In this document: in pieces, positions 1 to 64,000 of the stretch | Layout: each line of letters starts with the position of its first letter | Position numbering within the stretch: the first letter of the stretch is position 1 | Origin: a virus | Lineage: Duplodnaviria; Caudoviricetes | Reading direction: 5' to 3' (one strand) | IMG/VR virus record: IMGVR_UViG_3300020419_001132 | DNA length: 64,000 nucleotides | The notes under the pieces: generated by a model | Told to the model about the DNA's origin: nothing | Databases searched by the model: none | What the model saw: only the letters and a program-made list of their open reading frames with translations | Program-made: the position numbers and the translations under genes

Positions 1-1301
1 TGATTAACTGGAGCATATAGTGAATCATAAATATTTGAACATGCACTAACTATTGAACTTCCAGGTGCCCATATTTGCACCCTTGCACCTTTACTGCTAG
101 ATCCTCGTGGTCTATCTCTATATATTGAACCATCTAATTGTGCAGGTGAATCTATATTACCAACAATAAATGCATTATCGCTATGAGGACTGCTTCCTCT
201 ATGATAGTAATACGTAGTAGAACCAAAAACTACAGTATTATTATAATCAGTTCCTGTTGAAAGATCTCCTTTGTGATAATCGTTACCAGCCGCAATACAA
301 ACATGTATGCCATCTGATATCATATCATCTACTTCTGTATCAACAGAAGGTACCCTTAGTGGCACTCTCCTTGCTGTTCCGCCACTAACTAATTGTGTAA
401 CTATTCCTGTGCTTGTCCATAATATAGTATTATCTGAATAATCTGTAGGCCAAGTCCAACCTGTTCCTCTGTAGTTGCCACTTACTGGATCGCCAGAAAG
501 TGTGCTTCCATATCCCCAACTCATATTAACTATGGTAGGTCTTTTTACTCCTGTAACAGGATTTACAGGTTTATTATTATGCCATAGTCTAATAGTATCA
601 AATACATTAGACACACTGATTCCTGTGCCAGCGTCACCGGCTCCTTCTAAACCAGATACTTTCTGTGCGTATATAGCAGAATTTTTTGCCCAACCATATG
701 TTTTTCCAGCCGATATTCCTGCACAATGGGTACCATGTCCGTCATGATCTCTATAATGATTTACGTTTTGTGTACCTGTTACGCCGCTTTCAGTGTACCA
801 ATCTATTTGTCGTAATCTAGAGCCTCCTTGCTCGTCAAGCCACTCCGGGTGTCCAACTTGTATACCACTATCTTGTATTACAACATCTACTCCGTCACCG
901 TCAACAGCATATTCAAATTTATTTGTTCCTGCTGTACTGCTATTACCATATTCGTTTTCTTCCCAGTTGCAACGTCTTAATCCCCAATTTACTAAATTAG
1001 AAGTTAATGTTCCAGGTTTTGTAAATTCACTTGTTTGTGTTTTACGTAACTCTATACTAATATCATCTCTTTGTTCTGGTGGAATTTCCACAGATAGTAT
1101 TCTTGAATCTGCAGATAAAGCAGATGCTTCGTCTTCTGTTAATGCAAAATGCGTTTGTCTAGTACTACCAGGACGTGGATTTACTATGTCTACTTTTCTT
1201 GATGGTATGGGTCCAGAACCTGAAGTTGCTGTAAGTTCTGTTTCAATGTCTGCTAAATCAGATCTATCTTTTACAATTACTGTGTATTCTTTTTCACTCA
1301 T
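1..1301 (-). CDS. Subtilisin-like (S8) serine peptidase, partial (runs off the left edge; absent from the ORF track)
   Basis: Manual translation from ATG at 1301 (TAATG overlap with upstream stop): MSEKEYTVIV...VVIQDSG (Asp)...HDGHGTHCAG (His)...VNMSWG...IAAGND (oxyanion Asn). No stop before position 1; catalytic Ser would lie outside the window. Confidence 0.9.
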   Translation of the reverse strand, partial: MSEKEYTVIVKDRSDLADIETELTATSGSGPIPSRKVDIVNPRPGSTRQTHFALTEDEASALSADSRILSVEIPPEQRDDISIELRKTQTSEFTKPGTLTSNLVNWGLRRCNWEENEYGNSSTAGTNKFEYAVDGDGVDVVIQDSGIQVGHPEWLDEQGGSRLRQIDWYTESGVTGTQNVNHYRDHDGHGTHCAGISAGKTYGWAKNSAIYAQKVSGLEGAGDAGTGISVSNVFDTIRLWHNNKPVNPVTGVKRPTIVNMSWGYGSTLSGDPVSGNYRGTGWTWPTDYSDNTILWTSTGIVTQLVSGGTARRVPLRVPSVDTEVDDMISDGIHVCIAAGNDYHKGDLSTGTDYNNTVVFGSTTYYYHRGSSPHSDNAFIVGNIDSPAQLDGSIYRDRPRGSSSKGARVQIWAPGSSIVSACSNIYDSLYAPVN

Positions 1302-2905
1302 TATGTTACCTTGTATATCACTAGAAATACTTTGGCGTCTACACCACCACCTGTGTCATCTTCTACTTTTACTCTAATTTGTGATGTGCTTGGTTTTGAA
1401 ATTGTAACCATATGACCTGAAGTCTTATCCTGAATTGTTGCTAGTACCTGAAAATCATCTACAGTAGCTCCAAGAGCAGATGTAAAACTTATAGTTATAT
1501 CTCCTGTTCCATTATCAGTAAAGCCATTTGCTCCGCCACCTGAGAAACTTCTAACAGTTTGATCTAACACGCCCATTTTGAAAGGTGCTGGAAAACTGTT
1601 CATAAACACTCCGTCGGGTGCTTTTATTGTTAATGTTGTAGCACTATCTATCTCCGGAGCACCAGCTCCTGTGTTTACAAATTCTCCTGCATATATGCTG
1701 TTTGAAGCTCTTATATCATTCTCAACATTTAGGTCACTGCTCATTGTCACAGCCGGCGTAATAGTAATACCACTACTATCAGCAGTATCTAATGTGCTAC
1801 CTACAAATGTAAAGTTTCCACCAGCGGCATCTGTGATTCCGTATCCAGATACAGTTGTTGGAGTTCCATCAATTGCTGTCCAAGGAACTTTACCAGTACT
1901 TGAATTTACAATAACTGACGAATCATCAGCAACAATATTAATCCTATAATTGCTACCCTCTACTATACCTAAGCCTCCGCCTTCGCCGAAACTAAAATTA
2001 CCATTGCCATCTGTTTTTAATACTTGACCTGCTGTTCCGTCTACTATGCTTAAATCCGTTAATGATGTTACAGCGGCAGGAATAGTTGGTTTGTTAGTTA
2101 AATTATTATAATCTAATGATAAATTACCTGTGCTTGGTTGAACCCATTGGCTTCCGTCTGGATCTGTATAGTAAACATATAATATACCTGTTGTACTATT
2201 AAACCAAATTGCTCCGTTTGACGGACTACTCGGTGCTGTATCACTTACACTAATACTTGCACCACCACTTCCACTTCCGGGATTACTACAAGCAATACTG
2301 TTACCCATATTTAGATGCTGTTGACACCAATAATATAGTGTAGTAGGTGTACTGCTAGTAACAGTTATTTGGACACTTCGCTGTGTAGCACCTGTAAACT
2401 TGCTCCAGTATACAGCTTGTGTTACTACATCATTATCAAGTTTATATAGCACATTTGTAGTATAACTTGTTCCTCCACCTAGTAATCCGTTAGCATTATC
2501 TGCACTGAAGTTCAACGGATGTTGATTAATTGTTCCTCCATCGGGATTTGGATAGTAAACATTTGTTTGATCACTTTGGTCAAAGACATAAGTGTAGCCT
2601 ACAACTAAACTTAATTCAGGCTTGTAACTTCCATCTATAAAATATTTATTTCCACTATCTGCTCCTTGTGCAGAACCTACTGTAACTGCATATGTAACAA
2701 CTGAAACTCCGCTAATACTTAGTTTTTCCTGGATATTTAGATCAGTTATAACCGTTGTGCCTCCGGTTAACTTACCACTGTAAAGACGTAAGGTGTCTGC
2801 TTGTTGATCGTAAAAGACCTCTCCACTACTACCAACATTACGATCAAGAAAATCGTCGGGTCTTGGTATAATTCTTACCCTATCAAATATAGCACTTGTT
2901 GTCAT
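1301..2905 (-). CDS. Virion fibre/structural protein with a cupredoxin-like motif (534 aa)
   Basis: Thr/Gly/Ser-rich; HPLNFS...LYYWCQQHLNMG motif; fibre-type segments (PSSPSNGAIWFNSTTG, GTAGQVLKTDGNGNFSF). Confidence 0.7.
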   Translation of the reverse strand: MTTSAIFDRVRIIPRPDDFLDRNVGSSGEVFYDQQADTLRLYSGKLTGGTTVITDLNIQEKLSISGVSVVTYAVTVGSAQGADSGNKYFIDGSYKPELSLVVGYTYVFDQSDQTNVYYPNPDGGTINQHPLNFSADNANGLLGGGTSYTTNVLYKLDNDVVTQAVYWSKFTGATQRSVQITVTSSTPTTLYYWCQQHLNMGNSIACSNPGSGSGGASISVSDTAPSSPSNGAIWFNSTTGILYVYYTDPDGSQWVQPSTGNLSLDYNNLTNKPTIPAAVTSLTDLSIVDGTAGQVLKTDGNGNFSFGEGGGLGIVEGSNYRINIVADDSSVIVNSSTGKVPWTAIDGTPTTVSGYGITDAAGGNFTFVGSTLDTADSSGITITPAVTMSSDLNVENDIRASNSIYAGEFVNTGAGAPEIDSATTLTIKAPDGVFMNSFPAPFKMGVLDQTVRSFSGGGANGFTDNGTGDITISFTSALGATVDDFQVLATIQDKTSGHMVTISKPSTSQIRVKVEDDTGGGVDAKVFLVIYKVT

Positions 2906-2924
2906 TTAAATCTCCAGCTATACA

Positions 2925-2932
2925 TATTTATT
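2925..2932 (-). promoter_or_regulatory. T4-type late promoter-like motif AATAAATA
   Basis: TAAATA core ~20 nt upstream of the 2905 start, ahead of a GGAG RBS. Confidence 0.55.
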
Positions 2933-2974
2933 CAAAAAAGTTTTCTACTATGATAATATCAAATAAGTAGTAGT

Positions 2975-3586
2975 ATGAAGAAAGTTAATATTTTTCCTAC
3001 ACCTATTTATGAATTCCACAATAGTGACATAGATAATGACGATATTGTAGAAAAACTATCTAAGGAAACGCTTAGAGAGCATACTGCACTTAGCTCATTG
3101 GAAGATTTGCACACTAAAGAAGGATATGAGGACTTATTTTTATGGTTTGACGAATGTTTAGACAAAATACACAAAGAAATGCGTTATGACTGTGATAAAA
3201 TAACAATTACTAGTAGTTGGTGTAATAAACAATATGCCCAGTCAGGAATGTATCATTCTCCCCATAAACATACAATGAGCATGTTAAGTGGAGTATACTA
3301 CTGCACTCATGGCGCACCTACATGCTTTCAAGATCCTGTAACACAACGCACAGAAGCACAAATAGAAGTACTACAACACGATTTTACACCTTTTGAATAC
3401 ATAGAAGCTGTGCCAGGAAAACTTATTATCTTTCCAAGTTGGATGTATCATTCTACAACTAGAAGTGTAGAAGAGGTTGATAGATGGAGTATAGCATTTA
3501 ACACATTTCCTGATGGAAAAATAAACTATAATATTGCAAGAGATAGTGTAGTAACACTAAAAGTAGGACAACAAGCTATTAAATGA
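2975..3586 (+). CDS. Fe(II)/2OG oxygenase, TIGR02466-like
   Basis: HKH...GKLIIFPSWMYH...RWSIAFN (HxH...H...R). Confidence 0.85.
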   Translation: MKKVNIFPTPIYEFHNSDIDNDDIVEKLSKETLREHTALSSLEDLHTKEGYEDLFLWFDECLDKIHKEMRYDCDKITITSSWCNKQYAQSGMYHSPHKHTMSMLSGVYYCTHGAPTCFQDPVTQRTEAQIEVLQHDFTPFEYIEAVPGKLIIFPSWMYHSTTRSVEEVDRWSIAFNTFPDGKINYNIARDSVVTLKVGQQAIK

Positions 3587-5055
3587 TTAAAACTATTACT
3601 ATATTAGGTGGAGGTACAGCAGGGCTTATTTCTGCACTAATGTTACGATCTACATTTCACTCTTTAAAAATTACAATAGTTGAATCTAGCGAATATGGTA
3701 TAGTAGGTGTAGGAGAAGGAAGTACCGAGCATTGGGTAGGATTTATGGAACATTGTAATATTAGTGTTCAGGAGTTAATAAAAGAAACAGGTGCTACCTA
3801 CAAGACAGGAATAAATTTTCAAGATTGGAACGGTGTTGGCACATGCTATTGGCATAGTTTAGCTGAAAATGTTTTTGAACAAGATAGTCAAACTGGTGTT
3901 TATGCAAATTTAATAAAACAAATAGCAGACAATAGTGATCCATTAGATTCTGTGTTACCTACAGCATTAAAATCTATGCATACAGAACCTTTCCATAAGA
4001 GCTTTGCCCAATATCATTTTGATACAAACAAGCTAAACACTTTTTTACACAAGTTATGTATGGATAGAAATATTCAAATTGTAGACGACATTGTTGAAAA
4101 TGTTACATTAAGGGACGGTTTTGTTACACATTTGGTAGGTAAAAAGCAATCTTATACTTCAGACTTTTTTATTGATTCAAGCGGATTTAGGAGAGTTATA
4201 GATACTAAGTTACAAGGTACTTGGATAGATTGTAAAAAACAACTTCCTATGAATTCTGCTTATGCGGCGCCTAGTCCTTACGAGGAAAATATTCCGTCAC
4301 ACACGTTAGCAAAAGCATTAAGCTCAGGATGGATGTGGCGTATTCCTACACAGGATCGTTTTGGAAATGGTTATGTATATTGTGATGATTTTATAAGTGA
4401 CGATGACGCTGAAATAGAATTTAGAAATCAGTTTCAACATGACATAAAAATAGCAAAACATATTAAGTTCAATGCAGGATACGTTGATCAGTTTTGGAAT
4501 AAAAATTGTTTAAGTGTAGGACTATCCGGAATGTTTGTAGAGCCTTTAGAAGCAACAAGTATTGGATTTACTATACAACAGATGTTTAGTTTTTGTTCTG
4601 GTATACTTAATTGGAACAATCAAAATCAAATCCCTGCAAAAACATATAACTCCGATTTCAAGAAGGTAGCTGAAAACATTATCGACTTTGTCCAACTACA
4701 CTATATTACAAAAAGGAATGACACAGAGTTTTGGAAGTGGGTAAATACTGGGATACAATTGACAGACTTTAACAAAGAAAATTTAGAAAATTTTAAAAGT
4801 ACGCTACCTGGAAGATATAATTTCAATTATAACTATACCATGTTTAAGGAGTTAAATTGGTTACAAATTATGCACGGACTAGGTATGTTTAACATAGAAA
4901 AAATAAACAAATTATTTTATGACAATCTATATCATACTATTCCTTTTATTAAGCAACATAAAGAGCAACAAGAATATTATAGACGCCAAAACACCTATGT
5001 TCTACATAGGCAGGCCTTAAATACTATTTTAGAAAGAGAAACACATGCATATTAA
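3583..5055 (+). CDS. Flavin-dependent halogenase (PrnA/tryptophan halogenase family)
   Basis: GGGTAG, GVGEGS, ATYK (catalytic Lys), GWMWRIP (WxWxIP), FVEPLEATS. Confidence 0.93.
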   Translation: MIKTITILGGGTAGLISALMLRSTFHSLKITIVESSEYGIVGVGEGSTEHWVGFMEHCNISVQELIKETGATYKTGINFQDWNGVGTCYWHSLAENVFEQDSQTGVYANLIKQIADNSDPLDSVLPTALKSMHTEPFHKSFAQYHFDTNKLNTFLHKLCMDRNIQIVDDIVENVTLRDGFVTHLVGKKQSYTSDFFIDSSGFRRVIDTKLQGTWIDCKKQLPMNSAYAAPSPYEENIPSHTLAKALSSGWMWRIPTQDRFGNGYVYCDDFISDDDAEIEFRNQFQHDIKIAKHIKFNAGYVDQFWNKNCLSVGLSGMFVEPLEATSIGFTIQQMFSFCSGILNWNNQNQIPAKTYNSDFKKVAENIIDFVQLHYITKRNDTEFWKWVNTGIQLTDFNKENLENFKSTLPGRYNFNYNYTMFKELNWLQIMHGLGMFNIEKINKLFYDNLYHTIPFIKQHKEQQEYYRRQNTYVLHRQALNTILERETHAY

Positions 5056-6550
5056 TTCGCTTGTAATACTAGGTGGTGGAACAGCAGGCCTTATTTCTGC
5101 ATTGATGGCTAAACACAGCTTTCCACATTTAAAAGTAACTGTAATAGAGTCAAAAGAAATAGGAATAATAGGAGTTGGCGAAGGTTCTACAGAGCAATGG
5201 CAGACATTTATGAATCATATAGATCTAAATGCACAAGATTTGCTTATGAATACTGGCGCTACATACAAGATTGGAATAAAATTTACTAACTGGCATGGAG
5301 ATAATACTGCATACTGGCACAGTTTAGCTGAATGGATGGGTGCCCGAGATAACAGGAATGGAACATACTTTATGTTTCAAAAGTTTATAAGTGAAGGGTA
5401 TGAAAATGAAGTATCTGTCTCTGATACTTATAAGGAAAATAGGCATACTGCTCCTTATGATACAGAAACAAATCAATGGCACTTTGATACAAATAAATTA
5501 AATAGTTATTTTCATCATCTTGCCAAATACAAAGGTGTCATTTTTGAAGATGATACCGTACAAGATGTTATATTAGACAATGAAGGCTTTGTATCTTCTT
5601 TAGTAGGAAAACAAGGACAAAAATATGAAGCAGATTTTTTTATAGACTGTAGCGGTTTTAGAAGAGTAATAGCAAGTAAACTCAATACTAAGTGGATAGA
5701 TTGTAAAAAGCAACTTCCTATGAATAGTGCTATTGCATTTCCTACAGGATATGAAGAGGACATTCCTTCGTATACTGAATCAACTGCACTTAGCAGTGGG
5801 TGGACTTGGCGTATTCCTACTCAGGAACGTTTTGGAAACGGATATGTATACTGCGACGACTTTATTAGTGACGATGATGCATTTAAAGAAGTGTCTATGA
5901 GGCACAAGGAAACTATAGAAATAGGTAAAAAAATTAAATTTGGCGCAGGGTATGTAGATAAGTTTTGGAATAAAAATTGTATATCTATGGGGTTAGCAGG
6001 CATGTTTGTAGAACCTTTAGAGGCAACAAGTATTGGAAGTACAATAGAACAAGGTTTCGGATTTCTTACTAGTATTCCTTATTGGAGTAGGCATGATACT
6101 ATACAAGAAAAACAATATAATAAAGTATTTAAGGAAGTAGCTGAAAATATAATATCTTTTGTACAAATACATTACATTACAGAACGTAGAGATAGCGAAT
6201 TTTGGCGTTGTGTAAACAATGATTTACAACTAACCGAATTCAATAAAGAATACTTAGAGTCATTTAAGCAACACATGCCAAGTTTAAATATGTTTACTAA
6301 TGATTTTATATTGTTTAAATGTGTAAATTGGACACAGGTAATGTGGGGTCTTAGAATGTATAATGATAGGGAACTAATAAAACAAAACTATAACAAACAT
6401 TTTTCTTATATGAATGATTGGTTCGAAAAAGAAAAAGCCTGGAGACCAAAAGTAGCACTAAAGCATCGAGAGTGTCTTGCAAAGATTATGAAAGGCGAAG
6501 ATTGTCAGCACGTAAATTATGATCGTAGCACTGATCCTAATTTTAATTGA
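5045..6550 (+). CDS. Flavin-dependent halogenase, tandem paralog of 3583..5055
   Basis: GGGTAG, GVGEGS, ATYK, GWTWRIP, FVEPLEATS; long shared peptides (WIDCKKQLPMNSA, IPTQxRFGNGYVYCDDFISDDDA). Confidence 0.93.
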   Translation: MHINSLVILGGGTAGLISALMAKHSFPHLKVTVIESKEIGIIGVGEGSTEQWQTFMNHIDLNAQDLLMNTGATYKIGIKFTNWHGDNTAYWHSLAEWMGARDNRNGTYFMFQKFISEGYENEVSVSDTYKENRHTAPYDTETNQWHFDTNKLNSYFHHLAKYKGVIFEDDTVQDVILDNEGFVSSLVGKQGQKYEADFFIDCSGFRRVIASKLNTKWIDCKKQLPMNSAIAFPTGYEEDIPSYTESTALSSGWTWRIPTQERFGNGYVYCDDFISDDDAFKEVSMRHKETIEIGKKIKFGAGYVDKFWNKNCISMGLAGMFVEPLEATSIGSTIEQGFGFLTSIPYWSRHDTIQEKQYNKVFKEVAENIISFVQIHYITERRDSEFWRCVNNDLQLTEFNKEYLESFKQHMPSLNMFTNDFILFKCVNWTQVMWGLRMYNDRELIKQNYNKHFSYMNDWFEKEKAWRPKVALKHRECLAKIMKGEDCQHVNYDRSTDPNFN

Positions 6551-7146
6551 TCTTGTAATTCTTCCTCAACAAACTCACTTTTATAACCAAATGGTAATCC
6601 TAACTTAGGTCTACCATCATAGATTAAATCTGCGTTTTCACCATTAACATCAACATATTGAATAAAAACTTGAATTTGTTCATCACCTTCATATGGTCCT
6701 TCTCTCCAATGAGAAAATTTTGCTCCACTGTATACTAACATATCACCAACAGAAAGATCTGCACATAATGGATTATCACTGTCAGGTCCGTCTGCACATA
6801 GAAACCATGGTGTATTTCCTTTTTCTAAACATATAGATACGCTAAATTCACTACTACGTCGATCAAAGTGTTTGTTGAGTCTTGCTCCTGGTCTATATAT
6901 TCTTCCGTAAGAGTAAGATGGTGCTAGTTCTTTGTCTACAAGTTTTTCAATAATTGGCTTAACTGTTAAACTTAAAGCTTCAAGACATGGTGGACAGTAA
7001 GCATTATAACTGTCACCAAATTCTGGTTCTTGTCGTATAGATTGTGGGTCTAGCTCTTGTATAACACCTTCCATTATTCTCATTTCTGTACTAATAAATT
7101 TACATAATTCTTCGCTTACCTGTTTACATAAAATTACTGGATTCAT
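6517..7146 (-). CDS. Fe(II)/2OG oxygenase (prolyl-hydroxylase-like)
   Basis: YSYGRIY...LNKHFDR...GDMLVYSG...HWRE. Its 3' end overlaps the convergent halogenase by 34 bp. Confidence 0.85.
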   Translation of the reverse strand: MNPVILCKQVSEELCKFISTEMRIMEGVIQELDPQSIRQEPEFGDSYNAYCPPCLEALSLTVKPIIEKLVDKELAPSYSYGRIYRPGARLNKHFDRRSSEFSVSICLEKGNTPWFLCADGPDSDNPLCADLSVGDMLVYSGAKFSHWREGPYEGDEQIQVFIQYVDVNGENADLIYDGRPKLGLPFGYKSEFVEEELQDQLKLGSVLRS

Positions 7147-7415
7147 ATGCTTATTCCTTTTGATTTTTCTATAGCATCTATAATCTCATCTGAACGTACA
7201 CATTTTACTGATTGTATTTTTCCTGGTGGCATACCTTTATAGTCACTCAAAAGGTTTGCAACTAATCCGGGGTAGACGGCTGGATCGGTTATATCAGCTT
7301 GACACAATACTTCCTCTTGGTAAAAAGGTTGAGCAAATACATACATATTTTTTGTACCGTCTGCATTTAGACCGGAAAAAGTAACAACAATCATGAATAC
7401 TATCTCTTTTATCAT
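7143..7415 (-). CDS. Hypothetical protein with hydrophobic N-terminus (90 aa)
   Basis: ATGA-coupled to neighbours; signal/TM-like MIKEIVFMIVVTFSG; two Cys. Confidence 0.65.
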   Translation of the reverse strand: MIKEIVFMIVVTFSGLNADGTKNMYVFAQPFYQEEVLCQADITDPAVYPGLVANLLSDYKGMPPGKIQSVKCVRSDEIIDAIEKSKGISI

Positions 7416-7939
7416 ATCGGCATTAGGCTGAACTGTTGATAGGGAAAGTCCGGCTCCTCATGTATATCAAAACCAAGGGTAATTCTTGGTGTTGTAAACG
7501 GTTCTATAACTTCAACCTTATGCATTCTATTACCAGGTCCAATGTAAATATTTCCTAATTCGTTCTTTATTTTATAATTATCAAAAACTGTTTCTGTATT
7601 TTTAGGATCAATAGAAATATACCCATGGTATGGCCATTCGTGATTATGCCAGTCTAAAACTTCTTCTGGTTTGTGGAAGTTTAACCAACTTTGCATCCAT
7701 AATGGATTCTCATGTCCAATAAATTCTCTAATATATTTTTTTAATTCTACTAATAAATCGTACCATAAAGGACTAGGTGAAGTAGCACAGAATATATTAT
7801 AAAGGTTGTAAGACCAAGTACTATCTTTTTCCGGAAAAGACTTTTTAAAAAATTCATGTACAGCATATAAATCAGTTATCATTTGTCCACTGTATTTGAC
7901 AATGAGTTCTGATTTATATACCTTATAATCACATGACAT
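7412..7939 (-). CDS. Fe(II)/2OG oxygenase (HxH type)
   Basis: WLNFH...LDWHNH...MHKV...RITLGFD. Start moved to ATG 7939 (MSCDY), overlapping the upstream stop. Confidence 0.8.
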   Translation of the reverse strand: MSCDYKVYKSELIVKYSGQMITDLYAVHEFFKKSFPEKDSTWSYNLYNIFCATSPSPLWYDLLVELKKYIREFIGHENPLWMQSWLNFHKPEEVLDWHNHEWPYHGYISIDPKNTETVFDNYKIKNELGNIYIGPGNRMHKVEVIEPFTTPRITLGFDIHEEPDFPYQQFSLMPI

Positions 7940-8540
7940 TTTGCATTCTCGCAAAATTAATATTTAATAGTATTCTGTAAGGTGTGTGTTTATTTGGACT
8001 ACTAGAATGATAATAAAATCCTGGAAATGCAACAATCTTTCCTTGCTTTGGTGTAATTTTATGCTTTACTGTAAACTTTGTGTTAGTTACATAGTCTTGA
8101 TCGTTGGTATCATATTCTTTATTTGTTTCATTAAAAATATAAGTTTCTCCTGAACTATCATTTAGATAATAAATTACATTCCAGTGTTCGTACCAAGAAT
8201 CAATATGCGGTAAATGATGTTCTTGTGGATTATCTCTTACACGTTCATTTAAGTTTAATCTCATTCTTTCTAAACTATTGTTAGGAAATAATTCTAAATC
8301 TTGTATTGTCATCACTAACGGATGGAATATATCAAACATTGGACTTATAATTTTTTGTTCCTCAAATAAAAAGTGATTCCATCCAACAGGATTATAATCA
8401 CTATCTTTTGTAAACATATCTGATGAAACTTGATGTTTATTTAAGTACCAAGGAAATTGTTTATCTGTAACTCTTTCTAAAAGAGTTTTTTGGTATGTTT
8501 TTCCTATAACATTTTCTATTTCAATTATATCATCTGTCAT
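7929..8540 (-). CDS. Fe(II)/2OG oxygenase
   Basis: PHID...IYYLNDSSGETYIF...YYHSSS...RILLNIN; GGAGG RBS before ATG 8540. Confidence 0.85.
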   Translation of the reverse strand: MTDDIIEIENVIGKTYQKTLLERVTDKQFPWYLNKHQVSSDMFTKDSDYNPVGWNHFLFEEQKIISPMFDIFHPLVMTIQDLELFPNNSLERMRLNLNERVRDNPQEHHLPHIDSWYEHWNVIYYLNDSSGETYIFNETNKEYDTNDQDYVTNTKFTVKHKITPKQGKIVAFPGFYYHSSSPNKHTPYRILLNINFARMQNVM

Positions 8541-8541
8541 A

Positions 8542-9240
8542 TTATCCTCCTGCATGGGCATAAAACACAAGAGTCAGTCTCGATGTTTCTTTACTGTTTC
8601 CAAAAAAGTTATCCGCACTATGCCAAGTTTTTGGATCAAACAAAACACATCTATTAAAAACATTATCTATATTAACACTAGGAGTAAAATAAGAACGTTG
8701 TTTATTTCTATGTTTTGTTGCTTGTTGTCTTTGTTCAGGTGTAGAATTTAAACAATCCTGTTGTATTAATTTATGATATTCTCCATACTCTTCTGATATT
8801 CTATCATCGTATAATGTTGTTCCTGAGTTTAACGGAGCGTTGCCATTAAGATATATAATACCTGTAATTGTTGTATCAGGATCGTCATCATGTACCCAGC
8901 CGTTAACAAAAGTTTCGTCTACCATAAAAAAAGAAGCATTTAAATAATAAAATCCTGTGTACATTGGTAACAATTCTAATAATCTTTCACCAAAAGAATC
9001 AAACAATCCTTTGTCGATTTCAGCTAATGGTGTTGATCTTTGTCCCGGATATGTAGTTACTGTTGCTGGATAATATTTTTGTTGTAGAGCAATATGCCTC
9101 CATAGATGTGGTTCAGGAAAAAAGTCTTCTATAATTCTAGTAGGAAACCTTGGAAATTTTTTTCTATTTTTTAAATCTAACTGATTAATTTTTGTAGATG
9201 CATTTACTGAACTTTGATCTATAAAATCTATATCTGCCAT
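8542..9240 (-). CDS. Fe(II)/2OG oxygenase (DUF6445-like)
   Basis: IIEDFF...YPGQRS...GWVHDDD...GIIYLN...FNRCVLFD...WHSA...RLTLVF. Confidence 0.85.
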   Translation of the reverse strand: MADIDFIDQSSVNASTKINQLDLKNRKKFPRFPTRIIEDFFPEPHLWRHIALQQKYYPATVTTYPGQRSTPLAEIDKGLFDSFGERLLELLPMYTGFYYLNASFFMVDETFVNGWVHDDDPDTTITGIIYLNGNAPLNSGTTLYDDRISEEYGEYHKLIQQDCLNSTPEQRQQATKHRNKQRSYFTPSVNIDNVFNRCVLFDPKTWHSADNFFGNSKETSRLTLVFYAHAGG

Positions 9241-9872
9241 TTAAATACTCCATTACAAAAAAAGACTAGAGTCATTCTTGCATCAGCAGACTCTTTACCA
9301 AAAAAGTTTTCTGCACTATGCCATTGCCTAGGATCAAACATAATACATCTGTTAAATCTTGATTCAGCTGTAATTGTTGTTTTAAAAAACGAACGCTGTT
9401 CTAATCTATGATTTCTAAATTTTTCTGGATCATCTCCACAGACATCTTGATGAAATATATCTGTATATTTCTGCATATTAACATCACCTTGTTGGTTATA
9501 TATTACTGTGCCAGATCCTTGAATAACAATATCATTCAAATATATTACACCTGCAAGGTCGTGTGATTCATCATCGTCATGCACCCAACCACTACCAAAG
9601 TTTTCAGGAATAATTTGAAAGGTCATGTCAGATGCAGTAAAGGAGTGAAATAAGCCAGATGCTTTTAACAACTTGCTTTCTATTGTTTCAACTAAGTCAG
9701 GATCTAAATCTTTTATCATAGGGGAACGTAATCCAGGCCAGGATCCTCTATCTCCTTTGTAATATTCTAATCCAATAGCATATTGTCTTACTAGTTGTGG
9801 CAATTCAAAAAAATCGTCTATAACTATAGTAGGGTGCAATGGTTTTTTCTGTTTTCCTTTAAAATTTCTCAT
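9228..9872 (-). CDS. Fe(II)/2OG oxygenase (DUF6445-like), tandem paralog of 8542..9240
   Basis: VIDDFF...WPGLRS...GWVHDDD...GVIYLN...FNRCIMFD...WHSA...RMTLVF. Start moved to ATG 9872 (TAATG overlap). Confidence 0.85.
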   Translation of the reverse strand: MRNFKGKQKKPLHPTIVIDDFFELPQLVRQYAIGLEYYKGDRGSWPGLRSPMIKDLDPDLVETIESKLLKASGLFHSFTASDMTFQIIPENFGSGWVHDDDESHDLAGVIYLNDIVIQGSGTVIYNQQGDVNMQKYTDIFHQDVCGDDPEKFRNHRLEQRSFFKTTITAESRFNRCIMFDPRQWHSAENFFGKESADARMTLVFFCNGVFKWQI

Positions 9873-10435
9873 TATAGTGTAAAGTTTACTGTTAAAACTA
9901 CTCTCTTTGTGTGTATTTTTGGGCAACAACTTGCATGATATCTAGATCCGTCAAACACAACTGCACTATTGATATCACCTTCAAATACTTCATGTGTGGT
10001 GTATTTGTCTACTTTTTCAGTTTCATTGAAAACATGTGTTCTACCATCACTATGCCAAAAATGATAACACGCAGTAATATGTGGGAAGTCTGCATCTATA
10101 TGTGGTTCGTTAAACGCATATGGTTCATGGGGTGTTATGTATCTAGTGTTCATTAAAAGTCCTAAACGCATTCTAAAAACTTTTTTAGGTTGTACATCTA
10201 GTTGATCTATTATACCTTGGTATACAGGTGTAAACCTATCTAAATACTCACTCCTGTGCTGATTGTGTAATAACAAGTGTGCAAATGCAGGTGTTGACCT
10301 ACTTTTTTTATCAGACCGTTCGTATGTTGTATCTTCTAAATAATACCAAGGAAAATCTAAACTAGTTATTAAATTGCACAATTCTTGGTGTGTATTTGTA
10401 TCAACAACACCTGCTAGTTTTTTAGTTTCAAACAT
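9872..10435 (-). CDS. Fe(II)/2OG oxygenase
   Basis: EPHIDADF...DGRTHVF...FDGSRYHAS...RVVLTVN; similar to 7929..8540. Confidence 0.85.
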   Translation of the reverse strand: MFETKKLAGVVDTNTHQELCNLITSLDFPWYYLEDTTYERSDKKSRSTPAFAHLLLHNQHRSEYLDRFTPVYQGIIDQLDVQPKKVFRMRLGLLMNTRYITPHEPYAFNEPHIDADFPHITACYHFWHSDGRTHVFNETEKVDKYTTHEVFEGDINSAVVFDGSRYHASCCPKIHTKRVVLTVNFTL

Positions 10436-11165
10436 TTTTTCTCCTATGTATGTGATATATATTTCTATCCACGCTTGTGTTAGGTCTGTCTGTTGCTAGT
10501 TTGTTCCAGCAAGGCACACTGACACTAATTCTTTCTCCTTTAGGTTTTGCACAATGATATGCCCTTGAAGGAATATATAATGCATCTCCTGGTTTCAAGT
10601 TTACCTTTAATTCTACTTCTAAATCTTCTTCTTTTAACTTTCCGTTCATTAATCCTGATTTGTATAGATAGCTAATTCTATTTTTAAATAAAGTCCACTC
10701 TGTCTCTCCTTCTATTTGAAAAATAAAATTAGCAGGATAATCATCATGTATTGTAAAAGATTTTGTGTCCTGCATTCCACAATAAACATGAGCGGCGGCA
10801 TGTATATCAAACATTTGTTCCAAGTTATTTAATAACTCTGTAATAGGCTTATTATGAAATCCGTAGTTCATAATGATAAGAGTATTACCGGTGTTAAATC
10901 TATTAAACAAGAACTGTTTATCTTGTACTAATTTCCCGCCAAACTCCCATGCTTTTTCAGACATAGGTATATCAATTTTATTATTGTGTTGATCTATCAT
11001 TTCAAAATTATAAAAATGAGGATTATTTAAGCAGTCTTCGATATCTTGCCAAGAGACAAGAGATTTGTAGCTTTCATTGACAAGTAAATTTTCAAAAAAA
11101 TGTGGCTTGTCTTCATAGAATAGGTTTGTAGTGTTCATGAAAACTTGCCCAATGTTATTAAACAT
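10428..11165 (-). CDS. JmjC/cupin-4 (YcfD/ROXA-like) oxygenase
   Basis: AHVYCG...SFTIHDD...NFIFQIEGETEW...LKPGDALYIPSRAYH...RISVS. Confidence 0.88.
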   Translation of the reverse strand: MFNNIGQVFMNTTNLFYEDKPHFFENLLVNESYKSLVSWQDIEDCLNNPHFYNFEMIDQHNNKIDIPMSEKAWEFGGKLVQDKQFLFNRFNTGNTLIIMNYGFHNKPITELLNNLEQMFDIHAAAHVYCGMQDTKSFTIHDDYPANFIFQIEGETEWTLFKNRISYLYKSGLMNGKLKEEDLEVELKVNLKPGDALYIPSRAYHCAKPKGERISVSVPCWNKLATDRPNTSVDRNIYHIHRRKNV

Positions 11166-11781
11166 TTTCTTCTATCCTTAAATTAAAAGCTAAAGAAATT
11201 CTAGGCTCTTCTGATTCACTTGGTAAAACACCATGTTGTAACCATGCTGGAAACAGCACTACTCTACCTTCTCTTGGTGGATATCTCGCTGTTACTCCAC
11301 TTAATGCTGTGTATCTATCATACGAAGCTGTAATTGTTGCTAGTGCAAATTCTTCTAGATAATTTCTATAAAAAATTATATCGCCTGATCCTTTTGGTAT
11401 TTTAAGATAATATGTTCCGGCAATAAAAGACCCGCCGTGTATATGCAACTGATTTATATCTCTTCCTTTATTTTCATTAAACCAAATATTTCCACAAGTG
11501 AGTCTATATCTTTCTGGGTTCAAACCAAAGTCTTCCAAACAGCTTGTGCCAAATGATTGTATCCATTTTATGAATTTCTCTGTTGCTGGAAAGTCACTAG
11601 GCATAAAATTTCTAGTTTGATAGCCGCCAAAGTTACTTAACCAAACTCCTTTGGGATCATCTTCTTTTAAAAATTTAAATAATTCTAATAGTTCTGTATT
11701 GTCGTAGGAAGTATCACTCCACCAGATTGGCGTTGGAAAATAAAAATCACAGTTTAATCTCTTATCCGTGGGCAAACGCAT
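11158..11781 (-). CDS. Fe(II)/2OG oxygenase, TIGR02466-like
   Basis: FPTPIW...WFNEN...LHIH...GTYYL...VVLFPAWLQHGV...RISLAFN. Confidence 0.88.
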   Translation of the reverse strand: MRLPTDKRLNCDFYFPTPIWWSDTSYDNTELLELFKFLKEDDPKGVWLSNFGGYQTRNFMPSDFPATEKFIKWIQSFGTSCLEDFGLNPERYRLTCGNIWFNENKGRDINQLHIHGGSFIAGTYYLKIPKGSGDIIFYRNYLEEFALATITASYDRYTALSGVTARYPPREGRVVLFPAWLQHGVLPSESEEPRISLAFNLRIEENV

Positions 11782-12550
11782 ATGTATGGCTCCATCTAAA
11801 GTTTACTGATTTTTCTACATATGCTAAATGACAAATATCGGACTTATATACAGTCATAGTATTTTGGACACAATCGGCCATTCCTAAATATTCAAATCCA
11901 AATCTTTGTAGTTCTTTATCATCGAAGTTAAACCAGCTATTATTTCTTCCTTGTCTAAGCATGTCCTGATATTCGTCATACAGTTTATGCTTAGGATCAA
12001 CTGCAAAATCATAACCGCCAGAAAGTTTGTTACCTATATACTTATAGAACTTTGTTCCTGACGTTCCTTTTTCATGGTTTGTGAACCATAAATTTCCAAC
12101 CATTCCTTGAGGATAATCTATGTGTGGTATTCTATATCCAATAATAGGTTTAGCTCTATCTTTATAATACACATTCCCCCATTCAAATACACGTGGATTT
12201 TTAAAGTTATTTAAAGCGTAATCTAAACTCCAATGGCCACTAAAATGCTGTTGTATATAAAAATCTCTAAGTAATAAACAGATATCTTTGTGTAACCAAT
12301 CGGGTATATGTATAGTATCAAAAGGATTAGGGTCTGGATTATCGGGCCTATTGTTATCTTTAGATATAGGAAAACAAGATACTAATTCTTTGTACAATTC
12401 AAATGTATCATTTTCAAAAGGTGATTGTAGTATCCAGTACCCAATATCTTTATCAAGACTTACATATTGGTGCTTTATGTCTTTTGCATTTTTAAACTTT
12501 ACCACATTTGGAAAAGTATTTGCATCAGGCTTGCATACTTTGAACTGCAT
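11762..12550 (-). CDS. Fe(II)/2OG oxygenase-like protein
   Basis: IPHID...NLWF...SGTKFY...ICHLAY...RWSH. Confidence 0.75.
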   Translation of the reverse strand: MQFKVCKPDANTFPNVVKFKNAKDIKHQYVSLDKDIGYWILQSPFENDTFELYKELVSCFPISKDNNRPDNPDPNPFDTIHIPDWLHKDICLLLRDFYIQQHFSGHWSLDYALNNFKNPRVFEWGNVYYKDRAKPIIGYRIPHIDYPQGMVGNLWFTNHEKGTSGTKFYKYIGNKLSGGYDFAVDPKHKLYDEYQDMLRQGRNNSWFNFDDKELQRFGFEYLGMADCVQNTMTVYKSDICHLAYVEKSVNFRWSHTYAFAHG

Positions 12551-13136
12551 TTGGTGTTCCTACATTTATAGTTAATACTACTCTTTCTTCTTCTGAGTTG
12601 TTGGGTTGAACTCTATGTTTTAACCACCCAGGAAAAATTAATATATCATTTGTTTTACAAGGAATGGCTGTCCAAAGATCTGTTTCTGGATTAATATAAG
12701 AGTTTGCTTTGTGATATTCTAAAGGATCTCTGAATTCTATAAATCCACCGTTGTCTGGTAGATTTAGATAACAAGTAACTACAAAGTCAACAAGGTTATG
12801 AGAATGCTCTAATGTTTCTCCTCCTAGTCCATGTGTGTTTATCCAGGATTGTAATAAACAATTTTCTTTGTCTAATATCCTATGTTCTGTATATATTCTT
12901 TTTAGTGTAATTAAAAGTTCTGCACAAAAGTCTTTAAATTCTGGCCATAAATGTGGAGGATTAGATTGATGTGCAACTGTTGAATATGCTACGCCTTTTT
13001 CAAGAAGAGATGTGTTATTTGGGCGTTCTGAGATATACTCTTGGACTGTGGATTTTATATTTTTATAATTGAGATCGTATGAGGTTTTAAAAAGTAGTGT
13101 AGCCCAGGGATTAATATATACTCCATTAGATAGCAT
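12525..13136 (-). CDS. Fe(II)/2OG oxygenase, TIGR02466-like
   Basis: SWINTH...LEHSH...ILIFPGWLKHRV...RVVLTIN. Confidence 0.88.
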   Translation of the reverse strand: MLSNGVYINPWATLLFKTSYDLNYKNIKSTVQEYISERPNNTSLLEKGVAYSTVAHQSNPPHLWPEFKDFCAELLITLKRIYTEHRILDKENCLLQSWINTHGLGGETLEHSHNLVDFVVTCYLNLPDNGGFIEFRDPLEYHKANSYINPETDLWTAIPCKTNDILIFPGWLKHRVQPNNSEEERVVLTINVGTPNAVQSMQA

Positions 13137-13371
13137 TTTCTTGACAAGTTTCTATAGCTAATTGCAAACCCATCATAGTGCCTTCCATTTTCATTATATC
13201 TTCCATTAGCTCTTGTCTTTCTGAAAAGTCAATAGTAGTAACACCATAAGGATTAAGTTTTGTATCGTGTAAATTTTCCTCAACTGTTTTTAATTTTTCT
13301 TCTGTCTTCTCTTTTGTAATTTTAATATTAGCACAGACTTTTTCCAATTGTTCTATGATTTTTTCACTCAT
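13126..13371 (-). CDS. Hypothetical coiled-coil protein (81 aa)
   Basis: Overlap-coupled ORF, Glu/Lys-rich heptad pattern. Confidence 0.7.
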   Translation of the reverse strand: MSEKIIEQLEKVCANIKITKEKTEEKLKTVEENLHDTKLNPYGVTTIDFSERQELMEDIMKMEGTMMGLQLAIETCQENAI

Positions 13372-14162
13372 TTTTTTCTCCTATTACTACGATACTTATC
13401 GATAACTTTACGCACTCTAACTAAGCGTGACTTTAATGAATCAAACTTGTAAATTACAGAACTTAATGTATAATTAAAAGATCTTTCCATTTTCCTATCT
13501 TCGTCGGTCGCTTCATCACATATAAAATTAAAATGTGAAGAAACATATGCTTTTCTTGGAATAGGAATGTACTGTATTAAAGGGGTTCCTGCTTTAACTA
13601 GTTCTTCTCCATTTAACACATGCCAAAATAGTTGCACATTAAGAACGTGTGCATATCTAGGATCTAGTAATCCTGTTGCTGGTGTGAATCTTTTTTCATT
13701 TGAATAGTGTACAGGAACTTGTAAAAGTAAGTAATCGTCATCTAATTCTACTCTCCACGGTGTGTGTATTTTCACTACTGTTTTTAAACTTTTACTTGGA
13801 TCATCTAGTATTCTTTCTGTTTGATTTTGATCATGAAAGTCTATATATTTGTCTTGTCCATAACCTTGTTCAAGATTAAATCGTTGGGCTTCGCTATATT
13901 TAAAATTTACACCATCACCGTCTGTTGTAATAATAAAATCTGCAGGTGCTGTTAGTACCCAACCTGCATTTAACATTAATTTTATACCGGGACAATTTTT
14001 TGTAGCAATACTACCGTCGTTTGGATGAGGATTACTAGGTAATTTAATCCAAGGACGTTTTACAGATGCTGTCGGAATAATAGGATGTAAGTCTGCAACA
14101 CCTTCTTGCAAACTATAAAATCTAGCTATAGGTTTCTTTTTTTTAAAAAGATTAAACATCAT
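13368..14162 (-). CDS. Conserved phage protein (DUF6065/dUTPase-like beta fold) of the kind found among oxygenase genes
   Basis: CPGI...GWVLTAPADF...KIHTPW...LVKAGTPLIQYIP; no metal triad seen. Confidence 0.6.
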   Translation of the reverse strand: MMFNLFKKKKPIARFYSLQEGVADLHPIIPTASVKRPWIKLPSNPHPNDGSIATKNCPGIKLMLNAGWVLTAPADFIITTDGDGVNFKYSEAQRFNLEQGYGQDKYIDFHDQNQTERILDDPSKSLKTVVKIHTPWRVELDDDYLLLQVPVHYSNEKRFTPATGLLDPRYAHVLNVQLFWHVLNGEELVKAGTPLIQYIPIPRKAYVSSHFNFICDEATDEDRKMERSFNYTLSSVIYKFDSLKSRLVRVRKVIDKYRSNRRKK

Positions 14163-15777
14163 GCTCGTCAACGCCACCGTAAATATTATCTTTCAAATAT
14201 TCATAATGTGTTGGTAAAGTTTTAATATACTTTATATACTTTTCTTTTTCGTTTAAGAATCTATTTTTTATCTGTTCTAAGTCTCTTCTTCTTTGTTGTT
14301 CAATTTCTGGACTTTTTCCATGTTTAGCAGTAAACATATGTTCACTAGAAACAGGTCTAACACCCATTCCTGCCATTATAAAGTTCATTCCCTGCATCTG
14401 CGGGTTCATAGCTTGATCGCCATAAACTGTACTGTATGCCATTGCATTGTAATCGTCTCTTGGTACATGAATACCGTTAAGCTCTGGGTCATAATCATTT
14501 GTCTGTGTTGCCCAACGCCAATACGGTGTATCTTGTCTCATTGATAGTCCATAATGGTTTGAAACAAATCTAGCAAATTGGTCTATCGATCTGTTTACAG
14601 TAAAATTATAAACTTCTCTCTCAGTTCTTGATACATAACCTTGTCTTTGATTTAATATACCAATTAAAGAAATAATATTTTCGTGTGTTGTTAACAATCC
14701 TGTTGATTCTAAAGGTTCAACAAACCCGTAACTAAGTCCAATACCAAGTACATTGCCCACCCATGCTTTGACTCTCTTTCCATGTTTAATAGGTATGTTA
14801 AAGTAATCTAATTCTTCTACATTAACGTTTTTATGTACTGTTTTAAGGTGTGCTTTAAATTCTTTTAGTGCTACATCCTTGTGTACAAATCTACTACTGT
14901 AAACATATCCAGTTCCAATTCTATTCCATAATGGAATATTCCATACCCAACCGTTTCCTAATGCATGACAATCGGTAACGTTATGCATTTGTTCTTTTCT
15001 ATTACTATAGGGTAATCTTACAGCCCAAGCATAATCATTTGCTAGTATACCTTTGTAAGAATGGAATATAGATCCTTGCCAACCTTCTAACATAAAAGAT
15101 TTAAAACCAGAACAGTCAATAAATAGATCTGCACCTATGTCTTTGTCTCCTTCAATTAACAAAGAGTGTGTAAAACCTTTATCATCGTGTTTTCTAGCTA
15201 CTACATTTGCCTTTATGTGTGTTACTCCTGCAGGAATACATACCTTGTCACGTAAATATATTCCAAATGCTGTTGCGTCCATATGATAGGCTGTATCATA
15301 ATTAAAATTAAAATATCGTAGTTTGTTGTTTTTATTATCAGTTTGTCTATTATGTGTTGCAAGTAAAGTATTACTTAGTGCATGGAATTCAGCAAACGAC
15401 TTAGGACCAAATTCTTCTGGATATAAAGCAGACAATTCAGACCAAGTAATTAAATTATCTCCTCCTGAGTAGCTATAATCATAGTCATCAACAAAAGGAT
15501 ACTCAAAATGTGTTCCATTATTTTCTCTAAAATTTGTAAATCTGATTGAATTCTTATATGTAGCATTACAAGCAGGCATCCAGTCTTCATCTTTAAGACC
15601 TAACAACCTCATATATCTGTTGATATGTCCTAGTGTAGATTCGCCAACGCCTACAGTTTTAATATTGGGTGATTCAACTAGTGTTACTTTAATGTGAGGA
15701 CAAAGTTTTGCAATGGCCGCGGCAGTCATCCAACCGCTGGATCCTCCTCCTACTACGCATACTCTTTTAATTTTCAT
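14152..15777 (-). CDS. Flavin-dependent halogenase (PrnA family), divergent third copy
   Basis: GGGSSG, GVGEST, ATYK, GWVWNIP, FVEPLESTG; AGGA RBS before ATG 15777. Confidence 0.93.
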   Translation of the reverse strand: MKIKRVCVVGGGSSGWMTAAAIAKLCPHIKVTLVESPNIKTVGVGESTLGHINRYMRLLGLKDEDWMPACNATYKNSIRFTNFRENNGTHFEYPFVDDYDYSYSGGDNLITWSELSALYPEEFGPKSFAEFHALSNTLLATHNRQTDNKNNKLRYFNFNYDTAYHMDATAFGIYLRDKVCIPAGVTHIKANVVARKHDDKGFTHSLLIEGDKDIGADLFIDCSGFKSFMLEGWQGSIFHSYKGILANDYAWAVRLPYSNRKEQMHNVTDCHALGNGWVWNIPLWNRIGTGYVYSSRFVHKDVALKEFKAHLKTVHKNVNVEELDYFNIPIKHGKRVKAWVGNVLGIGLSYGFVEPLESTGLLTTHENIISLIGILNQRQGYVSRTEREVYNFTVNRSIDQFARFVSNHYGLSMRQDTPYWRWATQTNDYDPELNGIHVPRDDYNAMAYSTVYGDQAMNPQMQGMNFIMAGMGVRPVSSEHMFTAKHGKSPEIEQQRRRDLEQIKNRFLNEKEKYIKYIKTLPTHYEYLKDNIYGGVDEHDV

Positions 15778-15804
15778 ATACAATCATTCCTTTAAATGCT
15801 CGTA

Positions 15805-15811
15805 TATTTAC
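15805..15811 (-). promoter_or_regulatory. Late promoter-like motif GTAAATA heading the halogenase/oxygenase operon
   Basis: Same TAAATA core and spacing as seen before structural genes. Confidence 0.5.
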
Positions 15812-15844
15812 TTAAAAATGCTATAGGCAGGTTATAAAAGCGAT

Positions 15845-16093
15845 TTAGGACTCTATTGCTGTAAATGTTGGATTTGAAGCCCTAAACAGATTACCGTTCC
15901 ATGTTGTTTTGTAATTAAGATCATCTGTATCGTAATGTAAAGTAATAGTTTGTCCTGCCGCTACTCCTCTTGGAATAGTTATAGACATCTTAACTTTTTT
16001 TTCAAAACTAACCAATGTACAGTCTTCAAAGATCTTTCCTGTAGAATAATTTTCACAAATAACTGGACTTTTTGGTATAAATGTAACTGGCAT
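15845..16093 (-). CDS. Hypothetical protein (82 aa)
   Basis: TAATG-coupled to the upstream gene. Confidence 0.65.
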   Translation of the reverse strand: MPVTFIPKSPVICENYSTGKIFEDCTLVSFEKKVKMSITIPRGVAAGQTITLHYDTDDLNYKTTWNGNLFRASNPTFTAIES

Positions 16094-16593
16094 TAGCTAT
16101 CTCCCTTATTGTAGCCCCACCAAGCAGGACATCTTTTCCATGCTGGCATCTGTTCGCTTGAAATTTTCATTGGCTGGTCTACACTAGGTTCTCTAATTTC
16201 ATCATATGCTCTTTGCTCTTCAGGTGATAAGTTTTCTCCAGTTGTCTTATCTGGTGCAGGTATGCTTGTTTTAATTAAATCAATATGATTAACCCAAGAA
16301 CCGCCGGCCATATTATTTGCTTTTATATCGTGATATAACATATCTAATTGTGCGCCTACGTCTCCGTATGCAACTTTTCTTTGCATTTCTCTATCAGGAT
16401 GTGGTTCGTCTCTTTCAACCCAAACCATTTCTCCTTTAGATGGACTATACTCTAGTGTCCACATTAATGTGATGTTGTCGGGTGCATCTACCCATTGAAA
16501 CGTTGCATCAGGGCCATTGTAGATCTCAAAATCATCTCCTGGATCTTCAATTTGCATCACATACCCTGCCGCACCTACGATTGCTTTTTTCAT
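16093..16593 (-). CDS. Tail-fibre assembly chaperone-like protein
   Basis: RKVAYGDVGAQLDMLYHD...WVNHIDLIKTSIP resembles the QLDML helical module of phage fibre chaperones; lies directly after the Gly-rich genes. Confidence 0.6.
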   Translation of the reverse strand: MKKAIVGAAGYVMQIEDPGDDFEIYNGPDATFQWVDAPDNITLMWTLEYSPSKGEMVWVERDEPHPDREMQRKVAYGDVGAQLDMLYHDIKANNMAGGSWVNHIDLIKTSIPAPDKTTGENLSPEEQRAYDEIREPSVDQPMKISSEQMPAWKRCPAWWGYNKGDS

Positions 16594-17450
16594 TATCTAT
16601 ACTCCGTAATTACGATCATGCCGACTCGTCCATCAGCACCTCTAAAGCCACTAAAGTACCCACCAGTACCTCCACTGCCTGGAGCGGCGTGACTTTGATG
16701 ATTGTGTGAAAAGTTTCCGCCCTGTGGGTGTCCTGCGGCGGTATTACCACCCCAATATGAATGCCCACCTGGACCGTGACTTTGGTGATGACTACCACCT
16801 CCTCCACAGTGGATGTTTAAGTTTCCCCCGGAACCGCTACCACTAACGCCTCCTGAGTGTTGATTATTTCTGTTACCACCATATCCTCCGCCTGCTGATA
16901 GATAAGGTCCAAATGATGAACTTGACCCATTACCAGCACCGCCGGAATAGTAAGTACCACCACCTCCACCACCTATCGTACAATAGACGTTTGATATACT
17001 TGTAACATTAATAATTTCTTCTGAATAGCCTCCAGCACCACCTGACTCTCCGTGACCTCCGCCACCTCCTCCACCGCCCATTACCTGAACGTGAATATAT
17101 CTGGTTCCTGATTGTCTGTACCAAGTAGTACTACCTGTGTATACAGCCTGTCTTACTATTCCAAAATTGTTTACCCATTCTAGTCCATTTCCGCTAGAAT
17201 TTGTTCTTAACATATTACCACTACTTCCAATAGAAGTAATGCCAGATCCACCTTTGTTTGTTGCTAGTGTACCTGAGGTTGTATCTGTGTTTAGACCAAC
17301 TGCTCCGGTTCCTATTTTACCAGATGTAACCTGATTGTTTCCAATTTTTCCTGTTTTTACTTCTGAATTTCCAATGTCAGCTGTTTTGACTTGATCATTA
17401 ATCACTGCTGTAGCTGTTAGTTTTTTTAATGTTTGATAATTAAATGCCAT
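16593..17450 (-). CDS. Glycine-rich fibre/adhesin protein, copy 3 of 3
   Basis: MAFNYQTLKK start, VxTxKI-type repeats, GGGGGGGGHGESGG, RNNQHSGG, AAGHPQGGNFSHNHQ. Confidence 0.8.
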   Translation of the reverse strand: MAFNYQTLKKLTATAVINDQVKTADIGNSEVKTGKIGNNQVTSGKIGTGAVGLNTDTTSGTLATNKGGSGITSIGSSGNMLRTNSSGNGLEWVNNFGIVRQAVYTGSTTWYRQSGTRYIHVQVMGGGGGGGGHGESGGAGGYSEEIINVTSISNVYCTIGGGGGGTYYSGGAGNGSSSSFGPYLSAGGGYGGNRNNQHSGGVSGSGSGGNLNIHCGGGGSHHQSHGPGGHSYWGGNTAAGHPQGGNFSHNHQSHAAPGSGGTGGYFSGFRGADGRVGMIVITEYR

Positions 17451-17460
17451 GTGTTAATCC

Positions 17461-18318
17461 TTAATAAAACTCATATACAACGATCATACCGTTTCTGCCA
17501 TTAGCACCTCGAAAGCCACTAAAATATCCACTAGTACCTCCACTGCCTGGTGCGGCATGTCCTTGATGATTGTGTGAAAAATTACCACCTTGTGGGTGTC
17601 CTGCGGCAGTATTACCACCCCAGTATGATGGACCTCCAACGGAAGATCTAGTGTGATGAGCTTGTCCGCCACCACCGTATACATTTAAGTTACCTCCTGA
17701 TCCGTTAACACTAAGTCCGCCTGAGTGTTGATTATTTCTATTTGCTCCATAACCGCCTCCACCTGACAAATAAGGGCCAAATGATGATGATGATCCATTG
17801 CCTGCGGCACCGGAATAATATGTTCCTCCTCCACCGCCACCAATTGTAATAGATACACTACTAATTCCTGTAACATCTAAAACTTCTTCTGCATATCCAC
17901 CGCCACCGCCGGATTCTCCGTGGCCACCGCCACCTCCTCCTCCGCCTACAACGCAGACTTTTACATAACGTACTCCACTTGGTCTACTCCAAGTTGAACT
18001 ACCTGTATAAACACTCATGCTTCTAATTCCGTATGGACGATATTGTAATGCTGATCCGCCATCGTTATATCCTAAAGCATAATAAGCATTACTAGGATTA
18101 CTACTTAAACCTGTACCTCCAGAACTAACAGGTAATGTTCCTGTTACTATCGATCCGGTCATACTAACAGAACCTGTAGCAAGTTTATCAGAAGTTACTG
18201 CGCCATCATTAATATCTGCAGTTTGTACAGTTAAGTTAGCAAGATCTGCTTCTTTAATTTCTCCGTCGATAATTGACTCTGATTTAACTTTTTTTAATGT
18301 TTGATAATTAAATGCCAT
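17461..18318 (-). CDS. Glycine-rich fibre/adhesin protein, copy 2 of 3
   Basis: Same architecture and motifs, 285 aa. Confidence 0.8.
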   Translation of the reverse strand: MAFNYQTLKKVKSESIIDGEIKEADLANLTVQTADINDGAVTSDKLATGSVSMTGSIVTGTLPVSSGGTGLSSNPSNAYYALGYNDGGSALQYRPYGIRSMSVYTGSSTWSRPSGVRYVKVCVVGGGGGGGGHGESGGGGGYAEEVLDVTGISSVSITIGGGGGGTYYSGAAGNGSSSSFGPYLSGGGGYGANRNNQHSGGLSVNGSGGNLNVYGGGGQAHHTRSSVGGPSYWGGNTAAGHPQGGNFSHNHQGHAAPGSGGTSGYFSGFRGANGRNGMIVVYEFY

Positions 18319-18323
18319 TTTTT

Positions 18324-19175
18324 CTACCTAAAATTTGTAACAACTACAACTCCGTGCCTACCATTAGCTCCTCTAAAGCCACTGTGATAACCGCTTGTGC
18401 CACCACTTCCGTATGCAGAATGGTTTTGGTGATTGTGTGCAAAGTTTCCACCCTGTGGGTGTCCTGCCGCTGTGTTTCCACCGAAAAAGCCCATTCCTCC
18501 GTAACCTGTTCTGTTGTGATGATTTCCACCACCGCCTGTATGAATATTTAGCGATCCACCTGATCCTGAACCACTTACTCCTCCTGAGTGTTGGTTATTT
18601 CTGTTTGCACCGTATCCTAAACTAGCTGATAGATAAGGACCAAATGAACTTGCACCTCCATTACCTCCAGCACTTGAATAATATGTGCCTCCACCTCCAC
18701 CACCTATTGTGACAGATACACTTGATATACTTGAAACATCAATATACTCTTCTGAATATCCTCCAGCACCACCAGATTCTCCGTGACCGCTTCCGCCGCC
18801 ACCTCCACCGCTTACTTGTACCTTAATCCATTTGACTCCACTAGGCCTATTCCAAGTACCATTGCTAGTGTAAACATTCATACTATACAATCCATGTCCT
18901 TGTGAAGTCCAACTACTACCATTTGAAACAATTACACCAGCATTAAATCCTCCTGGATTAGTAGTTCCTGTGCCACCTTTGTTTGTTGGCAATGTTCCTG
19001 AAACCTTATTACTTGCTAGATCAACTGAGCCTGTACCCAATTTATCGCTACTTACTGCATCTGTATTAATCTTATTACTAGTTACTCCTAGTGCTTCTAT
19101 CTGAGTGCCTGTAATAGTTCCATCAACAAATGATTCTGATTTGTATTTTTTTAAAGTTTCGTAGTTAAAAGCCAT
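18324..19175 (-). CDS. Glycine-rich fibre/adhesin protein, copy 1 of 3
   Basis: Same architecture and motifs, 283 aa. Confidence 0.8.
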   Translation of the reverse strand: MAFNYETLKKYKSESFVDGTITGTQIEALGVTSNKINTDAVSSDKLGTGSVDLASNKVSGTLPTNKGGTGTTNPGGFNAGVIVSNGSSWTSQGHGLYSMNVYTSNGTWNRPSGVKWIKVQVSGGGGGGSGHGESGGAGGYSEEYIDVSSISSVSVTIGGGGGGTYYSSAGGNGGASSFGPYLSASLGYGANRNNQHSGGVSGSGSGGSLNIHTGGGGNHHNRTGYGGMGFFGGNTAAGHPQGGNFAHNHQNHSAYGSGGTSGYHSGFRGANGRHGVVVVTNFR

Positions 19176-19184
19176 CGTCTTTCC

Positions 19185-19640
19185 TTAAATTACTTCAACC
19201 TTCCAACCTGCTGTGTCACCATGAAATATCAATGTGAATGATGCTCCTGGAGTATCTACAGTCATATTGTCTGCTGTACCTGCTATCAATTTGCCATTAC
19301 GGTCTATTGTTAATGCATTTGATCCAAACGTATTATGAGAATCTGCAAACTTAATTCTATCGTATTGAGCAGGAGAAGCAGGTAATGATGCAGTAACAGC
19401 ACCGCCAGTTGTATCAACCCAATAACTTCTATTAGATGAAACTCCTGCACTAGATGTTAATGCCGCATTCAATGTTTCATGAATAGCATGCCATCCAGAG
19501 CCATTATATATTTCTAACTGATTGCTATCTGTGTTAAAAAATTTAACACCAGCATTTGCAGTTGTAGGTCGATCAGCCAGTTGTCCTGTCAATGTACTGT
19601 CGGTTTGTGGATATATACCTAAACTTATTTTTCTGCCCAT
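19185..19640 (-). CDS. Small fibre-module structural protein
   Basis: FFNTDSNQLEIYNGSGW plus YWVDTTGGAVTASLPASP...LTIDRNG module typical of T4-like fibres. Confidence 0.7.
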   Translation of the reverse strand: MGRKISLGIYPQTDSTLTGQLADRPTTANAGVKFFNTDSNQLEIYNGSGWHAIHETLNAALTSSAGVSSNRSYWVDTTGGAVTASLPASPAQYDRIKFADSHNTFGSNALTIDRNGKLIAGTADNMTVDTPGASFTLIFHGDTAGWKVEVI

Positions 19641-19656
19641 GTCACTTCCTTTTTCC

Positions 19657-19977
19657 TTATGCTGTAGATGTTTCTACACCCATAACTACTGCAGAACAGT
19701 TAGCTAGTGTAGATCTTACTACTATTTTTTTAGTTGTGTCCAAGACTATACCTGTTCTTTCAACGACACCTTTTGGTAAAAGTTGTGCGTCATACTCTAT
19801 AAATTCAGCGTTTGTCGGCGTGTCTGCCGCCGCAACTGCAATTCTTACTGCTGAAGTGCTTGTTCCTCTGTTACAAATACTAACAGAGACAACACTAAAA
19901 GTAGTTGCAGGAACTGTGTATATAGTAGTATTAGTAGCCGGTGATAAATCTCCTGAACCTAATATTCCTGTTGCCAT
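19657..19977 (-). CDS. Small beta-rich virion protein (paralog of 34669..34998 and 44642..44974)
   Basis: Shared pattern I(C/T)N...(I/L)VL...K...V.(Y/G)(V/L)E. Confidence 0.7.
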   Translation of the reverse strand: MATGILGSGDLSPATNTTIYTVPATTFSVVSVSICNRGTSTSAVRIAVAAADTPTNAEFIEYDAQLLPKGVVERTGIVLDTTKKIVVRSTLANCSAVVMGVETSTA

Positions 19978-19993
19978 TTTTCTCTCTCCAATG

Positions 19994-22900
19994 TTATCTT
20001 AACATATAGTTAATTGCTAGTGGTAATCCTACGACCCCACCTTTAAAGTTAACTGTAGCATTGATATTTATCGTAGTACCAGTCACGGTGGTAATCTGAT
20101 TGGTACCAATAAAAATATCTCCAGCTGTTACAGTATTAACGTTTAGTGACGCACCACCGCCACCAATTTGTGCCTCTATGTATGCCTTAACTGCACGTTG
20201 GGTTGGAACAACACTATCTGAATTTGCAGTCATAAACTGATCTGTACTAAATTCTGAAACTGCCGCAGAGTTACCGCCTAGTGTAACCTCTCCCAATGAA
20301 AGTTCTTGTAATCCTGCAATATTAAATGCGTCTGCATTCAATGTAGCAACACCTGTTGCTTGTTCAACGTTAAACAAGTCACCAACTCTAAAGTTACCAT
20401 CTTGGTCAGTTGATGTAAAGAACACCCTACCGCCGTTATTTTGATTAGTTTCTTGAGCTGGTATCGGTGCTATTGCAGGTGTTCCAGGATAATTTGTAGA
20501 TGTAAATCCTCCTGTACCAATATCTAAGAAATCGTGTCCTGTTAAACGTACTTGAGAATATCTAATTCTCATTGTAGTTGGATCACCATGTGGTGGTGAT
20601 AAAGCATGTGTCATGTTAGGCGAAACATTAAGGAATGTTGTATAACTTCCGTCCTGTGTACCAAGGAACGTAACTGTGTTTACTAGTTTGTATACCTGAT
20701 TAGGTATGCTATCAAACACAACATTTGACCCTGGTGTTGGTCTTTCAGTAAGTTGTCTAACTGCAACAAATGTGCCTGTCTGGAAGAAGTCTGCAAAACC
20801 ATTGTTTCCAGTGCTTGACAATTCAGCTGATGCCGCCGCGTATCCACTACCTCTATTAGTAAATGTTGGATTACCTAAACATCCACTTCCTAATCTTACT
20901 GTAGTTTGAACATCAAATACATTGTTAGGATCTGTTATTGTCATTGTAGGTGCACCACTAACATATCCACAACCTGGCTCAACTAATCTTACTTCAAAAA
21001 TCTTTTCACTTGCAACTCCAGCTCTACCAATTGCTGTAACACCTGTTTGCATCCTTGCAATATGTTGTTCTGTTGTACCATTACCTTTGGCCATCCAGTA
21101 ACCTACTTGATTTGGATTACCAAAACAAACTGCCTGGTAACCTGTAATAGCACCATCTGGGTCGCCTATTGCAGTTCTAGTTGTCCAATTTGCTCCGTCT
21201 TCAGTTACTGAAACTGAATTGTATGCTTCTAAATCTGATGCGTTTCCTGGTCCAACTGCCATAAACAGTCCTTGTCCGTACTTAATGTGTGTATACTGTA
21301 CTATACTAGAACCGTCTACGCTTGGAGCTGTAGCATCAATCCAAGTAGCTCCTCTATCCTGACTATATGCCGCTTTGTTGTCGTCACTAGCAATAGTAAT
21401 AAATCTGTTCTTACCAAATGCAACACCCACCCAAGCACTTGTACCTGGTAGTGTAGTAGTTGTCCATGTATCTGCATTATTAAATGCCGCATATGCCGCA
21501 GTAGTTGTTCCGCCTCTAACAGCAACAACTCTTTCTGCCCCATATGCTATGCCTGTATAACCAGTTGTAGCTAATGCATTACTATTCTGTACCCATGTTG
21601 CACCACCGTCACCTGATTCAAAAACATGTCTTGAGCCTTCAAATATTAAGAAGAACTTGTTTTTACCAAAACATATATGTGGTTCTGAATTGTAAGGTCC
21701 GCCTGGAAGATCATTTGCGTTAGTCCAAGTAGTATTGTCTGCACTATACCATACAGGTTTAGTGCTAACACTCGCTTGTGATACAATTACTGTTGAACTT
21801 GTTCTTTCTGTTGACGATCCGTCATTTAATACTCCTGTGCAAAGTTTAACAGATCCTGTAGGTGCTGTTCCTGGTAATGTAGCTGAGGTCCAGTTTGCAC
21901 CAAAGTCTACACTCTTACGAACATCTGCTGATGCACTTGCAACTTCTAGGAATGCTCCTGAAAGGCCTAAGCCATCTGAGTCAACAACAGTTATTGCACC
22001 AGTCGTACTGTTTATACTTGTAACAGTTAGTGTCAAATCATTTGCTGGTGTTGCACCGCCTAAACTTGTTCCTGGTATAACTATTGTGTCGCCCCGTGCA
22101 TATGATGTTCCACCGTTCTGTACTGTTACAACATATTTGCTTGTGTTCCTATAAACTGTAAATCTAGAACTAGTACCAGCTGTTGTTGTCTCTGTACCTT
22201 GAATATTACTATAGATATTTGCTGTTTCACAATACTCCATGTCAGTAGTATTTCTATTTGCACCTAAAACTTGTGCAACTGAGGTATGTGGTGGAGCACT
22301 AAACTCTATGCAAGGTTCTATCAAGTAAATTGATGTTGCATTAGGAGCAACAATAGGTGTTCCTGGATTTAGATGTTCCCAACCAGAGGTTCCGTCATTT
22401 TTAAGTACCGCGGCCAATTTCGCACCACTGTTGTATGTGCTAATTTTACCATACTGTCCTACAGCTTGTCCGCCTGTAATAACAACTCTCATTCCTACAT
22501 ATGCACTATCTGATCTACCATCAGTTGCCGCAATAGTAATTGCAGATGTTGTTCCTGTTTGTGCAGTATTTGTTGTTACAATGTATCCTTTACCGCCTAA
22601 ATCTCCACTGGAATCATCAAGATCTAAAATTCTAATTCTATTAACAGCATTGTCTCTAAACTCGTCTGCTTCAGTTTTTGCTCCAGTACCAGAACCAAAT
22701 ATGCCAATAGCAGATTCTGTGTAATTATTACCTGCATGATCGAATTCAATTGTTATTGGTTGATTACCATCTGTTTCTACTTTTGTTGCAGTAGCTTTGA
22801 ATTGGAATTTGTTATCAACAATTCCTGTTACAGCTATTTCAGTGTTGTCTACACCTTCTGCAACAGATCCAAATGTTCCGTATGAGTTGTTACCATTTGT

Positions 22901-25900
22901 TGCACGTATTCTACCGCCTGCTTCAGCTAAGTAACCAATGTGTGAATAGTAAGTAAACACAGACACAAGCTCAGCTCTACCATTGTTAGTAATCCAAGCA
23001 CCTATACCATCTGATATAACCTGTGTAAAGTCGTTTGACACGATTGAATCGTTACCACCGTTGTGTAATGCACCATCAATCTTTTGACCTATTGCCGCAT
23101 TACCAAATGTAGTTACGTTTTGTACATACGGTGATCTTTCAGTAATCCATACTCTCTTATCATCTGGTCCCCAACCTGGATCAAGTGATGCATAAGCACC
23201 TGCACTAACTCTGCTAGTACCATATGCGTTTGCTTGTAATAAATCACCATTTAAATCTTTAAGTGATTGTAATCTTAATCCTGTTGCATTTCTCAAGTAG
23301 TACATATCTTCTTCTTGAGATCCCATTACAGCATTAATATAATACCTTGCTGAAAATTTTGATCTGTAGTTTGCTGGTAATACAAGTTCAACATCATGTG
23401 AGAAAGAGCATGTATATGGTCTAGTATAATCTTTAGGATAAACTAGATCCCATTTCATTCCATCTACAATTTCTCTAACGTCTCTTGAACATGCAGTTGT
23501 AAATTGATGATCATATATTGGTTGTACAGTACAATTTGATTGGCTTTCAAGAATTGTTTTCTTAGAACCGCCAGGTGTTTCTGAAATTGTAAACTCGTTA
23601 TCATTTACAACTTCTTTAACATAATAAGTTGTTCCTGCAACTAATCCTAAATCTGATACAGAAGTACTAGAGTCTCCTTCGTCTACAAATTTAACTGCAA
23701 GATGTTCTTCTAACCAAGTTGCGTTTTGAGTCATTACAGAGTTTGCAGTAGAACTTACAAAAGTATGGGTATATCTTTGCCCAACTGGTGATGATCCAAC
23801 GTCAACTGTAATTGTATATGTTGTTGCGGCTCTAACTCTTAATAGTGTATCATGGGCCATATCCGAAACTCTTGGATATGGATGATTACTACTATGACCG
23901 TCGAACGAGCAAGTAAACACTAAGCTATCTTTTTTAATTTTTACATGATCGTTAGTTGTAAGGTTGTGTGCTGTAGGAAATGTTAATACCATTATACCTG
24001 TAGTAGCATTGTAAGTTACTGCATTAGGAGTAAAGTTTCTACCAACACTAATCTGTGAACTTGTAACGTTTGTAGATTCAATGGTAGACTTAAAGTGAGT
24101 ATCTACATAACTAGTTGCTTCTTCAACTAAAAACTCTTTGTTAAGTTCGAGCATTCTTTGAGCCGCAAAATTATTAAGTTCTGAAATTTGTTTATTGTTT
24201 GCTTCGTTACCTGCTCCAAAAATTATGTCTGATATCCATTCCCAAGTAAAGTTTATTCCTGAGACCGCAGTTGCATTAAAGTTAACTTTTTTCAGTGCCG
24301 CTTTTCTTTCAAACTCTAAAGCCGCTAATGAAAAATCTTTTTGACTTCCTATAGTTTTTTTAGATGCAGTATTTCGTAGGTATGCATATGCCGCAAACAT
24401 ACTGGCCATATTTGTACCTAACATGAAATCATATCTACACGCATCCACTATGTATTTTAAATCTCTAGTACACTTTGCATGATCGTATACTAGCTTTTGG
24501 TATGTATCACTTATGTATTGTACAACACCTCTAATAGTTTCTTCTAAATCACTTTCTATGTTAGCAAATGCAGTTTGATATTCAGAATCTGCCCAAGTAA
24601 TTGCAGGGTATGTAATAGGTTTAGCTTGTAATACTAATATGCTATCTGCTACACCACTCACAAATGAGTGTGCTGATGTATTTTGAGATTGGCCAACATT
24701 AACAGTAATTGTTGTCGCTGTTTCTGCTGTAATTCTTAATCTTTTCTTATGTGCTGGATCTGTAGATCTTGGATAATCATGATTTGTTGCATTACCGTCC
24801 ATTGCACAAGTAAATCTAATTGCATTATCAGCAATTCTTACTTCGCCGCCTACTTCTAAATTATGAGCACCAATAGTTACAACCATGTCACCTGTGAAGG
24901 GATTATAAGTTGCGCCTGATGGTGTTCTAGTTTGTAAAACATCAAGTGTAAGATCAACACCTGCTTGTACCGAAGCCGCTTCAGTTGCTGTAGCCGCCGC
25001 TCCGTAAGTTACCTGTGTTTCACTGTTTCCTGTTTGTTTTGTGATTGAACTTTCTTGTACAATGTCGTCTAAGATAGACTTCATGTGTGTATATGCACCT
25101 CTTACAACGGCTGTTCCGCTTCCGTCTACACCGTATGTAAGAATTAAGTCGTCATCGATAAAACTATCTGCAATTCTTGACGCCGCTTGATTACCACCAT
25201 ATAGCACGTCATATGCTAACGCATCAATTAGATATTCTGTATCTCTAGTACACTTTGCAACAGTATGAGAATGACTTCCATGATTGACTGCTACCCAAGC
25301 ATTAACGTCTGCTACTATAAATGCTTTATTTCCTATTAACAAGTTTTTAGCATCAACTTTGTCCTGTACAACACCTGCAGGACTCGGTAATGTCAATGCA
25401 TCAGCTACACCGTCTCCTGGTTTAGTATTTGATAATACACCAAGTTCAATAATATTTGTTACTTCGTTAAATGCTGTAGTAATTCTACTTGAAGCATTAC
25501 TTGATCCAGTTGCACTGGATCCATCAGTTGTGACAGAAACTTTTAACAAATCTCTTGCTTTGTTTATTCCAGCAATAGTTTGTGTCATCTGTGTAGATTG
25601 CGTATATTGTGCGTTTCCTCTTTTATAAGAAATACCTGTATATACAGCATTAAAATTTGTACCCATTGCTACGTCATATTTTAAATCTTTAACAATTTTT
25701 CTAATATCTCTTCTGCAATAGTAGCTTTTATGTCTGTATGTTCCGAAGTTTTCACTAACAAAGTCTATAGCATCTTCAGCAATTTCTACAACAGATTCCC
25801 TAAGACTGTTAGAAGCATCTATTAACGCAGAATTTACTCCTGATGTATCAGGATATGTAATACTTGCGGCTGTTGGACCGTTATTAATAATATCAATTAT

Positions 25901-28690
25901 ACCTTGCATCAAAGTAGCAATAGTACTTGCTACGCCTGATGTACTGTTATTTGATCCTGTCTTTTGAGTGTATAAAGAGTTTAACACAGGACTAAGTGTA
26001 AAGTTTTGTCCTACTGTTTGTAAAATTGTTTTTAAGTAGCCATATGCACCTAGTGTAGCAGTTTTTTCTGTTAAGTTTTGTGATAAAACATTTGTACCAC
26101 TCCAGTATGCTAAACCTGCATTTTGCATTTGCCAGTTTCCGCCATAAGTTAAATCATATGCCAATGCATCTAGTATGTAACAAACATCTCTTCTACATTT
26201 TGTTTTACTATATTTTATTGTTGTATAATTTGCAGAAATATATGAAATAATTTCTTCTTGTAAAAATTCTTTGTTTAACAAGATATTATTTCTAGCATAT
26301 CCTTTAGCTGGAGTTGACATATCATACGCAGGAGTGTAAATGGCCTCAACCATTGTTTGAACACCTTTGTCTATGTTACGTTTTATAACTCTACCTAATA
26401 ATTCTGCAGATTTCTTTTCCTTATGATCTCCGATAGGCCATGTTACATCTTGTGTGTTTGTCATTGTAGCTTTTGTTCCGGTTATGCCTGCTCCAGAAAC
26501 TACATGTCCTACAACTTCTGATAATCTATCAATTGCTTTTAAACTCCATTTTGCATCAACTTTTTCAGTTGCAATAGAGTCTGCTTTTGTTTGTGGACTT
26601 ACACTTACTGCACGAAGTTCGTCACCCATTACACAGCAAAGTGCTGGTACTCTAATAGGTAATACTTCTTTATAAGTTCCAGTTGCTACTCTAACAAGTG
26701 TATTCTTTTCGATTCTTGCTGGAACATTTGTATTAACACCTGCTGTAATAGCATCTGTAATAATTTTAATATTAGCATCTATACCAAGTGCAGTAGAAGT
26801 TCCTTCTGCTATTAATGAAGATTGCTTATATTGTACTACTATAGCTGTTGAATTATCACCGTTCGTTGTTTGATAATTTGTTGAAGGATCTGTTTGTGCT
26901 AAAACATTACCTATAACTGTTAATCCATAATTAATAGCGGCAACCGTTTCTTCTTTTTGTCCTTGCAAATAAAAGTTAGGAGCATTGTCAGTATATTCTA
27001 ACGCTGACTCTCTACTTTTAACATTTCCGCCGTGACACAGATCGTATATAATTGCATCAACAATATACCCCATGTCTCTTTCACATTTTGTTTGTTCGTA
27101 TTTGTAAGAACCTGTAAATGGAGAAATAGTATTAGCTACTTGATATTCTACCCATTCTACAATTTCTCTTTGTATAAAAATTCTGTTTAATTCTAAAAGT
27201 CTTCTTGCTTCTGGATACTTTGTGCCATTTTCAATCTGCATACAAGCAAATCTAATCGTTTTGAACGGAGATTCTATTGTTGTACCTCTAACTGGAGCTT
27301 TTGCATCAACTCCGTTTGGTGAAACATAATACACATCTGGATTTTCTCCAAAATATGTCCATTCTGGAACTCCACTATTTGAAACTCTAAGCACCTGTCC
27401 GTCAGTACCAATAGGCAATCTAGTTGGTCCAGATCCACCATAGTAAACCAAGTCACCTGTAGTTGTAAGTACACTTGTTTCAGATCCTGTAACTAACAAG
27501 TTCCAAAATGTTCCTGTACTATCTAAATCTGGTTTAGAGTTTTGTGCTCCACCGCCTGCACCAGTTCTAGTTTCAGTTGAGTAATCATCGCCTTCTGATA
27601 CATGTGATTTTACACAAACATAAGCATTGGTGCCAAATCTTATAACATCGCCAATGACATAATAAGCATCGTCCATCCACTGGCCTCTAAATTTAAATCC
27701 GTAATTTAGTAAGTCCCAATATGTTGTCCAGTCACCTGCATATCCTGGTTCTTTGTTATTACTATCAGCTTTTGCCATGTATGTATGGCCACCTACAGTA
27801 ACAACATCACCTGTTAAATAATCTTGTGAGGAAGAGTCATCACCCCATATTCCTCTAAAATTCATTCCTTTTGAAAATACTTGCCAGTCTGCTGTACTTG
27901 ATGTACACTTAACATCTGTATTTTGTCTAAGTGCAATATACTGATAGCCGCCCCATCTGACTATATCACCTTTTTGGTAGATTCCTCCAGGCGCCCAAAC
28001 ATTTTCAAATTGAATGCCTTCTACAAACTCGCTCCAATTTGCACTATCCCCAGCAAATGTGCTTGAAGTATGTGCTGATGTTGCAATGTATAGTCCACCA
28101 CCGTATTTTACAACGTCATTTACTTTATATCTTATACCTGTTGCCCAAGCAGTTTTATATTCTACTCCAGGATTAAATGAATCCCATTTTGCTTGGTCAG
28201 CTTCTAATCCGCTTGATGCTGAAGCATTTGATGTATGGTGTGTATTACAAACATAAGTTTGTCCTCCATATCTGACTAAATCGTTTGCTTTATATCTTGT
28301 ATTAGTCGACCAAGTGCTTTTCCAATCAAGCCCTGCGCCAAATAAATCCCAATTAGCTATGTCTGCTTCTAATCCAGCAGTTGCAGAAGAGTTTGAAGTG
28401 TGTACTGCTTTAGCTATATAAAGATTTGCACCGTATTTTACAATATCATTATAAACATAAGAAGTACTTATTGCCCAATCGCCCTTCCATGATTGACCAT
28501 CACTTACTAGATTCCATTTTGTTGGTGAAACATCTAAGTCTGTAAAAAAGTCTGCCGCCGCTGTGTGGCCTGTTACACAAATGTATACCCTGCCTCCAAA
28601 GCGTATAACGTCATCTCTATAATAAGATGTGCCAGTTACCCACGCATCTTTCCAAACAAATCTAATTCTACCTAATTTAAATTCTGCCAT
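19994..28690 (-). CDS. Giant virion fibre/baseplate-appendage protein (2898 aa)
   Basis: N-terminal WxxxTxYxxxDxVxYGGxxY (CBM5/12-like) repeats; FYVSPNGVD...RSPYVQNVTT beta-helix core; six C-x-R-D helical repeats; BNR/Asp-box (SxDxGxxW) repeats; C-terminal GHDFLDIG...TSTDQDGNFRVG. Confidence 0.85.
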   Translation of the reverse strand: MAEFKLGRIRFVWKDAWVTGTSYYRDDVIRFGGRVYICVTGHTAAADFFTDLDVSPTKWNLVSDGQSWKGDWAISTSYVYNDIVKYGANLYIAKAVHTSNSSATAGLEADIANWDLFGAGLDWKSTWSTNTRYKANDLVRYGGQTYVCNTHHTSNASASSGLEADQAKWDSFNPGVEYKTAWATGIRYKVNDVVKYGGGLYIATSAHTSSTFAGDSANWSEFVEGIQFENVWAPGGIYQKGDIVRWGGYQYIALRQNTDVKCTSSTADWQVFSKGMNFRGIWGDDSSSQDYLTGDVVTVGGHTYMAKADSNNKEPGYAGDWTTYWDLLNYGFKFRGQWMDDAYYVIGDVIRFGTNAYVCVKSHVSEGDDYSTETRTGAGGGAQNSKPDLDSTGTFWNLLVTGSETSVLTTTGDLVYYGGSGPTRLPIGTDGQVLRVSNSGVPEWTYFGENPDVYYVSPNGVDAKAPVRGTTIESPFKTIRFACMQIENGTKYPEARRLLELNRIFIQREIVEWVEYQVANTISPFTGSYKYEQTKCERDMGYIVDAIIYDLCHGGNVKSRESALEYTDNAPNFYLQGQKEETVAAINYGLTVIGNVLAQTDPSTNYQTTNGDNSTAIVVQYKQSSLIAEGTSTALGIDANIKIITDAITAGVNTNVPARIEKNTLVRVATGTYKEVLPIRVPALCCVMGDELRAVSVSPQTKADSIATEKVDAKWSLKAIDRLSEVVGHVVSGAGITGTKATMTNTQDVTWPIGDHKEKKSAELLGRVIKRNIDKGVQTMVEAIYTPAYDMSTPAKGYARNNILLNKEFLQEEIISYISANYTTIKYSKTKCRRDVCYILDALAYDLTYGGNWQMQNAGLAYWSGTNVLSQNLTEKTATLGAYGYLKTILQTVGQNFTLSPVLNSLYTQKTGSNNSTSGVASTIATLMQGIIDIINNGPTAASITYPDTSGVNSALIDASNSLRESVVEIAEDAIDFVSENFGTYRHKSYYCRRDIRKIVKDLKYDVAMGTNFNAVYTGISYKRGNAQYTQSTQMTQTIAGINKARDLLKVSVTTDGSSATGSSNASSRITTAFNEVTNIIELGVLSNTKPGDGVADALTLPSPAGVVQDKVDAKNLLIGNKAFIVADVNAWVAVNHGSHSHTVAKCTRDTEYLIDALAYDVLYGGNQAASRIADSFIDDDLILTYGVDGSGTAVVRGAYTHMKSILDDIVQESSITKQTGNSETQVTYGAAATATEAASVQAGVDLTLDVLQTRTPSGATYNPFTGDMVVTIGAHNLEVGGEVRIADNAIRFTCAMDGNATNHDYPRSTDPAHKKRLRITAETATTITVNVGQSQNTSAHSFVSGVADSILVLQAKPITYPAITWADSEYQTAFANIESDLEETIRGVVQYISDTYQKLVYDHAKCTRDLKYIVDACRYDFMLGTNMASMFAAYAYLRNTASKKTIGSQKDFSLAALEFERKAALKKVNFNATAVSGINFTWEWISDIIFGAGNEANNKQISELNNFAAQRMLELNKEFLVEEATSYVDTHFKSTIESTNVTSSQISVGRNFTPNAVTYNATTGIMVLTFPTAHNLTTNDHVKIKKDSLVFTCSFDGHSSNHPYPRVSDMAHDTLLRVRAATTYTITVDVGSSPVGQRYTHTFVSSTANSVMTQNATWLEEHLAVKFVDEGDSSTSVSDLGLVAGTTYYVKEVVNDNEFTISETPGGSKKTILESQSNCTVQPIYDHQFTTACSRDVREIVDGMKWDLVYPKDYTRPYTCSFSHDVELVLPANYRSKFSARYYINAVMGSQEEDMYYLRNATGLRLQSLKDLNGDLLQANAYGTSRVSAGAYASLDPGWGPDDKRVWITERSPYVQNVTTFGNAAIGQKIDGALHNGGNDSIVSNDFTQVISDGIGAWITNNGRAELVSVFTYYSHIGYLAEAGGRIRATNGNNSYGTFGSVAEGVDNTEIAVTGIVDNKFQFKATATKVETDGNQPITIEFDHAGNNYTESAIGIFGSGTGAKTEADEFRDNAVNRIRILDLDDSSGDLGGKGYIVTTNTAQTGTTSAITIAATDGRSDSAYVGMRVVITGGQAVGQYGKISTYNSGAKLAAVLKNDGTSGWEHLNPGTPIVAPNATSIYLIEPCIEFSAPPHTSVAQVLGANRNTTDMEYCETANIYSNIQGTETTTAGTSSRFTVYRNTSKYVVTVQNGGTSYARGDTIVIPGTSLGGATPANDLTLTVTSINSTTGAITVVDSDGLGLSGAFLEVASASADVRKSVDFGANWTSATLPGTAPTGSVKLCTGVLNDGSSTERTSSTVIVSQASVSTKPVWYSADNTTWTNANDLPGGPYNSEPHICFGKNKFFLIFEGSRHVFESGDGGATWVQNSNALATTGYTGIAYGAERVVAVRGGTTTAAYAAFNNADTWTTTTLPGTSAWVGVAFGKNRFITIASDDNKAAYSQDRGATWIDATAPSVDGSSIVQYTHIKYGQGLFMAVGPGNASDLEAYNSVSVTEDGANWTTRTAIGDPDGAITGYQAVCFGNPNQVGYWMAKGNGTTEQHIARMQTGVTAIGRAGVASEKIFEVRLVEPGCGYVSGAPTMTITDPNNVFDVQTTVRLGSGCLGNPTFTNRGSGYAAASAELSSTGNNGFADFFQTGTFVAVRQLTERPTPGSNVVFDSIPNQVYKLVNTVTFLGTQDGSYTTFLNVSPNMTHALSPPHGDPTTMRIRYSQVRLTGHDFLDIGTGGFTSTNYPGTPAIAPIPAQETNQNNGGRVFFTSTDQDGNFRVGDLFNVEQATGVATLNADAFNIAGLQELSLGEVTLGGNSAAVSEFSTDQFMTANSDSVVPTQRAVKAYIEAQIGGGGASLNVNTVTAGDIFIGTNQITTVTGTTININATVNFKGGVVGLPLAINYMLR

Positions 28691-28709
28691 TTAATTGCTC
28701 CAACTGTAA

Positions 28710-28717
28710 TATTTATC
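28710..28717 (-). promoter_or_regulatory. Late promoter-like motif GATAAATA
   Basis: In the 47-bp gap upstream of the 2898-aa gene, ahead of GGAG. Confidence 0.6.
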
Positions 28718-28737
28718 AATATCGAAAAACAACATAC

Positions 28738-31700
28738 TTAATCTTCCTTCAAAAATAGTCGCATTGCGAGTGGCATTCCAGTAACTCCTGCATATTGTCC
28801 TGCAAAATTTGTAGTTTTCGGAAATTGTATTTCAAACGCTGTTCCCGGCACAGTTCCACTTACGAGTCCGCCATCTCCAGTATGTTGAATAATATCATTT
28901 TCACCGCCTATTTTAACTAAACCTGCTGTTAAGTCATTAGTTTCTATTTCTGATCCACCTTCTGACAATCGTGTTGCTAAGAAAGTTACGACTGCTTTTT
29001 GCGTAGGCACAATGTTATTAGAATCTTCAATAAACAATGGGTCTGTAGAAAATTCTCTAACTACAGTACCACTACCGCCTAATCTAACGCCGCCGAGTGC
29101 TAATTCAGAAAGCCCGTCTAGGTCAAAGAAATCAGCACTAATTGTTACGATGCCAGTTCCTTGTTCAACACTGAACAATTCACCAGCCCTAAAGTTACCA
29201 TCTTGGTCTGTTGATGTATAAAACACCCTTCCACCATCGTCTTCATAAGTTTCATTTTCTGGATAAACATCATATACATTTCCAGCAACATACAGTTCAG
29301 GATAATTTGTTTGTGTAAAGTTACCACTGCCTATGTCAAGAAGATCATGTCCAGAAATTCTACACTGACTATATAGTTCTCTAATTGAAACTGCTGTTCC
29401 GTGAGCTAAATTATCTGAATTTTCCAACTTTGGTGATATCCTAAATAATACTCTTTTAGTTCCATTACCAGACCCGTCATCTCCAAGCTCGGTGACTTTC
29501 ACTGCTGTAAACGCTCTTAGATCTGTTAAATCTTCTGTCGTATCAGTATTCATTACTCCGGTAATAGATATTTGTGCTCCAGGTCCTGGATAAGCTCCTG
29601 ATAATCCTACAACAGTTAAGTCAGTTGAGTTAGATGGTATCTTATCTGCATATCCGTCACCTGTTAAAGTAACAGTTGTTGTACTAGTTCTATAACCTAT
29701 ACCTCTGTTTATAAAGGTTGGTTGTGCAAGTACGCCATCACCTATTCTCATCTGTACCTGAGCGTCTGTTGTTCCTTTGTTGTCAAAAATAGTTAAAGTT
29801 GGCGCACTAGTGTATCCTGAACCAGGATCCCAAATCTTTAAGAAACCAATTACTCCAGTTGATATATTTGCTATAACTTTTGCTTTTGCTCCTTGTCCTA
29901 CTGCTAATGCAGTATTGCCGCCTTTTGCTAATACAAGCCAATTTTTATTATACTTGCCATATGCACAAGAACTAAACTTATTCGAAAATGTTAAATCACG
30001 TTTGGTCCATGTATATCCATCAGGTGATGATGCCGCTATGGTAGTTGGTCCTGTTGTTGCATCTCCTGCTATAATTCTATTTCCAGTATCACACACAGCA
30101 AAAAATACCCCGTTTCCGTATCTTACTTTGTTCCAATTCATGTGTGTAGAATCATCTAGGTTTGGCATGTTAGATGTCTGCCATGTTTCCGTTACCGGAT
30201 CTCCAATGCAGTATATTGCTTGACCAGTATTTTTTGATACTGCTACAAATCTTCCATTACCAAAAGTTAAGTTACACCAGTCATATGCTCCGCCTGGCGT
30301 TGGAAGTTTATCTTCTGTCACTGTCCAAGTAATTCCATCACTAGATGTTGCAATAGCTCTGTCACTTCCAGATAATGCAACCCATTTTCCGTAACCATAA
30401 CTTACACCTTGCCACTGTTTGGAAGATGATGATAAGTCATCTGATGTACTTGCTGGAATACTGGTTTGAGCCCATGTAGTTCCGTTAGCACTATAAAATA
30501 CTCTATTATCATCTTCGCACACTATGATAAATTGTCCATTGGCATAATGTATATCTTTTAGTGGTGCCGAAGAAGGTAGTGTTGTCACAGCCCATGTTTT
30601 TCCTGTTCGACTATAATTTATAACATCAGTAACAGTATTTGATATCGCAACAAATGTTGTTCCGCCGTGTGCTATAGTCTTCCATGTTTGCGTTGATGCA
30701 GTAAATATTTCACTCCAGGATGTTCCGTCATCGGAGTATGCACTATAATTACCTTCAGCTACTGCTAACCATCTTCCTGCAAATCCAGATCCTTGTACAG
30801 TTACAGTAACAATACTGTTTGTACTATCATCAGAAACTGATGCAACTCTTATTATACAATCGTTTGTAGGACTAGTTCCACCTAATGCTGTTCCTGCAAT
30901 AGTAGTAGTATCACCAACTGCATATCCAATTCCAGTACTCTGTAAAACCGCTGTGTATGTAGCACCAGTTTTAATTATTCTAATAACAGCCGGAGCAGGA
31001 GTTGTATCTATAGTTGTTCCAGTACCTGTACTCATCACATTATTATCATATTGTTCTCTTGTCTCTCCCCATGCCGCGTCAACCCATTCCTTAGGTGATG
31101 TAGGCATTGAATTAGGTAATGTTCTAGTATTAACTGTAAACGGTGGTTCAGATACTGTTATCCTTGGTTGAATTCTATATTGTGTATTTGTTTGTAATGA
31201 TGCTGAAATTTCAAATCCAGGAATAATATGATCCCATCCTGCAGTACCGTCTGTGTGTTTATATATTTGTGCTACTTTTGTACTATCGTTGTATGCTTGT
31301 ATATAACCATATTGTCCTGTTCCTACACCAGAGGTTAAAACTATAAGTTGTCCTATGTAATCTGCTGTTACAGCTGAATCATTACTTGCAAGTGTAATAC
31401 TTGTTGTATTTCCTGTTTGTGCATTGTTACCTACATTTGTATAGTTTGCACCACCTATGTTAGCACTATCGTCTGCTTGTATTAATCTTGCTTCGAATAA
31501 TGAGTCGTCTCTAATATCGTCAAATGATGTGTTTACAAAATTTCCAGAACCAACTACATTGATTGATGCAGAGGTATAATTTTCTCCACAATGTCTATAT
31601 TCAAATGCAAGTATTTTATCTGTAACTTCTCCAGCAAACGCAAATGCAACTTCGGCTTCGTTGTTTCTATTATCAACAGTTGCAGTTTTAGGAGTTTCTG

Positions 31701-34284
31701 TAGAATCAATTCCTAATGCTACTGATCCATAATTTCCGTATGAGTTGTTACCGTTAGTAGCTCTTATCTTTCCGCCTGCTTCAGCTAAGTACCCCATGTG
31801 TGCATAATACGTAAACACAGAAACAAGTTCTGCTCTACCATTGTTAGTTATATGAGCTCCTAGGCCATCTGATATAACCTGTGTAAAGTCGTTTGATACC
31901 ATTGACTTGTTACCACCGTTATGCAAAGCACCGTCAATTTTTTGTCCTGTACATGCTGTACCGATTGTTGTTACACCCTGTATATAGGGTGATCTTGTAG
32001 CAATCCAAGTTCTGTCATCTGCAGGACCCCATCCTGGATCTAAACTACAGAATGATCCGCCTGTTGGCCTTTGGAGAATTAATGATGTTCCTGTTGGAGA
32101 TAGTACTCCTGACAATCCTTCTATAGTACAGTTTCTCAATCCTGTAATGTCTCTTAAGTAAAACATATCTTCTAGTTGTGAACCATTTGTTTGGTTTACA
32201 TAATATCTAGCAGACTGTACAGTTGCATAATTTCCAGGGTAGCGTAAGTCGTATCTAATTCCTCTAATAAATTGATTTACATCAGCTTCTATTCTTGCAT
32301 CTGTAAACACATACTCTGGAGAAGTGCTTTTAATGTAAGCTACTGCTTCTGCTTGTAAAAATTTTGTATTAACTCTTAGTATCTCACTTGCTCTAATTCT
32401 AGCAATTTCACTGGTTAATGTATTTGTTCCTGTTATTGATGGCTGTGTTGATCCACTTAAAATTTTATAACTAAGATACTCTGTAATATCTGCTACTAAA
32501 CTTCCAAATATAGCTGTTAAGTCACCTGTACTTGCAGATTGTGTTTTATCTTGTGCTACTGTATTACCTGTAGTTACTGTTATATCTTGATTTAAAAACA
32601 AATCGTTTATAATAGTTGTAAATCTAGTTAAGTAAGAAAATGTTGTTGAAGTATCTCCTGTATATTCAGTTACAGGACTATTTGCAACAACCGTCACAGA
32701 ACGCAGTTCGTCGCCCATTACCACCGTGTATCTAGGTACAACAATAGGACAAGTTTCTATATACCTACCTGTAGATACGTTAACCTTACATGGTCCTGTA
32801 ATATTATCTTCAACGTATTGACATGCAAACCTAATAGTTTTGAAAGGATATCTCATATCAATACCTCTTACTATTCCGCCAGTTGTGCTATAGTCGTCGA
32901 CTCCTGTTGGAGATACATATACTACTGTAACTTCTGTTGTAAATAAATCTCTATAGTATAAATCTGGATCAGTAGTCAATTCATTTCTTATAGATAACAC
33001 TTGATTTGTTGTTCCTATTGGAACATTGGTAGGACCCATGCTACTTCCATCAACCAACTTATCATATGTTAAGATGTCTCCAGGTGCGTTTAGACCAAAA
33101 TTTCCTGTAGTCATTGCTAGTATAGACCACCATGGATATCCGCTACCGTTTCCAGGAAAATTAATTGTTGATGAAGTATGCGGTTGTGTACACTCGTACA
33201 ATATACCATAATATGTTACAACTTCACCCTTTGAGTAACTTATAGAATTATAATTCCAGTAATTTGCAAATTTATCTCCTGGAACTATAAGTTCCCATTT
33301 AGTTGTATCTGTATAATCAGTTAAAACAGCATCTGTACTATCGTTTTCTCGCTTGATTGTAACTAGAGCTTTATATAATTCACCGCCTCTTCTTACAAGG
33401 TCACCTGGTGCATAATCGCTTTCAATATTCCAATCACCTCTAAAATTATAAGAATAAAGCATTTTTATAAAATACACTACACTATCGAACCCTGTATTAG
33501 TTGGTTCTATTCCTCTAATAGGATTAGTTACATAGTATAGATCTCCACCGTACCTTACTATATCACCTGTTGCATAATCTGTTGCTCCGCTATATTCTTG
33601 TACATCGTTGAATCCAGGTAATTCTATGTCGTATAAATTTTGGTCAAAATTTGCAGTTGTAATATGTGTTGTCTTGACTCTAAAGATGGAACCGCCAAAT
33701 TTGACTAAATCATTTTTTCTGTAAGTTGTAGCTGTTGTCCAGTTACCAGCAAAATAAATTCCATCATGAAATACTTGCCAACTTGCAATATCGTCTTCTA
33801 AGTATGTTTGCGAAGTATGGGCTGTAATACACTTGTAAAGTATTCCATTATATTTTACAATAGCACCTGGGCCGTATCCTATAGCAGTTGTCCAGTCTGT
33901 TTGAAACTCAGTTCCTTGTGCAATAATAGTCCAGTCAGTTGCGTTTGCTTGAAAAGTTGTAGATAAATGCCCTAGGTTACAAAAGTATACAGTACCATCA
34001 AAGGTTACAATATCGCCTTCTTGATACTGTGTAGCTGTGACCCATGATCCAATCCATCTTCTGCCGTCTGTCTGTAGAACCCATTTGGGCTGTGGTACCG
34101 GAGGACTACTACCAGGAACTGTAGCTTTTAAATCAGTGTTGAAGTCTGCACTAGATGTATGTGTAATTAAACACACATAAGTTTTACCACCTACGTTAAC
34201 AACATCATCACGATTATAAGCATTACCGTTTGACCAAACGCCTTTCCAGTTATACTTAAATCGTTCTAGTTTAAACTCTGACAT
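28738..34284 (-). CDS. Giant virion fibre protein (1848 aa), paralog of 19994..28690
   Basis: MSEFKLERF vs MAEFKLGRI; same repeats and core (SLDPGWGPADDRTWI, GGNKSMVSNDFTQVISDG, TSTDQDGNFRAG). Confidence 0.85.
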   Translation of the reverse strand: MSEFKLERFKYNWKGVWSNGNAYNRDDVVNVGGKTYVCLITHTSSADFNTDLKATVPGSSPPVPQPKWVLQTDGRRWIGSWVTATQYQEGDIVTFDGTVYFCNLGHLSTTFQANATDWTIIAQGTEFQTDWTTAIGYGPGAIVKYNGILYKCITAHTSQTYLEDDIASWQVFHDGIYFAGNWTTATTYRKNDLVKFGGSIFRVKTTHITTANFDQNLYDIELPGFNDVQEYSGATDYATGDIVRYGGDLYYVTNPIRGIEPTNTGFDSVVYFIKMLYSYNFRGDWNIESDYAPGDLVRRGGELYKALVTIKRENDSTDAVLTDYTDTTKWELIVPGDKFANYWNYNSISYSKGEVVTYYGILYECTQPHTSSTINFPGNGSGYPWWSILAMTTGNFGLNAPGDILTYDKLVDGSSMGPTNVPIGTTNQVLSIRNELTTDPDLYYRDLFTTEVTVVYVSPTGVDDYSTTGGIVRGIDMRYPFKTIRFACQYVEDNITGPCKVNVSTGRYIETCPIVVPRYTVVMGDELRSVTVVANSPVTEYTGDTSTTFSYLTRFTTIINDLFLNQDITVTTGNTVAQDKTQSASTGDLTAIFGSLVADITEYLSYKILSGSTQPSITGTNTLTSEIARIRASEILRVNTKFLQAEAVAYIKSTSPEYVFTDARIEADVNQFIRGIRYDLRYPGNYATVQSARYYVNQTNGSQLEDMFYLRDITGLRNCTIEGLSGVLSPTGTSLILQRPTGGSFCSLDPGWGPADDRTWIATRSPYIQGVTTIGTACTGQKIDGALHNGGNKSMVSNDFTQVISDGLGAHITNNGRAELVSVFTYYAHMGYLAEAGGKIRATNGNNSYGNYGSVALGIDSTETPKTATVDNRNNEAEVAFAFAGEVTDKILAFEYRHCGENYTSASINVVGSGNFVNTSFDDIRDDSLFEARLIQADDSANIGGANYTNVGNNAQTGNTTSITLASNDSAVTADYIGQLIVLTSGVGTGQYGYIQAYNDSTKVAQIYKHTDGTAGWDHIIPGFEISASLQTNTQYRIQPRITVSEPPFTVNTRTLPNSMPTSPKEWVDAAWGETREQYDNNVMSTGTGTTIDTTPAPAVIRIIKTGATYTAVLQSTGIGYAVGDTTTIAGTALGGTSPTNDCIIRVASVSDDSTNSIVTVTVQGSGFAGRWLAVAEGNYSAYSDDGTSWSEIFTASTQTWKTIAHGGTTFVAISNTVTDVINYSRTGKTWAVTTLPSSAPLKDIHYANGQFIIVCEDDNRVFYSANGTTWAQTSIPASTSDDLSSSSKQWQGVSYGYGKWVALSGSDRAIATSSDGITWTVTEDKLPTPGGAYDWCNLTFGNGRFVAVSKNTGQAIYCIGDPVTETWQTSNMPNLDDSTHMNWNKVRYGNGVFFAVCDTGNRIIAGDATTGPTTIAASSPDGYTWTKRDLTFSNKFSSCAYGKYNKNWLVLAKGGNTALAVGQGAKAKVIANISTGVIGFLKIWDPGSGYTSAPTLTIFDNKGTTDAQVQMRIGDGVLAQPTFINRGIGYRTSTTTVTLTGDGYADKIPSNSTDLTVVGLSGAYPGPGAQISITGVMNTDTTEDLTDLRAFTAVKVTELGDDGSGNGTKRVLFRISPKLENSDNLAHGTAVSIRELYSQCRISGHDLLDIGSGNFTQTNYPELYVAGNVYDVYPENETYEDDGGRVFYTSTDQDGNFRAGELFSVEQGTGIVTISADFFDLDGLSELALGGVRLGGSGTVVREFSTDPLFIEDSNNIVPTQKAVVTFLATRLSEGGSEIETNDLTAGLVKIGGENDIIQHTGDGGLVSGTVPGTAFEIQFPKTTNFAGQYAGVTGMPLAMRLFLKED

Positions 34285-34294
34285 TCATATCTCC

Positions 34295-34669
34295 TTAGTA
34301 TCCCGGTGCCGATGTGCCTGTAGGATATGTATGTTTTTCACTAACTTTTAATACTAGATATCCTTCATCATCAACATAATAAAGTAAAGATCTATTATCC
34401 CATTTTAATTGTTGATATCTTAAATTATCATACACAATATCGTGCGTTTCGTTAATCCCATCTAAGTAACTAATACCTTCTTCAAAATCTGGAAAGTTTC
34501 CTGATGCTTCACCTACTTCGTTAATTGTAATTGCATCAGATCCACCTTTTTGCTGATCTGATTTTAACAAAAATAACTCACCATCTGTATTCCTACGCAT
34601 TCCGTAAAAATAACGTTTAATAAAACTATTAATAACGTCTGCTGGTCCTGTTCCTATATAATAACTCAT
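34295..34669 (-). CDS. Hypothetical virion-module protein (124 aa)
   Basis: Coupled ORF with GGAG RBS within the structural operon. Confidence 0.7.
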   Translation of the reverse strand: MSYYIGTGPADVINSFIKRYFYGMRRNTDGELFLLKSDQQKGGSDAITINEVGEASGNFPDFEEGISYLDGINETHDIVYDNLRYQQLKWDNRSLLYYVDDEGYLVLKVSEKHTYPTGTSAPGY

Positions 34670-34998
34670 TATGTTGTCTCCACGTAACTAACAATTACAT
34701 CAACAGCATCGTCTGCACTTGCTTTTACTTTTAATTTATTATTGATTCCTAAAACCAATTTTTCTCCTGTAGAAACTGCTCTTAAACTTGATCCTTCAGC
34801 TAATAGAGCTTCTTTTAAATAGTAACCTGATACAGAAGTGTCATCATCTAAAAGAACATCAATATATAAAAACCCGTCTGTAAGGTTAGTAATACTTAGT
34901 CCTAGTATGGTTTGACGCTTACTAGCATCGGTTTCAGAAACAATTACTGGAACTGTTCCTACATTTTTTATTACGCTGTTTTTTACTTGTACTGCCAT
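34669..34998 (-). CDS. Small beta-rich virion protein (paralog set)
   Basis: LSITN...EKLVL...VIVSYVE. Confidence 0.7.
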   Translation of the reverse strand: MAVQVKNSVIKNVGTVPVIVSETDASKRQTILGLSITNLTDGFLYIDVLLDDDTSVSGYYLKEALLAEGSSLRAVSTGEKLVLGINNKLKVKASADDAVDVIVSYVETT

Positions 34999-35001
34999 TT
35001 T

Positions 35002-38000
35002 TTATCCTGCTATCAAAGCCATTTCTATTGCTAATTCTTTTGCTTGTCCAAAGTTAATTCCGCCTGCACTACCTGCAACACTTGTCCAACTTGTTCCGTC
35101 ATATAATTCAACTCTTGTATCATCAGTATTATATCTTATCATTCCTGTTGCATTGGCTCCTCTAGAGCCTGTATCTCCTACAGGTAAAACAACTCCTAAA
35201 GTTCCTTGAAATTGCACATATCCTGTGCCTGTATTTTGGAAAGTAGTTAAACTATCTGTCACCGTATTTGTTATAGTTCCGCCACTAATACCAAAATTTT
35301 CAAATTTTACCTGGCCTGTGCCATTAGCAGAAAACTGAAGATCTGTATCTGTAGTAGTAGTACTTATCACATTTCCATTAATATTAATATCGTCTACTTG
35401 TAGCTGTGGTACTTCAAACTTGGTGCTATCTATAGTTCCAACTACTGAGCCACCTACATAAAATCTTATAATATTATCATTAGCGCCTGGTGTAAGCTCT
35501 GGAGTAATCTTAGTATTACCGTCTAGGTCCTGTAAACCTGTTAAGTTATACCAATTAGATCCATCGTAGCCTTCAAATTTATTTAAATCTGTATTATATC
35601 TAACTTGTCCTGCTCCTGCACTATTGTCTCTCTGTGCAGTAGTTCCTTTTGCTAGTGTTACAGAACCTGTGCCATTTACTATAATACTCTCTCCAGCGGG
35701 AGACAAAGTAATAGTAGTATCAGAACTTATTGTACTACCGTTAATGGATAAATCTTCTACAACAACACTACCTGAACCAGATGCTCTCAGGTCTAAGTCG
35801 CTGTTAGAAGTTGTCGTTGTAATGTAGTTGTCTTTAATTAAAATATCAGTTGTAGCAAATTCAATACCAGTAATTGTACTAGATGTTTGGAAATTGTTTG
35901 CAGTAATAGTTCCGTTAATTTGCAAATCTTTAGTTATGAGGACATCGTTTGAGGGAACTCCAATAACACCCGTACCACTTGCTTTTAATTCTAAAGGAGA
36001 ATTACTAGCAGTTGTTGTAATAAAGTTACCTGATATTAGAATATCTTCAAGTTGAACATTGGCGTTGGTTGATAGTGTTCCGTTTACAGTGGCGTTACCG
36101 TTAACAGTTGTGTTTCCTGTCTGTGTAATAGAACCATTAATTGTTGCGTTACCATTTATATTTACTGCTTGAAATGTTGATGTTCCATTAACAATTAGAT
36201 CATTTGTTATTTCTAATGTGTTATTTGGTACAGTAACTTTGCCTGTTCCATTAGCAGATAATTCTAAATTTGCATTTGAATTTGTAGTTGTAATTCTATT
36301 TGTGTTAATATTAATATCGTCAACTTGAATTTCGTCTATGTGTAAATTATTCCATCTTAATGCAGGATCTCCTAAATTATATGTGCTATTGATATTAGGA
36401 ATCAAAGGAGAATTTATCCTTGCAATAATAGCAATGTCTACAGAAGAAGTATCACCTAATTGTATGTCACCGCCAATGGTTACGTTACCTGTAACATCTA
36501 AAGATCCTTGAATTTGTACATTGTCTTGCAAGGTAATTTGGCCTGATGCGGCATCAAGTTGTAAGTCTCCAGCTGTAGTCGATAGTGTATTTCCAGTTAA
36601 TCTTAAATTTCCTGTATCAATTTTGGATCCAGATATTTCTGTTGTGTTAACACCATCCGTAAATATAGCTCCTGCTGACAGATCAATGTTTAATGTGTTA
36701 CCTGCAAAGTTTACAGCACCTGTTTCTTGGTTGACATGAAACAAATCTCCTACTCTAAAGTCTCCTTTATGGTCTACACTACTGAACCTTATCTTTGCAT
36801 CATTAGTTGTAATTACTTCATTACCTTGTACTGTTAGTGTAGGATCATTAGTGACTTGCTCATTAGAGCCTACGTATGCAACATTATGTCCTATTGCATA
36901 AACAAGAACACCCGGTCCGTCTCCTACTAATCCTTGCTCACCGTATACAGAGGCAGATGCAATAGTTCTTATTTCTGCGCCAAAGTCTTTAACATCAACA
37001 TTTAATATAGTAGTTGCTGTTGCTCCGCTTCCATTTGAAATACTCTGCGGCGATGTATCAAATCCTATTAGATTAGTATTCTTGCCATCAACAACTAGAA
37101 TATCTCCGTCTACGCTTTCAGCAGTTACTGAAACTACAGTTGAAGCATCTCTAGATGTGAATGTAACAGTATTTCCTGCGGCAAATGTTCCTGATACTCC
37201 GCCTAATCTAATCCTAGTTTTTCCGTCAGATTTTTTTCCTATACCACTGTCAAATGCATATATGCTTCTTTTTGCAAAATATGTAAAACAGTTTAACCAT
37301 TCTACCCTTGCACCATTAGTACAACTTAAAGCATTTACTCCTGGTGTAATAAAAGTTACAGAATGGAATAACATACTAGCTTCTTTGGAAGCACTTTCTG
37401 CGTAAGATCCGTCAACCAATGCACCTTTACCTGCATCACCACTAAAGTAACCTCTTGGATCACTAGCTGATACAGTTCTGCCTTTAGTTATTACAGTAAT
37501 GTTTCTAATATATGGTGAACGACTAGTTACTGTATAACCTGTTGCAAACCTAAATGCATAACCGTTGTTAGGATAAGTTTTATTTGTACCACTACAACTA
37601 AAAACAAATCCTTTTAGCATAATCGCCGTTCCGGATGTAGGAACAGTACCACTATAAGTTATAGTTAATTCTCCTGTAGCATTATTGTATGTTGCTCCTG
37701 TTGCACTAACTTCGCTTGAAAAAGAAGTATCATTAAGTACACCGCCACTTACATATGCATGTGCCTGTGGTGCTGTTGCTAAAGTAACTACAACACTTCC
37801 GGTTGATCCTCCTCCTGATGTTACAGTAAATCTATCATAACCACTGTAAAAATCCATGATGGTTACATCTTCAACTGTGCTTTCTCCGTTTAATAAAAAT
37901 GCATCTTTTGTTTCTGTAGCACTTGTAGGTTTGATTGTAACACTTCTTAAACTTGCACCTCTAACTGTTACACCAACCGGTACAGTCATTGGAAAAGCTT

Positions 38001-38805
38001 CTGTATATGTACCAGCGTTTATGTAAATCATATCTCCACTTACGGCAACGCTTAGTGCTTTTGTAATTGAACCATATGGATCTTGTGGATGTATACCTAT
38101 GTTTGAATCAGCACCATTTTCGGCTACGTAAATTGTATTTCCTGGTGCTTGTGTAATATCAGGTATACCTGATAATGCTAACGAACTAGTAGTTACGCTA
38201 TCAGCATTAAAGTTTTTTACATATGCATTTCTCCATCTTTTTGATACTGAACCTATGTCAAAAGATGTAGTTGCGTTAGGCGTAAGATTACTAGCAATAT
38301 CTGCATTAAAAGTGATAGTGTCTGTATCAGCATCTCCTAATACAATGTCGCCATCTGCAGATATATTTCCTGTAGCATGTATATTACCTGTTACGTTTAG
38401 GTTGGAATTAATATTAATGGCGCCTACGCCATTTGGTCTAAAGTTTAAATTAGCATTACTATCTATTGTGCTAATTGTATCTCCGTCAAACTTTAGTCCG
38501 TCAACAATAGCTTTTTTTTGATACACTACATTATCTGCTGTGCCTAAAACTAGTTCATTTTTTGATGTTTGAATTGTGTTACCGTTTATGTTGACATCTG
38601 CTATATCAACTCCGCTTGTAACTACTAAATTTGTTGTTCTTGTGGTCCCGCTTACATCTAGTGCATATTGTGGATTTGAGGTGTTGATGCCAATACGTTT
38701 GTTATTGACGTCCAAGTAAAGTAAGTCCGTATCAAAAGCTAAATCAATCCCGTTACGGATTAAGTTAGGTTTTAAGAGCGGACCAGATATTCGACCAACT
38801 GCCAT
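35002..38805 (-). CDS. Large fibre/baseplate-appendage protein (1267 aa)
   Basis: MAVGRISGPLL; IYVAENGAD, RSPYIRNIT beta-helix core; repeated ITTTxSNxxLxLxAxGxG units; C-terminal GQVRYNTDLNKFEGYDG modules. Confidence 0.85.
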   Translation of the reverse strand: MAVGRISGPLLKPNLIRNGIDLAFDTDLLYLDVNNKRIGINTSNPQYALDVSGTTRTTNLVVTSGVDIADVNINGNTIQTSKNELVLGTADNVVYQKKAIVDGLKFDGDTISTIDSNANLNFRPNGVGAININSNLNVTGNIHATGNISADGDIVLGDADTDTITFNADIASNLTPNATTSFDIGSVSKRWRNAYVKNFNADSVTTSSLALSGIPDITQAPGNTIYVAENGADSNIGIHPQDPYGSITKALSVAVSGDMIYINAGTYTEAFPMTVPVGVTVRGASLRSVTIKPTSATETKDAFLLNGESTVEDVTIMDFYSGYDRFTVTSGGGSTGSVVVTLATAPQAHAYVSGGVLNDTSFSSEVSATGATYNNATGELTITYSGTVPTSGTAIMLKGFVFSCSGTNKTYPNNGYAFRFATGYTVTSRSPYIRNITVITKGRTVSASDPRGYFSGDAGKGALVDGSYAESASKEASMLFHSVTFITPGVNALSCTNGARVEWLNCFTYFAKRSIYAFDSGIGKKSDGKTRIRLGGVSGTFAAGNTVTFTSRDASTVVSVTAESVDGDILVVDGKNTNLIGFDTSPQSISNGSGATATTILNVDVKDFGAEIRTIASASVYGEQGLVGDGPGVLVYAIGHNVAYVGSNEQVTNDPTLTVQGNEVITTNDAKIRFSSVDHKGDFRVGDLFHVNQETGAVNFAGNTLNIDLSAGAIFTDGVNTTEISGSKIDTGNLRLTGNTLSTTAGDLQLDAASGQITLQDNVQIQGSLDVTGNVTIGGDIQLGDTSSVDIAIIARINSPLIPNINSTYNLGDPALRWNNLHIDEIQVDDININTNRITTTNSNANLELSANGTGKVTVPNNTLEITNDLIVNGTSTFQAVNINGNATINGSITQTGNTTVNGNATVNGTLSTNANVQLEDILISGNFITTTASNSPLELKASGTGVIGVPSNDVLITKDLQINGTITANNFQTSSTITGIEFATTDILIKDNYITTTTSNSDLDLRASGSGSVVVEDLSINGSTISSDTTITLSPAGESIIVNGTGSVTLAKGTTAQRDNSAGAGQVRYNTDLNKFEGYDGSNWYNLTGLQDLDGNTKITPELTPGANDNIIRFYVGGSVVGTIDSTKFEVPQLQVDDININGNVISTTTTDTDLQFSANGTGQVKFENFGISGGTITNTVTDSLTTFQNTGTGYVQFQGTLGVVLPVGDTGSRGANATGMIRYNTDDTRVELYDGTSWTSVAGSAGGINFGQAKELAIEMALIAG

Positions 38806-38920
38806 CTCTTCTCCTTAAGCGGGGATCCTGTCCCTCCAGTCTGATTTTCAGCTAATGCTCTTTGCCGACTGACCACAGTTTGGACTGCCAGTAATTGGTC
38901 AATTATCATGGCATTAACAT
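38806..38920 (-). promoter_or_regulatory. Structured ~110-nt 5' leader between a late promoter motif (GATAAATA, 38921-38928) and the 1267-aa gene
   Basis: Hairpin GCCA..UAAUU GACC AAUUA.UGGC (38887-38912), CAGUC/GACUG, CUGA-AAA-UCAG and GGGA-CAGGA-UCCC just 5' of the AAGGAG RBS; GC-richer than its surroundings. Confidence 0.55.
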
Positions 38921-38950
38921 TATTTATCGTTTTATGTGATATAGGGTCTA

Positions 38951-41900
38951 TTACCCAAAGATAAGCGTCTGTTCGAAGTTGATATCTTCAGCATCATTTA
39001 GTGGAACTGTTTCAATAAAACCTGCTGAATTTTCCCATACAGAACCAGTATAAACTTCCATTCTTGAAAGCGTTGTGTTAAATCTCAACTGTCCTTGTGT
39101 TGATGGATTACCTAGGTTCTCTGGACGCTGAGCTGTTGTCCCTACAGGAATTACAATACCTGTACTACCGCCAAACTGTGAATAACCCTCTCCTGTAGAT
39201 GCAAAAGAAATATTTCCGTCTGATGCTGTGTTGATAAATTTGTTATCCTCAAATTTCATCACAGTACCTACAAAAATATTGCCGTTTCCGTTTGGTTTAA
39301 GTTCTAAGTCTGAGTTTGAAACTACTGTGGTAATTGTGTTCCCGTTAACAAGTGTTTCTCCATCTGTTTGTAAGCCGTTGTGACTGAATTTAGTTGCATC
39401 TATTGTTCCAGAAGATACGCTATTAATAGTAATATCAATTTGATCTGATGTAGGATGTACTAATAGTTTTGTAGTTCTGTTATCAGAATATAATCCATTA
39501 AAGCCTTCCCAGCCTGTAGAATATGCTTCGAAAATACTATCTGTTGTGTTATACCTAAATTGTCCTGCTGTTGCTGTGCCCCTTTCTGCTGTAGTACCAC
39601 GTGGAATACGTATGCTTTTATTTGCAGATGATACATCAACATGTGGTGCTGAAAATGTAATATTCTCAGTTGGATATAAAGGTGCATTAGTCAAATTGGT
39701 GCCATCAAATTTTAATTTTTGTGCTATAACTGATTTGCCTGGATATGGTCTAAGTTCTAAATTGCTGTTTGAGTTGCTGGTTTCAATAACATTTTGATAA
39801 AGTTGCAGATCACCAGTAGTAAAGTCAGCAGTAACTCTAGTAAAATTACTTGCTCCAATCTTAAGTGTTCCGTTAACTGTTGCATTGTTATTGAAGTTTG
39901 TATTATTAGAAAATAATATATTACCTGTTCCACTTGCACGTAATTCTAAATCTGCATTGGAATCTGTAGTTCTAATATTGTTCATATCAAATGTAATTGA
40001 ATCAAATGATATTGGTCCGTTAATAGACATTGTTGTTGCAGTTAAATCATTAAATATATAATTTTGATTAACAATAATATCGCCTGTAGTAGTAATACCT
40101 TGTGTACTAAAATTATTAAAAGTCATGGTGCCAGTAGGTGGTGTAGACATTTCCTTAACTTCTAATGTATTGCCAGGAACTATAACTTTGCCTGATCCGT
40201 TTGCAACTAATTCTAAATCAGCATTTGAAACCACAGTCGAAATTTTTGTGTCTACCATGTTTATATCAGCTACATTAATTTGAGAAAAATATCCTTCTTT
40301 CCATTTTAATGCATTTGTTCCTAGGTCGTGTGTTCCACTTACTGAAGGATTTAAATCACTACCAATATTTGCTCCTAATACAAGTGTGTTACCTATTTGT
40401 TCTCCTATGTAAGCAAATCCACCACCAATGGAAATTCCTTGATCTAAAACAAAATTCTGCGTCATGTTAACATTATCTAGAAACTTTATCATATTCATGT
40501 TAGAATAGCTGTTTAAATTTAGATCCAAGTTTACTGTTTCTAATGTTTGTCCTTTGAGTCTAAAATCTCCAACTTCTATTCTGTCAGGATATAATTCTGT
40601 AGAATTTCCACCGGTTGTCAATATCAAAGAATTTAAATTGGCAAATTCTGCTGAGGATAAATTTAGGCTTGTTGTTCCGTCTTCTTGATTGACGTGAAAA
40701 ACATCTCCTACTCTAAAATTACCTGAATGATCTTGTGAACTAAAAAATACTTTAGCAGAATTAGCCTTTACTACTTCCTGAGATTGTATTGCTCTGCTAG
40801 GGTCGTTGTCGACAAATTTTCCTGCGCCTATATATGCAAGATTATGATTAATTGCATAAATTAAAACATCTGCACCATCACCTTTTATGCCTGTGTTTCC
40901 ATACACACATGCACTTGCAATACTTCTTAATTCTGCTCCATACTTTGTTGTGCTTCCGTCTGATGATAAATGTCCTGTACTGCCATTTTTACAATGTATG
41001 CCTATATTTGCAAAATATGTAAAGCAATTTAACCATTCAACACGCACACCGTTGGTGCATGTTAATGCATCTACTCCTGGTGTTATAAATGTTACTGAAT
41101 GGAACAACATACTTGCTTCTTCACTGGTATTAAGAACTGCCGCACCGTCTACCAATGCACCTCTACCAGCATCTCCACTTGCAAAGCCTCTTGGATCACT
41201 TGCACTTGTAGTTGTTCCTTGTGTTATCACTGTAATATTTTGTATATACGGACTTCTTGTTGTTATTGTAGAGTTGGGTGCAAATCTAAAAGCATAACCA
41301 GTATCTCCTGAACTATCATAGTAAAAATCTTTGACTGTTAAATTTTGTACTGTAGTTTCACCTGTTAAATGAAATACATCATTACTCTGATATGCACTTT
41401 CTGGTCTAACAGTTGTGTTACGCATGTCTTCACCTGTAATTGTAACATTACTTGGAACAACAAGTGGAGTCACCTCTTCATAACCTCCTGCAAATACTCT
41501 AATAGTAACTGGTCCAGCAGTACTAGCATCTGCGGCATCTAAAGCACGTTTTATTGTTTTGAAAGGCCCATACGGTGTTGTTCCCGAATTGGTGTCGTTT
41601 CCATTATGCTGTGCTACGTAAAATGTATTTCCAACATCTAATCCTATATTCTGAATTGTATTTCCAGGAGGAGATGTATCGTAAAACATCATGTATCCAC
41701 CCGGTTTAGTTGTTTGGTTTGTCCTACCCCCTTCTGACATTGCAAATATATGATTGCCGTCTATTCTAACTCTAGCACCAAAATTTTCTGAGAAAAAATA
41801 TGAACTTATACGGGTACTTGATGTACCAGTGCCTGCATAAGTCTGTAGTCCTGATTGATACCATGCGGCTGGACTTCTACTTAATAAATCACCTGTACTG

Positions 41901-43807
41901 GCATCATATACATAAAAGGTTCCTGTACCAGAGTCTTGTTCAAACTTATCTGCGGGAGTTTCTATTGTCTGAAGTGAACCACCCTGACCAAAACTGGTTG
42001 CTCCTATTACGATTTTACTATCAGTTGCGTCTACCGAAGCACCAAAACGATCATATTTAGCATAACTTTCATATCCTGATGCGTATGCATTACTAGGTGT
42101 GAGAAAACTTCTTATATAGTTTCCTGATAAATCAAATTGATATACCTTTCCTGATTTTATACCTTGACTGCCACTACCCCTATAGCTAGCCGATGAAATA
42201 ATAATGTAACTGTCAGTTAAACATACACCATTGCTGAATCTAGCAGTTGCTGATCCTTCACTGAGAGCATAATCGCCACCCCATCTATTGGCTTGACTTC
42301 CACTGCCGCCTGATTCATATTTTGGTATTGTAACACTAGGAGTTTGTGTACTTGGACTTGTGTTCATACTAGAAAGTTCATATATGTAAACTTCTTGCAA
42401 ATTAGTTGGCGAAGCTATGGCAACTTTTGTTTTATTCATATCAATGCCTATGCCGAAATGATTACTACCGGTTGGTATTGTAGGTGTAAGAAAATCATAA
42501 CGTTGTCCATCTGAAAGCCTATAAACGTAAGCCGCTCCTCTATTACTAGAACCAACATCTGAATAGTGTGCTCCTATGCCTACATAGTGAGTCGAAGCAC
42601 CATCTGGAGTCATACATAGACCGGCTCCAAAGTAATTGTTGCTACCAGAATATGTAGGGTCAGTAAATGAATGTGCTAGTGATCCTGTACTTAAATCATA
42701 AACATCTACAGAGCCGTTGGAATCAAAATTACCAATTGCAATATAAGAGTCGTTCATAGCTAACTGGGTTCCCCACTCTTCGGAAGTACCAGCAGTAGAA
42801 TCGTCAAATGTGTATACTAATTGATCGTTTGATCTATTGAAAACATAACATTTATTATCACCAGCACTCCAGCTAGTAAATCTAAACACAGTAAAAGCAT
42901 AATAACTTGTGCTGACCGCCATGTCTCCCATTATCCAGTGATTTGAAGGAAATGTTGTTACAAAGTTTGAAACATTTATATCTACTTCTGCATCAAATTC
43001 TGCTTGATATTCAGTTGCATTTGATGGTTGTGTTGCAAATGTTCTTACTTTTCCACTTTCGTTAACAATCATCTTGTCAGCATATAAAATAGGAGGTCCA
43101 TTGTTAGCAAATACGCTTTGTGCAATAGTGCTGTTTAATTGAATGCTTTGACTTGTTACTAGTGCATCTGTTGTTAAACTTACAGCATGTCCATCTTTAT
43201 ACATAAATCCTGCTGAACCTAAATCATATGTGTCTGTGACATCAGGTAAAAGATTGTTGTTTATATCTGCACCTATAGAAACATTATCTTCTCCGCCACT
43301 ACCTAGTGTAATGTTTCCATCTGCTGTAATATTTCCTGTAGCAGTAATGTTTCCGTCTACGTTTGTGTTAGCAAAAAATTCAGTTGTTCCTGTGCCTGCA
43401 GGATCTAAAACGATGTTGTTATTATTATCTGTACTAATATTATTATCTCTAGCAGTTATTACAATATTATTAGAAGAATCTTTTGTACCAAATCCAGTCA
43501 TGCGTATTGCATTACCTGCGTTAAGATTTATATCACCACTTGATATTGCTATGCTTTCAGAACTTATTGTAAAGTTGCCAAATGTTGCAGAGGAACCTGC
43601 GATTAATTTAGATCCTAAACTTATTTGTGATGGAATATATAAGTCAGCTAGAGGAGTACCGTTGTAGTTTACACTTAGCTTTTTGTTAGCTGAATCAATA
43701 AAAAGAATAGGATCGTCAGTTAACACATTTTTAAAAGAAAGGCCAACGCCCTGTCTTTCTAAATTTGCATTAAGTAATGGACCCGATATTCTACCTACTT
43801 GTGACAC
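38951..43807 (-). CDS. Large fibre protein (1618 aa), paralog of 35002..38805, with a beta-propeller insert
   Basis: GTG start with AAGGAG RBS; MSQVGRISGPLL; shared EASMLFHSVTFITPGV...RVEWLNCFTYFA; FG-GAP-like repeats. Confidence 0.85.
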   Translation of the reverse strand: MSQVGRISGPLLNANLERQGVGLSFKNVLTDDPILFIDSANKKLSVNYNGTPLADLYIPSQISLGSKLIAGSSATFGNFTISSESIAISSGDINLNAGNAIRMTGFGTKDSSNNIVITARDNNISTDNNNNIVLDPAGTGTTEFFANTNVDGNITATGNITADGNITLGSGGEDNVSIGADINNNLLPDVTDTYDLGSAGFMYKDGHAVSLTTDALVTSQSIQLNSTIAQSVFANNGPPILYADKMIVNESGKVRTFATQPSNATEYQAEFDAEVDINVSNFVTTFPSNHWIMGDMAVSTSYYAFTVFRFTSWSAGDNKCYVFNRSNDQLVYTFDDSTAGTSEEWGTQLAMNDSYIAIGNFDSNGSVDVYDLSTGSLAHSFTDPTYSGSNNYFGAGLCMTPDGASTHYVGIGAHYSDVGSSNRGAAYVYRLSDGQRYDFLTPTIPTGSNHFGIGIDMNKTKVAIASPTNLQEVYIYELSSMNTSPSTQTPSVTIPKYESGGSGSQANRWGGDYALSEGSATARFSNGVCLTDSYIIISSASYRGSGSQGIKSGKVYQFDLSGNYIRSFLTPSNAYASGYESYAKYDRFGASVDATDSKIVIGATSFGQGGSLQTIETPADKFEQDSGTGTFYVYDASTGDLLSRSPAAWYQSGLQTYAGTGTSSTRISSYFFSENFGARVRIDGNHIFAMSEGGRTNQTTKPGGYMMFYDTSPPGNTIQNIGLDVGNTFYVAQHNGNDTNSGTTPYGPFKTIKRALDAADASTAGPVTIRVFAGGYEEVTPLVVPSNVTITGEDMRNTTVRPESAYQSNDVFHLTGETTVQNLTVKDFYYDSSGDTGYAFRFAPNSTITTRSPYIQNITVITQGTTTSASDPRGFASGDAGRGALVDGAAVLNTSEEASMLFHSVTFITPGVDALTCTNGVRVEWLNCFTYFANIGIHCKNGSTGHLSSDGSTTKYGAELRSIASACVYGNTGIKGDGADVLIYAINHNLAYIGAGKFVDNDPSRAIQSQEVVKANSAKVFFSSQDHSGNFRVGDVFHVNQEDGTTSLNLSSAEFANLNSLILTTGGNSTELYPDRIEVGDFRLKGQTLETVNLDLNLNSYSNMNMIKFLDNVNMTQNFVLDQGISIGGGFAYIGEQIGNTLVLGANIGSDLNPSVSGTHDLGTNALKWKEGYFSQINVADINMVDTKISTVVSNADLELVANGSGKVIVPGNTLEVKEMSTPPTGTMTFNNFSTQGITTTGDIIVNQNYIFNDLTATTMSINGPISFDSITFDMNNIRTTDSNADLELRASGTGNILFSNNTNFNNNATVNGTLKIGASNFTRVTADFTTGDLQLYQNVIETSNSNSNLELRPYPGKSVIAQKLKFDGTNLTNAPLYPTENITFSAPHVDVSSANKSIRIPRGTTAERGTATAGQFRYNTTDSIFEAYSTGWEGFNGLYSDNRTTKLLVHPTSDQIDITINSVSSGTIDATKFSHNGLQTDGETLVNGNTITTVVSNSDLELKPNGNGNIFVGTVMKFEDNKFINTASDGNISFASTGEGYSQFGGSTGIVIPVGTTAQRPENLGNPSTQGQLRFNTTLSRMEVYTGSVWENSAGFIETVPLNDAEDINFEQTLIFG

Positions 43808-43839
43808 GTAATTGTCTCCTTGTCACAGTATTTATTTTA

Positions 43840-44640
43840 TTATTTGTCGAAGTTATGTAGGACAGTTATAGGTTTATCTAATGGTGGTGCAGATGTAAAA
43901 CTTAAATAATAACCATCTAGATATGGGCCTGTGGAAGTACCAGATTTAAAAATCTTTCCACTACTAGCAATGTAGTTTGCTGTATTACCACCAGCTGTAT
44001 CAACAGCAATTTCTATTCTATTTGCGGCTGGTATGCTTGTAATTGTATGGCTTCCAGGAGAACTTGAATCATCAGTGTTTAAGTTTTCAACAGCATCGTC
44101 TATTGTGCTCTCTACTCCTGTAACATATATTAAATTAGCAGTGGTAAATCCGTGAGCTGTAGCTGTTTCAATTACTGTACTTGTTCCTACACTGACAATA
44201 CTTGTAATTGTATTTTGTGCGCCTGGATTTTGAACCAAAGAATAGTTTGTACTTGAAATTTGAAAAACGTTCTCTACAAATACTAAAACATTTTGTGCCG
44301 CCGCCGGTGTAGGATAATCGCTGTCACCACTTGCTAATGGTCCAAATATAGTTTCATTAGCATCTCCACTACCGAGATTTTGTTGTATTATTCCCACAGT
44401 ATTTGGTTCTTTGTATCTTACTTTTCTCCAAGCACCATTTTGATAACCTTCAATTTCGTTTGTATCGGTATTATAACGCAGATGTCCGTTTGCAGGACTA
44501 GTGGGTCTTTGTGCAGTTGTTCCTTTTGGAACAAGAATTGCATCAGTACTGTCTAAAATCACTTGACCGTTTATGTCATACCTAATACCTTTAGCTTTAA
44601 TGCTACGAAGATTAGTTGTTTGTGCTTTTATAAGTCTCAT
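43840..44640 (-). CDS. Structural protein with fibre modules
   Basis: PKGTTAQRP...GHLRYNTDTNEIEGYQNGAW; start moved to ATG 44640 (MRLIKAQ). Confidence 0.75.
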   Translation of the reverse strand: MRLIKAQTTNLRSIKAKGIRYDINGQVILDSTDAILVPKGTTAQRPTSPANGHLRYNTDTNEIEGYQNGAWRKVRYKEPNTVGIIQQNLGSGDANETIFGPLASGDSDYPTPAAAQNVLVFVENVFQISSTNYSLVQNPGAQNTITSIVSVGTSTVIETATAHGFTTANLIYVTGVESTIDDAVENLNTDDSSSPGSHTITSIPAANRIEIAVDTAGGNTANYIASSGKIFKSGTSTGPYLDGYYLSFTSAPPLDKPITVLHNFDK

Positions 44641-44641
44641 A

Positions 44642-44974
44642 TTATACTTCCAAGTAACTAACCATTGCACTTAAATTAGTATTACCGCTTCCTACGTCTG
44701 GAGATGCAACAAAAGATATCTTGTCACCTGTAGATAGTACTATTTTTTCGCTATCAAATGTAAATGTTTCTGTTGCATCAACAGAAAGTCCATTTATAAC
44801 CCGTGTAACATTGTTACTAAGTGCAGAGCCGCTTGGAATGAAATGCATATCAAATGTCGCCGCCGCACTTCCATTATTGCATACTAAAATATTAGTAATT
44901 GCATATGTTTTGTTTGACGGAACTGTGATTGCATCAAGTTGTGTAGTTGTTAATCTATTTGTTACTATTGCCAT
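44642..44974 (-). CDS. Small beta-rich virion protein (paralog set)
   Basis: ILVCN...EKIVLSTGDKI...MVSYLEV. Confidence 0.7.
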   Translation of the reverse strand: MAIVTNRLTTTQLDAITVPSNKTYAITNILVCNNGSAAATFDMHFIPSGSALSNNVTRVINGLSVDATETFTFDSEKIVLSTGDKISFVASPDVGSGNTNLSAMVSYLEV

Positions 44975-44985
44975 TTCATTTCCTT

Positions 44986-46026
44986 TTAAAAGATCATACT
45001 ATAAACCAAAGCACGATTGTGGCTTATAATCTCATCTGATGTACTGCTTTTATTTACAAAAAATAATCCTGTATTACCGGATCCTTGAGTTTTACTGTAT
45101 AATTTTATTCCTTCAGTAGGTGCACCTGGGTCAACACTTGCATCATCTACGCCCGGAGTTTCCATTAAGTTTAATATATCGTTTACCACAACAGATCCTG
45201 TGCCTGCCGCTTCAAGTTCTAAGTCTGCATTACTATCTAATACGGAAATTTTATTTCCTGATAACCTAATTGATGCAAATTCTAATCTGTTGTCATATAC
45301 TGCAAATCTTTCAGTACCGTCAATGTTTACAAGCATCTTACTTGGAGCACCTGTTACACTAAAATCTTGTACTTCAACCTTTGTATCACCTTCAGCTATA
45401 TTATCTGCCACACCCAATGTTGTTAGTGCATACGAAACATAATCAACTAGTGCTTTCGTATTAGGTATGTTGTCATCGTCTTGAACAACACCGCCACCGC
45501 CATCTACAATATTTGACCCTGTGTATGTAAAAATACCTTCTTCATAGTTTGTAGTGTTTGTAACACTTATCACATCCGAACCTGTATCTACATAAAGTTT
45601 TCCTGCAGATTTAATACCGTTAGTGTGTAAAGGCAAAATCTGTGCCGCTGAATTAATAAGTTTAAATGTACCAGTACTACTTGTAGCACCTAAACTCCAT
45701 GCAATAGTTTCATCAAACAATATTTTTGCATTGTCTAATGTGCCTCTTTCTATTTCAATACCAGCTTCTCTATTATTAGCAATACTGATACCAGCACCAG
45801 TTTCTCCACTATTGAGTAAAATAACATTGTCAGCGATTACAGTATTATTTGATTCGACTGTAGTTGTAGTACCTTCTACTTCTAAACTTCCTCTTACAAT
45901 TACTGTACCAGCAGGTTTTGAAGGAGATCCTGATGTAGTTCCCCTTGCAGTATCAAGAATAATATTTTGACCCGCTTCTACTTTTACTGAGTAATTTCCG
46001 TTTTCAACTTTTAGTACTTTTGACAT
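44986..46026 (-). CDS. Structural/baseplate-associated protein (346 aa)
   Basis: LEVEGTTTTVES...DNVILLNSGE...AGIEIERG fibre-type segment. Confidence 0.7.
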   Translation of the reverse strand: MSKVLKVENGNYSVKVEAGQNIILDTARGTTSGSPSKPAGTVIVRGSLEVEGTTTTVESNNTVIADNVILLNSGETGAGISIANNREAGIEIERGTLDNAKILFDETIAWSLGATSSTGTFKLINSAAQILPLHTNGIKSAGKLYVDTGSDVISVTNTTNYEEGIFTYTGSNIVDGGGGVVQDDDNIPNTKALVDYVSYALTTLGVADNIAEGDTKVEVQDFSVTGAPSKMLVNIDGTERFAVYDNRLEFASIRLSGNKISVLDSNADLELEAAGTGSVVVNDILNLMETPGVDDASVDPGAPTEGIKLYSKTQGSGNTGLFFVNKSSTSDEIISHNRALVYSMIF

Positions 46027-46037
46027 TTATAATCCTT

Positions 46038-46063
46038 AAAATGTAGGGGCTTTCACCCCTACA
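46038..46063 (-). terminator. Intrinsic terminator-like hairpin after the 143-aa gene
   Basis: UGUAGGGG-UGAAAG-CCCCUACA followed by UUUU. Confidence 0.65.
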
Positions 46064-46073
46064 CTATTAAAAC

Positions 46074-46505
46074 CTATTGTTTAGGTATGTTAACACTTAA
46101 TGTATTATTAACTGTTGAACCTTCCCTAGCACTAGCATCAATACCTATGCCGTAGATAGCAGTTTGTTCAGTACCGCCACCTTCTAGCTGTACAGTTCTA
46201 TTTCTAAGTTTTGTAACTTGGTAAACTGTTGAATCAGAACCTGTTGCATCAATTTTAAACTCTCCTGCAACTAATGCACCGTTAGCTTTGTTAACAAGTG
46301 TCATAAGTTCGTCGTCTGCATGTGTAGCAGGTGTAAACACGCCAGTTGCATTAGAATCTAATCTAATAACAAATTTATTATTACCAGCTTGTCTGTGAAT
46401 ATGTGCCGCTGATGTAGCTTCAGAACCACCTGTAAAAAAGTGTCTACTTACTTTAATACGTCCGGTACCAAAACCAATTTTGTCTTTGTTTATTGGTCTT
46501 CCCAT
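46074..46505 (-). CDS. Small structural protein (143 aa), stand-alone late transcription unit
   Basis: AAGGAG RBS; own GATAAATA motif at 46592-46599 and a downstream hairpin terminator. Confidence 0.7.
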   Translation of the reverse strand: MGRPINKDKIGFGTGRIKVSRHFFTGGSEATSAAHIHRQAGNNKFVIRLDSNATGVFTPATHADDELMTLVNKANGALVAGEFKIDATGSDSTVYQVTKLRNRTVQLEGGGTEQTAIYGIGIDASAREGSTVNNTLSVNIPKQ

Positions 46506-46609
46506 TGTTTTCTCCTTATCTTGACGTTCTAGGTCTACGCGGCGGGTAACCGCATAACCCCTCCATTATAGAGGTTCTCCTTTAACAATTATATTTATCA
46601 AATAAGGGA

Positions 46610-46830
46610 AAGTGTAAGATGCATTGGGAGGACTCGGTTATACCTCCAACCCCTCGACCGAGATGCCATTCTCAAATCCAGGGAGCCTAGTTCCGCTCGG
46701 GAGAGCGATGTGACTCAGCGTATTTCTACTACCAAACCTGGGTACCACCCCTAACTAGCCAAGTTCGACGCTCTGGTAAACGCCTCTTCCTTGCACAATG
46801 CTATTAATAAACCGTCGTCTACTAACAATA
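46610..46830 (-). ncRNA. Candidate structured non-coding RNA of unknown family
   Basis: ORF-free GC-rich block just downstream of a consensus sigma70 promoter; terminal stem GCAUUG/CAAUGC (46796-46801 with 46621-46626) and several internal stems. Confidence 0.6.
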
Positions 46831-46835
46831 TATAT

Positions 46836-46864
46836 ACTATAGCAAATACAATACTATTTGTCAA
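46836..46864 (-). promoter_or_regulatory. Host sigma70-type promoter
   Basis: TTGACA (46859-46864), 17-nt spacer, TATAGT (46836-46841). Confidence 0.8.
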
Positions 46865-46871
46865 CCTTTTT

Positions 46872-47114
46872 TTACGGTAAAATGTAAATTATTTTATCAA
46901 CTTGTCCAAAAATATCATATTTGTCAGCAAACCATGTCATATATGCTATATCTCCAATTATATATGCTAGTCCTATAAAGAATAAAGTTTCTACACCTAT
47001 TCTTATATAATCCTTACGTGTATATATGTGTTGATAATCTTCTTCATCCAATATTGCATATGCTACAGGTTTGCCCATATGTAATCTTACTATACCTTTT
47101 TTCTTAAATGCCAT
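46872..47114 (-). CDS. Small membrane protein (80 aa)
   Basis: One hydrophobic helix IGVETLFFIGLAYIIG. Confidence 0.6.
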   Translation of the reverse strand: MAFKKKGIVRLHMGKPVAYAILDEEDYQHIYTRKDYIRIGVETLFFIGLAYIIGDIAYMTWFADKYDIFGQVDKIIYILP

Positions 47115-47115
47115 T

Positions 47116-47208
47116 TTATTTTTTTGATTTAATACGCACTAACCAAATTGTGCTGTGCTCTGTCTTTTTTTCATAAATTGTTTCTAGTACAAAGTCTTTC
47201 TTTTTCAT
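47116..47208 (-). CDS. Possible 30-aa ORF MKKKDFVLETIYEKKTEHSTIWLVRIKSKK
   Basis: Manual translation; stop lies 1 nt from the next start; no clear RBS. Confidence 0.3.
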   Translation of the reverse strand: MKKKDFVLETIYEKKTEHSTIWLVRIKSKK

Positions 47209-47221
47209 TTGAAATTTAGTC

Positions 47222-47250
47222 AAAAAAATAGGCCCCGTAGGGCCTATTTT
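47222..47250 (-). terminator. Rho-independent terminator after the major capsid gene
   Basis: AAAAUAGGCCC-UACG-GGGCCUAUUUUUUU. Confidence 0.9.
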
Positions 47251-47268
47251 AATTTATGCTAAAAGATA

Positions 47269-48450
47269 TTAGCTGAAGCTTACGTTAGCATTAGTAATAT
47301 CTACTAATCCTAAGTAATCTGCCGCGTTACCAAGCGATGAAGCTGTGTTAGATAGCTCAACATATCCGTATCTAGTCATAAATGATACGACTGGCTCGAA
47401 TGATGATGGATCTAATACAACGCCACTTGACATCAATGGAATGTATGGGCAGTAAAAAGCGGCCGCATCTGATTCACTTGAACCTTTGTAACCAACTAAT
47501 ACGCCTGTACCGTCGCCTGCATATGAGTCAACATACACTCTCATTGCGTTGTTTAATGTACCAACGAATTTAGTGTTTGTTGGAGCTTCAAATGCACCTT
47601 CAGTTGTTCTTGCGAACGCTGAAGTTGTAGCACTTTGTAAGATTGTTAACGCAAATGGGCTAACAACTGCAAAGTTTCCTGCTCCTCTACGTGTACGCTG
47701 AGCAATCAAGTTTGATACTCTGTTAATTTGAACAGCGAGTGCCGCATGTTCGTCACCAACAAAAGTAGCAGTACCTGAAACTGCCGCTTGATCATAAGTT
47801 TCAGCGGCTGTACCTGCTAGTGTACGTAGGCTTGTTAGAACCTCTTGGTCAATTTCAGCAGTAATTTCTTGTGCTAAAGCCGCCATAATTTCAGCTTCAA
47901 CATCAATACCGTGCTGTGATTGTGCATCCTGAGCAGATTCAAAAGTCCATCTAGCTGATAGCTTTCTGGTTTTTGCTTCTACAGTTTGCTTGAGGATCTG
48001 AATTGACAGTCTGTTACCAGCCGCCCCTTCAAGTGCCGCAGTAGTATTCGCTTTACCTGCAGTACCGTCTCCAGAATAGGCTTGACCAATTCTGAATGGT
48101 GATAACGCTTCATCACCAGCTGTAACATCGTTAGCTGATCCTGTAGCGTTTTGAGTGTCCGCATAGCGTACTCTCAATGTGTGGATCTGACCCACTGGTC
48201 CAGTCATAGGCTGAACACCAACAATTTCATTTGCAATCACTGTTGGCATTACACGTCTGATAACTGGAAGAATAACTCTATTAAGAGTTGCAACATTACC
48301 GGCAGAAGTCGCACCAGCTGTGGCCGCCTCTTGCAAATACTGCTTAGTATTTTCAAGTGTGGTTGCCATTACGCTTTTCTTTGTGCCTTGTAGGCCTTCA
48401 AGAAGTGCTGTTTTGGTATCCTGCCAGCGACTTTCTAATAGTTCTGACAT
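47269..48450 (-). CDS. g23: Major capsid protein (T4 gp23 family)
   Basis: IVGVQPMTGPVGQI, TVEAKTRKLSARWTFESAQD, EITAEID, AFYCPYIPL, F(M)TRYG. Confidence 0.95.
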   Translation of the reverse strand: MSELLESRWQDTKTALLEGLQGTKKSVMATTLENTKQYLQEAATAGATSAGNVATLNRVILPVIRRVMPTVIANEIVGVQPMTGPVGQIHTLRVRYADTQNATGSANDVTAGDEALSPFRIGQAYSGDGTAGKANTTAALEGAAGNRLSIQILKQTVEAKTRKLSARWTFESAQDAQSQHGIDVEAEIMAALAQEITAEIDQEVLTSLRTLAGTAAETYDQAAVSGTATFVGDEHAALAVQINRVSNLIAQRTRRGAGNFAVVSPFALTILQSATTSAFARTTEGAFEAPTNTKFVGTLNNAMRVYVDSYAGDGTGVLVGYKGSSESDAAAFYCPYIPLMSSGVVLDPSSFEPVVSFMTRYGYVELSNTASSLGNAADYLGLVDITNANVSFS

Positions 48451-48461
48451 TTGGTATCTCC

Positions 48462-49559
48462 TTATTTTAATCCTGCAAGTCGTTGAATGTCAATAACATT
48501 CCCGCCTGCAACGTGATTTGTGTCACTATCTTGGTTTTCTTCTCTATTGCCTGTTACTTCTTTGCCTTCTGTCATAATTGCCTTCTTTTCTGGAGTTTTA
48601 CCGTCTATAACTGCCGGTAGGTACTTATCAAACGCCGATTTTAACCTCTTGGTTTGAACACTTTCCAGTAAATCGATCATAATCTCTTTTTGATCTTTGC
48701 TCAGTGGACTAATCAACTCAGCAACCGTATCTTTTCTCATAGCAGAATCTGCCATTTTGGCAATTTCAGCATCTTTAGATTCAGCAATTTTTGACTTTTT
48801 GCTTACTTCTACTTTTGCTTCTGCTAGTTGCTTGTCCTTCGAATCAATTAACTTTAACAATTTAGCCGTTTCTGACTTTTCGTTAAGATAACTGTTGCCG
48901 TATTCAGCGGCAAATGCTTCAAACAGTCTACGACCAAAATCATTCTTTCTTGCGGCTTCAATATCTTCTTTCAGCTGATGAATCTCTTTGTTAAGAACTT
49001 TATCAACTATTCCAGATACTTTGTCCGCACTCTTTTCAATGAACTTAGTTTTTAACTTATTGAAATGAACTTTAGCTTCACGTACAAGTTTTACCTTGGT
49101 TTCAGCTAGGTCTTTTTTGTCTGTTTGGAACTCTGCAATCTCTTTTGCAAGTGAGTCAACTACAAAATCTTCAAGCATTTTAAATTTGTTAGCCATGCCT
49201 TTTTGATCTTCATGAAGTTCATTTACTTCTACTTTAAGTTGATTCATAACAAAACCTTTTAGTAGATCTGCATTTTCACGCATCGCTACACCGTATTTGG
49301 CTTTTGCAGTTGAAAGTTGATTACGATCTTCAGCTAATTCTTTCATCTCAGCTTCTAATCTATCTGTAACCATCTTATCTACAGCTTCAGCCATAACATT
49401 TTTGTCATGCTCGTACTTTTTAGCAAATTCTTCACGAAGTTCGCTGGTAACTTCAAGTCGATTTTCATTAATCTTCTTGTTCCATGCTTCTTCGATTTCC
49501 TGACGCACTTCTGCGGAAACTACATCATTTTCAAACAAAGTTTTTAGTGCATCCAACAT
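48462..49559 (-). CDS. g22: Prohead core scaffolding protein (gp22-like)
   Basis: Coiled-coil, Glu/Lys-rich, located between the protease and capsid genes. Confidence 0.85.
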   Translation of the reverse strand: MLDALKTLFENDVVSAEVRQEIEEAWNKKINENRLEVTSELREEFAKKYEHDKNVMAEAVDKMVTDRLEAEMKELAEDRNQLSTAKAKYGVAMRENADLLKGFVMNQLKVEVNELHEDQKGMANKFKMLEDFVVDSLAKEIAEFQTDKKDLAETKVKLVREAKVHFNKLKTKFIEKSADKVSGIVDKVLNKEIHQLKEDIEAARKNDFGRRLFEAFAAEYGNSYLNEKSETAKLLKLIDSKDKQLAEAKVEVSKKSKIAESKDAEIAKMADSAMRKDTVAELISPLSKDQKEIMIDLLESVQTKRLKSAFDKYLPAVIDGKTPEKKAIMTEGKEVTGNREENQDSDTNHVAGGNVIDIQRLAGLK

Positions 49560-49573
49560 TGTATTTTCTCCTT

Positions 49574-50197
49574 TTATTGGAGTCGGTTGATTATATTAAC
49601 CAACGATTCTCTTAAATATTTTTGTGCCTTTGGGTCGTCTTTTGTAGCCTGTGCTAACTCGTATGCCTTGTAGCCTCCACGTGCATTCATTAAATGCTCA
49701 TAAATTGGTGTAGGATATGCTCCTGGAGCACTTGGTTGTGCTACCACATCCACCGTAATAATTTCAAAATCCGATACTTCACCGGATCCGTCTTCTTTTA
49801 CGTTACCAGAGCCCCTAGAGGAGACACCAAGTTTAACTCCGCTTTCCAGCATTGTTTTAACTAGGCTTCCCATAGGGGTTGGTAAAATTTTCATTTTTCC
49901 GTAACCGTTTGGACCATCCATCCACATTTCGGATATCATATGGCTCACACGATCCAGATTAACAGTTAGTCCTTCTGGATGATCAACTTCTCCGAGTACA
50001 CTATATCCGCCGGCTATCTGATCGCTGAGAGTTTTGACAGCCCTGCCAATTTCATTTACAGGATAAACACGCTGATTTGCGTTTTTAACACCTCCCTGAA
50101 TACAAATACCTTTCATAAACAGGTCTTTTCCTTCATTGGCATTCTCCACGACAATGTTTGCCTGGTCGAATGAAAGATGTTCTCTTAATAAGTTCAT
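49574..50197 (-). CDS. g21: Prohead protease (gp21)
   Basis: NANQRVYP, LGEVDHP, LGVSSRGSG, DVVAQPSAPGA. Confidence 0.95.
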   Translation of the reverse strand: MNLLREHLSFDQANIVVENANEGKDLFMKGICIQGGVKNANQRVYPVNEIGRAVKTLSDQIAGGYSVLGEVDHPEGLTVNLDRVSHMISEMWMDGPNGYGKMKILPTPMGSLVKTMLESGVKLGVSSRGSGNVKEDGSGEVSDFEIITVDVVAQPSAPGAYPTPIYEHLMNARGGYKAYELAQATKDDPKAQKYLRESLVNIINRLQ

Positions 50198-50212
50198 CTA
50201 CCTAAGTCCTAA

Positions 50213-51184
50213 TTAAGAGCCAATGACTGGTTTGTCATTAACCCCAGATTCGCCTGAGCCTTTCTTTTCAGCTCCGTGGCCTTTTGGCATAGACTTCATT
50301 GACTTACCAGCTTTCCCACCTGGTACATTAACATTACCTGCACTATCTTCTTTAGTGCTTGGTTGTGCTAGTCCACCAGCTGTTCCTTTGGTTGAGCCTT
50401 CTTCACTCTGTACCAAGTTAGAAGCAGTTCCTCCCATGTCGTTTTTACCAGCTACAGTAGATTTTTTATTATCTGCACCGTCACTGTGTGAAACATTCAC
50501 TTTTTCGACATATTCTCTCATCTGCTCCGCCGCCGACAAATTAGATTCCTCTACTTCGTCATCGGTTTTTTCAGGGACAAATGACTCTTCTTCTGGTTCC
50601 ATTTCCATATCGCCAGCCATGTCATCTTCTGCATCGCCGCCCATATCCATGTCGCCTTCTTCGTCGCCACCTTCTTTGTCACCCATCATTGCATCGAATT
50701 CAGCTTTCAAATCAGCCAATTCATCTTCAAGGTCTGCAATTTTATCTTCCATGTCGCCTTCGTCGCCCATTTCTCCTTCGTCGCCCATGTCCATTTCTGG
50801 ATCTGCATCTGCATCCATATCCATGTCCATGTCTCCGCCTTCCATGTCGTCATCGGCTTCAACTTCAAACTCATCAAGATCAAAGTCTTCTTTAACCTCT
50901 TCGTCGTCTTTAGATGCTTCGTCTACTTCTTCATCTTTAGATGCTTCGTCTACTTCTTCGTCTTTTGACGCTTCGTCTACTTCTTCATCAGATGCTTCTT
51001 CAACTTCATCATCAGTTTTTTCATCAACTTCCTCGTCTGACTCTTCTTTTATTTCATCAGCAAGTAAGTTCTCATAAATTCCTCTGGATTTCTCGACCAC
51101 GATATCGTGGAAAAGTTCTTCTGCTTTTTCGCGATCCTCATTTACGAGATGCTCAAGCATTTCTTCAAATTTGTTTGTTGCCAT
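50213..51184 (-). CDS. Highly acidic prohead core/internal protein (323 aa)
   Basis: Asp/Glu/Met-rich low-complexity sequence; located immediately upstream of gp21. Confidence 0.75.
   Translation of the reverse strand: MATNKFEEMLEHLVNEDREKAEELFHDIVVEKSRGIYENLLADEIKEESDEEVDEKTDDEVEEASDEEVDEASKDEEVDEASKDEEVDEASKDDEEVKEDFDLDEFEVEADDDMEGGDMDMDMDADADPEMDMGDEGEMGDEGDMEDKIADLEDELADLKAEFDAMMGDKEGGDEEGDMDMGGDAEDDMAGDMEMEPEEESFVPEKTDDEVEESNLSAAEQMREYVEKVNVSHSDGADNKKSTVAGKNDMGGTASNLVQSEEGSTKGTAGGLAQPSTKEDSAGNVNVPGGKAGKSMKSMPKGHGAEKKGSGESGVNDKPVIGS
50907..50987. repeat. 3 x 27-bp coding tandem repeat (EEVDEASKD)
   Basis: tctttagatgcttcgtctacttcttc(a/g) at 50907, 50934 and 50961 (third copy with 2 substitutions). 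Confidence 0.9.
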
Positions 51185-51239
51185 TTTAATCTCCTATAAA
51201 TGTTAAAATTTACCTGTTCGGTAAGGCTGTCATATAATA

Positions 51240-51246
51240 TATTTAC
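51240..51246 (-). promoter_or_regulatory. Late promoter-like motif GTAAATA for the head operon
   Basis: Upstream of a leader hairpin (UUACC-GAACA-GGUAA) and the AGGAG RBS of the core protein gene. Confidence 0.55.
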
Positions 51247-51254
51247 TATATTTG

Positions 51255-51278
51255 AAAAAAACACCTAGATAATAGGTG
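51255..51278 (-). terminator. Rho-independent terminator
   Basis: CACCUA-UUAUC-UAGGUG followed by a U-tract. Confidence 0.7.
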
Positions 51279-51304
51279 AAAACGAGCGAATTTGGTAAAA
51301 ATCA

Positions 51305-52018
51305 CTATGATAGGTCATAAATTTTTTTAAAATCGTCTACTTTGCAGACGTTGTAGTTTGTAAAGTTATTTAGTTCATCGGGGTTGTAGTTATCAGATGT
51401 TATAACCCTTACAAAGTTAATTTGTTTACTTTCTTGTACAACAGCTTTAGTTTGCCTTAACCAGTTACCAAAAAATGTAGCACCGTCTTCGCTTTTTTTA
51501 TAGTTTGGAGTATCTGCATATACATTATTAAACTTTGTACCTTCTTTAAGTCCTCTAAAATCAAAACCTAAAATATAAATTTTTTCATAACCATGTTGTG
51601 ATGCTAACCATAATGCTGTTGGTCCACTACTCCAACCCTTTGATGGTGAGAAAAAATTAAATCCTTGCATTCTATCATATGCTCTGTTGGGATTAGTCCA
51701 AACTTCGTTTTTCTTTTGAAATCCAGTTTTATTAATTTCTAAAACCATTTTTACATCTACTGCAACTAGATAGTCTGGCATAAAAGTTCTATACAATGCA
51801 TTGCATCCGTATATTTTTCCTATTTTACTAAGTTCTTGACAATCTATGCCTTGTCTTGATAAGCCATTGCCTAAAACAAATGCAATTTGATTATTTCTTT
51901 TTGTAGTATCTGTTTGGGAAAGTTTTTTATGTTTTTGTTGTAATTTATCAAAACGGCGTTGTTCACGTATAATGTGCCATTGCTGTTTTGTATACTTACG
52001 CTTGTCTAGCTTTGCCAA
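51305..52018 (-). CDS. Maf/CstII-like (GT-A variant) glycosyltransferase-like protein
   Basis: AFVLGNGLSR...IYGCNALYR...DYLVAVD...WSSGPTAL...IYILGFD; TTG start with GGAG RBS. Confidence 0.6.
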   Translation of the reverse strand: MAKLDKRKYTKQQWHIIREQRRFDKLQQKHKKLSQTDTTKRNNQIAFVLGNGLSRQGIDCQELSKIGKIYGCNALYRTFMPDYLVAVDVKMVLEINKTGFQKKNEVWTNPNRAYDRMQGFNFFSPSKGWSSGPTALWLASQHGYEKIYILGFDFRGLKEGTKFNNVYADTPNYKKSEDGATFFGNWLRQTKAVVQESKQINFVRVITSDNYNPDELNNFTNYNVCKVDDFKKIYDLS

Positions 52019-52021
52019 CTA

Positions 52022-52270
52022 TCATACTCCGGCCGCCTGTTGCTGAGCGGCTATTCCATACATTGATCTAACTAAATCATTGTCTTTGGTCTTCTCTTTA
52101 GTATGTAGCTCACTTGCTTTTCTGGCACGATTAATTTGACGTAATGTCAATCGTGTTTGCCGGGTATCATCTAAGTCAACAATAGAATCGTCATACTGAG
52201 GATCATACCTGTTATCTTCGACAGGTTCCATAGTTTCTTTATCGTAATAAAATATTTCTCTCAGTATCAT
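52022..52270 (-). CDS. Hypothetical head-module protein (82 aa)
   Basis: Between portal and the GT-like gene; CATAAATA motif at 52276-52283. Confidence 0.75.
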   Translation of the reverse strand: MILREIFYYDKETMEPVEDNRYDPQYDDSIVDLDDTRQTRLTLRQINRARKASELHTKEKTKDNDLVRSMYGIAAQQQAAGV

Positions 52271-52278
52271 GCTATTAT

Positions 52279-54030
52279 TTATGCCGGTGGAGGTGGTTCG
52301 CCGCCTGCTGGAGGTGCTCCTGCTCCTGCATCTGCTCCTGTTGCTGTTTCTGGTGGTGCTCCTTCTCCACCTTCTTCTGAATTTTCTATATCAATTTGAT
52401 CCTCTGCGCCGGATATATCGGCAGATATTCCTGCACTACTAATACCAACGCCTCTCATTTCTCCTGCCGCATCACCTTGAGGTGGAGTTAAGTTTTCATC
52501 ATTTTCTTCAGCCCATAGTCTTTCGTTTTCTGCTATATCTTCTTCTGATAGTCCTAAGAATCTTTTTAGTGCAAATCTATTAGATAAGAACGGAACTGCT
52601 TGTATTTGTGCAAATGATCCAATACGCTGATTATCTAATTCTGTTTGTCTGTAAGCCGCAAAGTTCTGCGGAGGCATAAATTTAAGATCAAACATTGCTG
52701 TATCAATGTTCATGCCTTTTTCTAACAAATATCTTTTAAATTCTTGATCAAATTCGTCAACTAGTAAGTTTTGTAATCTTTCACAATATGTGTTAAAACG
52801 TAGTTCTTGGATAAATGCTGTTCCTACTCTACCGTCATTATACTGAGCATTGCTGTCATCTGCCCCGGTTGGTAAGTATGAACTAGGAATTCGTAAACCC
52901 CGTATGAGCTTATTAGTAAAATATCTGAGATCATCTATTTCTCCTAAGTTTGTGCCTCCAGGCAGTGTTTCAACTTTAGATCCACGCCCTTCTGCTGTTT
53001 GTGGGAAAAAGTAGTCTTCGTTGATTGACAACGGGTTGTAACTACTGTCTATAACATTTGTACCCCCGCCTGTCTTGGACGGTATACGTCTTTGATGTAT
53101 CTCTGTTTTTACTCTTTCCACAAACTGCATTGCAAGGTGTGATGGCATGTTGCCAACATCTACATAAAATACTCTACGTTCAGGTGCTCTCTGCACCCTG
53201 TATATAATAATTGCATCTTCTAATAATTCTTTTTGTTTGTAAACCTTAAAAACTGTCTCTAACAGGGAGTTACCAAATGGATAATTGTTATCTAGTCCTT
53301 CAGATAAACTAAGATGAAAAACATGTTCTGCATTAACTGCCATTTCACCTTGCTCTACTGTAAATCTATTTCCTAATTGTCCTGAACTGTTTCCAGTCAT
53401 TCCTCTAGCACCACCAGTTAAATATCCACTGCCTCCTCCGGTTACATTACCGTTAGTTTGAAGTGCTTTGGTTGCTACCATATCAGCAAAATTAAATGTA
53501 ACATCTTTAATTACGTACTGCTCAGGTTTTTTGCCTTCTGATTCATTTACAATTATCCTGTTTACTTTTGAAGGATCAACATGATATAATTTTTTAGTTT
53601 CTGGATCTCTAACAAAAAATCCATCTCCGTATTTAAAAGTGTTCCTAAAAATACGGAACATTCTATTTTCAAAACGCTGTATCTTATACCATTGTTTTAG
53701 ATATTCGCTCAGTATCTGTACTTCTGAATTAGTTGCATTTTTGTAAAATTTGAATTCAAAATGTGTATCGTTCTTCTTATTTTTTTGTGTACAAAACTCA
53801 GCTAAGATATCAAGAGCCGCATTGACTTCTGAATCCATATCCATGGTATTGTATTGTCCATATCTTTCAACTCTGTTAGGAGTTCCTACATACACATCTG
53901 GTAGGAATGAACTATAATTTGATCTAGCAGGACCCGGTTGCGTAGAAGATCCTTTGCCGCTCAGGGGCGAATAGCTACCAGTTTGATTATCTCCTGTTTG
54001 TACAGGAGTAAAATACTTTTTCCAGCTCAT
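52279..54030 (-). CDS. g20: Portal protein (T4 gp20 family)
   Basis: EDAIIIYRVQRAPERRVFYVDVGNMP, EDYFFP, VETLPGGTNLGEIDDLRYF. Confidence 0.96.
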   Translation of the reverse strand: MSWKKYFTPVQTGDNQTGSYSPLSGKGSSTQPGPARSNYSSFLPDVYVGTPNRVERYGQYNTMDMDSEVNAALDILAEFCTQKNKKNDTHFEFKFYKNATNSEVQILSEYLKQWYKIQRFENRMFRIFRNTFKYGDGFFVRDPETKKLYHVDPSKVNRIIVNESEGKKPEQYVIKDVTFNFADMVATKALQTNGNVTGGGSGYLTGGARGMTGNSSGQLGNRFTVEQGEMAVNAEHVFHLSLSEGLDNNYPFGNSLLETVFKVYKQKELLEDAIIIYRVQRAPERRVFYVDVGNMPSHLAMQFVERVKTEIHQRRIPSKTGGGTNVIDSSYNPLSINEDYFFPQTAEGRGSKVETLPGGTNLGEIDDLRYFTNKLIRGLRIPSSYLPTGADDSNAQYNDGRVGTAFIQELRFNTYCERLQNLLVDEFDQEFKRYLLEKGMNIDTAMFDLKFMPPQNFAAYRQTELDNQRIGSFAQIQAVPFLSNRFALKRFLGLSEEDIAENERLWAEENDENLTPPQGDAAGEMRGVGISSAGISADISGAEDQIDIENSEEGGEGAPPETATGADAGAGAPPAGGEPPPPA

Positions 54031-56216
54031 TAAATACCCCTCATGTTGTCAGTTGACAGCTTAAATTGTTTATTAGTGTTTTCCATTGTTTTTCTATTTA
54101 TTTCTATTAGCTGTTGCATCATTTGAATAAGGTCCGGACTGTTTTGAATTTCTTGCATTTGTTTTTTAACATCTTTTAGAGCTTGTGGAACCCCTGTAGG
54201 ATCTATATCATCTGTTTTTGGTGCTATAGCTTTTAAATCTGTCATAACATCTTGTAGAGCTTGTGGAACCCCTGTAGGATCTTGTTTCATTGCATTTTGC
54301 ATCTGATTAGTCATAGAAGAAAACTGAGTCTGAAGTGCATTAGCCATTGTAGTCATAGGAGTAACTGTTGCAGGACCAGTTAACAGTTCTGCATTTTGCA
54401 TGCCTCCACCTTCACCCACTACGCCTAGCATTCCAGCACCTAGTGTTCCTCCTTCTGCTAAACCTACTGCTCCTTTAAGCGTATCCCACATGCTTTTTCC
54501 TACTCCAGTGTCTTGTTCTGTTTTTTCAGCAGTTGAGGAGCTCTTTGATTCGCTTAACAATGTAGTGTTAATACCTTGAAGTGTTGTTTTTAACATACCG
54601 TTATCCATAATACCTGTAGCGTTAAGTATTTCAGATGCTTGTATTCTTTCACTCATTGGCTTCATAGGATCTAAAGCAGTTTGTAATAATTTTACGTGAT
54701 CCTGTGTTATTGTGTTTCCTGTGTCTGTAGTGTCACCAACTCTACTTTGTAGGTCACCGACTTGGTTAGTTGAACTTCCGGGTACACCACTAATTGTATC
54801 GGCTATAACTTCTAATTCTGATGTGATAGTGTCCAATGTACCTGTGGCTTTTTGAAATGCCGTAACCATATGGGTATTGCTTTCAATCTGTAGTCCTATT
54901 TGTTCGTTTATGTCTCCAGCTGTTTCTGCAAGTGCTTGTTCTGATTCATTAATAAGTTTTAAAGCATCTTGGCCAGGTGCTCTGCCCATTTGTTGTGTAC
55001 TAACTTGTGTGGTAATTGTTTCAAGTGCTTTACTAAACGCTTCCATATGTCCTGCCGCTGTATTAGTAGCAATTCCCATTTTCTTAGCCGCGGCTTGCAC
55101 ACCTGTGATTATGTCACCAGTTTCTTGAAGGACATCGGCTTGACCTTTTGCAATGTCACTTATTTGACCGTAAGTTGCAATGGTAAGTCCTTGCCTTGAA
55201 GTCGCCATTTGTTGTTCTGCCGCTACAGCTTGAGCCGCAAGTTCTTTTGCTTTTACTTCGTCACCACGTGCCATTGCGTTTCTTGCCTGCATTGCAAGTT
55301 GGTATGCTTCTTGGTTTACAGCCGCATACTGCTGTGTTGAAGCTGTCAATGGTGCCTGTGCTTGTGTTAAGTCATCAAATAAGTTTCTTAATGTTGACGA
55401 ACCTGCTTGTAAAGTAGACTGAACTCCTTGGTATGCCGCTCCTGCATTAGTAACTCCGTCCATCTCCATTAGACGCAATGCCGCCTGTGTTGAACCAGAC
55501 CTCTGTCTTTCCATTAATTCATCTTGCATCTGCTGTACGTCTTTACCGGTTAGCTTTGCCATGATCTGCATGTTTTTAGCCAGTGCCGCGGCTGAACTTA
55601 CCTGCTGTGCAGTACTCATTCCTTCTAACATTGCTTGACGATTTTGTAACGCTGTATTTTTTACTACAAATTCATTTGCTTCTTCTATAGAATATCCTAG
55701 AGCCATGAATCTATCAATGATACCTGTATCAAACATTGCGGAGCCTAGTTCAGCAACTTTTCTTTGTCCTGATTCTAATCCTCCTCCAAATCCAACCAAC
55801 TGTTGTGAATTTCTTTCAACTATTCCTGCAAATGCATCTAAACTTAAATTTGCCCTACCTGCTTGTGCTCTGAGTGCTCCTAAACTACCAGCCGCTCCGC
55901 CACCTACTTTGGATAGTCTTCTAAATTGATCTGTAGTTTCTTCAAGGTATTGTATTCCTGTAGTAATACCCCCAAATGCTGTTGATAATGGACCAAATAC
56001 GTTTTTTGTACTTTTTGCAAAGGTATTAGACACTTCTGATAATCTACCACCACCAGAATTTACCTGTTTTCCAAATTCTTTAAATGCTCCGCCGAGACTC
56101 TCAGCTGATTTTGATAACATTCCTGTGCCACCACCAGAAGGTGCATTTTTAGCCTGATTTTTAAAGGCTTCTGACATTGCTTCCGCTATCGCACGTCTTA
56201 GTTCGTCTTCTGTCAT
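54030..56216 (-). CDS. Tape measure protein-like (728 aa)
   Basis: Ala/Gln-rich helical sequence; C-terminal GLAEGG...GVVGEGG...ELL motif; adjacent to the gp26-like hub gene. Confidence 0.7.
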   Translation of the reverse strand: MTEDELRRAIAEAMSEAFKNQAKNAPSGGGTGMLSKSAESLGGAFKEFGKQVNSGGGRLSEVSNTFAKSTKNVFGPLSTAFGGITTGIQYLEETTDQFRRLSKVGGGAAGSLGALRAQAGRANLSLDAFAGIVERNSQQLVGFGGGLESGQRKVAELGSAMFDTGIIDRFMALGYSIEEANEFVVKNTALQNRQAMLEGMSTAQQVSSAAALAKNMQIMAKLTGKDVQQMQDELMERQRSGSTQAALRLMEMDGVTNAGAAYQGVQSTLQAGSSTLRNLFDDLTQAQAPLTASTQQYAAVNQEAYQLAMQARNAMARGDEVKAKELAAQAVAAEQQMATSRQGLTIATYGQISDIAKGQADVLQETGDIITGVQAAAKKMGIATNTAAGHMEAFSKALETITTQVSTQQMGRAPGQDALKLINESEQALAETAGDINEQIGLQIESNTHMVTAFQKATGTLDTITSELEVIADTISGVPGSSTNQVGDLQSRVGDTTDTGNTITQDHVKLLQTALDPMKPMSERIQASEILNATGIMDNGMLKTTLQGINTTLLSESKSSSTAEKTEQDTGVGKSMWDTLKGAVGLAEGGTLGAGMLGVVGEGGGMQNAELLTGPATVTPMTTMANALQTQFSSMTNQMQNAMKQDPTGVPQALQDVMTDLKAIAPKTDDIDPTGVPQALKDVKKQMQEIQNSPDLIQMMQQLIEINRKTMENTNKQFKLSTDNMRGI
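54167..54282. repeat. 38-bp direct repeat with 78-bp period in the tape measure 3' end
   Basis: taacatctt(t/g)tagagcttgtggaacccctgtaggatct at 54167-54204 and 54245-54282 (DPTGVPQALxDV twice). Confidence 0.9.
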
Positions 56217-56257
56217 AAATTTAAAACCTATATTATATACGTACTTAACTTTTCGGG

Positions 56258-56282
56258 CTAAGTATTACTATATGTATTTATG
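56258..56282. promoter_or_regulatory. Overlapping divergent late promoter-like motifs
   Basis: CTAAGTA (+, 56258-56264) and CATAAATA (-, 56275-56282) in the divergent gap. Confidence 0.5.
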
Positions 56283-56293
56283 TGGAGAATTAT

Positions 56294-57157
56294 ATGAGCA
56301 GTTTTTTAGAACAACATAAAAGACAGCCTAAGATATTCATTGACCTTCCAAGTAAAGGTCATTTTTACGATGAATCTGTAATTCAGGATCAGCAATACAC
56401 ACAGTTGCCTGTTTTTGGCATGAACACCATGGACGAGATCATGCTTAAGACACCAGATGCGTTATTTTCTGGAGAATCAACAGCTAAAATTATACAGAGC
56501 TGTATACCTTTGATTAAAGATCCCTGGAGAATAATAGGCTTTGACTTGGATTACATTTTGTTAGCCATTAGAATGGCAACTTATGGAAATACCATGCCAA
56601 TAACAACAACATGTCCAAAGTGCGAAGAAGAAACAACAAGTGACATACAGCTACAGAAGATGATGGATAAAATTGACGGTGGAAAACTAGTCAATCAGGT
56701 TCAAATTAAAGAACTTACATTTCATCTAAGACCATTAACTTATAAAGAAACAACGCACTTCAGTCAACAACACTTTACACTTCAAAAACAAATTGCACAA
56801 GTTGAAAATTTAAATATAGAGGAATCTGAAAAAGCTATAAAAAGACAAGAGATTCTTGATACTTTAAGTCAAGTTAACATTGATCTTTCAATTGCACATA
56901 TTAGCAATATTACCAAAGGTGAAGATAATGAAACTGATGTAAATGCAATTAAATCATTTGTTATAGATAACGATGCAGAAATATTTGGTCAAGTAAGAAA
57001 TGGAATTGAAGAAATGAACGTTGACTGGAACAACGATATCTTAGACATAACCTGTGCAAGTGAAGATTGTGATTCAGTGTACAAGTCAAAACTAAATGTG
57101 GATTACTCGTCTTTTTTCGGAACACGATCGCTCCGCTCGAGGAATCTCAACTTTTAG
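56294..57157 (+). CDS. Baseplate hub / tail assembly protein (T4 gp26-like)
   Basis: LPSKGHFY...DEIMLKTPDAL...DLDYILLAIRMATYG...CPKC; GGAG RBS favours ATG 56294. Confidence 0.8.
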   Translation: MSSFLEQHKRQPKIFIDLPSKGHFYDESVIQDQQYTQLPVFGMNTMDEIMLKTPDALFSGESTAKIIQSCIPLIKDPWRIIGFDLDYILLAIRMATYGNTMPITTTCPKCEEETTSDIQLQKMMDKIDGGKLVNQVQIKELTFHLRPLTYKETTHFSQQHFTLQKQIAQVENLNIEESEKAIKRQEILDTLSQVNIDLSIAHISNITKGEDNETDVNAIKSFVIDNDAEIFGQVRNGIEEMNVDWNNDILDITCASEDCDSVYKSKLNVDYSSFFGTRSLRSRNLNF

Positions 57158-57351
57158 CCCTAGGTGATGAATACGAAGCCGCCTGTAAACAATTAAAATA
57201 TGATGCTTACAAATTAGCATGGTACATGCGAGGAGCATTATCTTATGATGATGTTATGTATAAGATTTCAGCTGATGATAAAGAAATAATTAGTAAAATT
57301 GCAGAAGAAAATATTAAGTTAACTAGTGATGCTAAGATGCCTTTGATCTAG
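57112..57351 (+). CDS. -1 frame extension of the gp26-like gene (gp51 C-terminal-like domain), absent from the ORF track
   Basis: T TTT TTC heptamer at 57112-57118; -1 frame open for 79 codons: FFRNTIAPLEESQLLALGDEYEAACKQLKYDAYKLAWYMRGALSYDDVMYKISADDKEIISKIAEENIKLTSDAKMPLI. Confidence 0.7.
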   Translation, partial: FFRNTIAPLEESQLLALGDEYEAACKQLKYDAYKLAWYMRGALSYDDVMYKISADDKEIISKIAEENIKLTSDAKMPLI

Positions 57352-58309
57352 ATTTCTTTTTCTTAGCTAGTTTAAGTGCTTTTGCTATACGCGGATCACT
57401 ATTAATAATATCCATTGAGACTTGTTTAGTCATTTGTCTTTCAGACTCTTCATCAAGTTCAATACCTTCAGGTATACATGCTTGTCCAGATCCTACACCA
57501 GCCAGATCATTTAACCATTTTCCAGATAGTATTTTTCCAGTTGTATTAGCTGTCCATTTGTCCCAAAACTCGTTGTTGTCTCTTAGCTTTTCCAAAGCAA
57601 TTACTAGAGCGGTTCCGCCCACAAAAGTTATTAAGGTTACTAGCCATCCTAGTCCAGGAAAGCCTCCAAAGAAATATGCCGCTGTTCTTCCTGCAATCGT
57701 TCCTGCAATCAAAGCACCTAAAATTTGATTAATAGCATGTCCAAAGTCTGCTGTAATTCTAGCTTTAACCATGTCTAGTTCCTTTTTATAAGGTCCAGGT
57801 CCACTTTGATTGTTATTCAAGCAAAAATATCTTCCGTATGCACGTAGATGCTTAGACAGTCTATCATAGCTGAGAAATCCAGTTGTTGCCAAAACTCCTA
57901 TAATACCACCCCACCTAGCACCAGGTTTACGAAGGTACTTCTTAATTTTCTTTAATGTTTTGTTGTCTTTGTCCATTTCGTCTTTGACTAATTTTTTAAT
58001 TTCGTCCTTAGACATTTTTTGATCAGGTGACTTTAGGTTTTTGTTACCAACTTTTTGACCTTTGGATCTATCTTTATTATTTTCTGTGTCACGAAATTGT
58101 TCAGCTTCACCAGCCGCATTTGGACCACTAAAAGATTTTACAACCTTACCATTATTGTCGACAACATTAAATATCTTGTTTCCGCTTTTATCAAGTACTC
58201 CAGATGGTTTCATATCGAATTTTGGTATCGATGTGTTAACACTAGATAAAGGATTTACCAAACTTTTTAGTGCTGGATCAACTTCTACTAATATATCTTG
58301 TACACGCAT
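57332..58309 (-). CDS. Hypothetical protein with Gly/Ala-rich hydrophobic helices (possible ejected/internal virion protein)
   Basis: Hydrophobic segments GGIIGVLATTG and ILGALIAGTIAG...GLGWLVTLITFVGG; exact TATAAATA at 58379-58386 upstream. Confidence 0.65.
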   Translation of the reverse strand: MRVQDILVEVDPALKSLVNPLSSVNTSIPKFDMKPSGVLDKSGNKIFNVVDNNGKVVKSFSGPNAAGEAEQFRDTENNKDRSKGQKVGNKNLKSPDQKMSKDEIKKLVKDEMDKDNKTLKKIKKYLRKPGARWGGIIGVLATTGFLSYDRLSKHLRAYGRYFCLNNNQSGPGPYKKELDMVKARITADFGHAINQILGALIAGTIAGRTAAYFFGGFPGLGWLVTLITFVGGTALVIALEKLRDNNEFWDKWTANTTGKILSGKWLNDLAGVGSGQACIPEGIELDEESERQMTKQVSMDIINSDPRIAKALKLAKKKKSRSKAS

Positions 58310-58387
58310 ATTTTTTCCTACTTATAATGTGTTTACTACGTAAACACAAGTTTTCGCTTTCGCTCTAACTATTTATTGTATTTATAT

Positions 58388-58718
58388 TAAGTGCGAAGCA
58401 CTTACGTTTCATGTAGATTGTTTAGTCAGACGGAACCTTACGCGAGGTCCCATCATCCCTAGCTTCATGTGAGTTCGCACAGCCGAGATCGGAAGTAGGT
58501 ATTTGACTTTGCTACTGGGCTCTGACCTTTCCCAACCTACGTCGACATCACGAAAAATTTGCAAAACCGCTTTACCGCTTCGCGGATTTCTCGCTATCCC
58601 CTGCTTCGTTCCTAGTGCATGGGGTTTTCGTAGCAAATAGCCTATTGGACTCGCTAGTTCTGATGTAACTCGTGGCTACACCTCAAAGCGGATCGAGCAC
58701 CTCGATCAAACAGCGTCC
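58388..58718 (-). ncRNA. Candidate large structured RNA (or structured DNA element) directly 3' of the GIY-YIG gene
   Basis: GC-rich, multiple stems: 58691-58707, 58617-58624/58598-58604, 58575-58585, 58533-58540/58413-58420, 58429-58454, 58388-58404. Confidence 0.6.

Positions 58719-64000: not shown

Follow-up and report, generated by a model that had tools for sequence, protein, structure and literature searches.

Phycobiliprotein-like repeats in a giant tail-fibre-like phage protein and their candidate role as bilin carriers

In the phycobiliproteins, a cysteine forms a thioether bond with ring A of the bilin, and an aspartate and an arginine hold its pyrrole nitrogens and a propionate. 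The core-membrane linker ApcE has its bilin attached without a lyase, and its attachment cysteine lies at a different position. Outside photosynthesis, the phycobiliprotein paralogs BBAG-1 and BBAG-3 contain the bilin-binding motif CXRD and attach bilins to themselves without a lyase, and their genomes also encode a heme oxygenase and a bilin reductase (Rockwell, Martin and Lagarias 2023, PMC10151467). Bilin genes are carried by phages as well: the role of phage cpeT, found in most marine cyanomyoviruses, has been called unresolved (PMC3037559), and the cassettes of hemO with pcyA or pcyX in phages thought to infect heterotrophs have been called enigmatic (PMC11480375). Adsorption of the cyanophage S-PM2 is light-dependent, as quoted in PMC6628666. 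Our literature search returned no published description of phycobiliprotein-like domains in phage fibres and none of pigmented phage particles.

The window, that is the whole stretch of 64,000 nucleotides analysed here, belongs to a marine jumbo phage and encodes a giant protein with phycobiliprotein-like repeats (P0001) and a paralog of it (P0002), with the following features.

19994..28690, minus strand: P0001, open reading frame for a 2898-aa tail-fibre-like virion protein (PHROG tail-fibre and virion-structural matches; T4-like structural module)
27491..28690, minus strand: CBM_5_12-like carbohydrate-binding repeats, N-terminal array at about aa 1-400 with approximate boundaries (Pfam PF02839, 7 stretches, E 4.3e-25)
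26756..27220, minus strand: phycobiliprotein-like repeat 1 (aa 491-645; Cys536; repeat HMM i-E 1.1e-51)
25871..26335, minus strand: phycobiliprotein-like repeat 2, the unit modelled (aa 786-940; Cys832; repeat HMM, AF2 pLDDT 92.4 and fold searches)
25397..25855, minus strand: phycobiliprotein-like repeat 3 (aa 946-1098; Cys992; repeat HMM i-E 4.1e-51)
24938..25390, minus strand: phycobiliprotein-like repeat 4 (aa 1101-1251; Cys1147; repeat HMM and motif)
24086..24610, minus strand: phycobiliprotein-like repeat 5 (aa 1361-1535; Cys1407; repeat HMM i-E 1e-51)
23438..23500, minus strand: partial sixth copy (aa 1731-1751 with Cys1734; the repeat HMM aligns over profile positions 44-64 alone, i-E 0.0032)
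28738..34284, minus strand: P0002, open reading frame for the 1848-aa paralog (same N-terminal CBM repeats and beta-helix as P0001)
32185..32412, minus strand: degenerate half-repeat in P0002 that lacks the cysteine (aa 625-700; repeat HMM i-E 1.8e-11, profile positions 7-82)

The preliminary description of this DNA had read six C-x-R-D motifs in P0001, and there are exactly six, at Cys536, 832, 992, 1147, 1407 and 1734, with their codons where it had placed them. From composition 0.06 such motifs would be expected (Poisson P(>=6) = 6e-11), and 20,000 shuffles of the protein gave at most 2. The motifs belong to five complete repeats of ~150 aa and one partial repeat. The five full units are mutually 19-36% identical and have invariant C, R, D, Y-D, G and N in common; repeat 4 retains C-x-R-D, with Phe and Val in place of the family residues Tyr77 and Thr93. 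The sixth copy matches the motif-bearing helix only and is therefore partial, with helix E and its motif alone left and continuing into a beta-helix domain. Repeat 1 is an insertion at the start of a beta-helix-like region. The helix noticed before the motif (L-x-x-N-K-x-F-I-Q-x-E) proved to be part of the consensus of the repeat family, and the copy without cysteine reported from the paralog is real, with RIEAD replacing C-x-R-D.

The repeats of P0001 are true relatives of the cyanobacterial phycobiliproteins and have kept the pigment-attachment site. An AF2 model of repeat 2, built from a 145-sequence alignment, reached a pLDDT of 92.4 and a pTM of 0.88; a single-sequence AlphaFold run on aa 780-1260 gave a pLDDT of 34.6 and was discarded. 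In a Foldseek search of the PDB with the repeat 2 model, the best 48 matches were all phycobiliproteins (TM 0.6-0.7 over ~151 columns), and VIA-align superposed the model on phycobiliproteins with Z 15.8 and an rmsd of 2.5-2.6 Å over 141 residues. The exhaustive VIA search of 48,161 chains placed phycobiliproteins and ApcE at ranks 1-8 (Z 12.5-14.5), followed by sensor globins and photocobilins (Z 10-12) and then haemoglobins (Z 6-8); a fold search of the AFDB clusters returned only weak, mixed globin matches. The fold is thus that of a globin, as the preliminary description had supposed, rather than a non-globin bundle. The repeat comprises the phycobiliprotein globin core (helices A, B, E, F', F, G and H) and lacks the X-Y hairpin: structural alignments begin at phycobiliprotein residue 16-33, the model has just 9 residues before helix A, and the unit of ~150 aa compares with 160-184 aa in phycobiliproteins.

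Sequence profiles point the same way. Among 33 matches of the repeat profile to PDB sequences, 29 are phycobiliproteins, and the alignment sets C-x-R-D on Cys84-x-Arg86-Asp87. An hhalign comparison with 32 cyanobacterial phycobiliproteins gave a probability of 94% (P 1.4e-7, 101 columns) with cysteine on cysteine, so that the equivalence with phycocyanin Cys84/Arg86/Asp87, proposed in the preliminary description, now has the support of both HMMER and hhalign. Pfam PF00502 was matched by 26 of 145 single repeats (best E 1.8e-5) and every other family by at most 2, and PF00502 is precomputed on ~50 of 120 listed homologs. The repeats of P0001 itself gave no PF00502 match at E <= 0.1, and on the whole protein CBM_5_12 was the sole Pfam family reported. 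A phmmer search of PDB sequences with aa 480-1800 yielded one spurious antibody match; the signal appears only with a profile. The E-values against PDB sequences (best 0.026) and from Foldseek (0.014 or weaker) are marginal and might suggest a fortuitous resemblance, with C-x-R-D present by accident in an ordinary helical repeat. However, the number of motifs in P0001, the hhalign P-value, the top rank of phycobiliproteins in three independent structure searches and the recurrence of PF00502 as the only such Pfam family refute this reading for practical purposes.

Loci of relatives were sought with a degenerate DNA pattern of the motif. The repeat family comprises 1354 cluster representatives, its repeats standing in tandem within phage proteins of 2000-7000 aa in 5 to 36 copies per protein, and constitutes a large, previously unannotated viral branch of the bilin-binding globins. 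Across 1634 repeats in 152 proteins the site has its cysteine in 94%, its arginine in 95% and its aspartate in 98%, so that their conservation among homologs, on which the preliminary description had made its proposal depend, is found. The whole C-x-R-D motif is retained by 91.8% of 1602 repeats, even though identity between repeats is only ~20-35%. Where the cysteine has been lost, Arg is present in 52.6% of repeats (97.5% where it is kept), Asp in 67.9% (100%), Tyr77 in 69.2% (99.6%) and Thr93 in 39.7% (90.9%), whereas Asp61 and Asn67 are unchanged. Such coupled loss of Cys, Arg, Asp, Tyr77 and Thr93 is the pattern expected where residues share one ligand site.

Our preferred reading, to which we assign a probability of roughly 55%, is that the repeats are modules of the bilin-binding globin superfamily in fibre-like virion proteins, and that most of them have bilin attached in the infected cell, so that the fibres carry bilins. 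The phycobiliprotein fold could instead be a ligand-free, rigid helical spacer within long fibres, with C-x-R-D, Tyr and Thr forming a polar network for folding or packing between repeats. Asp61, the most invariant residue of the family (99%), is not a phycobiliprotein feature and is independent of the cysteine, so family-specific structural constraints do exist; the other domains of the repeat proteins, CBM repeats and beta-helix, are typical fibre parts, the jumbo-phage lineage described below has no lyase, and no report of coloured virions or coloured phage preparations was found in the literature searched. Packing alone, however, hardly accounts for a lone cysteine kept in 94% of ~1600 such divergent repeats, in which even the commonest substitutes (F, S and T) each make up ~1% of copies. 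Nor does a ligand-free spacer predict the coupled loss of the five site residues, the co-occurrence with bilin genes or the synteny with cpeT, and CXRD binds bilin in every characterised superfamily member that has it (PMC10151467). We therefore consider the spacer doubtful.

P0001 matches PHROG 9851 (E 5.7e-182), 5342, 701 and 4527, which are tail-fibre and virion-structural families, and its gene neighbours are portal, protease, major capsid and baseplate genes of a T4-like structural module. A megablast search of the region against cultured phages gave no match. The large repeat-bearing phage proteins are encoded between baseplate and tail genes; their homologs in P-SSM7 and S-SSM4 bear the annotation virion structural protein, and other homologs that of tail fibre. 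P0001 is thus probably present in the particle of the source phage, and its N-terminal carbohydrate-binding repeats point to a putative exposed adhesin. Some phages encode small single-domain versions of the repeat in open frames of 292-376 aa. These are less fibre-like and would suit a role inside the cell, in which bilin is bound as a sink, or in the handling of bilins from heme or degraded phycobilisomes, and not as a pigment of the particle. For the large proteins, the PHROG matches, the position of the genes, the annotations of the P-SSM7 and S-SSM4 homologs and the adhesin-like N terminus all argue against such a role, which is very improbable.

The preferred reading, bilin-carrying fibres, requires a source of bilin. 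The preliminary description had called for a search of the source phage for heme oxygenase, bilin reductase and phycobiliprotein lyases; none turned up in G001, a 117-kb record overlapping most of the window, and the same record contained no PF00502 antenna genes and no psbA. G007, a syntenic relative with a complete genome of 363,943 bp and 82% identity in the capsid protein, encodes 14 repeats in three giant proteins together with heme oxygenase and bilin reductase genes adjacent to each other, the repeats lying roughly 77-240 kb from this cassette. The two enzymes occur with repeats at the genome level, non-adjacently, in the relatives G007, G027, G028, G029 and G008, and 6 of 6 contigs selected for that bilin reductase and at least 30% complete carry repeats, counts that are phylogenetically non-independent and come in part from contigs selected on one of the two traits. 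PA5oct, Vibrio 2.275.O and Phosso, the nearest jumbo phages by capsid protein, have neither the repeats nor any bilin genes. No CpeT/CpeS lyase was found in the jumbo lineage, and the CpeS-type family PF09367 was absent from 17 of 17 records searched, so that attachment there would have to be autocatalytic or the work of an unknown enzyme. A 369-aa gene adjoining the G007 reductase was considered as a possible lyase and rejected, being conserved in just 7 of 80 loci; a conserved 100-aa neighbour considered as a ferredoxin is ClpS. Relatives of some repeat-encoding phages carry curli secretion genes of Gram-negative hosts.

The window also contains a tetrapyrrole-supply gene.

59356..60132, minus strand: HemC, porphobilinogen deaminase, 258 aa, phage-encoded (PF01379 E 3.7e-60)

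Its identification as HemC stands, and relatives with 56-98% identity lie on six IMG/VR viral contigs; a search of the genome contigs found no relative. As an argument for bilin it was weak in the form first given, because its product, hydroxymethylbilane, is a heme precursor and not a bilin chromophore. HemC can therefore do no more than increase the heme available to heme oxygenase as its substrate, and as a tetrapyrrole-supply gene it is relevant only indirectly. The presence of HemC in a window that shows no bilin genes would also suit a different ligand at the site, either heme or porphyrin fed by the phage enzyme or a metal held through the cysteine, with the homology to bilin proteins merely ancestral. 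Heme is a ligand of other globins, and in the comparison with the model sensor globins reach Z 11-12. Against this, the repeat consensus has no conserved histidine for heme ligation, the set of Cys, Arg, Asp, Tyr and Thr suits contacts with a bilin while arginine is a poor metal ligand, and relatives encode heme oxygenase and bilin reductase, which consume heme for bilins. A ligand other than bilin is accordingly quite improbable.

A second link with bilin genes is seen in cyanophages. Repeats are present in 16 of 19 T4-like cyanomyoviruses, 13 of these 16 have cpeT, all 3 repeat-less phages also lack it, and cpeT without repeats occurs in none; the remaining 3 repeat-bearing phages gave no CpeT above threshold, and these counts too are phylogenetically non-independent. 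In S-PM2 and Syn1, cpeT is on the same strand as a giant 'short tail fiber' gene that contains the repeats and lies 0.7-1.5 kb upstream of it, and in S-WAM2 and S-RSM4 it lies within ~1-3 kb of the repeat-bearing gene. The repeat is also found in the P-HM1 'gp7 baseplate wedge initiator' and in an S-WAM2 'tail protein'. P-SSM2, which like S-SM2 and S-SSM7 has no repeats, has heme oxygenase and bilin reductase, and therefore repeats alone do not explain phage bilin genes. In a small sample, P-HM1, P-HM2 and S-PM2, which require light for adsorption, have the repeats, and P-SSM2 and P-SSP7, which adsorb in the dark, do not. A tentative and rather unlikely extension is that bilin-bearing fibre domains are the light sensor of light-dependent adsorption in cyanophages, light absorbed by the fibre-bound bilins changing the conformation of the fibre and so permitting host binding; this would also explain the heme oxygenase, bilin reductases, cpeT and HemC of phages, including those of non-photosynthetic hosts. 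A role of the repeats in light sensing or in protection may be envisaged more generally.

For bilin-carrying fibres we propose the following route. Heme would be converted to bilin by a heme oxygenase and a ferredoxin-dependent bilin reductase of the phage or the host, and the bilin would be covalently joined to most repeat domains inside the infected cell, either autocatalytically, as in BBAG-1/3 and ApcE, or with the aid of phage CpeT. Because most domains would already have bilin attached, the assembled fibres would carry it. Attachment to the repeats is suggested by the conserved motif, and virions carrying bilin are suggested additionally by the coupled loss of site residues and by the co-distribution and synteny with bilin genes. 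If the domains are chromophorylated, phage particles would be pigmented. The repeats provide a candidate acceptor for three groups of genes in phages with a purpose described as unresolved or enigmatic: cpeT; ho1, pebS and pcyA in phages of Prochlorococcus; and the hemO and pcyA/pcyX cassettes in presumed heterotroph phages. No such proposal was found in the papers searched. They are also a testable molecular candidate for light-dependent adsorption, the viral branch bears on the origin of phycobiliproteins, and the repeats might yield compact bilin-binding fluorescent tags that perhaps attach their own bilin.

Compared with the alpha and beta subunits of phycocyanin, phycoerythrin and allophycocyanin (PF00502), the repeats share a globin-type fold (Z 14-16, rmsd ~2.5 Å, ~140 residues), profile homology and a Cys-x-Arg-Asp at the start of helix E that falls on Cys82/84-Arg-Asp. 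They differ in being just 12-18% identical to those subunits, in standing in tandem within giant structural proteins, and in Asp61, Tyr77 and Asn67, invariant specifically in the phage family. The missing N-terminal hairpin is the one that antenna subunits use for alpha-beta pairing and (alpha-beta)3 rings, and therefore neither pairing nor ring assembly is expected; encoded in a phage structural module, the repeats are not a light-harvesting antenna. ApcE, which ranks with the best structural matches (4xxi_A, Z 13.5; 7eyd, 7sc7 and 9wg7, Z 12.6-13.2), likewise places a phycobiliprotein-type domain within a large multi-domain structural protein, but it has a single such domain, with linker repeats after it, and functions within the phycobilisome. 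BBAG-1 and BBAG-3 likewise contain CXRD and come from genomes with heme oxygenase and bilin reductase, enzymes that for the phage repeats were seen at the genome level in relatives and not in record G001; the BBAGs, however, are single-domain, soluble bacterial proteins clustered with the reductase gene, whereas the phage repeats are arrayed in tandem in virion proteins. In T4-like cyanophages, the giant proteins of the tail fibres and baseplate, assigned to T4-like gene clusters 734 and 507 and to PHROGs 9851, 5342 and 4527, are the same proteins or homologs and contain the repeat, although their annotations mention no phycobiliprotein-like domain or pigment site. The phage bilin genes ho1/hemO, pebS, pcyA/pcyX and cpeT share their phage lineages with the repeats, but they encode enzymes, whereas the repeats are a candidate acceptor protein.

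Fibre-like virion proteins, among them the 2898-aa protein of the window, contain repeats of a globin domain of the phycobiliprotein type that carries the canonical attachment triad. All six C-x-R-D motifs of the preliminary description were recovered at the residues and codons reported there; composition predicts 0.06, with a maximum of 2 in 20,000 shuffles (Poisson P 6e-11). The internal repeat is genuine: five units of ~150 aa are complete (19-36% pairwise identity), and a sixth is partial, retaining only the motif helix. The Cys-less copy reported in the 1848-aa paralog is likewise real and is the counterpart of the partial sixth copy, located just before the beta-helix. A non-helical insert domain of ~85 aa (phrog_1276) occurs twice in the 2898-aa protein (aa 1258-1336 and about 1560-1650; window about 23741-24919), one copy between repeats 4 and 5 and the other within the split sixth unit.

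The window is a segment of a T4-like phage, which also encodes a gp21-type protease, a baseplate protein and a Rad50/Mre11-like pair.

Structural and neighbouring genes in the window
52279-54030: gp20-type portal
47269-48450: gp23-type major capsid protein
38951-43807, minus: giant structural protein, 1618 aa, weak FG-GAP match
35002-38805, minus: giant structural protein, 1267 aa, weak bactofilin-like stretch
19994-28690, minus: 2898-aa ORF
16593-19175, minus: three paralogs in tandem, each 283-285 aa, immediately downstream of the 2898-aa gene
3583-5055 (plus), 5045-6550 (plus), 14152-15783 (minus): three flavin-dependent tryptophan halogenase paralogs (PF04820, E 1e-95 to 4e-102)
2975-3586 (plus) and a run of ~200-260-aa ORFs at 7412-13136 (minus): 2OG-Fe(II) oxygenase and JmjC/cupin paralog cluster, adjoining the giant fibre genes

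The capsid protein is closest to those of jumbo phages (Sinorhizobium Phosso, 72%; Vibrio 2.275.O, 71%; Pseudomonas PA5oct, 68%). A 190,639-bp Tara Oceans scaffold carries the window's genes too, as does a 117-kb IMG/VR record with a CheckV completeness of 33%. We conclude that the source is a marine jumbo phage, uncultured and roughly 350 kb in size. The 2898-aa ORF and its paralog are placed between the capsid module and more fibre-like genes, and each has matches in PHROG tail-fibre and virion-structural families and starts with CBM_5_12 carbohydrate-binding repeats. The three 283-285-aa paralogs are probably further fibre or baseplate parts; Gly_rich_2 is matched by the scanned paralog (18324-19175), and one of the three has it in gene calls. 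The 1267-aa and 1618-aa proteins contain no phycobiliprotein-like repeats and are syntenic with genes of a complete relative, G007 (35-49% identity). The halogenase genes flank the fibre module; cyanophages are known to carry prnA-like genes, and three copies alongside structural genes are unusual. In S-PM2 and Syn1 a 2OG-Fe(II) oxygenase likewise lies immediately upstream of the giant repeat-bearing fibre gene, and this adjacency suggests a conserved enzymatic modification of fibre proteins.

The proposal that the repeats are globin-like and related to phycobiliproteins was borne out by structure prediction and profile comparison. The AlphaFold model of one repeat, built from an alignment of 145 single-repeat sequences, has seven helices (pLDDT 92.4, pTM 0.88), and the 48 best Foldseek matches in the PDB are all phycobiliproteins, with TM scores of 0.6-0.7 across the whole domain. 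VIA-align superimposed 141 of 158 residues (Z 15.8, rmsd 2.5-2.6 Å). Exhaustive alignment to 48,161 representative chains placed phycobiliproteins and the ApcE bilin-binding domain at ranks 1-8 (Z 12.5-14.5), followed by sensor globins and photocobilins (Z 10-12) and then ordinary haemoglobins (Z 6-8), the same order as in the published phylogeny of bilin-binding globins (PMC10151467). Phycobiliproteins also account for 29 of 33 matches of the repeat profile to all PDB sequences, and PF00502 is matched by 26 of the 145 single repeats (every other Pfam family by at most 2) and, in precomputed Pfam assignments, by about 50 of 120 homologs listed. The motif had been compared with the phycobiliprotein attachment position, and both alignments put Cys on Cys: the profile alignment to phycocyanin alpha places C-x-R-D onto Cys84-x-Arg86-Asp87, and hhalign against 32 phycobiliproteins from three cyanobacterial genomes gives a probability of 94% (P 1.4e-7, 101 columns). 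The N-terminal X-Y hairpin of antenna subunits is absent from the repeat domain in the model and the structural alignments. The repeat corresponds to the globin core of phycobiliproteins and is no antenna subunit.

Lack of conservation of C, R and D in homologs had been named as an argument against the idea; of 1634 repeats in 152 proteins, 94% retain Cys, 95% Arg and 98% Asp, and 91.8% of 1602 repeats have the whole C-x-R-D motif, though repeats are typically only 20-35% identical.

Retention of positions (repeat-family numbering) in Cys-present repeats and in 78 Cys-lost repeats
Arg49: 97.5% with Cys, 52.6% without
Asp50: 100% with Cys, 67.9% without
Tyr77: 99.6% with Cys, 69.2% without
Thr93: 90.9% with Cys, 39.7% without
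Asp61: 99.6% with Cys, 98.7% without
Asn67: 80.7% with Cys, 79.5% without

Since Arg, Asp, Tyr and Thr are lost together with Cys, the five residues behave as one functional unit, as expected of a ligand site. Asp61 and Asn67 look structural, and the remaining conserved positions change only mildly upon Cys loss. Bilin is the obvious candidate ligand, because CXRD is a published bilin-attachment motif and BBAG-1/3 globins with CXRD attach bilins lyase-free (PMC10151467).

A profile built from the five complete units, searched against 1.84 billion proteins (E <= 0.001), retrieved 1354 cluster representatives, 518 of them at E <= 1e-30. The proteins are mostly 2000-6000 aa long with up to 36 matched stretches each, and all 332 cultured-phage records matched are marine cyanophages or 'Marine' phage records. 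Giant repeat proteins occur, for example, in S-WAM2, P-HM1, S-SSM6b, P-SSM7, S-PM2 and Syn1, annotated as tail protein, short tail fibre, gp7 baseplate wedge initiator or virion structural protein. In the S-PM2 RefSeq record (NC_006820, 165928-177267) the giant fibre CDS overlaps an annotated tRNA run with the same locus tag, which looks like an annotation artefact. Single domains also occur on viral contigs, in short open frames of 292-376 aa, and would be simpler to express and test than the giant proteins.

Single phycobiliprotein-like domains
G008:C1:18661-19131
G009:C1:12288-12743
G030:C1:8302-8748

Phage lineages bearing the repeats are able to make or handle bilins. Searches of the 117-kb record overlapping the window, about one third of the genome, detected neither heme oxygenase nor bilin reductase, CpeS or an antenna phycobiliprotein. 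The syntenic relative G007 (363,943 bp, CheckV 100%; identity 82% for the capsid protein and 68% for the portal) carries 14 repeats in three giant proteins, and heme oxygenase and ferredoxin-dependent bilin reductase as an overlapping gene pair.

Bilin cassette of G007
L264 (G007 280001-300000) 2546-5852 and 8508-11263: cassette between CsgG/CsgF/FecR-like genes and ClpS/Hsp20/DnaK

Viral contigs carry 376 relatives of this reductase, with heme oxygenase adjoining it in 80/80 loci examined, and all six reductase-bearing contigs at least 30% complete carry repeats. ClpS and Hsp20 neighbour the cassette in 74 of the 80 loci, CsgF in 39 and CsgG in 34; the presence of these curli secretion genes suggests that the host is Gram-negative and probably not a cyanobacterium. 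Neither repeats nor bilin genes occur in the cultured jumbo phages whose capsid proteins are nearest. Among 19 T4-like cyanomyoviruses, 16 have repeats, 13 of these with cpeT; P-SSM2, S-SM2 and S-SSM7 lack both, and cpeT never occurs without repeats. S-PM2 and Syn1 share the order small hypothetical gene, cpeT, 2OG-Fe(II) oxygenase, giant repeat-bearing 'short tail fiber' gene and gp12, and in S-WAM2 and S-RSM4 cpeT lies within about 1-3 kb of the giant gene. With non-independent lineages, some contigs chosen on one trait, and P-SSM2 having phage bilin genes without repeats, these counts are suggestive, not proof. The HemC gene on which the preliminary description drew is genuine, and related viral contigs have it too. 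HemC yields hydroxymethylbilane, a precursor of heme and no chromophore, so the argument drawn from this gene is weak as put forward. At most, HemC would enlarge the supply of heme, the heme oxygenase substrate, in agreement with reported phage tetrapyrrole-supply genes such as alaS (PMC11480375).

We put the probability that bilins are joined covalently to the Cys of most repeats while the phage infects at slightly better than even, roughly 55%. Attachment would be autocatalytic in the jumbo lineage, because neither CpeT nor CpeS was found there in the records searched, and may be assisted by CpeT in cyanomyoviruses; assembled fibres would then bear tens to hundreds of chromophores. That such chromophores make adsorption light-dependent is speculative and has a low probability. 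Adsorption in the dark fails for P-HM1 and P-HM2 and succeeds for P-SSM2 and P-SSP7; S-PM2 needs light, not host photosynthesis, in order to adsorb (PMC6628666). Repeats are present in P-HM1, P-HM2 and S-PM2 and absent from P-SSM2 and P-SSP7, a match that is only a lead because the five phages stem from no more than three or four independent lineages. The domains may also serve in photoprotection or quench reactive oxygen at the particle. Pigment attachment and any light-linked function of the repeats are plausible hypotheses.

As regards fold, homology and conservation of the site, the interpretation in the preliminary description is thus supported. The literature searched held no account of phycobiliprotein-like domains in phage virions; the nearest published idea is a possible interaction of phage-made PCB with a BBAG-type globin (PMC11480375). 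Among known families, phycobiliprotein subunits, the ApcE bilin-binding domain and the BBAG globins come closest. Antenna phycobiliproteins have the X-Y hairpin, are encoded by phototrophs and are assembled into phycobilisomes, whereas the phage repeats share none of these features, and BBAGs are single-domain, soluble proteins, unlike the phage repeats. On these grounds we place the phage repeats within the bilin-binding globin superfamily, as a new viral branch that occurs in a new structural context.

Follow-up and report, generated by a model that had tools for sequence, protein, structure and literature searches.

A manA-family RNA behind a sigma70-type promoter, downstream of the capsid gene of an uncultured phage

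The window analysed here, a stretch of 64,000 nucleotides from an uncultured phage (IMG/VR record IMGVR_UViG_3300020419_001132), carries a series of minus-strand features in the order gp21-type protease, scaffold-like protein, gp23-type major capsid protein, a hairpin, two small ORFs, a flagged stretch, a 143-aa ORF and fibre-like genes (Table 1). The flagged stretch had been singled out by an earlier, sequence-only reading as an ORF-free, GC-rich block with a consensus promoter pointing into it, and this description holds. The longest ORF across it in the ORF list is no more than 37 aa, its GC content is 0.51 compared with 0.27–0.38 in the flanks, and TTGACA-17-TATAGT is present on the minus strand, facing the RNA described below, with 11 of 12 positions agreeing with the sigma70 consensus and with the TG extension of an extended -10 element. 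Transcription is predicted to start at about 46829 on the minus strand. The promoter pattern occurs once in the 64 kb against 1.02 occurrences expected, which is not above chance. ARAGORN reports no tRNA and no tmRNA in the window, in keeping with the earlier reading, and Pfam and PHROG searches of the neighbouring genes reveal no toxin gene beside the RNA.

Table 1. Features of the locus, in the direction of transcription (coordinates in the 64-kb window)
Feature	Coordinates	Strand	Basis or remark
gp21-type protease	50197-49574	-	upstream of scaffold-like protein, then gp23
gp23-type major capsid protein gene	47269..48450	-	Pfam Gp23, 1.7e-99
Hairpin after gp23 gene	47250-47225	-	
80-aa ORF	46872..47114	-	ends 8 nt before -35 box; no family assignment
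sigma70-type promoter	46836..46864	-	TTGACA 46864-46859, 17-nt spacer, TGc, TATAGT 46841-46836
manA-family RNA (RF01745), helices P1-P9	46617..46827	-	Rfam cmscan, own covariance model, MFE fold, covariation
P1	46827-46802	-	GACG loop
P2, closing helix	46801-46796 with 46626-46621	-	GCAUUG/CAAUGC
P3, including L3	L3 46780-46771	-	L3 loop UUUACCAGAG
P4, junction helix	46758-53 with 46692-87	-	CUAGUU/AACUAG; encloses P5, P6, P7
P5/L5	46751-40	-	GUGGUA
P6	46738-12	-	GAAA loop
P7/L7	46707-46694	-	UCCC
P8/L8	46683-50	-	
P9/L9	46647-27	-	
Spacer with U/C-rich terminator-tail remnant	46600..46616	-	CUUUCCCUUAUUU; alignment with close relatives
T4-type late-promoter-like box	46592..46599	-	GATAAATA; invariant in all seven aligned relatives
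freshwater-2 RNA motif (RF02980)	46503..46575	-	54.2 bits vs cut-off 49.9; ends in RBS + ATG of 143-aa gene
143-aa gene, MGRPINK... family	46074..46505	-	ORF list; 21 relatives in viral contigs

The RNA of the flagged stretch belongs to an established family, manA (RF01745). In E-value mode over 651 nt, Rfam cmscan aligned it to the whole of the manA model (positions 1–192 of 192) with 54.8 bits and an E-value of 3e-13. The curated gathering cut-off of the family is 55.2 bits, so that the window copy lies 0.4 bit below it, and in gathering mode manA is missed on the window and freshwater-2 (RF02980) alone is reported. Hence, the RNA looks unannotated because its score falls just under the curated cut-off. 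Related copies score 64.0 (Pelagibacter phage Mosig), 60.0 (L011), 55.8 (L010) and 55.5 bits (L018); the window RNA shares 98.8% identity over 171 nt with the copy of 60.0 bits, and our own covariance model (R1) gives it 183 bits. It stands, like manA RNAs at large, upstream of a same-strand gene in marine phage or bacterial DNA. The sequence-only reading had called the RNA an orphan, had counted a match to a known family among its refuting outcomes and had proposed the comparison with Rfam, and the full-length match to manA that this comparison yielded overturns the claim. What the flagged RNA adds is thus a further member of a known family, and not a new class of RNA.

Folded by itself for minimum free energy (MFE), the window RNA takes on the manA architecture, all helices of which recur in the cmscan alignment. 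Its thermodynamic z-score of -1.85 is weak when taken alone; since the promoter count is likewise at the level of chance, it is conservation and covariation, both strong, that carry the case. Relatives in viral contigs were gathered from 21 loci through the downstream protein and from at least 120 more through a conserved sequence pattern. A plain MAFFT alignment of 10 copies, which was not fitted to any structure, has 78% of cells paired compared with 36–45% in slid controls, and 29 pairs changed on both sides compared with 6–14. The covariance-model alignment (100 sources, 88 hits, 79 distinct sequences among the matches listed) is by its construction biased towards the model, and the unfitted alignment agrees with it: 84% of cells are paired against 35–49% in slid controls, 47 of 53 pairs display compensatory changes, and the covariation score over these 79 sequences is 0.459 against at most 0.098 in controls. 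The nine-helix fold is therefore kept by compensatory changes across relatives. Furthermore, no reading frame is conserved across them, the shortest of the longest open stretches being 13–19 aa in every frame, which makes a small protein unlikely and agrees with the earlier description of a structured, non-coding RNA.

The collection of homologues and the covariation analysis had also been proposed at the outset, and most of the pairings noticed by eye stand up to them. The terminal helix GCAUUG/CAAUGC is present as P2, and the stems GGG/CCC, GUA-GAAA-UAC, CGCUC/GAGCG, CUAGUU/AACUAG and GGAGG/CCUCC are found in the MFE fold, in the manA consensus and in the pattern of covariation. The proposed stem CCAG(A)G/CUUGG gives way to CAAG/CUUG, which covariation prefers (CAUC/GAUG in L010). 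An interleaved arrangement had been suggested for GGAGG/CCUCC together with CUCGGU/ACCGAG, of which the former is retained and the latter is not: CUCGGU/ACCGAG is strong (-9.2 kcal/mol) in the window and in L011, its closest relative, only, and has no family-wide covariation (750 of 1000 permutations as good).

Comparison of the relatives places the RNA within a recurrent transcription unit. The promoter motif TTGACN-16/17-TGnTAnnnT stands at a fixed distance from the RNA in 55 of 79 distinct contexts among the matches listed, against a background of 0.16% of windows in the same loci, and ends 8–20 nt 5' of the RNA in the relatives among these matches. That the promoter serves the RNA, as the sequence-only reading had supposed, is borne out by this conservation and by the relatives in which the RNA even has a terminator of its own. 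Layouts were surveyed in 80 distinct contexts among the matches listed. A strong intrinsic terminator, consisting of a perfect 9–12 bp stem and a U run, follows the RNA after 5–13 nt in 34 of 72 contexts (background rate 0.73%), with eight more contexts having a terminator 21–110 nt downstream, again among the matches listed. L011, L017 and L022 are among the relatives that carry a terminator. An ATAAATA box, which we take to be the T4-type late-promoter consensus, comes after the terminator in these relatives and is followed by the next gene. Promoter, RNA, terminator and late box in this order make up the arrangement of a distinct early RNA gene embedded among late genes. A second layout has the ATAAATA box immediately after the RNA and gp32 behind it. 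The third, found in about 10 relatives among the matches listed, has an ORF 14–26 nt after the RNA and no terminator (for example rubrerythrin in Mosig, and peroxiredoxin), and is a true 5'-UTR arrangement.

The genes that follow manA include the MGRPINK family, gp32, Hsp20, mannose-6-phosphate isomerase, peroxiredoxin and rubrerythrin, and they have no pathway in common. Even the namesake neighbour, a mannose-6-phosphate isomerase (L029:10773-11420, minus strand), lies 239 nt after its manA copy, from which it is separated by a strong terminator at +6 and an ATAAATA box at +71. In two relatives the interval from g23 to manA holds a glutamine riboswitch aptamer (RF01739; L016:873-920 and L022:959-1005), which scores 43 bits where the cut-off is 35 and precedes a 50-aa ORF, such that glutamine, manA and freshwater-2 place three Rfam motifs within about 650 nt. 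Another relative, the 91%-identical L010, has an IscU/NifU-like Fe-S scaffold gene (L010:105-512, identified by visual inspection of its sequence) immediately 5' of the manA promoter, where the window has its small ORFs.

The window copy departs from the usual layout downstream of the RNA. Alignment with close relatives places the absence of a terminator stem-loop of about 35 nt immediately after the RNA, where the U/C-rich remnant of its tail is left in the spacer, and no terminator-like site is found downstream for several kilobases. Since there is no terminator after it, the window RNA may form the beginning of a longer early transcript. The box GATAAATA, presumably a late promoter given what we know of T4-like late promoters, comes next, as the sequence-only reading had observed in attributing to the downstream gene a late promoter motif of its own; four copies occur in the window, all on the coding strand, a count not above chance. 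Metatranscriptomes had been suggested as a further check, and pieces of the region do occur in Logan assemblies from three studies; these are contigs of depth 2–3 that give neither strand nor transcript ends and may include DNA carry-over, and are therefore weak evidence. One exact 151-nt contig from an RNA library joins the 3' end of the RNA to the spacer, and another spans the promoter, which reflects either upstream read-through or DNA carry-over.

Behind the late-promoter-like box lies the freshwater-2 motif, an element distinct from the flagged RNA. It precedes the same gene family in 20 related loci and, in the window and in L010-L028, stands 7–17 nt behind the invariant GATAAATA and in every case has the RBS and ATG of the small MGRPINK/MGRPLNK proteins after g23 at its end. 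This arrangement suggests that freshwater-2 serves as the leader on late phage transcripts of a single protein family. Two such paralogs are arranged in tandem in L010 and L011. Weak freshwater-2-like matches (18–21 bits, below the cut-off) at 112974-113020, 111865-111918 and 74571-74643 of G001, the viral record nearest to the window, may be related structured late leaders. The 143-aa gene itself is probably a late gene; its product has no Pfam or PHROG match, no tblastn match in cultured phages and no Atlas lead, and its AF2 model is of low confidence (pLDDT 46).

The capsid protein of the carrier is closest to those of Sinorhizobium phage Phosso (72% identity), Vibrio phage 2.275.O (71%) and PA5oct (68%). 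The record G001, of 117 kb, holds the same single manA copy and is rated 33% complete. Together, the jumbo-like capsid and the low completeness of so long a record indicate that the carrier is probably a marine jumbo myovirus, with a genome probably of about 350 kb. Both cultured jumbo relatives that were searched, Vibrio phage 2.275.O and Phosso, have no manA. The sole match to the DNA in a cultured phage is in Pelagibacter phage Mosig, a pelagiphage much smaller than the carrier, at 75.6% identity and in a different gene context. The presence of the RNA in this other context and its absence from the jumbo relatives point to exchange of the RNA as a module among marine phages.

According to Ren et al. 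(bioRxiv 10.64898/2026.07.01.735769), members of the manA family assemble in vitro into pentamer-based decamers and a 60-mer cage, held together by the intermolecular kissing loops L5-L7' and L8-L9', or, in another subtype, by L3-L8' and a contact between the GNRA loop L6 and its receptor (L6-P6'). These oligomers have been seen in vitro only, at high concentrations of RNA and Mg2+, and the preprint assigns the cages no biological role. Among the relatives collected here, the loops concerned are complementary beyond expectation. Native L5-L7 duplexes average -3.88 kcal/mol against -2.58 kcal/mol for non-native or permuted partners, and native L8-L9 duplexes -4.02 against -2.18 kcal/mol, with none of 2000 permutations as good in either case. 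The control combinations L5-L9 (-2.64 against -2.53 kcal/mol, 1257 of 2000 permutations as good) and L8-L7 (-1.74 against -1.64 kcal/mol, 862 of 2000) give no signal. L3-L8 is also favoured (-3.13 against -2.44 kcal/mol, 0 of 1000 permutations), a difference that may reflect clade structure alone. The partners change together, as GGUA/UACC, UAGU/ACUA and UUGU/ACAG in L5/L7, and as UGGUA/UAACCA, UGGAAU/AUUCCA, AAUGAU/AUCAUU, AGGAU/AUCCU and CUGAU/AUCAG in L8/L9. By these sequence comparisons the L5-L7 and L8-L9 pairings are kept by covariation, which would look the same for contacts within one molecule and between molecules. In L011 the L5-L7 pairing is stronger than in the window. The window itself is among the weakest of the set in both: its L7 is UCCC where relatives have UACC or ACCA, a single change, giving -2.5 kcal/mol for L5-L7, and its L8 is UGGC in place of UGGU. 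The pairing between the last two hairpin loops that characterises manA is accordingly seen to covary in the subfamily as L8-L9 and is weak in the window, at -1.8 kcal/mol.

We favour, with about even confidence, the reading that manA in this lineage is a stand-alone, early, self-pairing RNA. Its grounds are the RNA's own promoter and terminator, the separate late promoter of its neighbour and the lack of relation among the neighbours, together with the oligomers formed in vitro and the covarying contact loops. Host RNA polymerase would transcribe the RNA early in infection, and manA would be mainly an RNA gene in its own right, made up of promoter, RNA and intrinsic terminator, the following gene having a late promoter of its own; manA would not be primarily a metabolite-sensing switch. 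The folded particle would probably pair with its own copies through the covarying loops, as family members do in vitro. In the window, an early transcript would most likely begin with the RNA and run through the late box and the freshwater-2 leader into the 143-aa gene, except if the RNA is cut out of that transcript. The window copy also furnishes a point against a stand-alone RNA, since without a terminator, and with the 151-nt contig bridging its 3' end and the spacer, it looks like a leader.

Such a leader is what the family was first taken for. manA was proposed as cis-regulatory and rated a probable riboswitch by Weinberg et al. 2010 (PMC2864571), and Rfam types the family as Cis-reg. 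On this account, which we consider possible though doubtful, the RNA senses a metabolite or a condition and controls terminator read-through or translation early in infection, the late promoter then giving unregulated late expression. It would explain why manA is always upstream of a same-strand gene, why an ORF begins 14–26 nt downstream in about 10 contexts among the matches listed, and why the terminators begin as close as 5–13 nt behind the RNA, a spacing shared by many riboswitch expression platforms; a mixture of terminator-type and RBS-proximal layouts is indeed typical of real riboswitch classes, and the window copy, with no terminator before the 143-aa gene, is physically a leader. 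The terminators themselves, however, are perfect, self-contained hairpins. Their arms have marginal complementarity to the RNA, as judged by an anti-terminator test in which 24 of 500 and 18 of 500 permutations were as good and the effect was about 0.4 kcal/mol, a result compatible with a switch. No ligand of manA was named in any paper that our literature search found, the genes downstream belong to no common pathway, and in most cases a late-promoter box of the gene's own stands between it and the terminator. Furthermore, defined homo-oligomers such as those of the manA family members are unusual for riboswitch aptamers.

The RNA could alternatively be a structural module of the 5' end that either protects the transcript from 5'-end-dependent decay or directs its processing, with neither ligand nor trans target. 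In every context the predicted transcript opens with the RNA, the promoter ending 8–20 nt before it, and the genes that follow are unrelated, which is what such a module would lead one to expect. It is nonetheless unlikely, because it leaves unexplained both the strong terminator right after the RNA in 34 of the 72 contexts among the matches listed and the two covarying loop-loop pairings; the 5' stabilisers known to us are, moreover, far simpler than a nine-helix fold. The suggestions of the sequence-only reading, namely that the RNA imitates 6S RNA as a decoy for RNA polymerase, acts as an antitoxin or against defence systems, or is a ribozyme that cleaves itself, are very improbable: a length near 200 nt and an early promoter would suit them, and the sequence is compatible with a trans-acting anti-defence role, but the 6S, ribozyme and toxin-antitoxin RNA families give no Rfam match at E-values up to 10, the fold is multi-branched with nine helices and not a rod with a central bubble, and no toxin gene adjoins the RNA.

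Returning to the stand-alone early RNA, a more specific version of it can be put forward tentatively. In this version manA would be an autonomous early gene and no riboswitch, its product would assemble in the cell into pentamer-based particles or cages through L5-L7 and L8-L9, and the window would represent a fusion to a late-gene message brought about by loss of the terminator. Since 2010 manA has stood as a riboswitch candidate without explanation, and its members are reported to form RNA-only cages in vitro (10.64898/2026.07.01.735769). To this the locus and its relatives add genomic evidence, namely the promoter and terminator that the RNA usually possesses, the unrelated genes downstream, and cage loops that are complementary in nature. 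The choice between a stand-alone particle and a leader switch is now testable in defined transcription units, one of which is in the cultured Pelagibacter phage Mosig.

Among known systems, ROOL and GOLLD are large, phage-borne, ornate RNAs reported to form RNA-only multimers in vitro; they are several times longer than manA and belong to unrelated families, and the window RNA has no sequence or model match to either (Rfam, E-values up to 10). The neighbouring element at 46575-46503 agrees with the freshwater-2 model (RF02980) in ending in an RBS and ATG, and is separate from the flagged RNA, being downstream of manA and behind the late-promoter box. With the manA consensus (RF01745) the window RNA shares the order of helices, the GUG after P2, the GUGGU loop of L5, the GNRA-capped P6, an ACC-type L7, the UUG before P9 and the GGUA...AGUCC hairpin of P9; it differs in the P3 region, which reads GCAAGGAA...AACUUG where the consensus has aCUGAAUAA. 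In comparison with the cages (10.64898/2026.07.01.735769), the subfamily has complementary and covarying L5-L7, L8-L9 and L3-L8 loops and the window L6 is a GNRA loop, whereas the cages were observed in vitro, the present data are the complementarity and covariation of the loops, and the contact loops of the window are weak. The marine phage habitat is common to our set and to the manA RNAs of PMC2864571, and the genes downstream in the relatives (mannose-6-phosphate isomerase, Hsp20/ibpA and redox genes) match those of that paper. The carrier, however, is an uncultured phage with a jumbo-like capsid and neither a cyanophage nor Photobacterium, and in the lineage described here the RNA usually comes with a promoter and a terminator of its own, which the annotation of 2010 did not point out.
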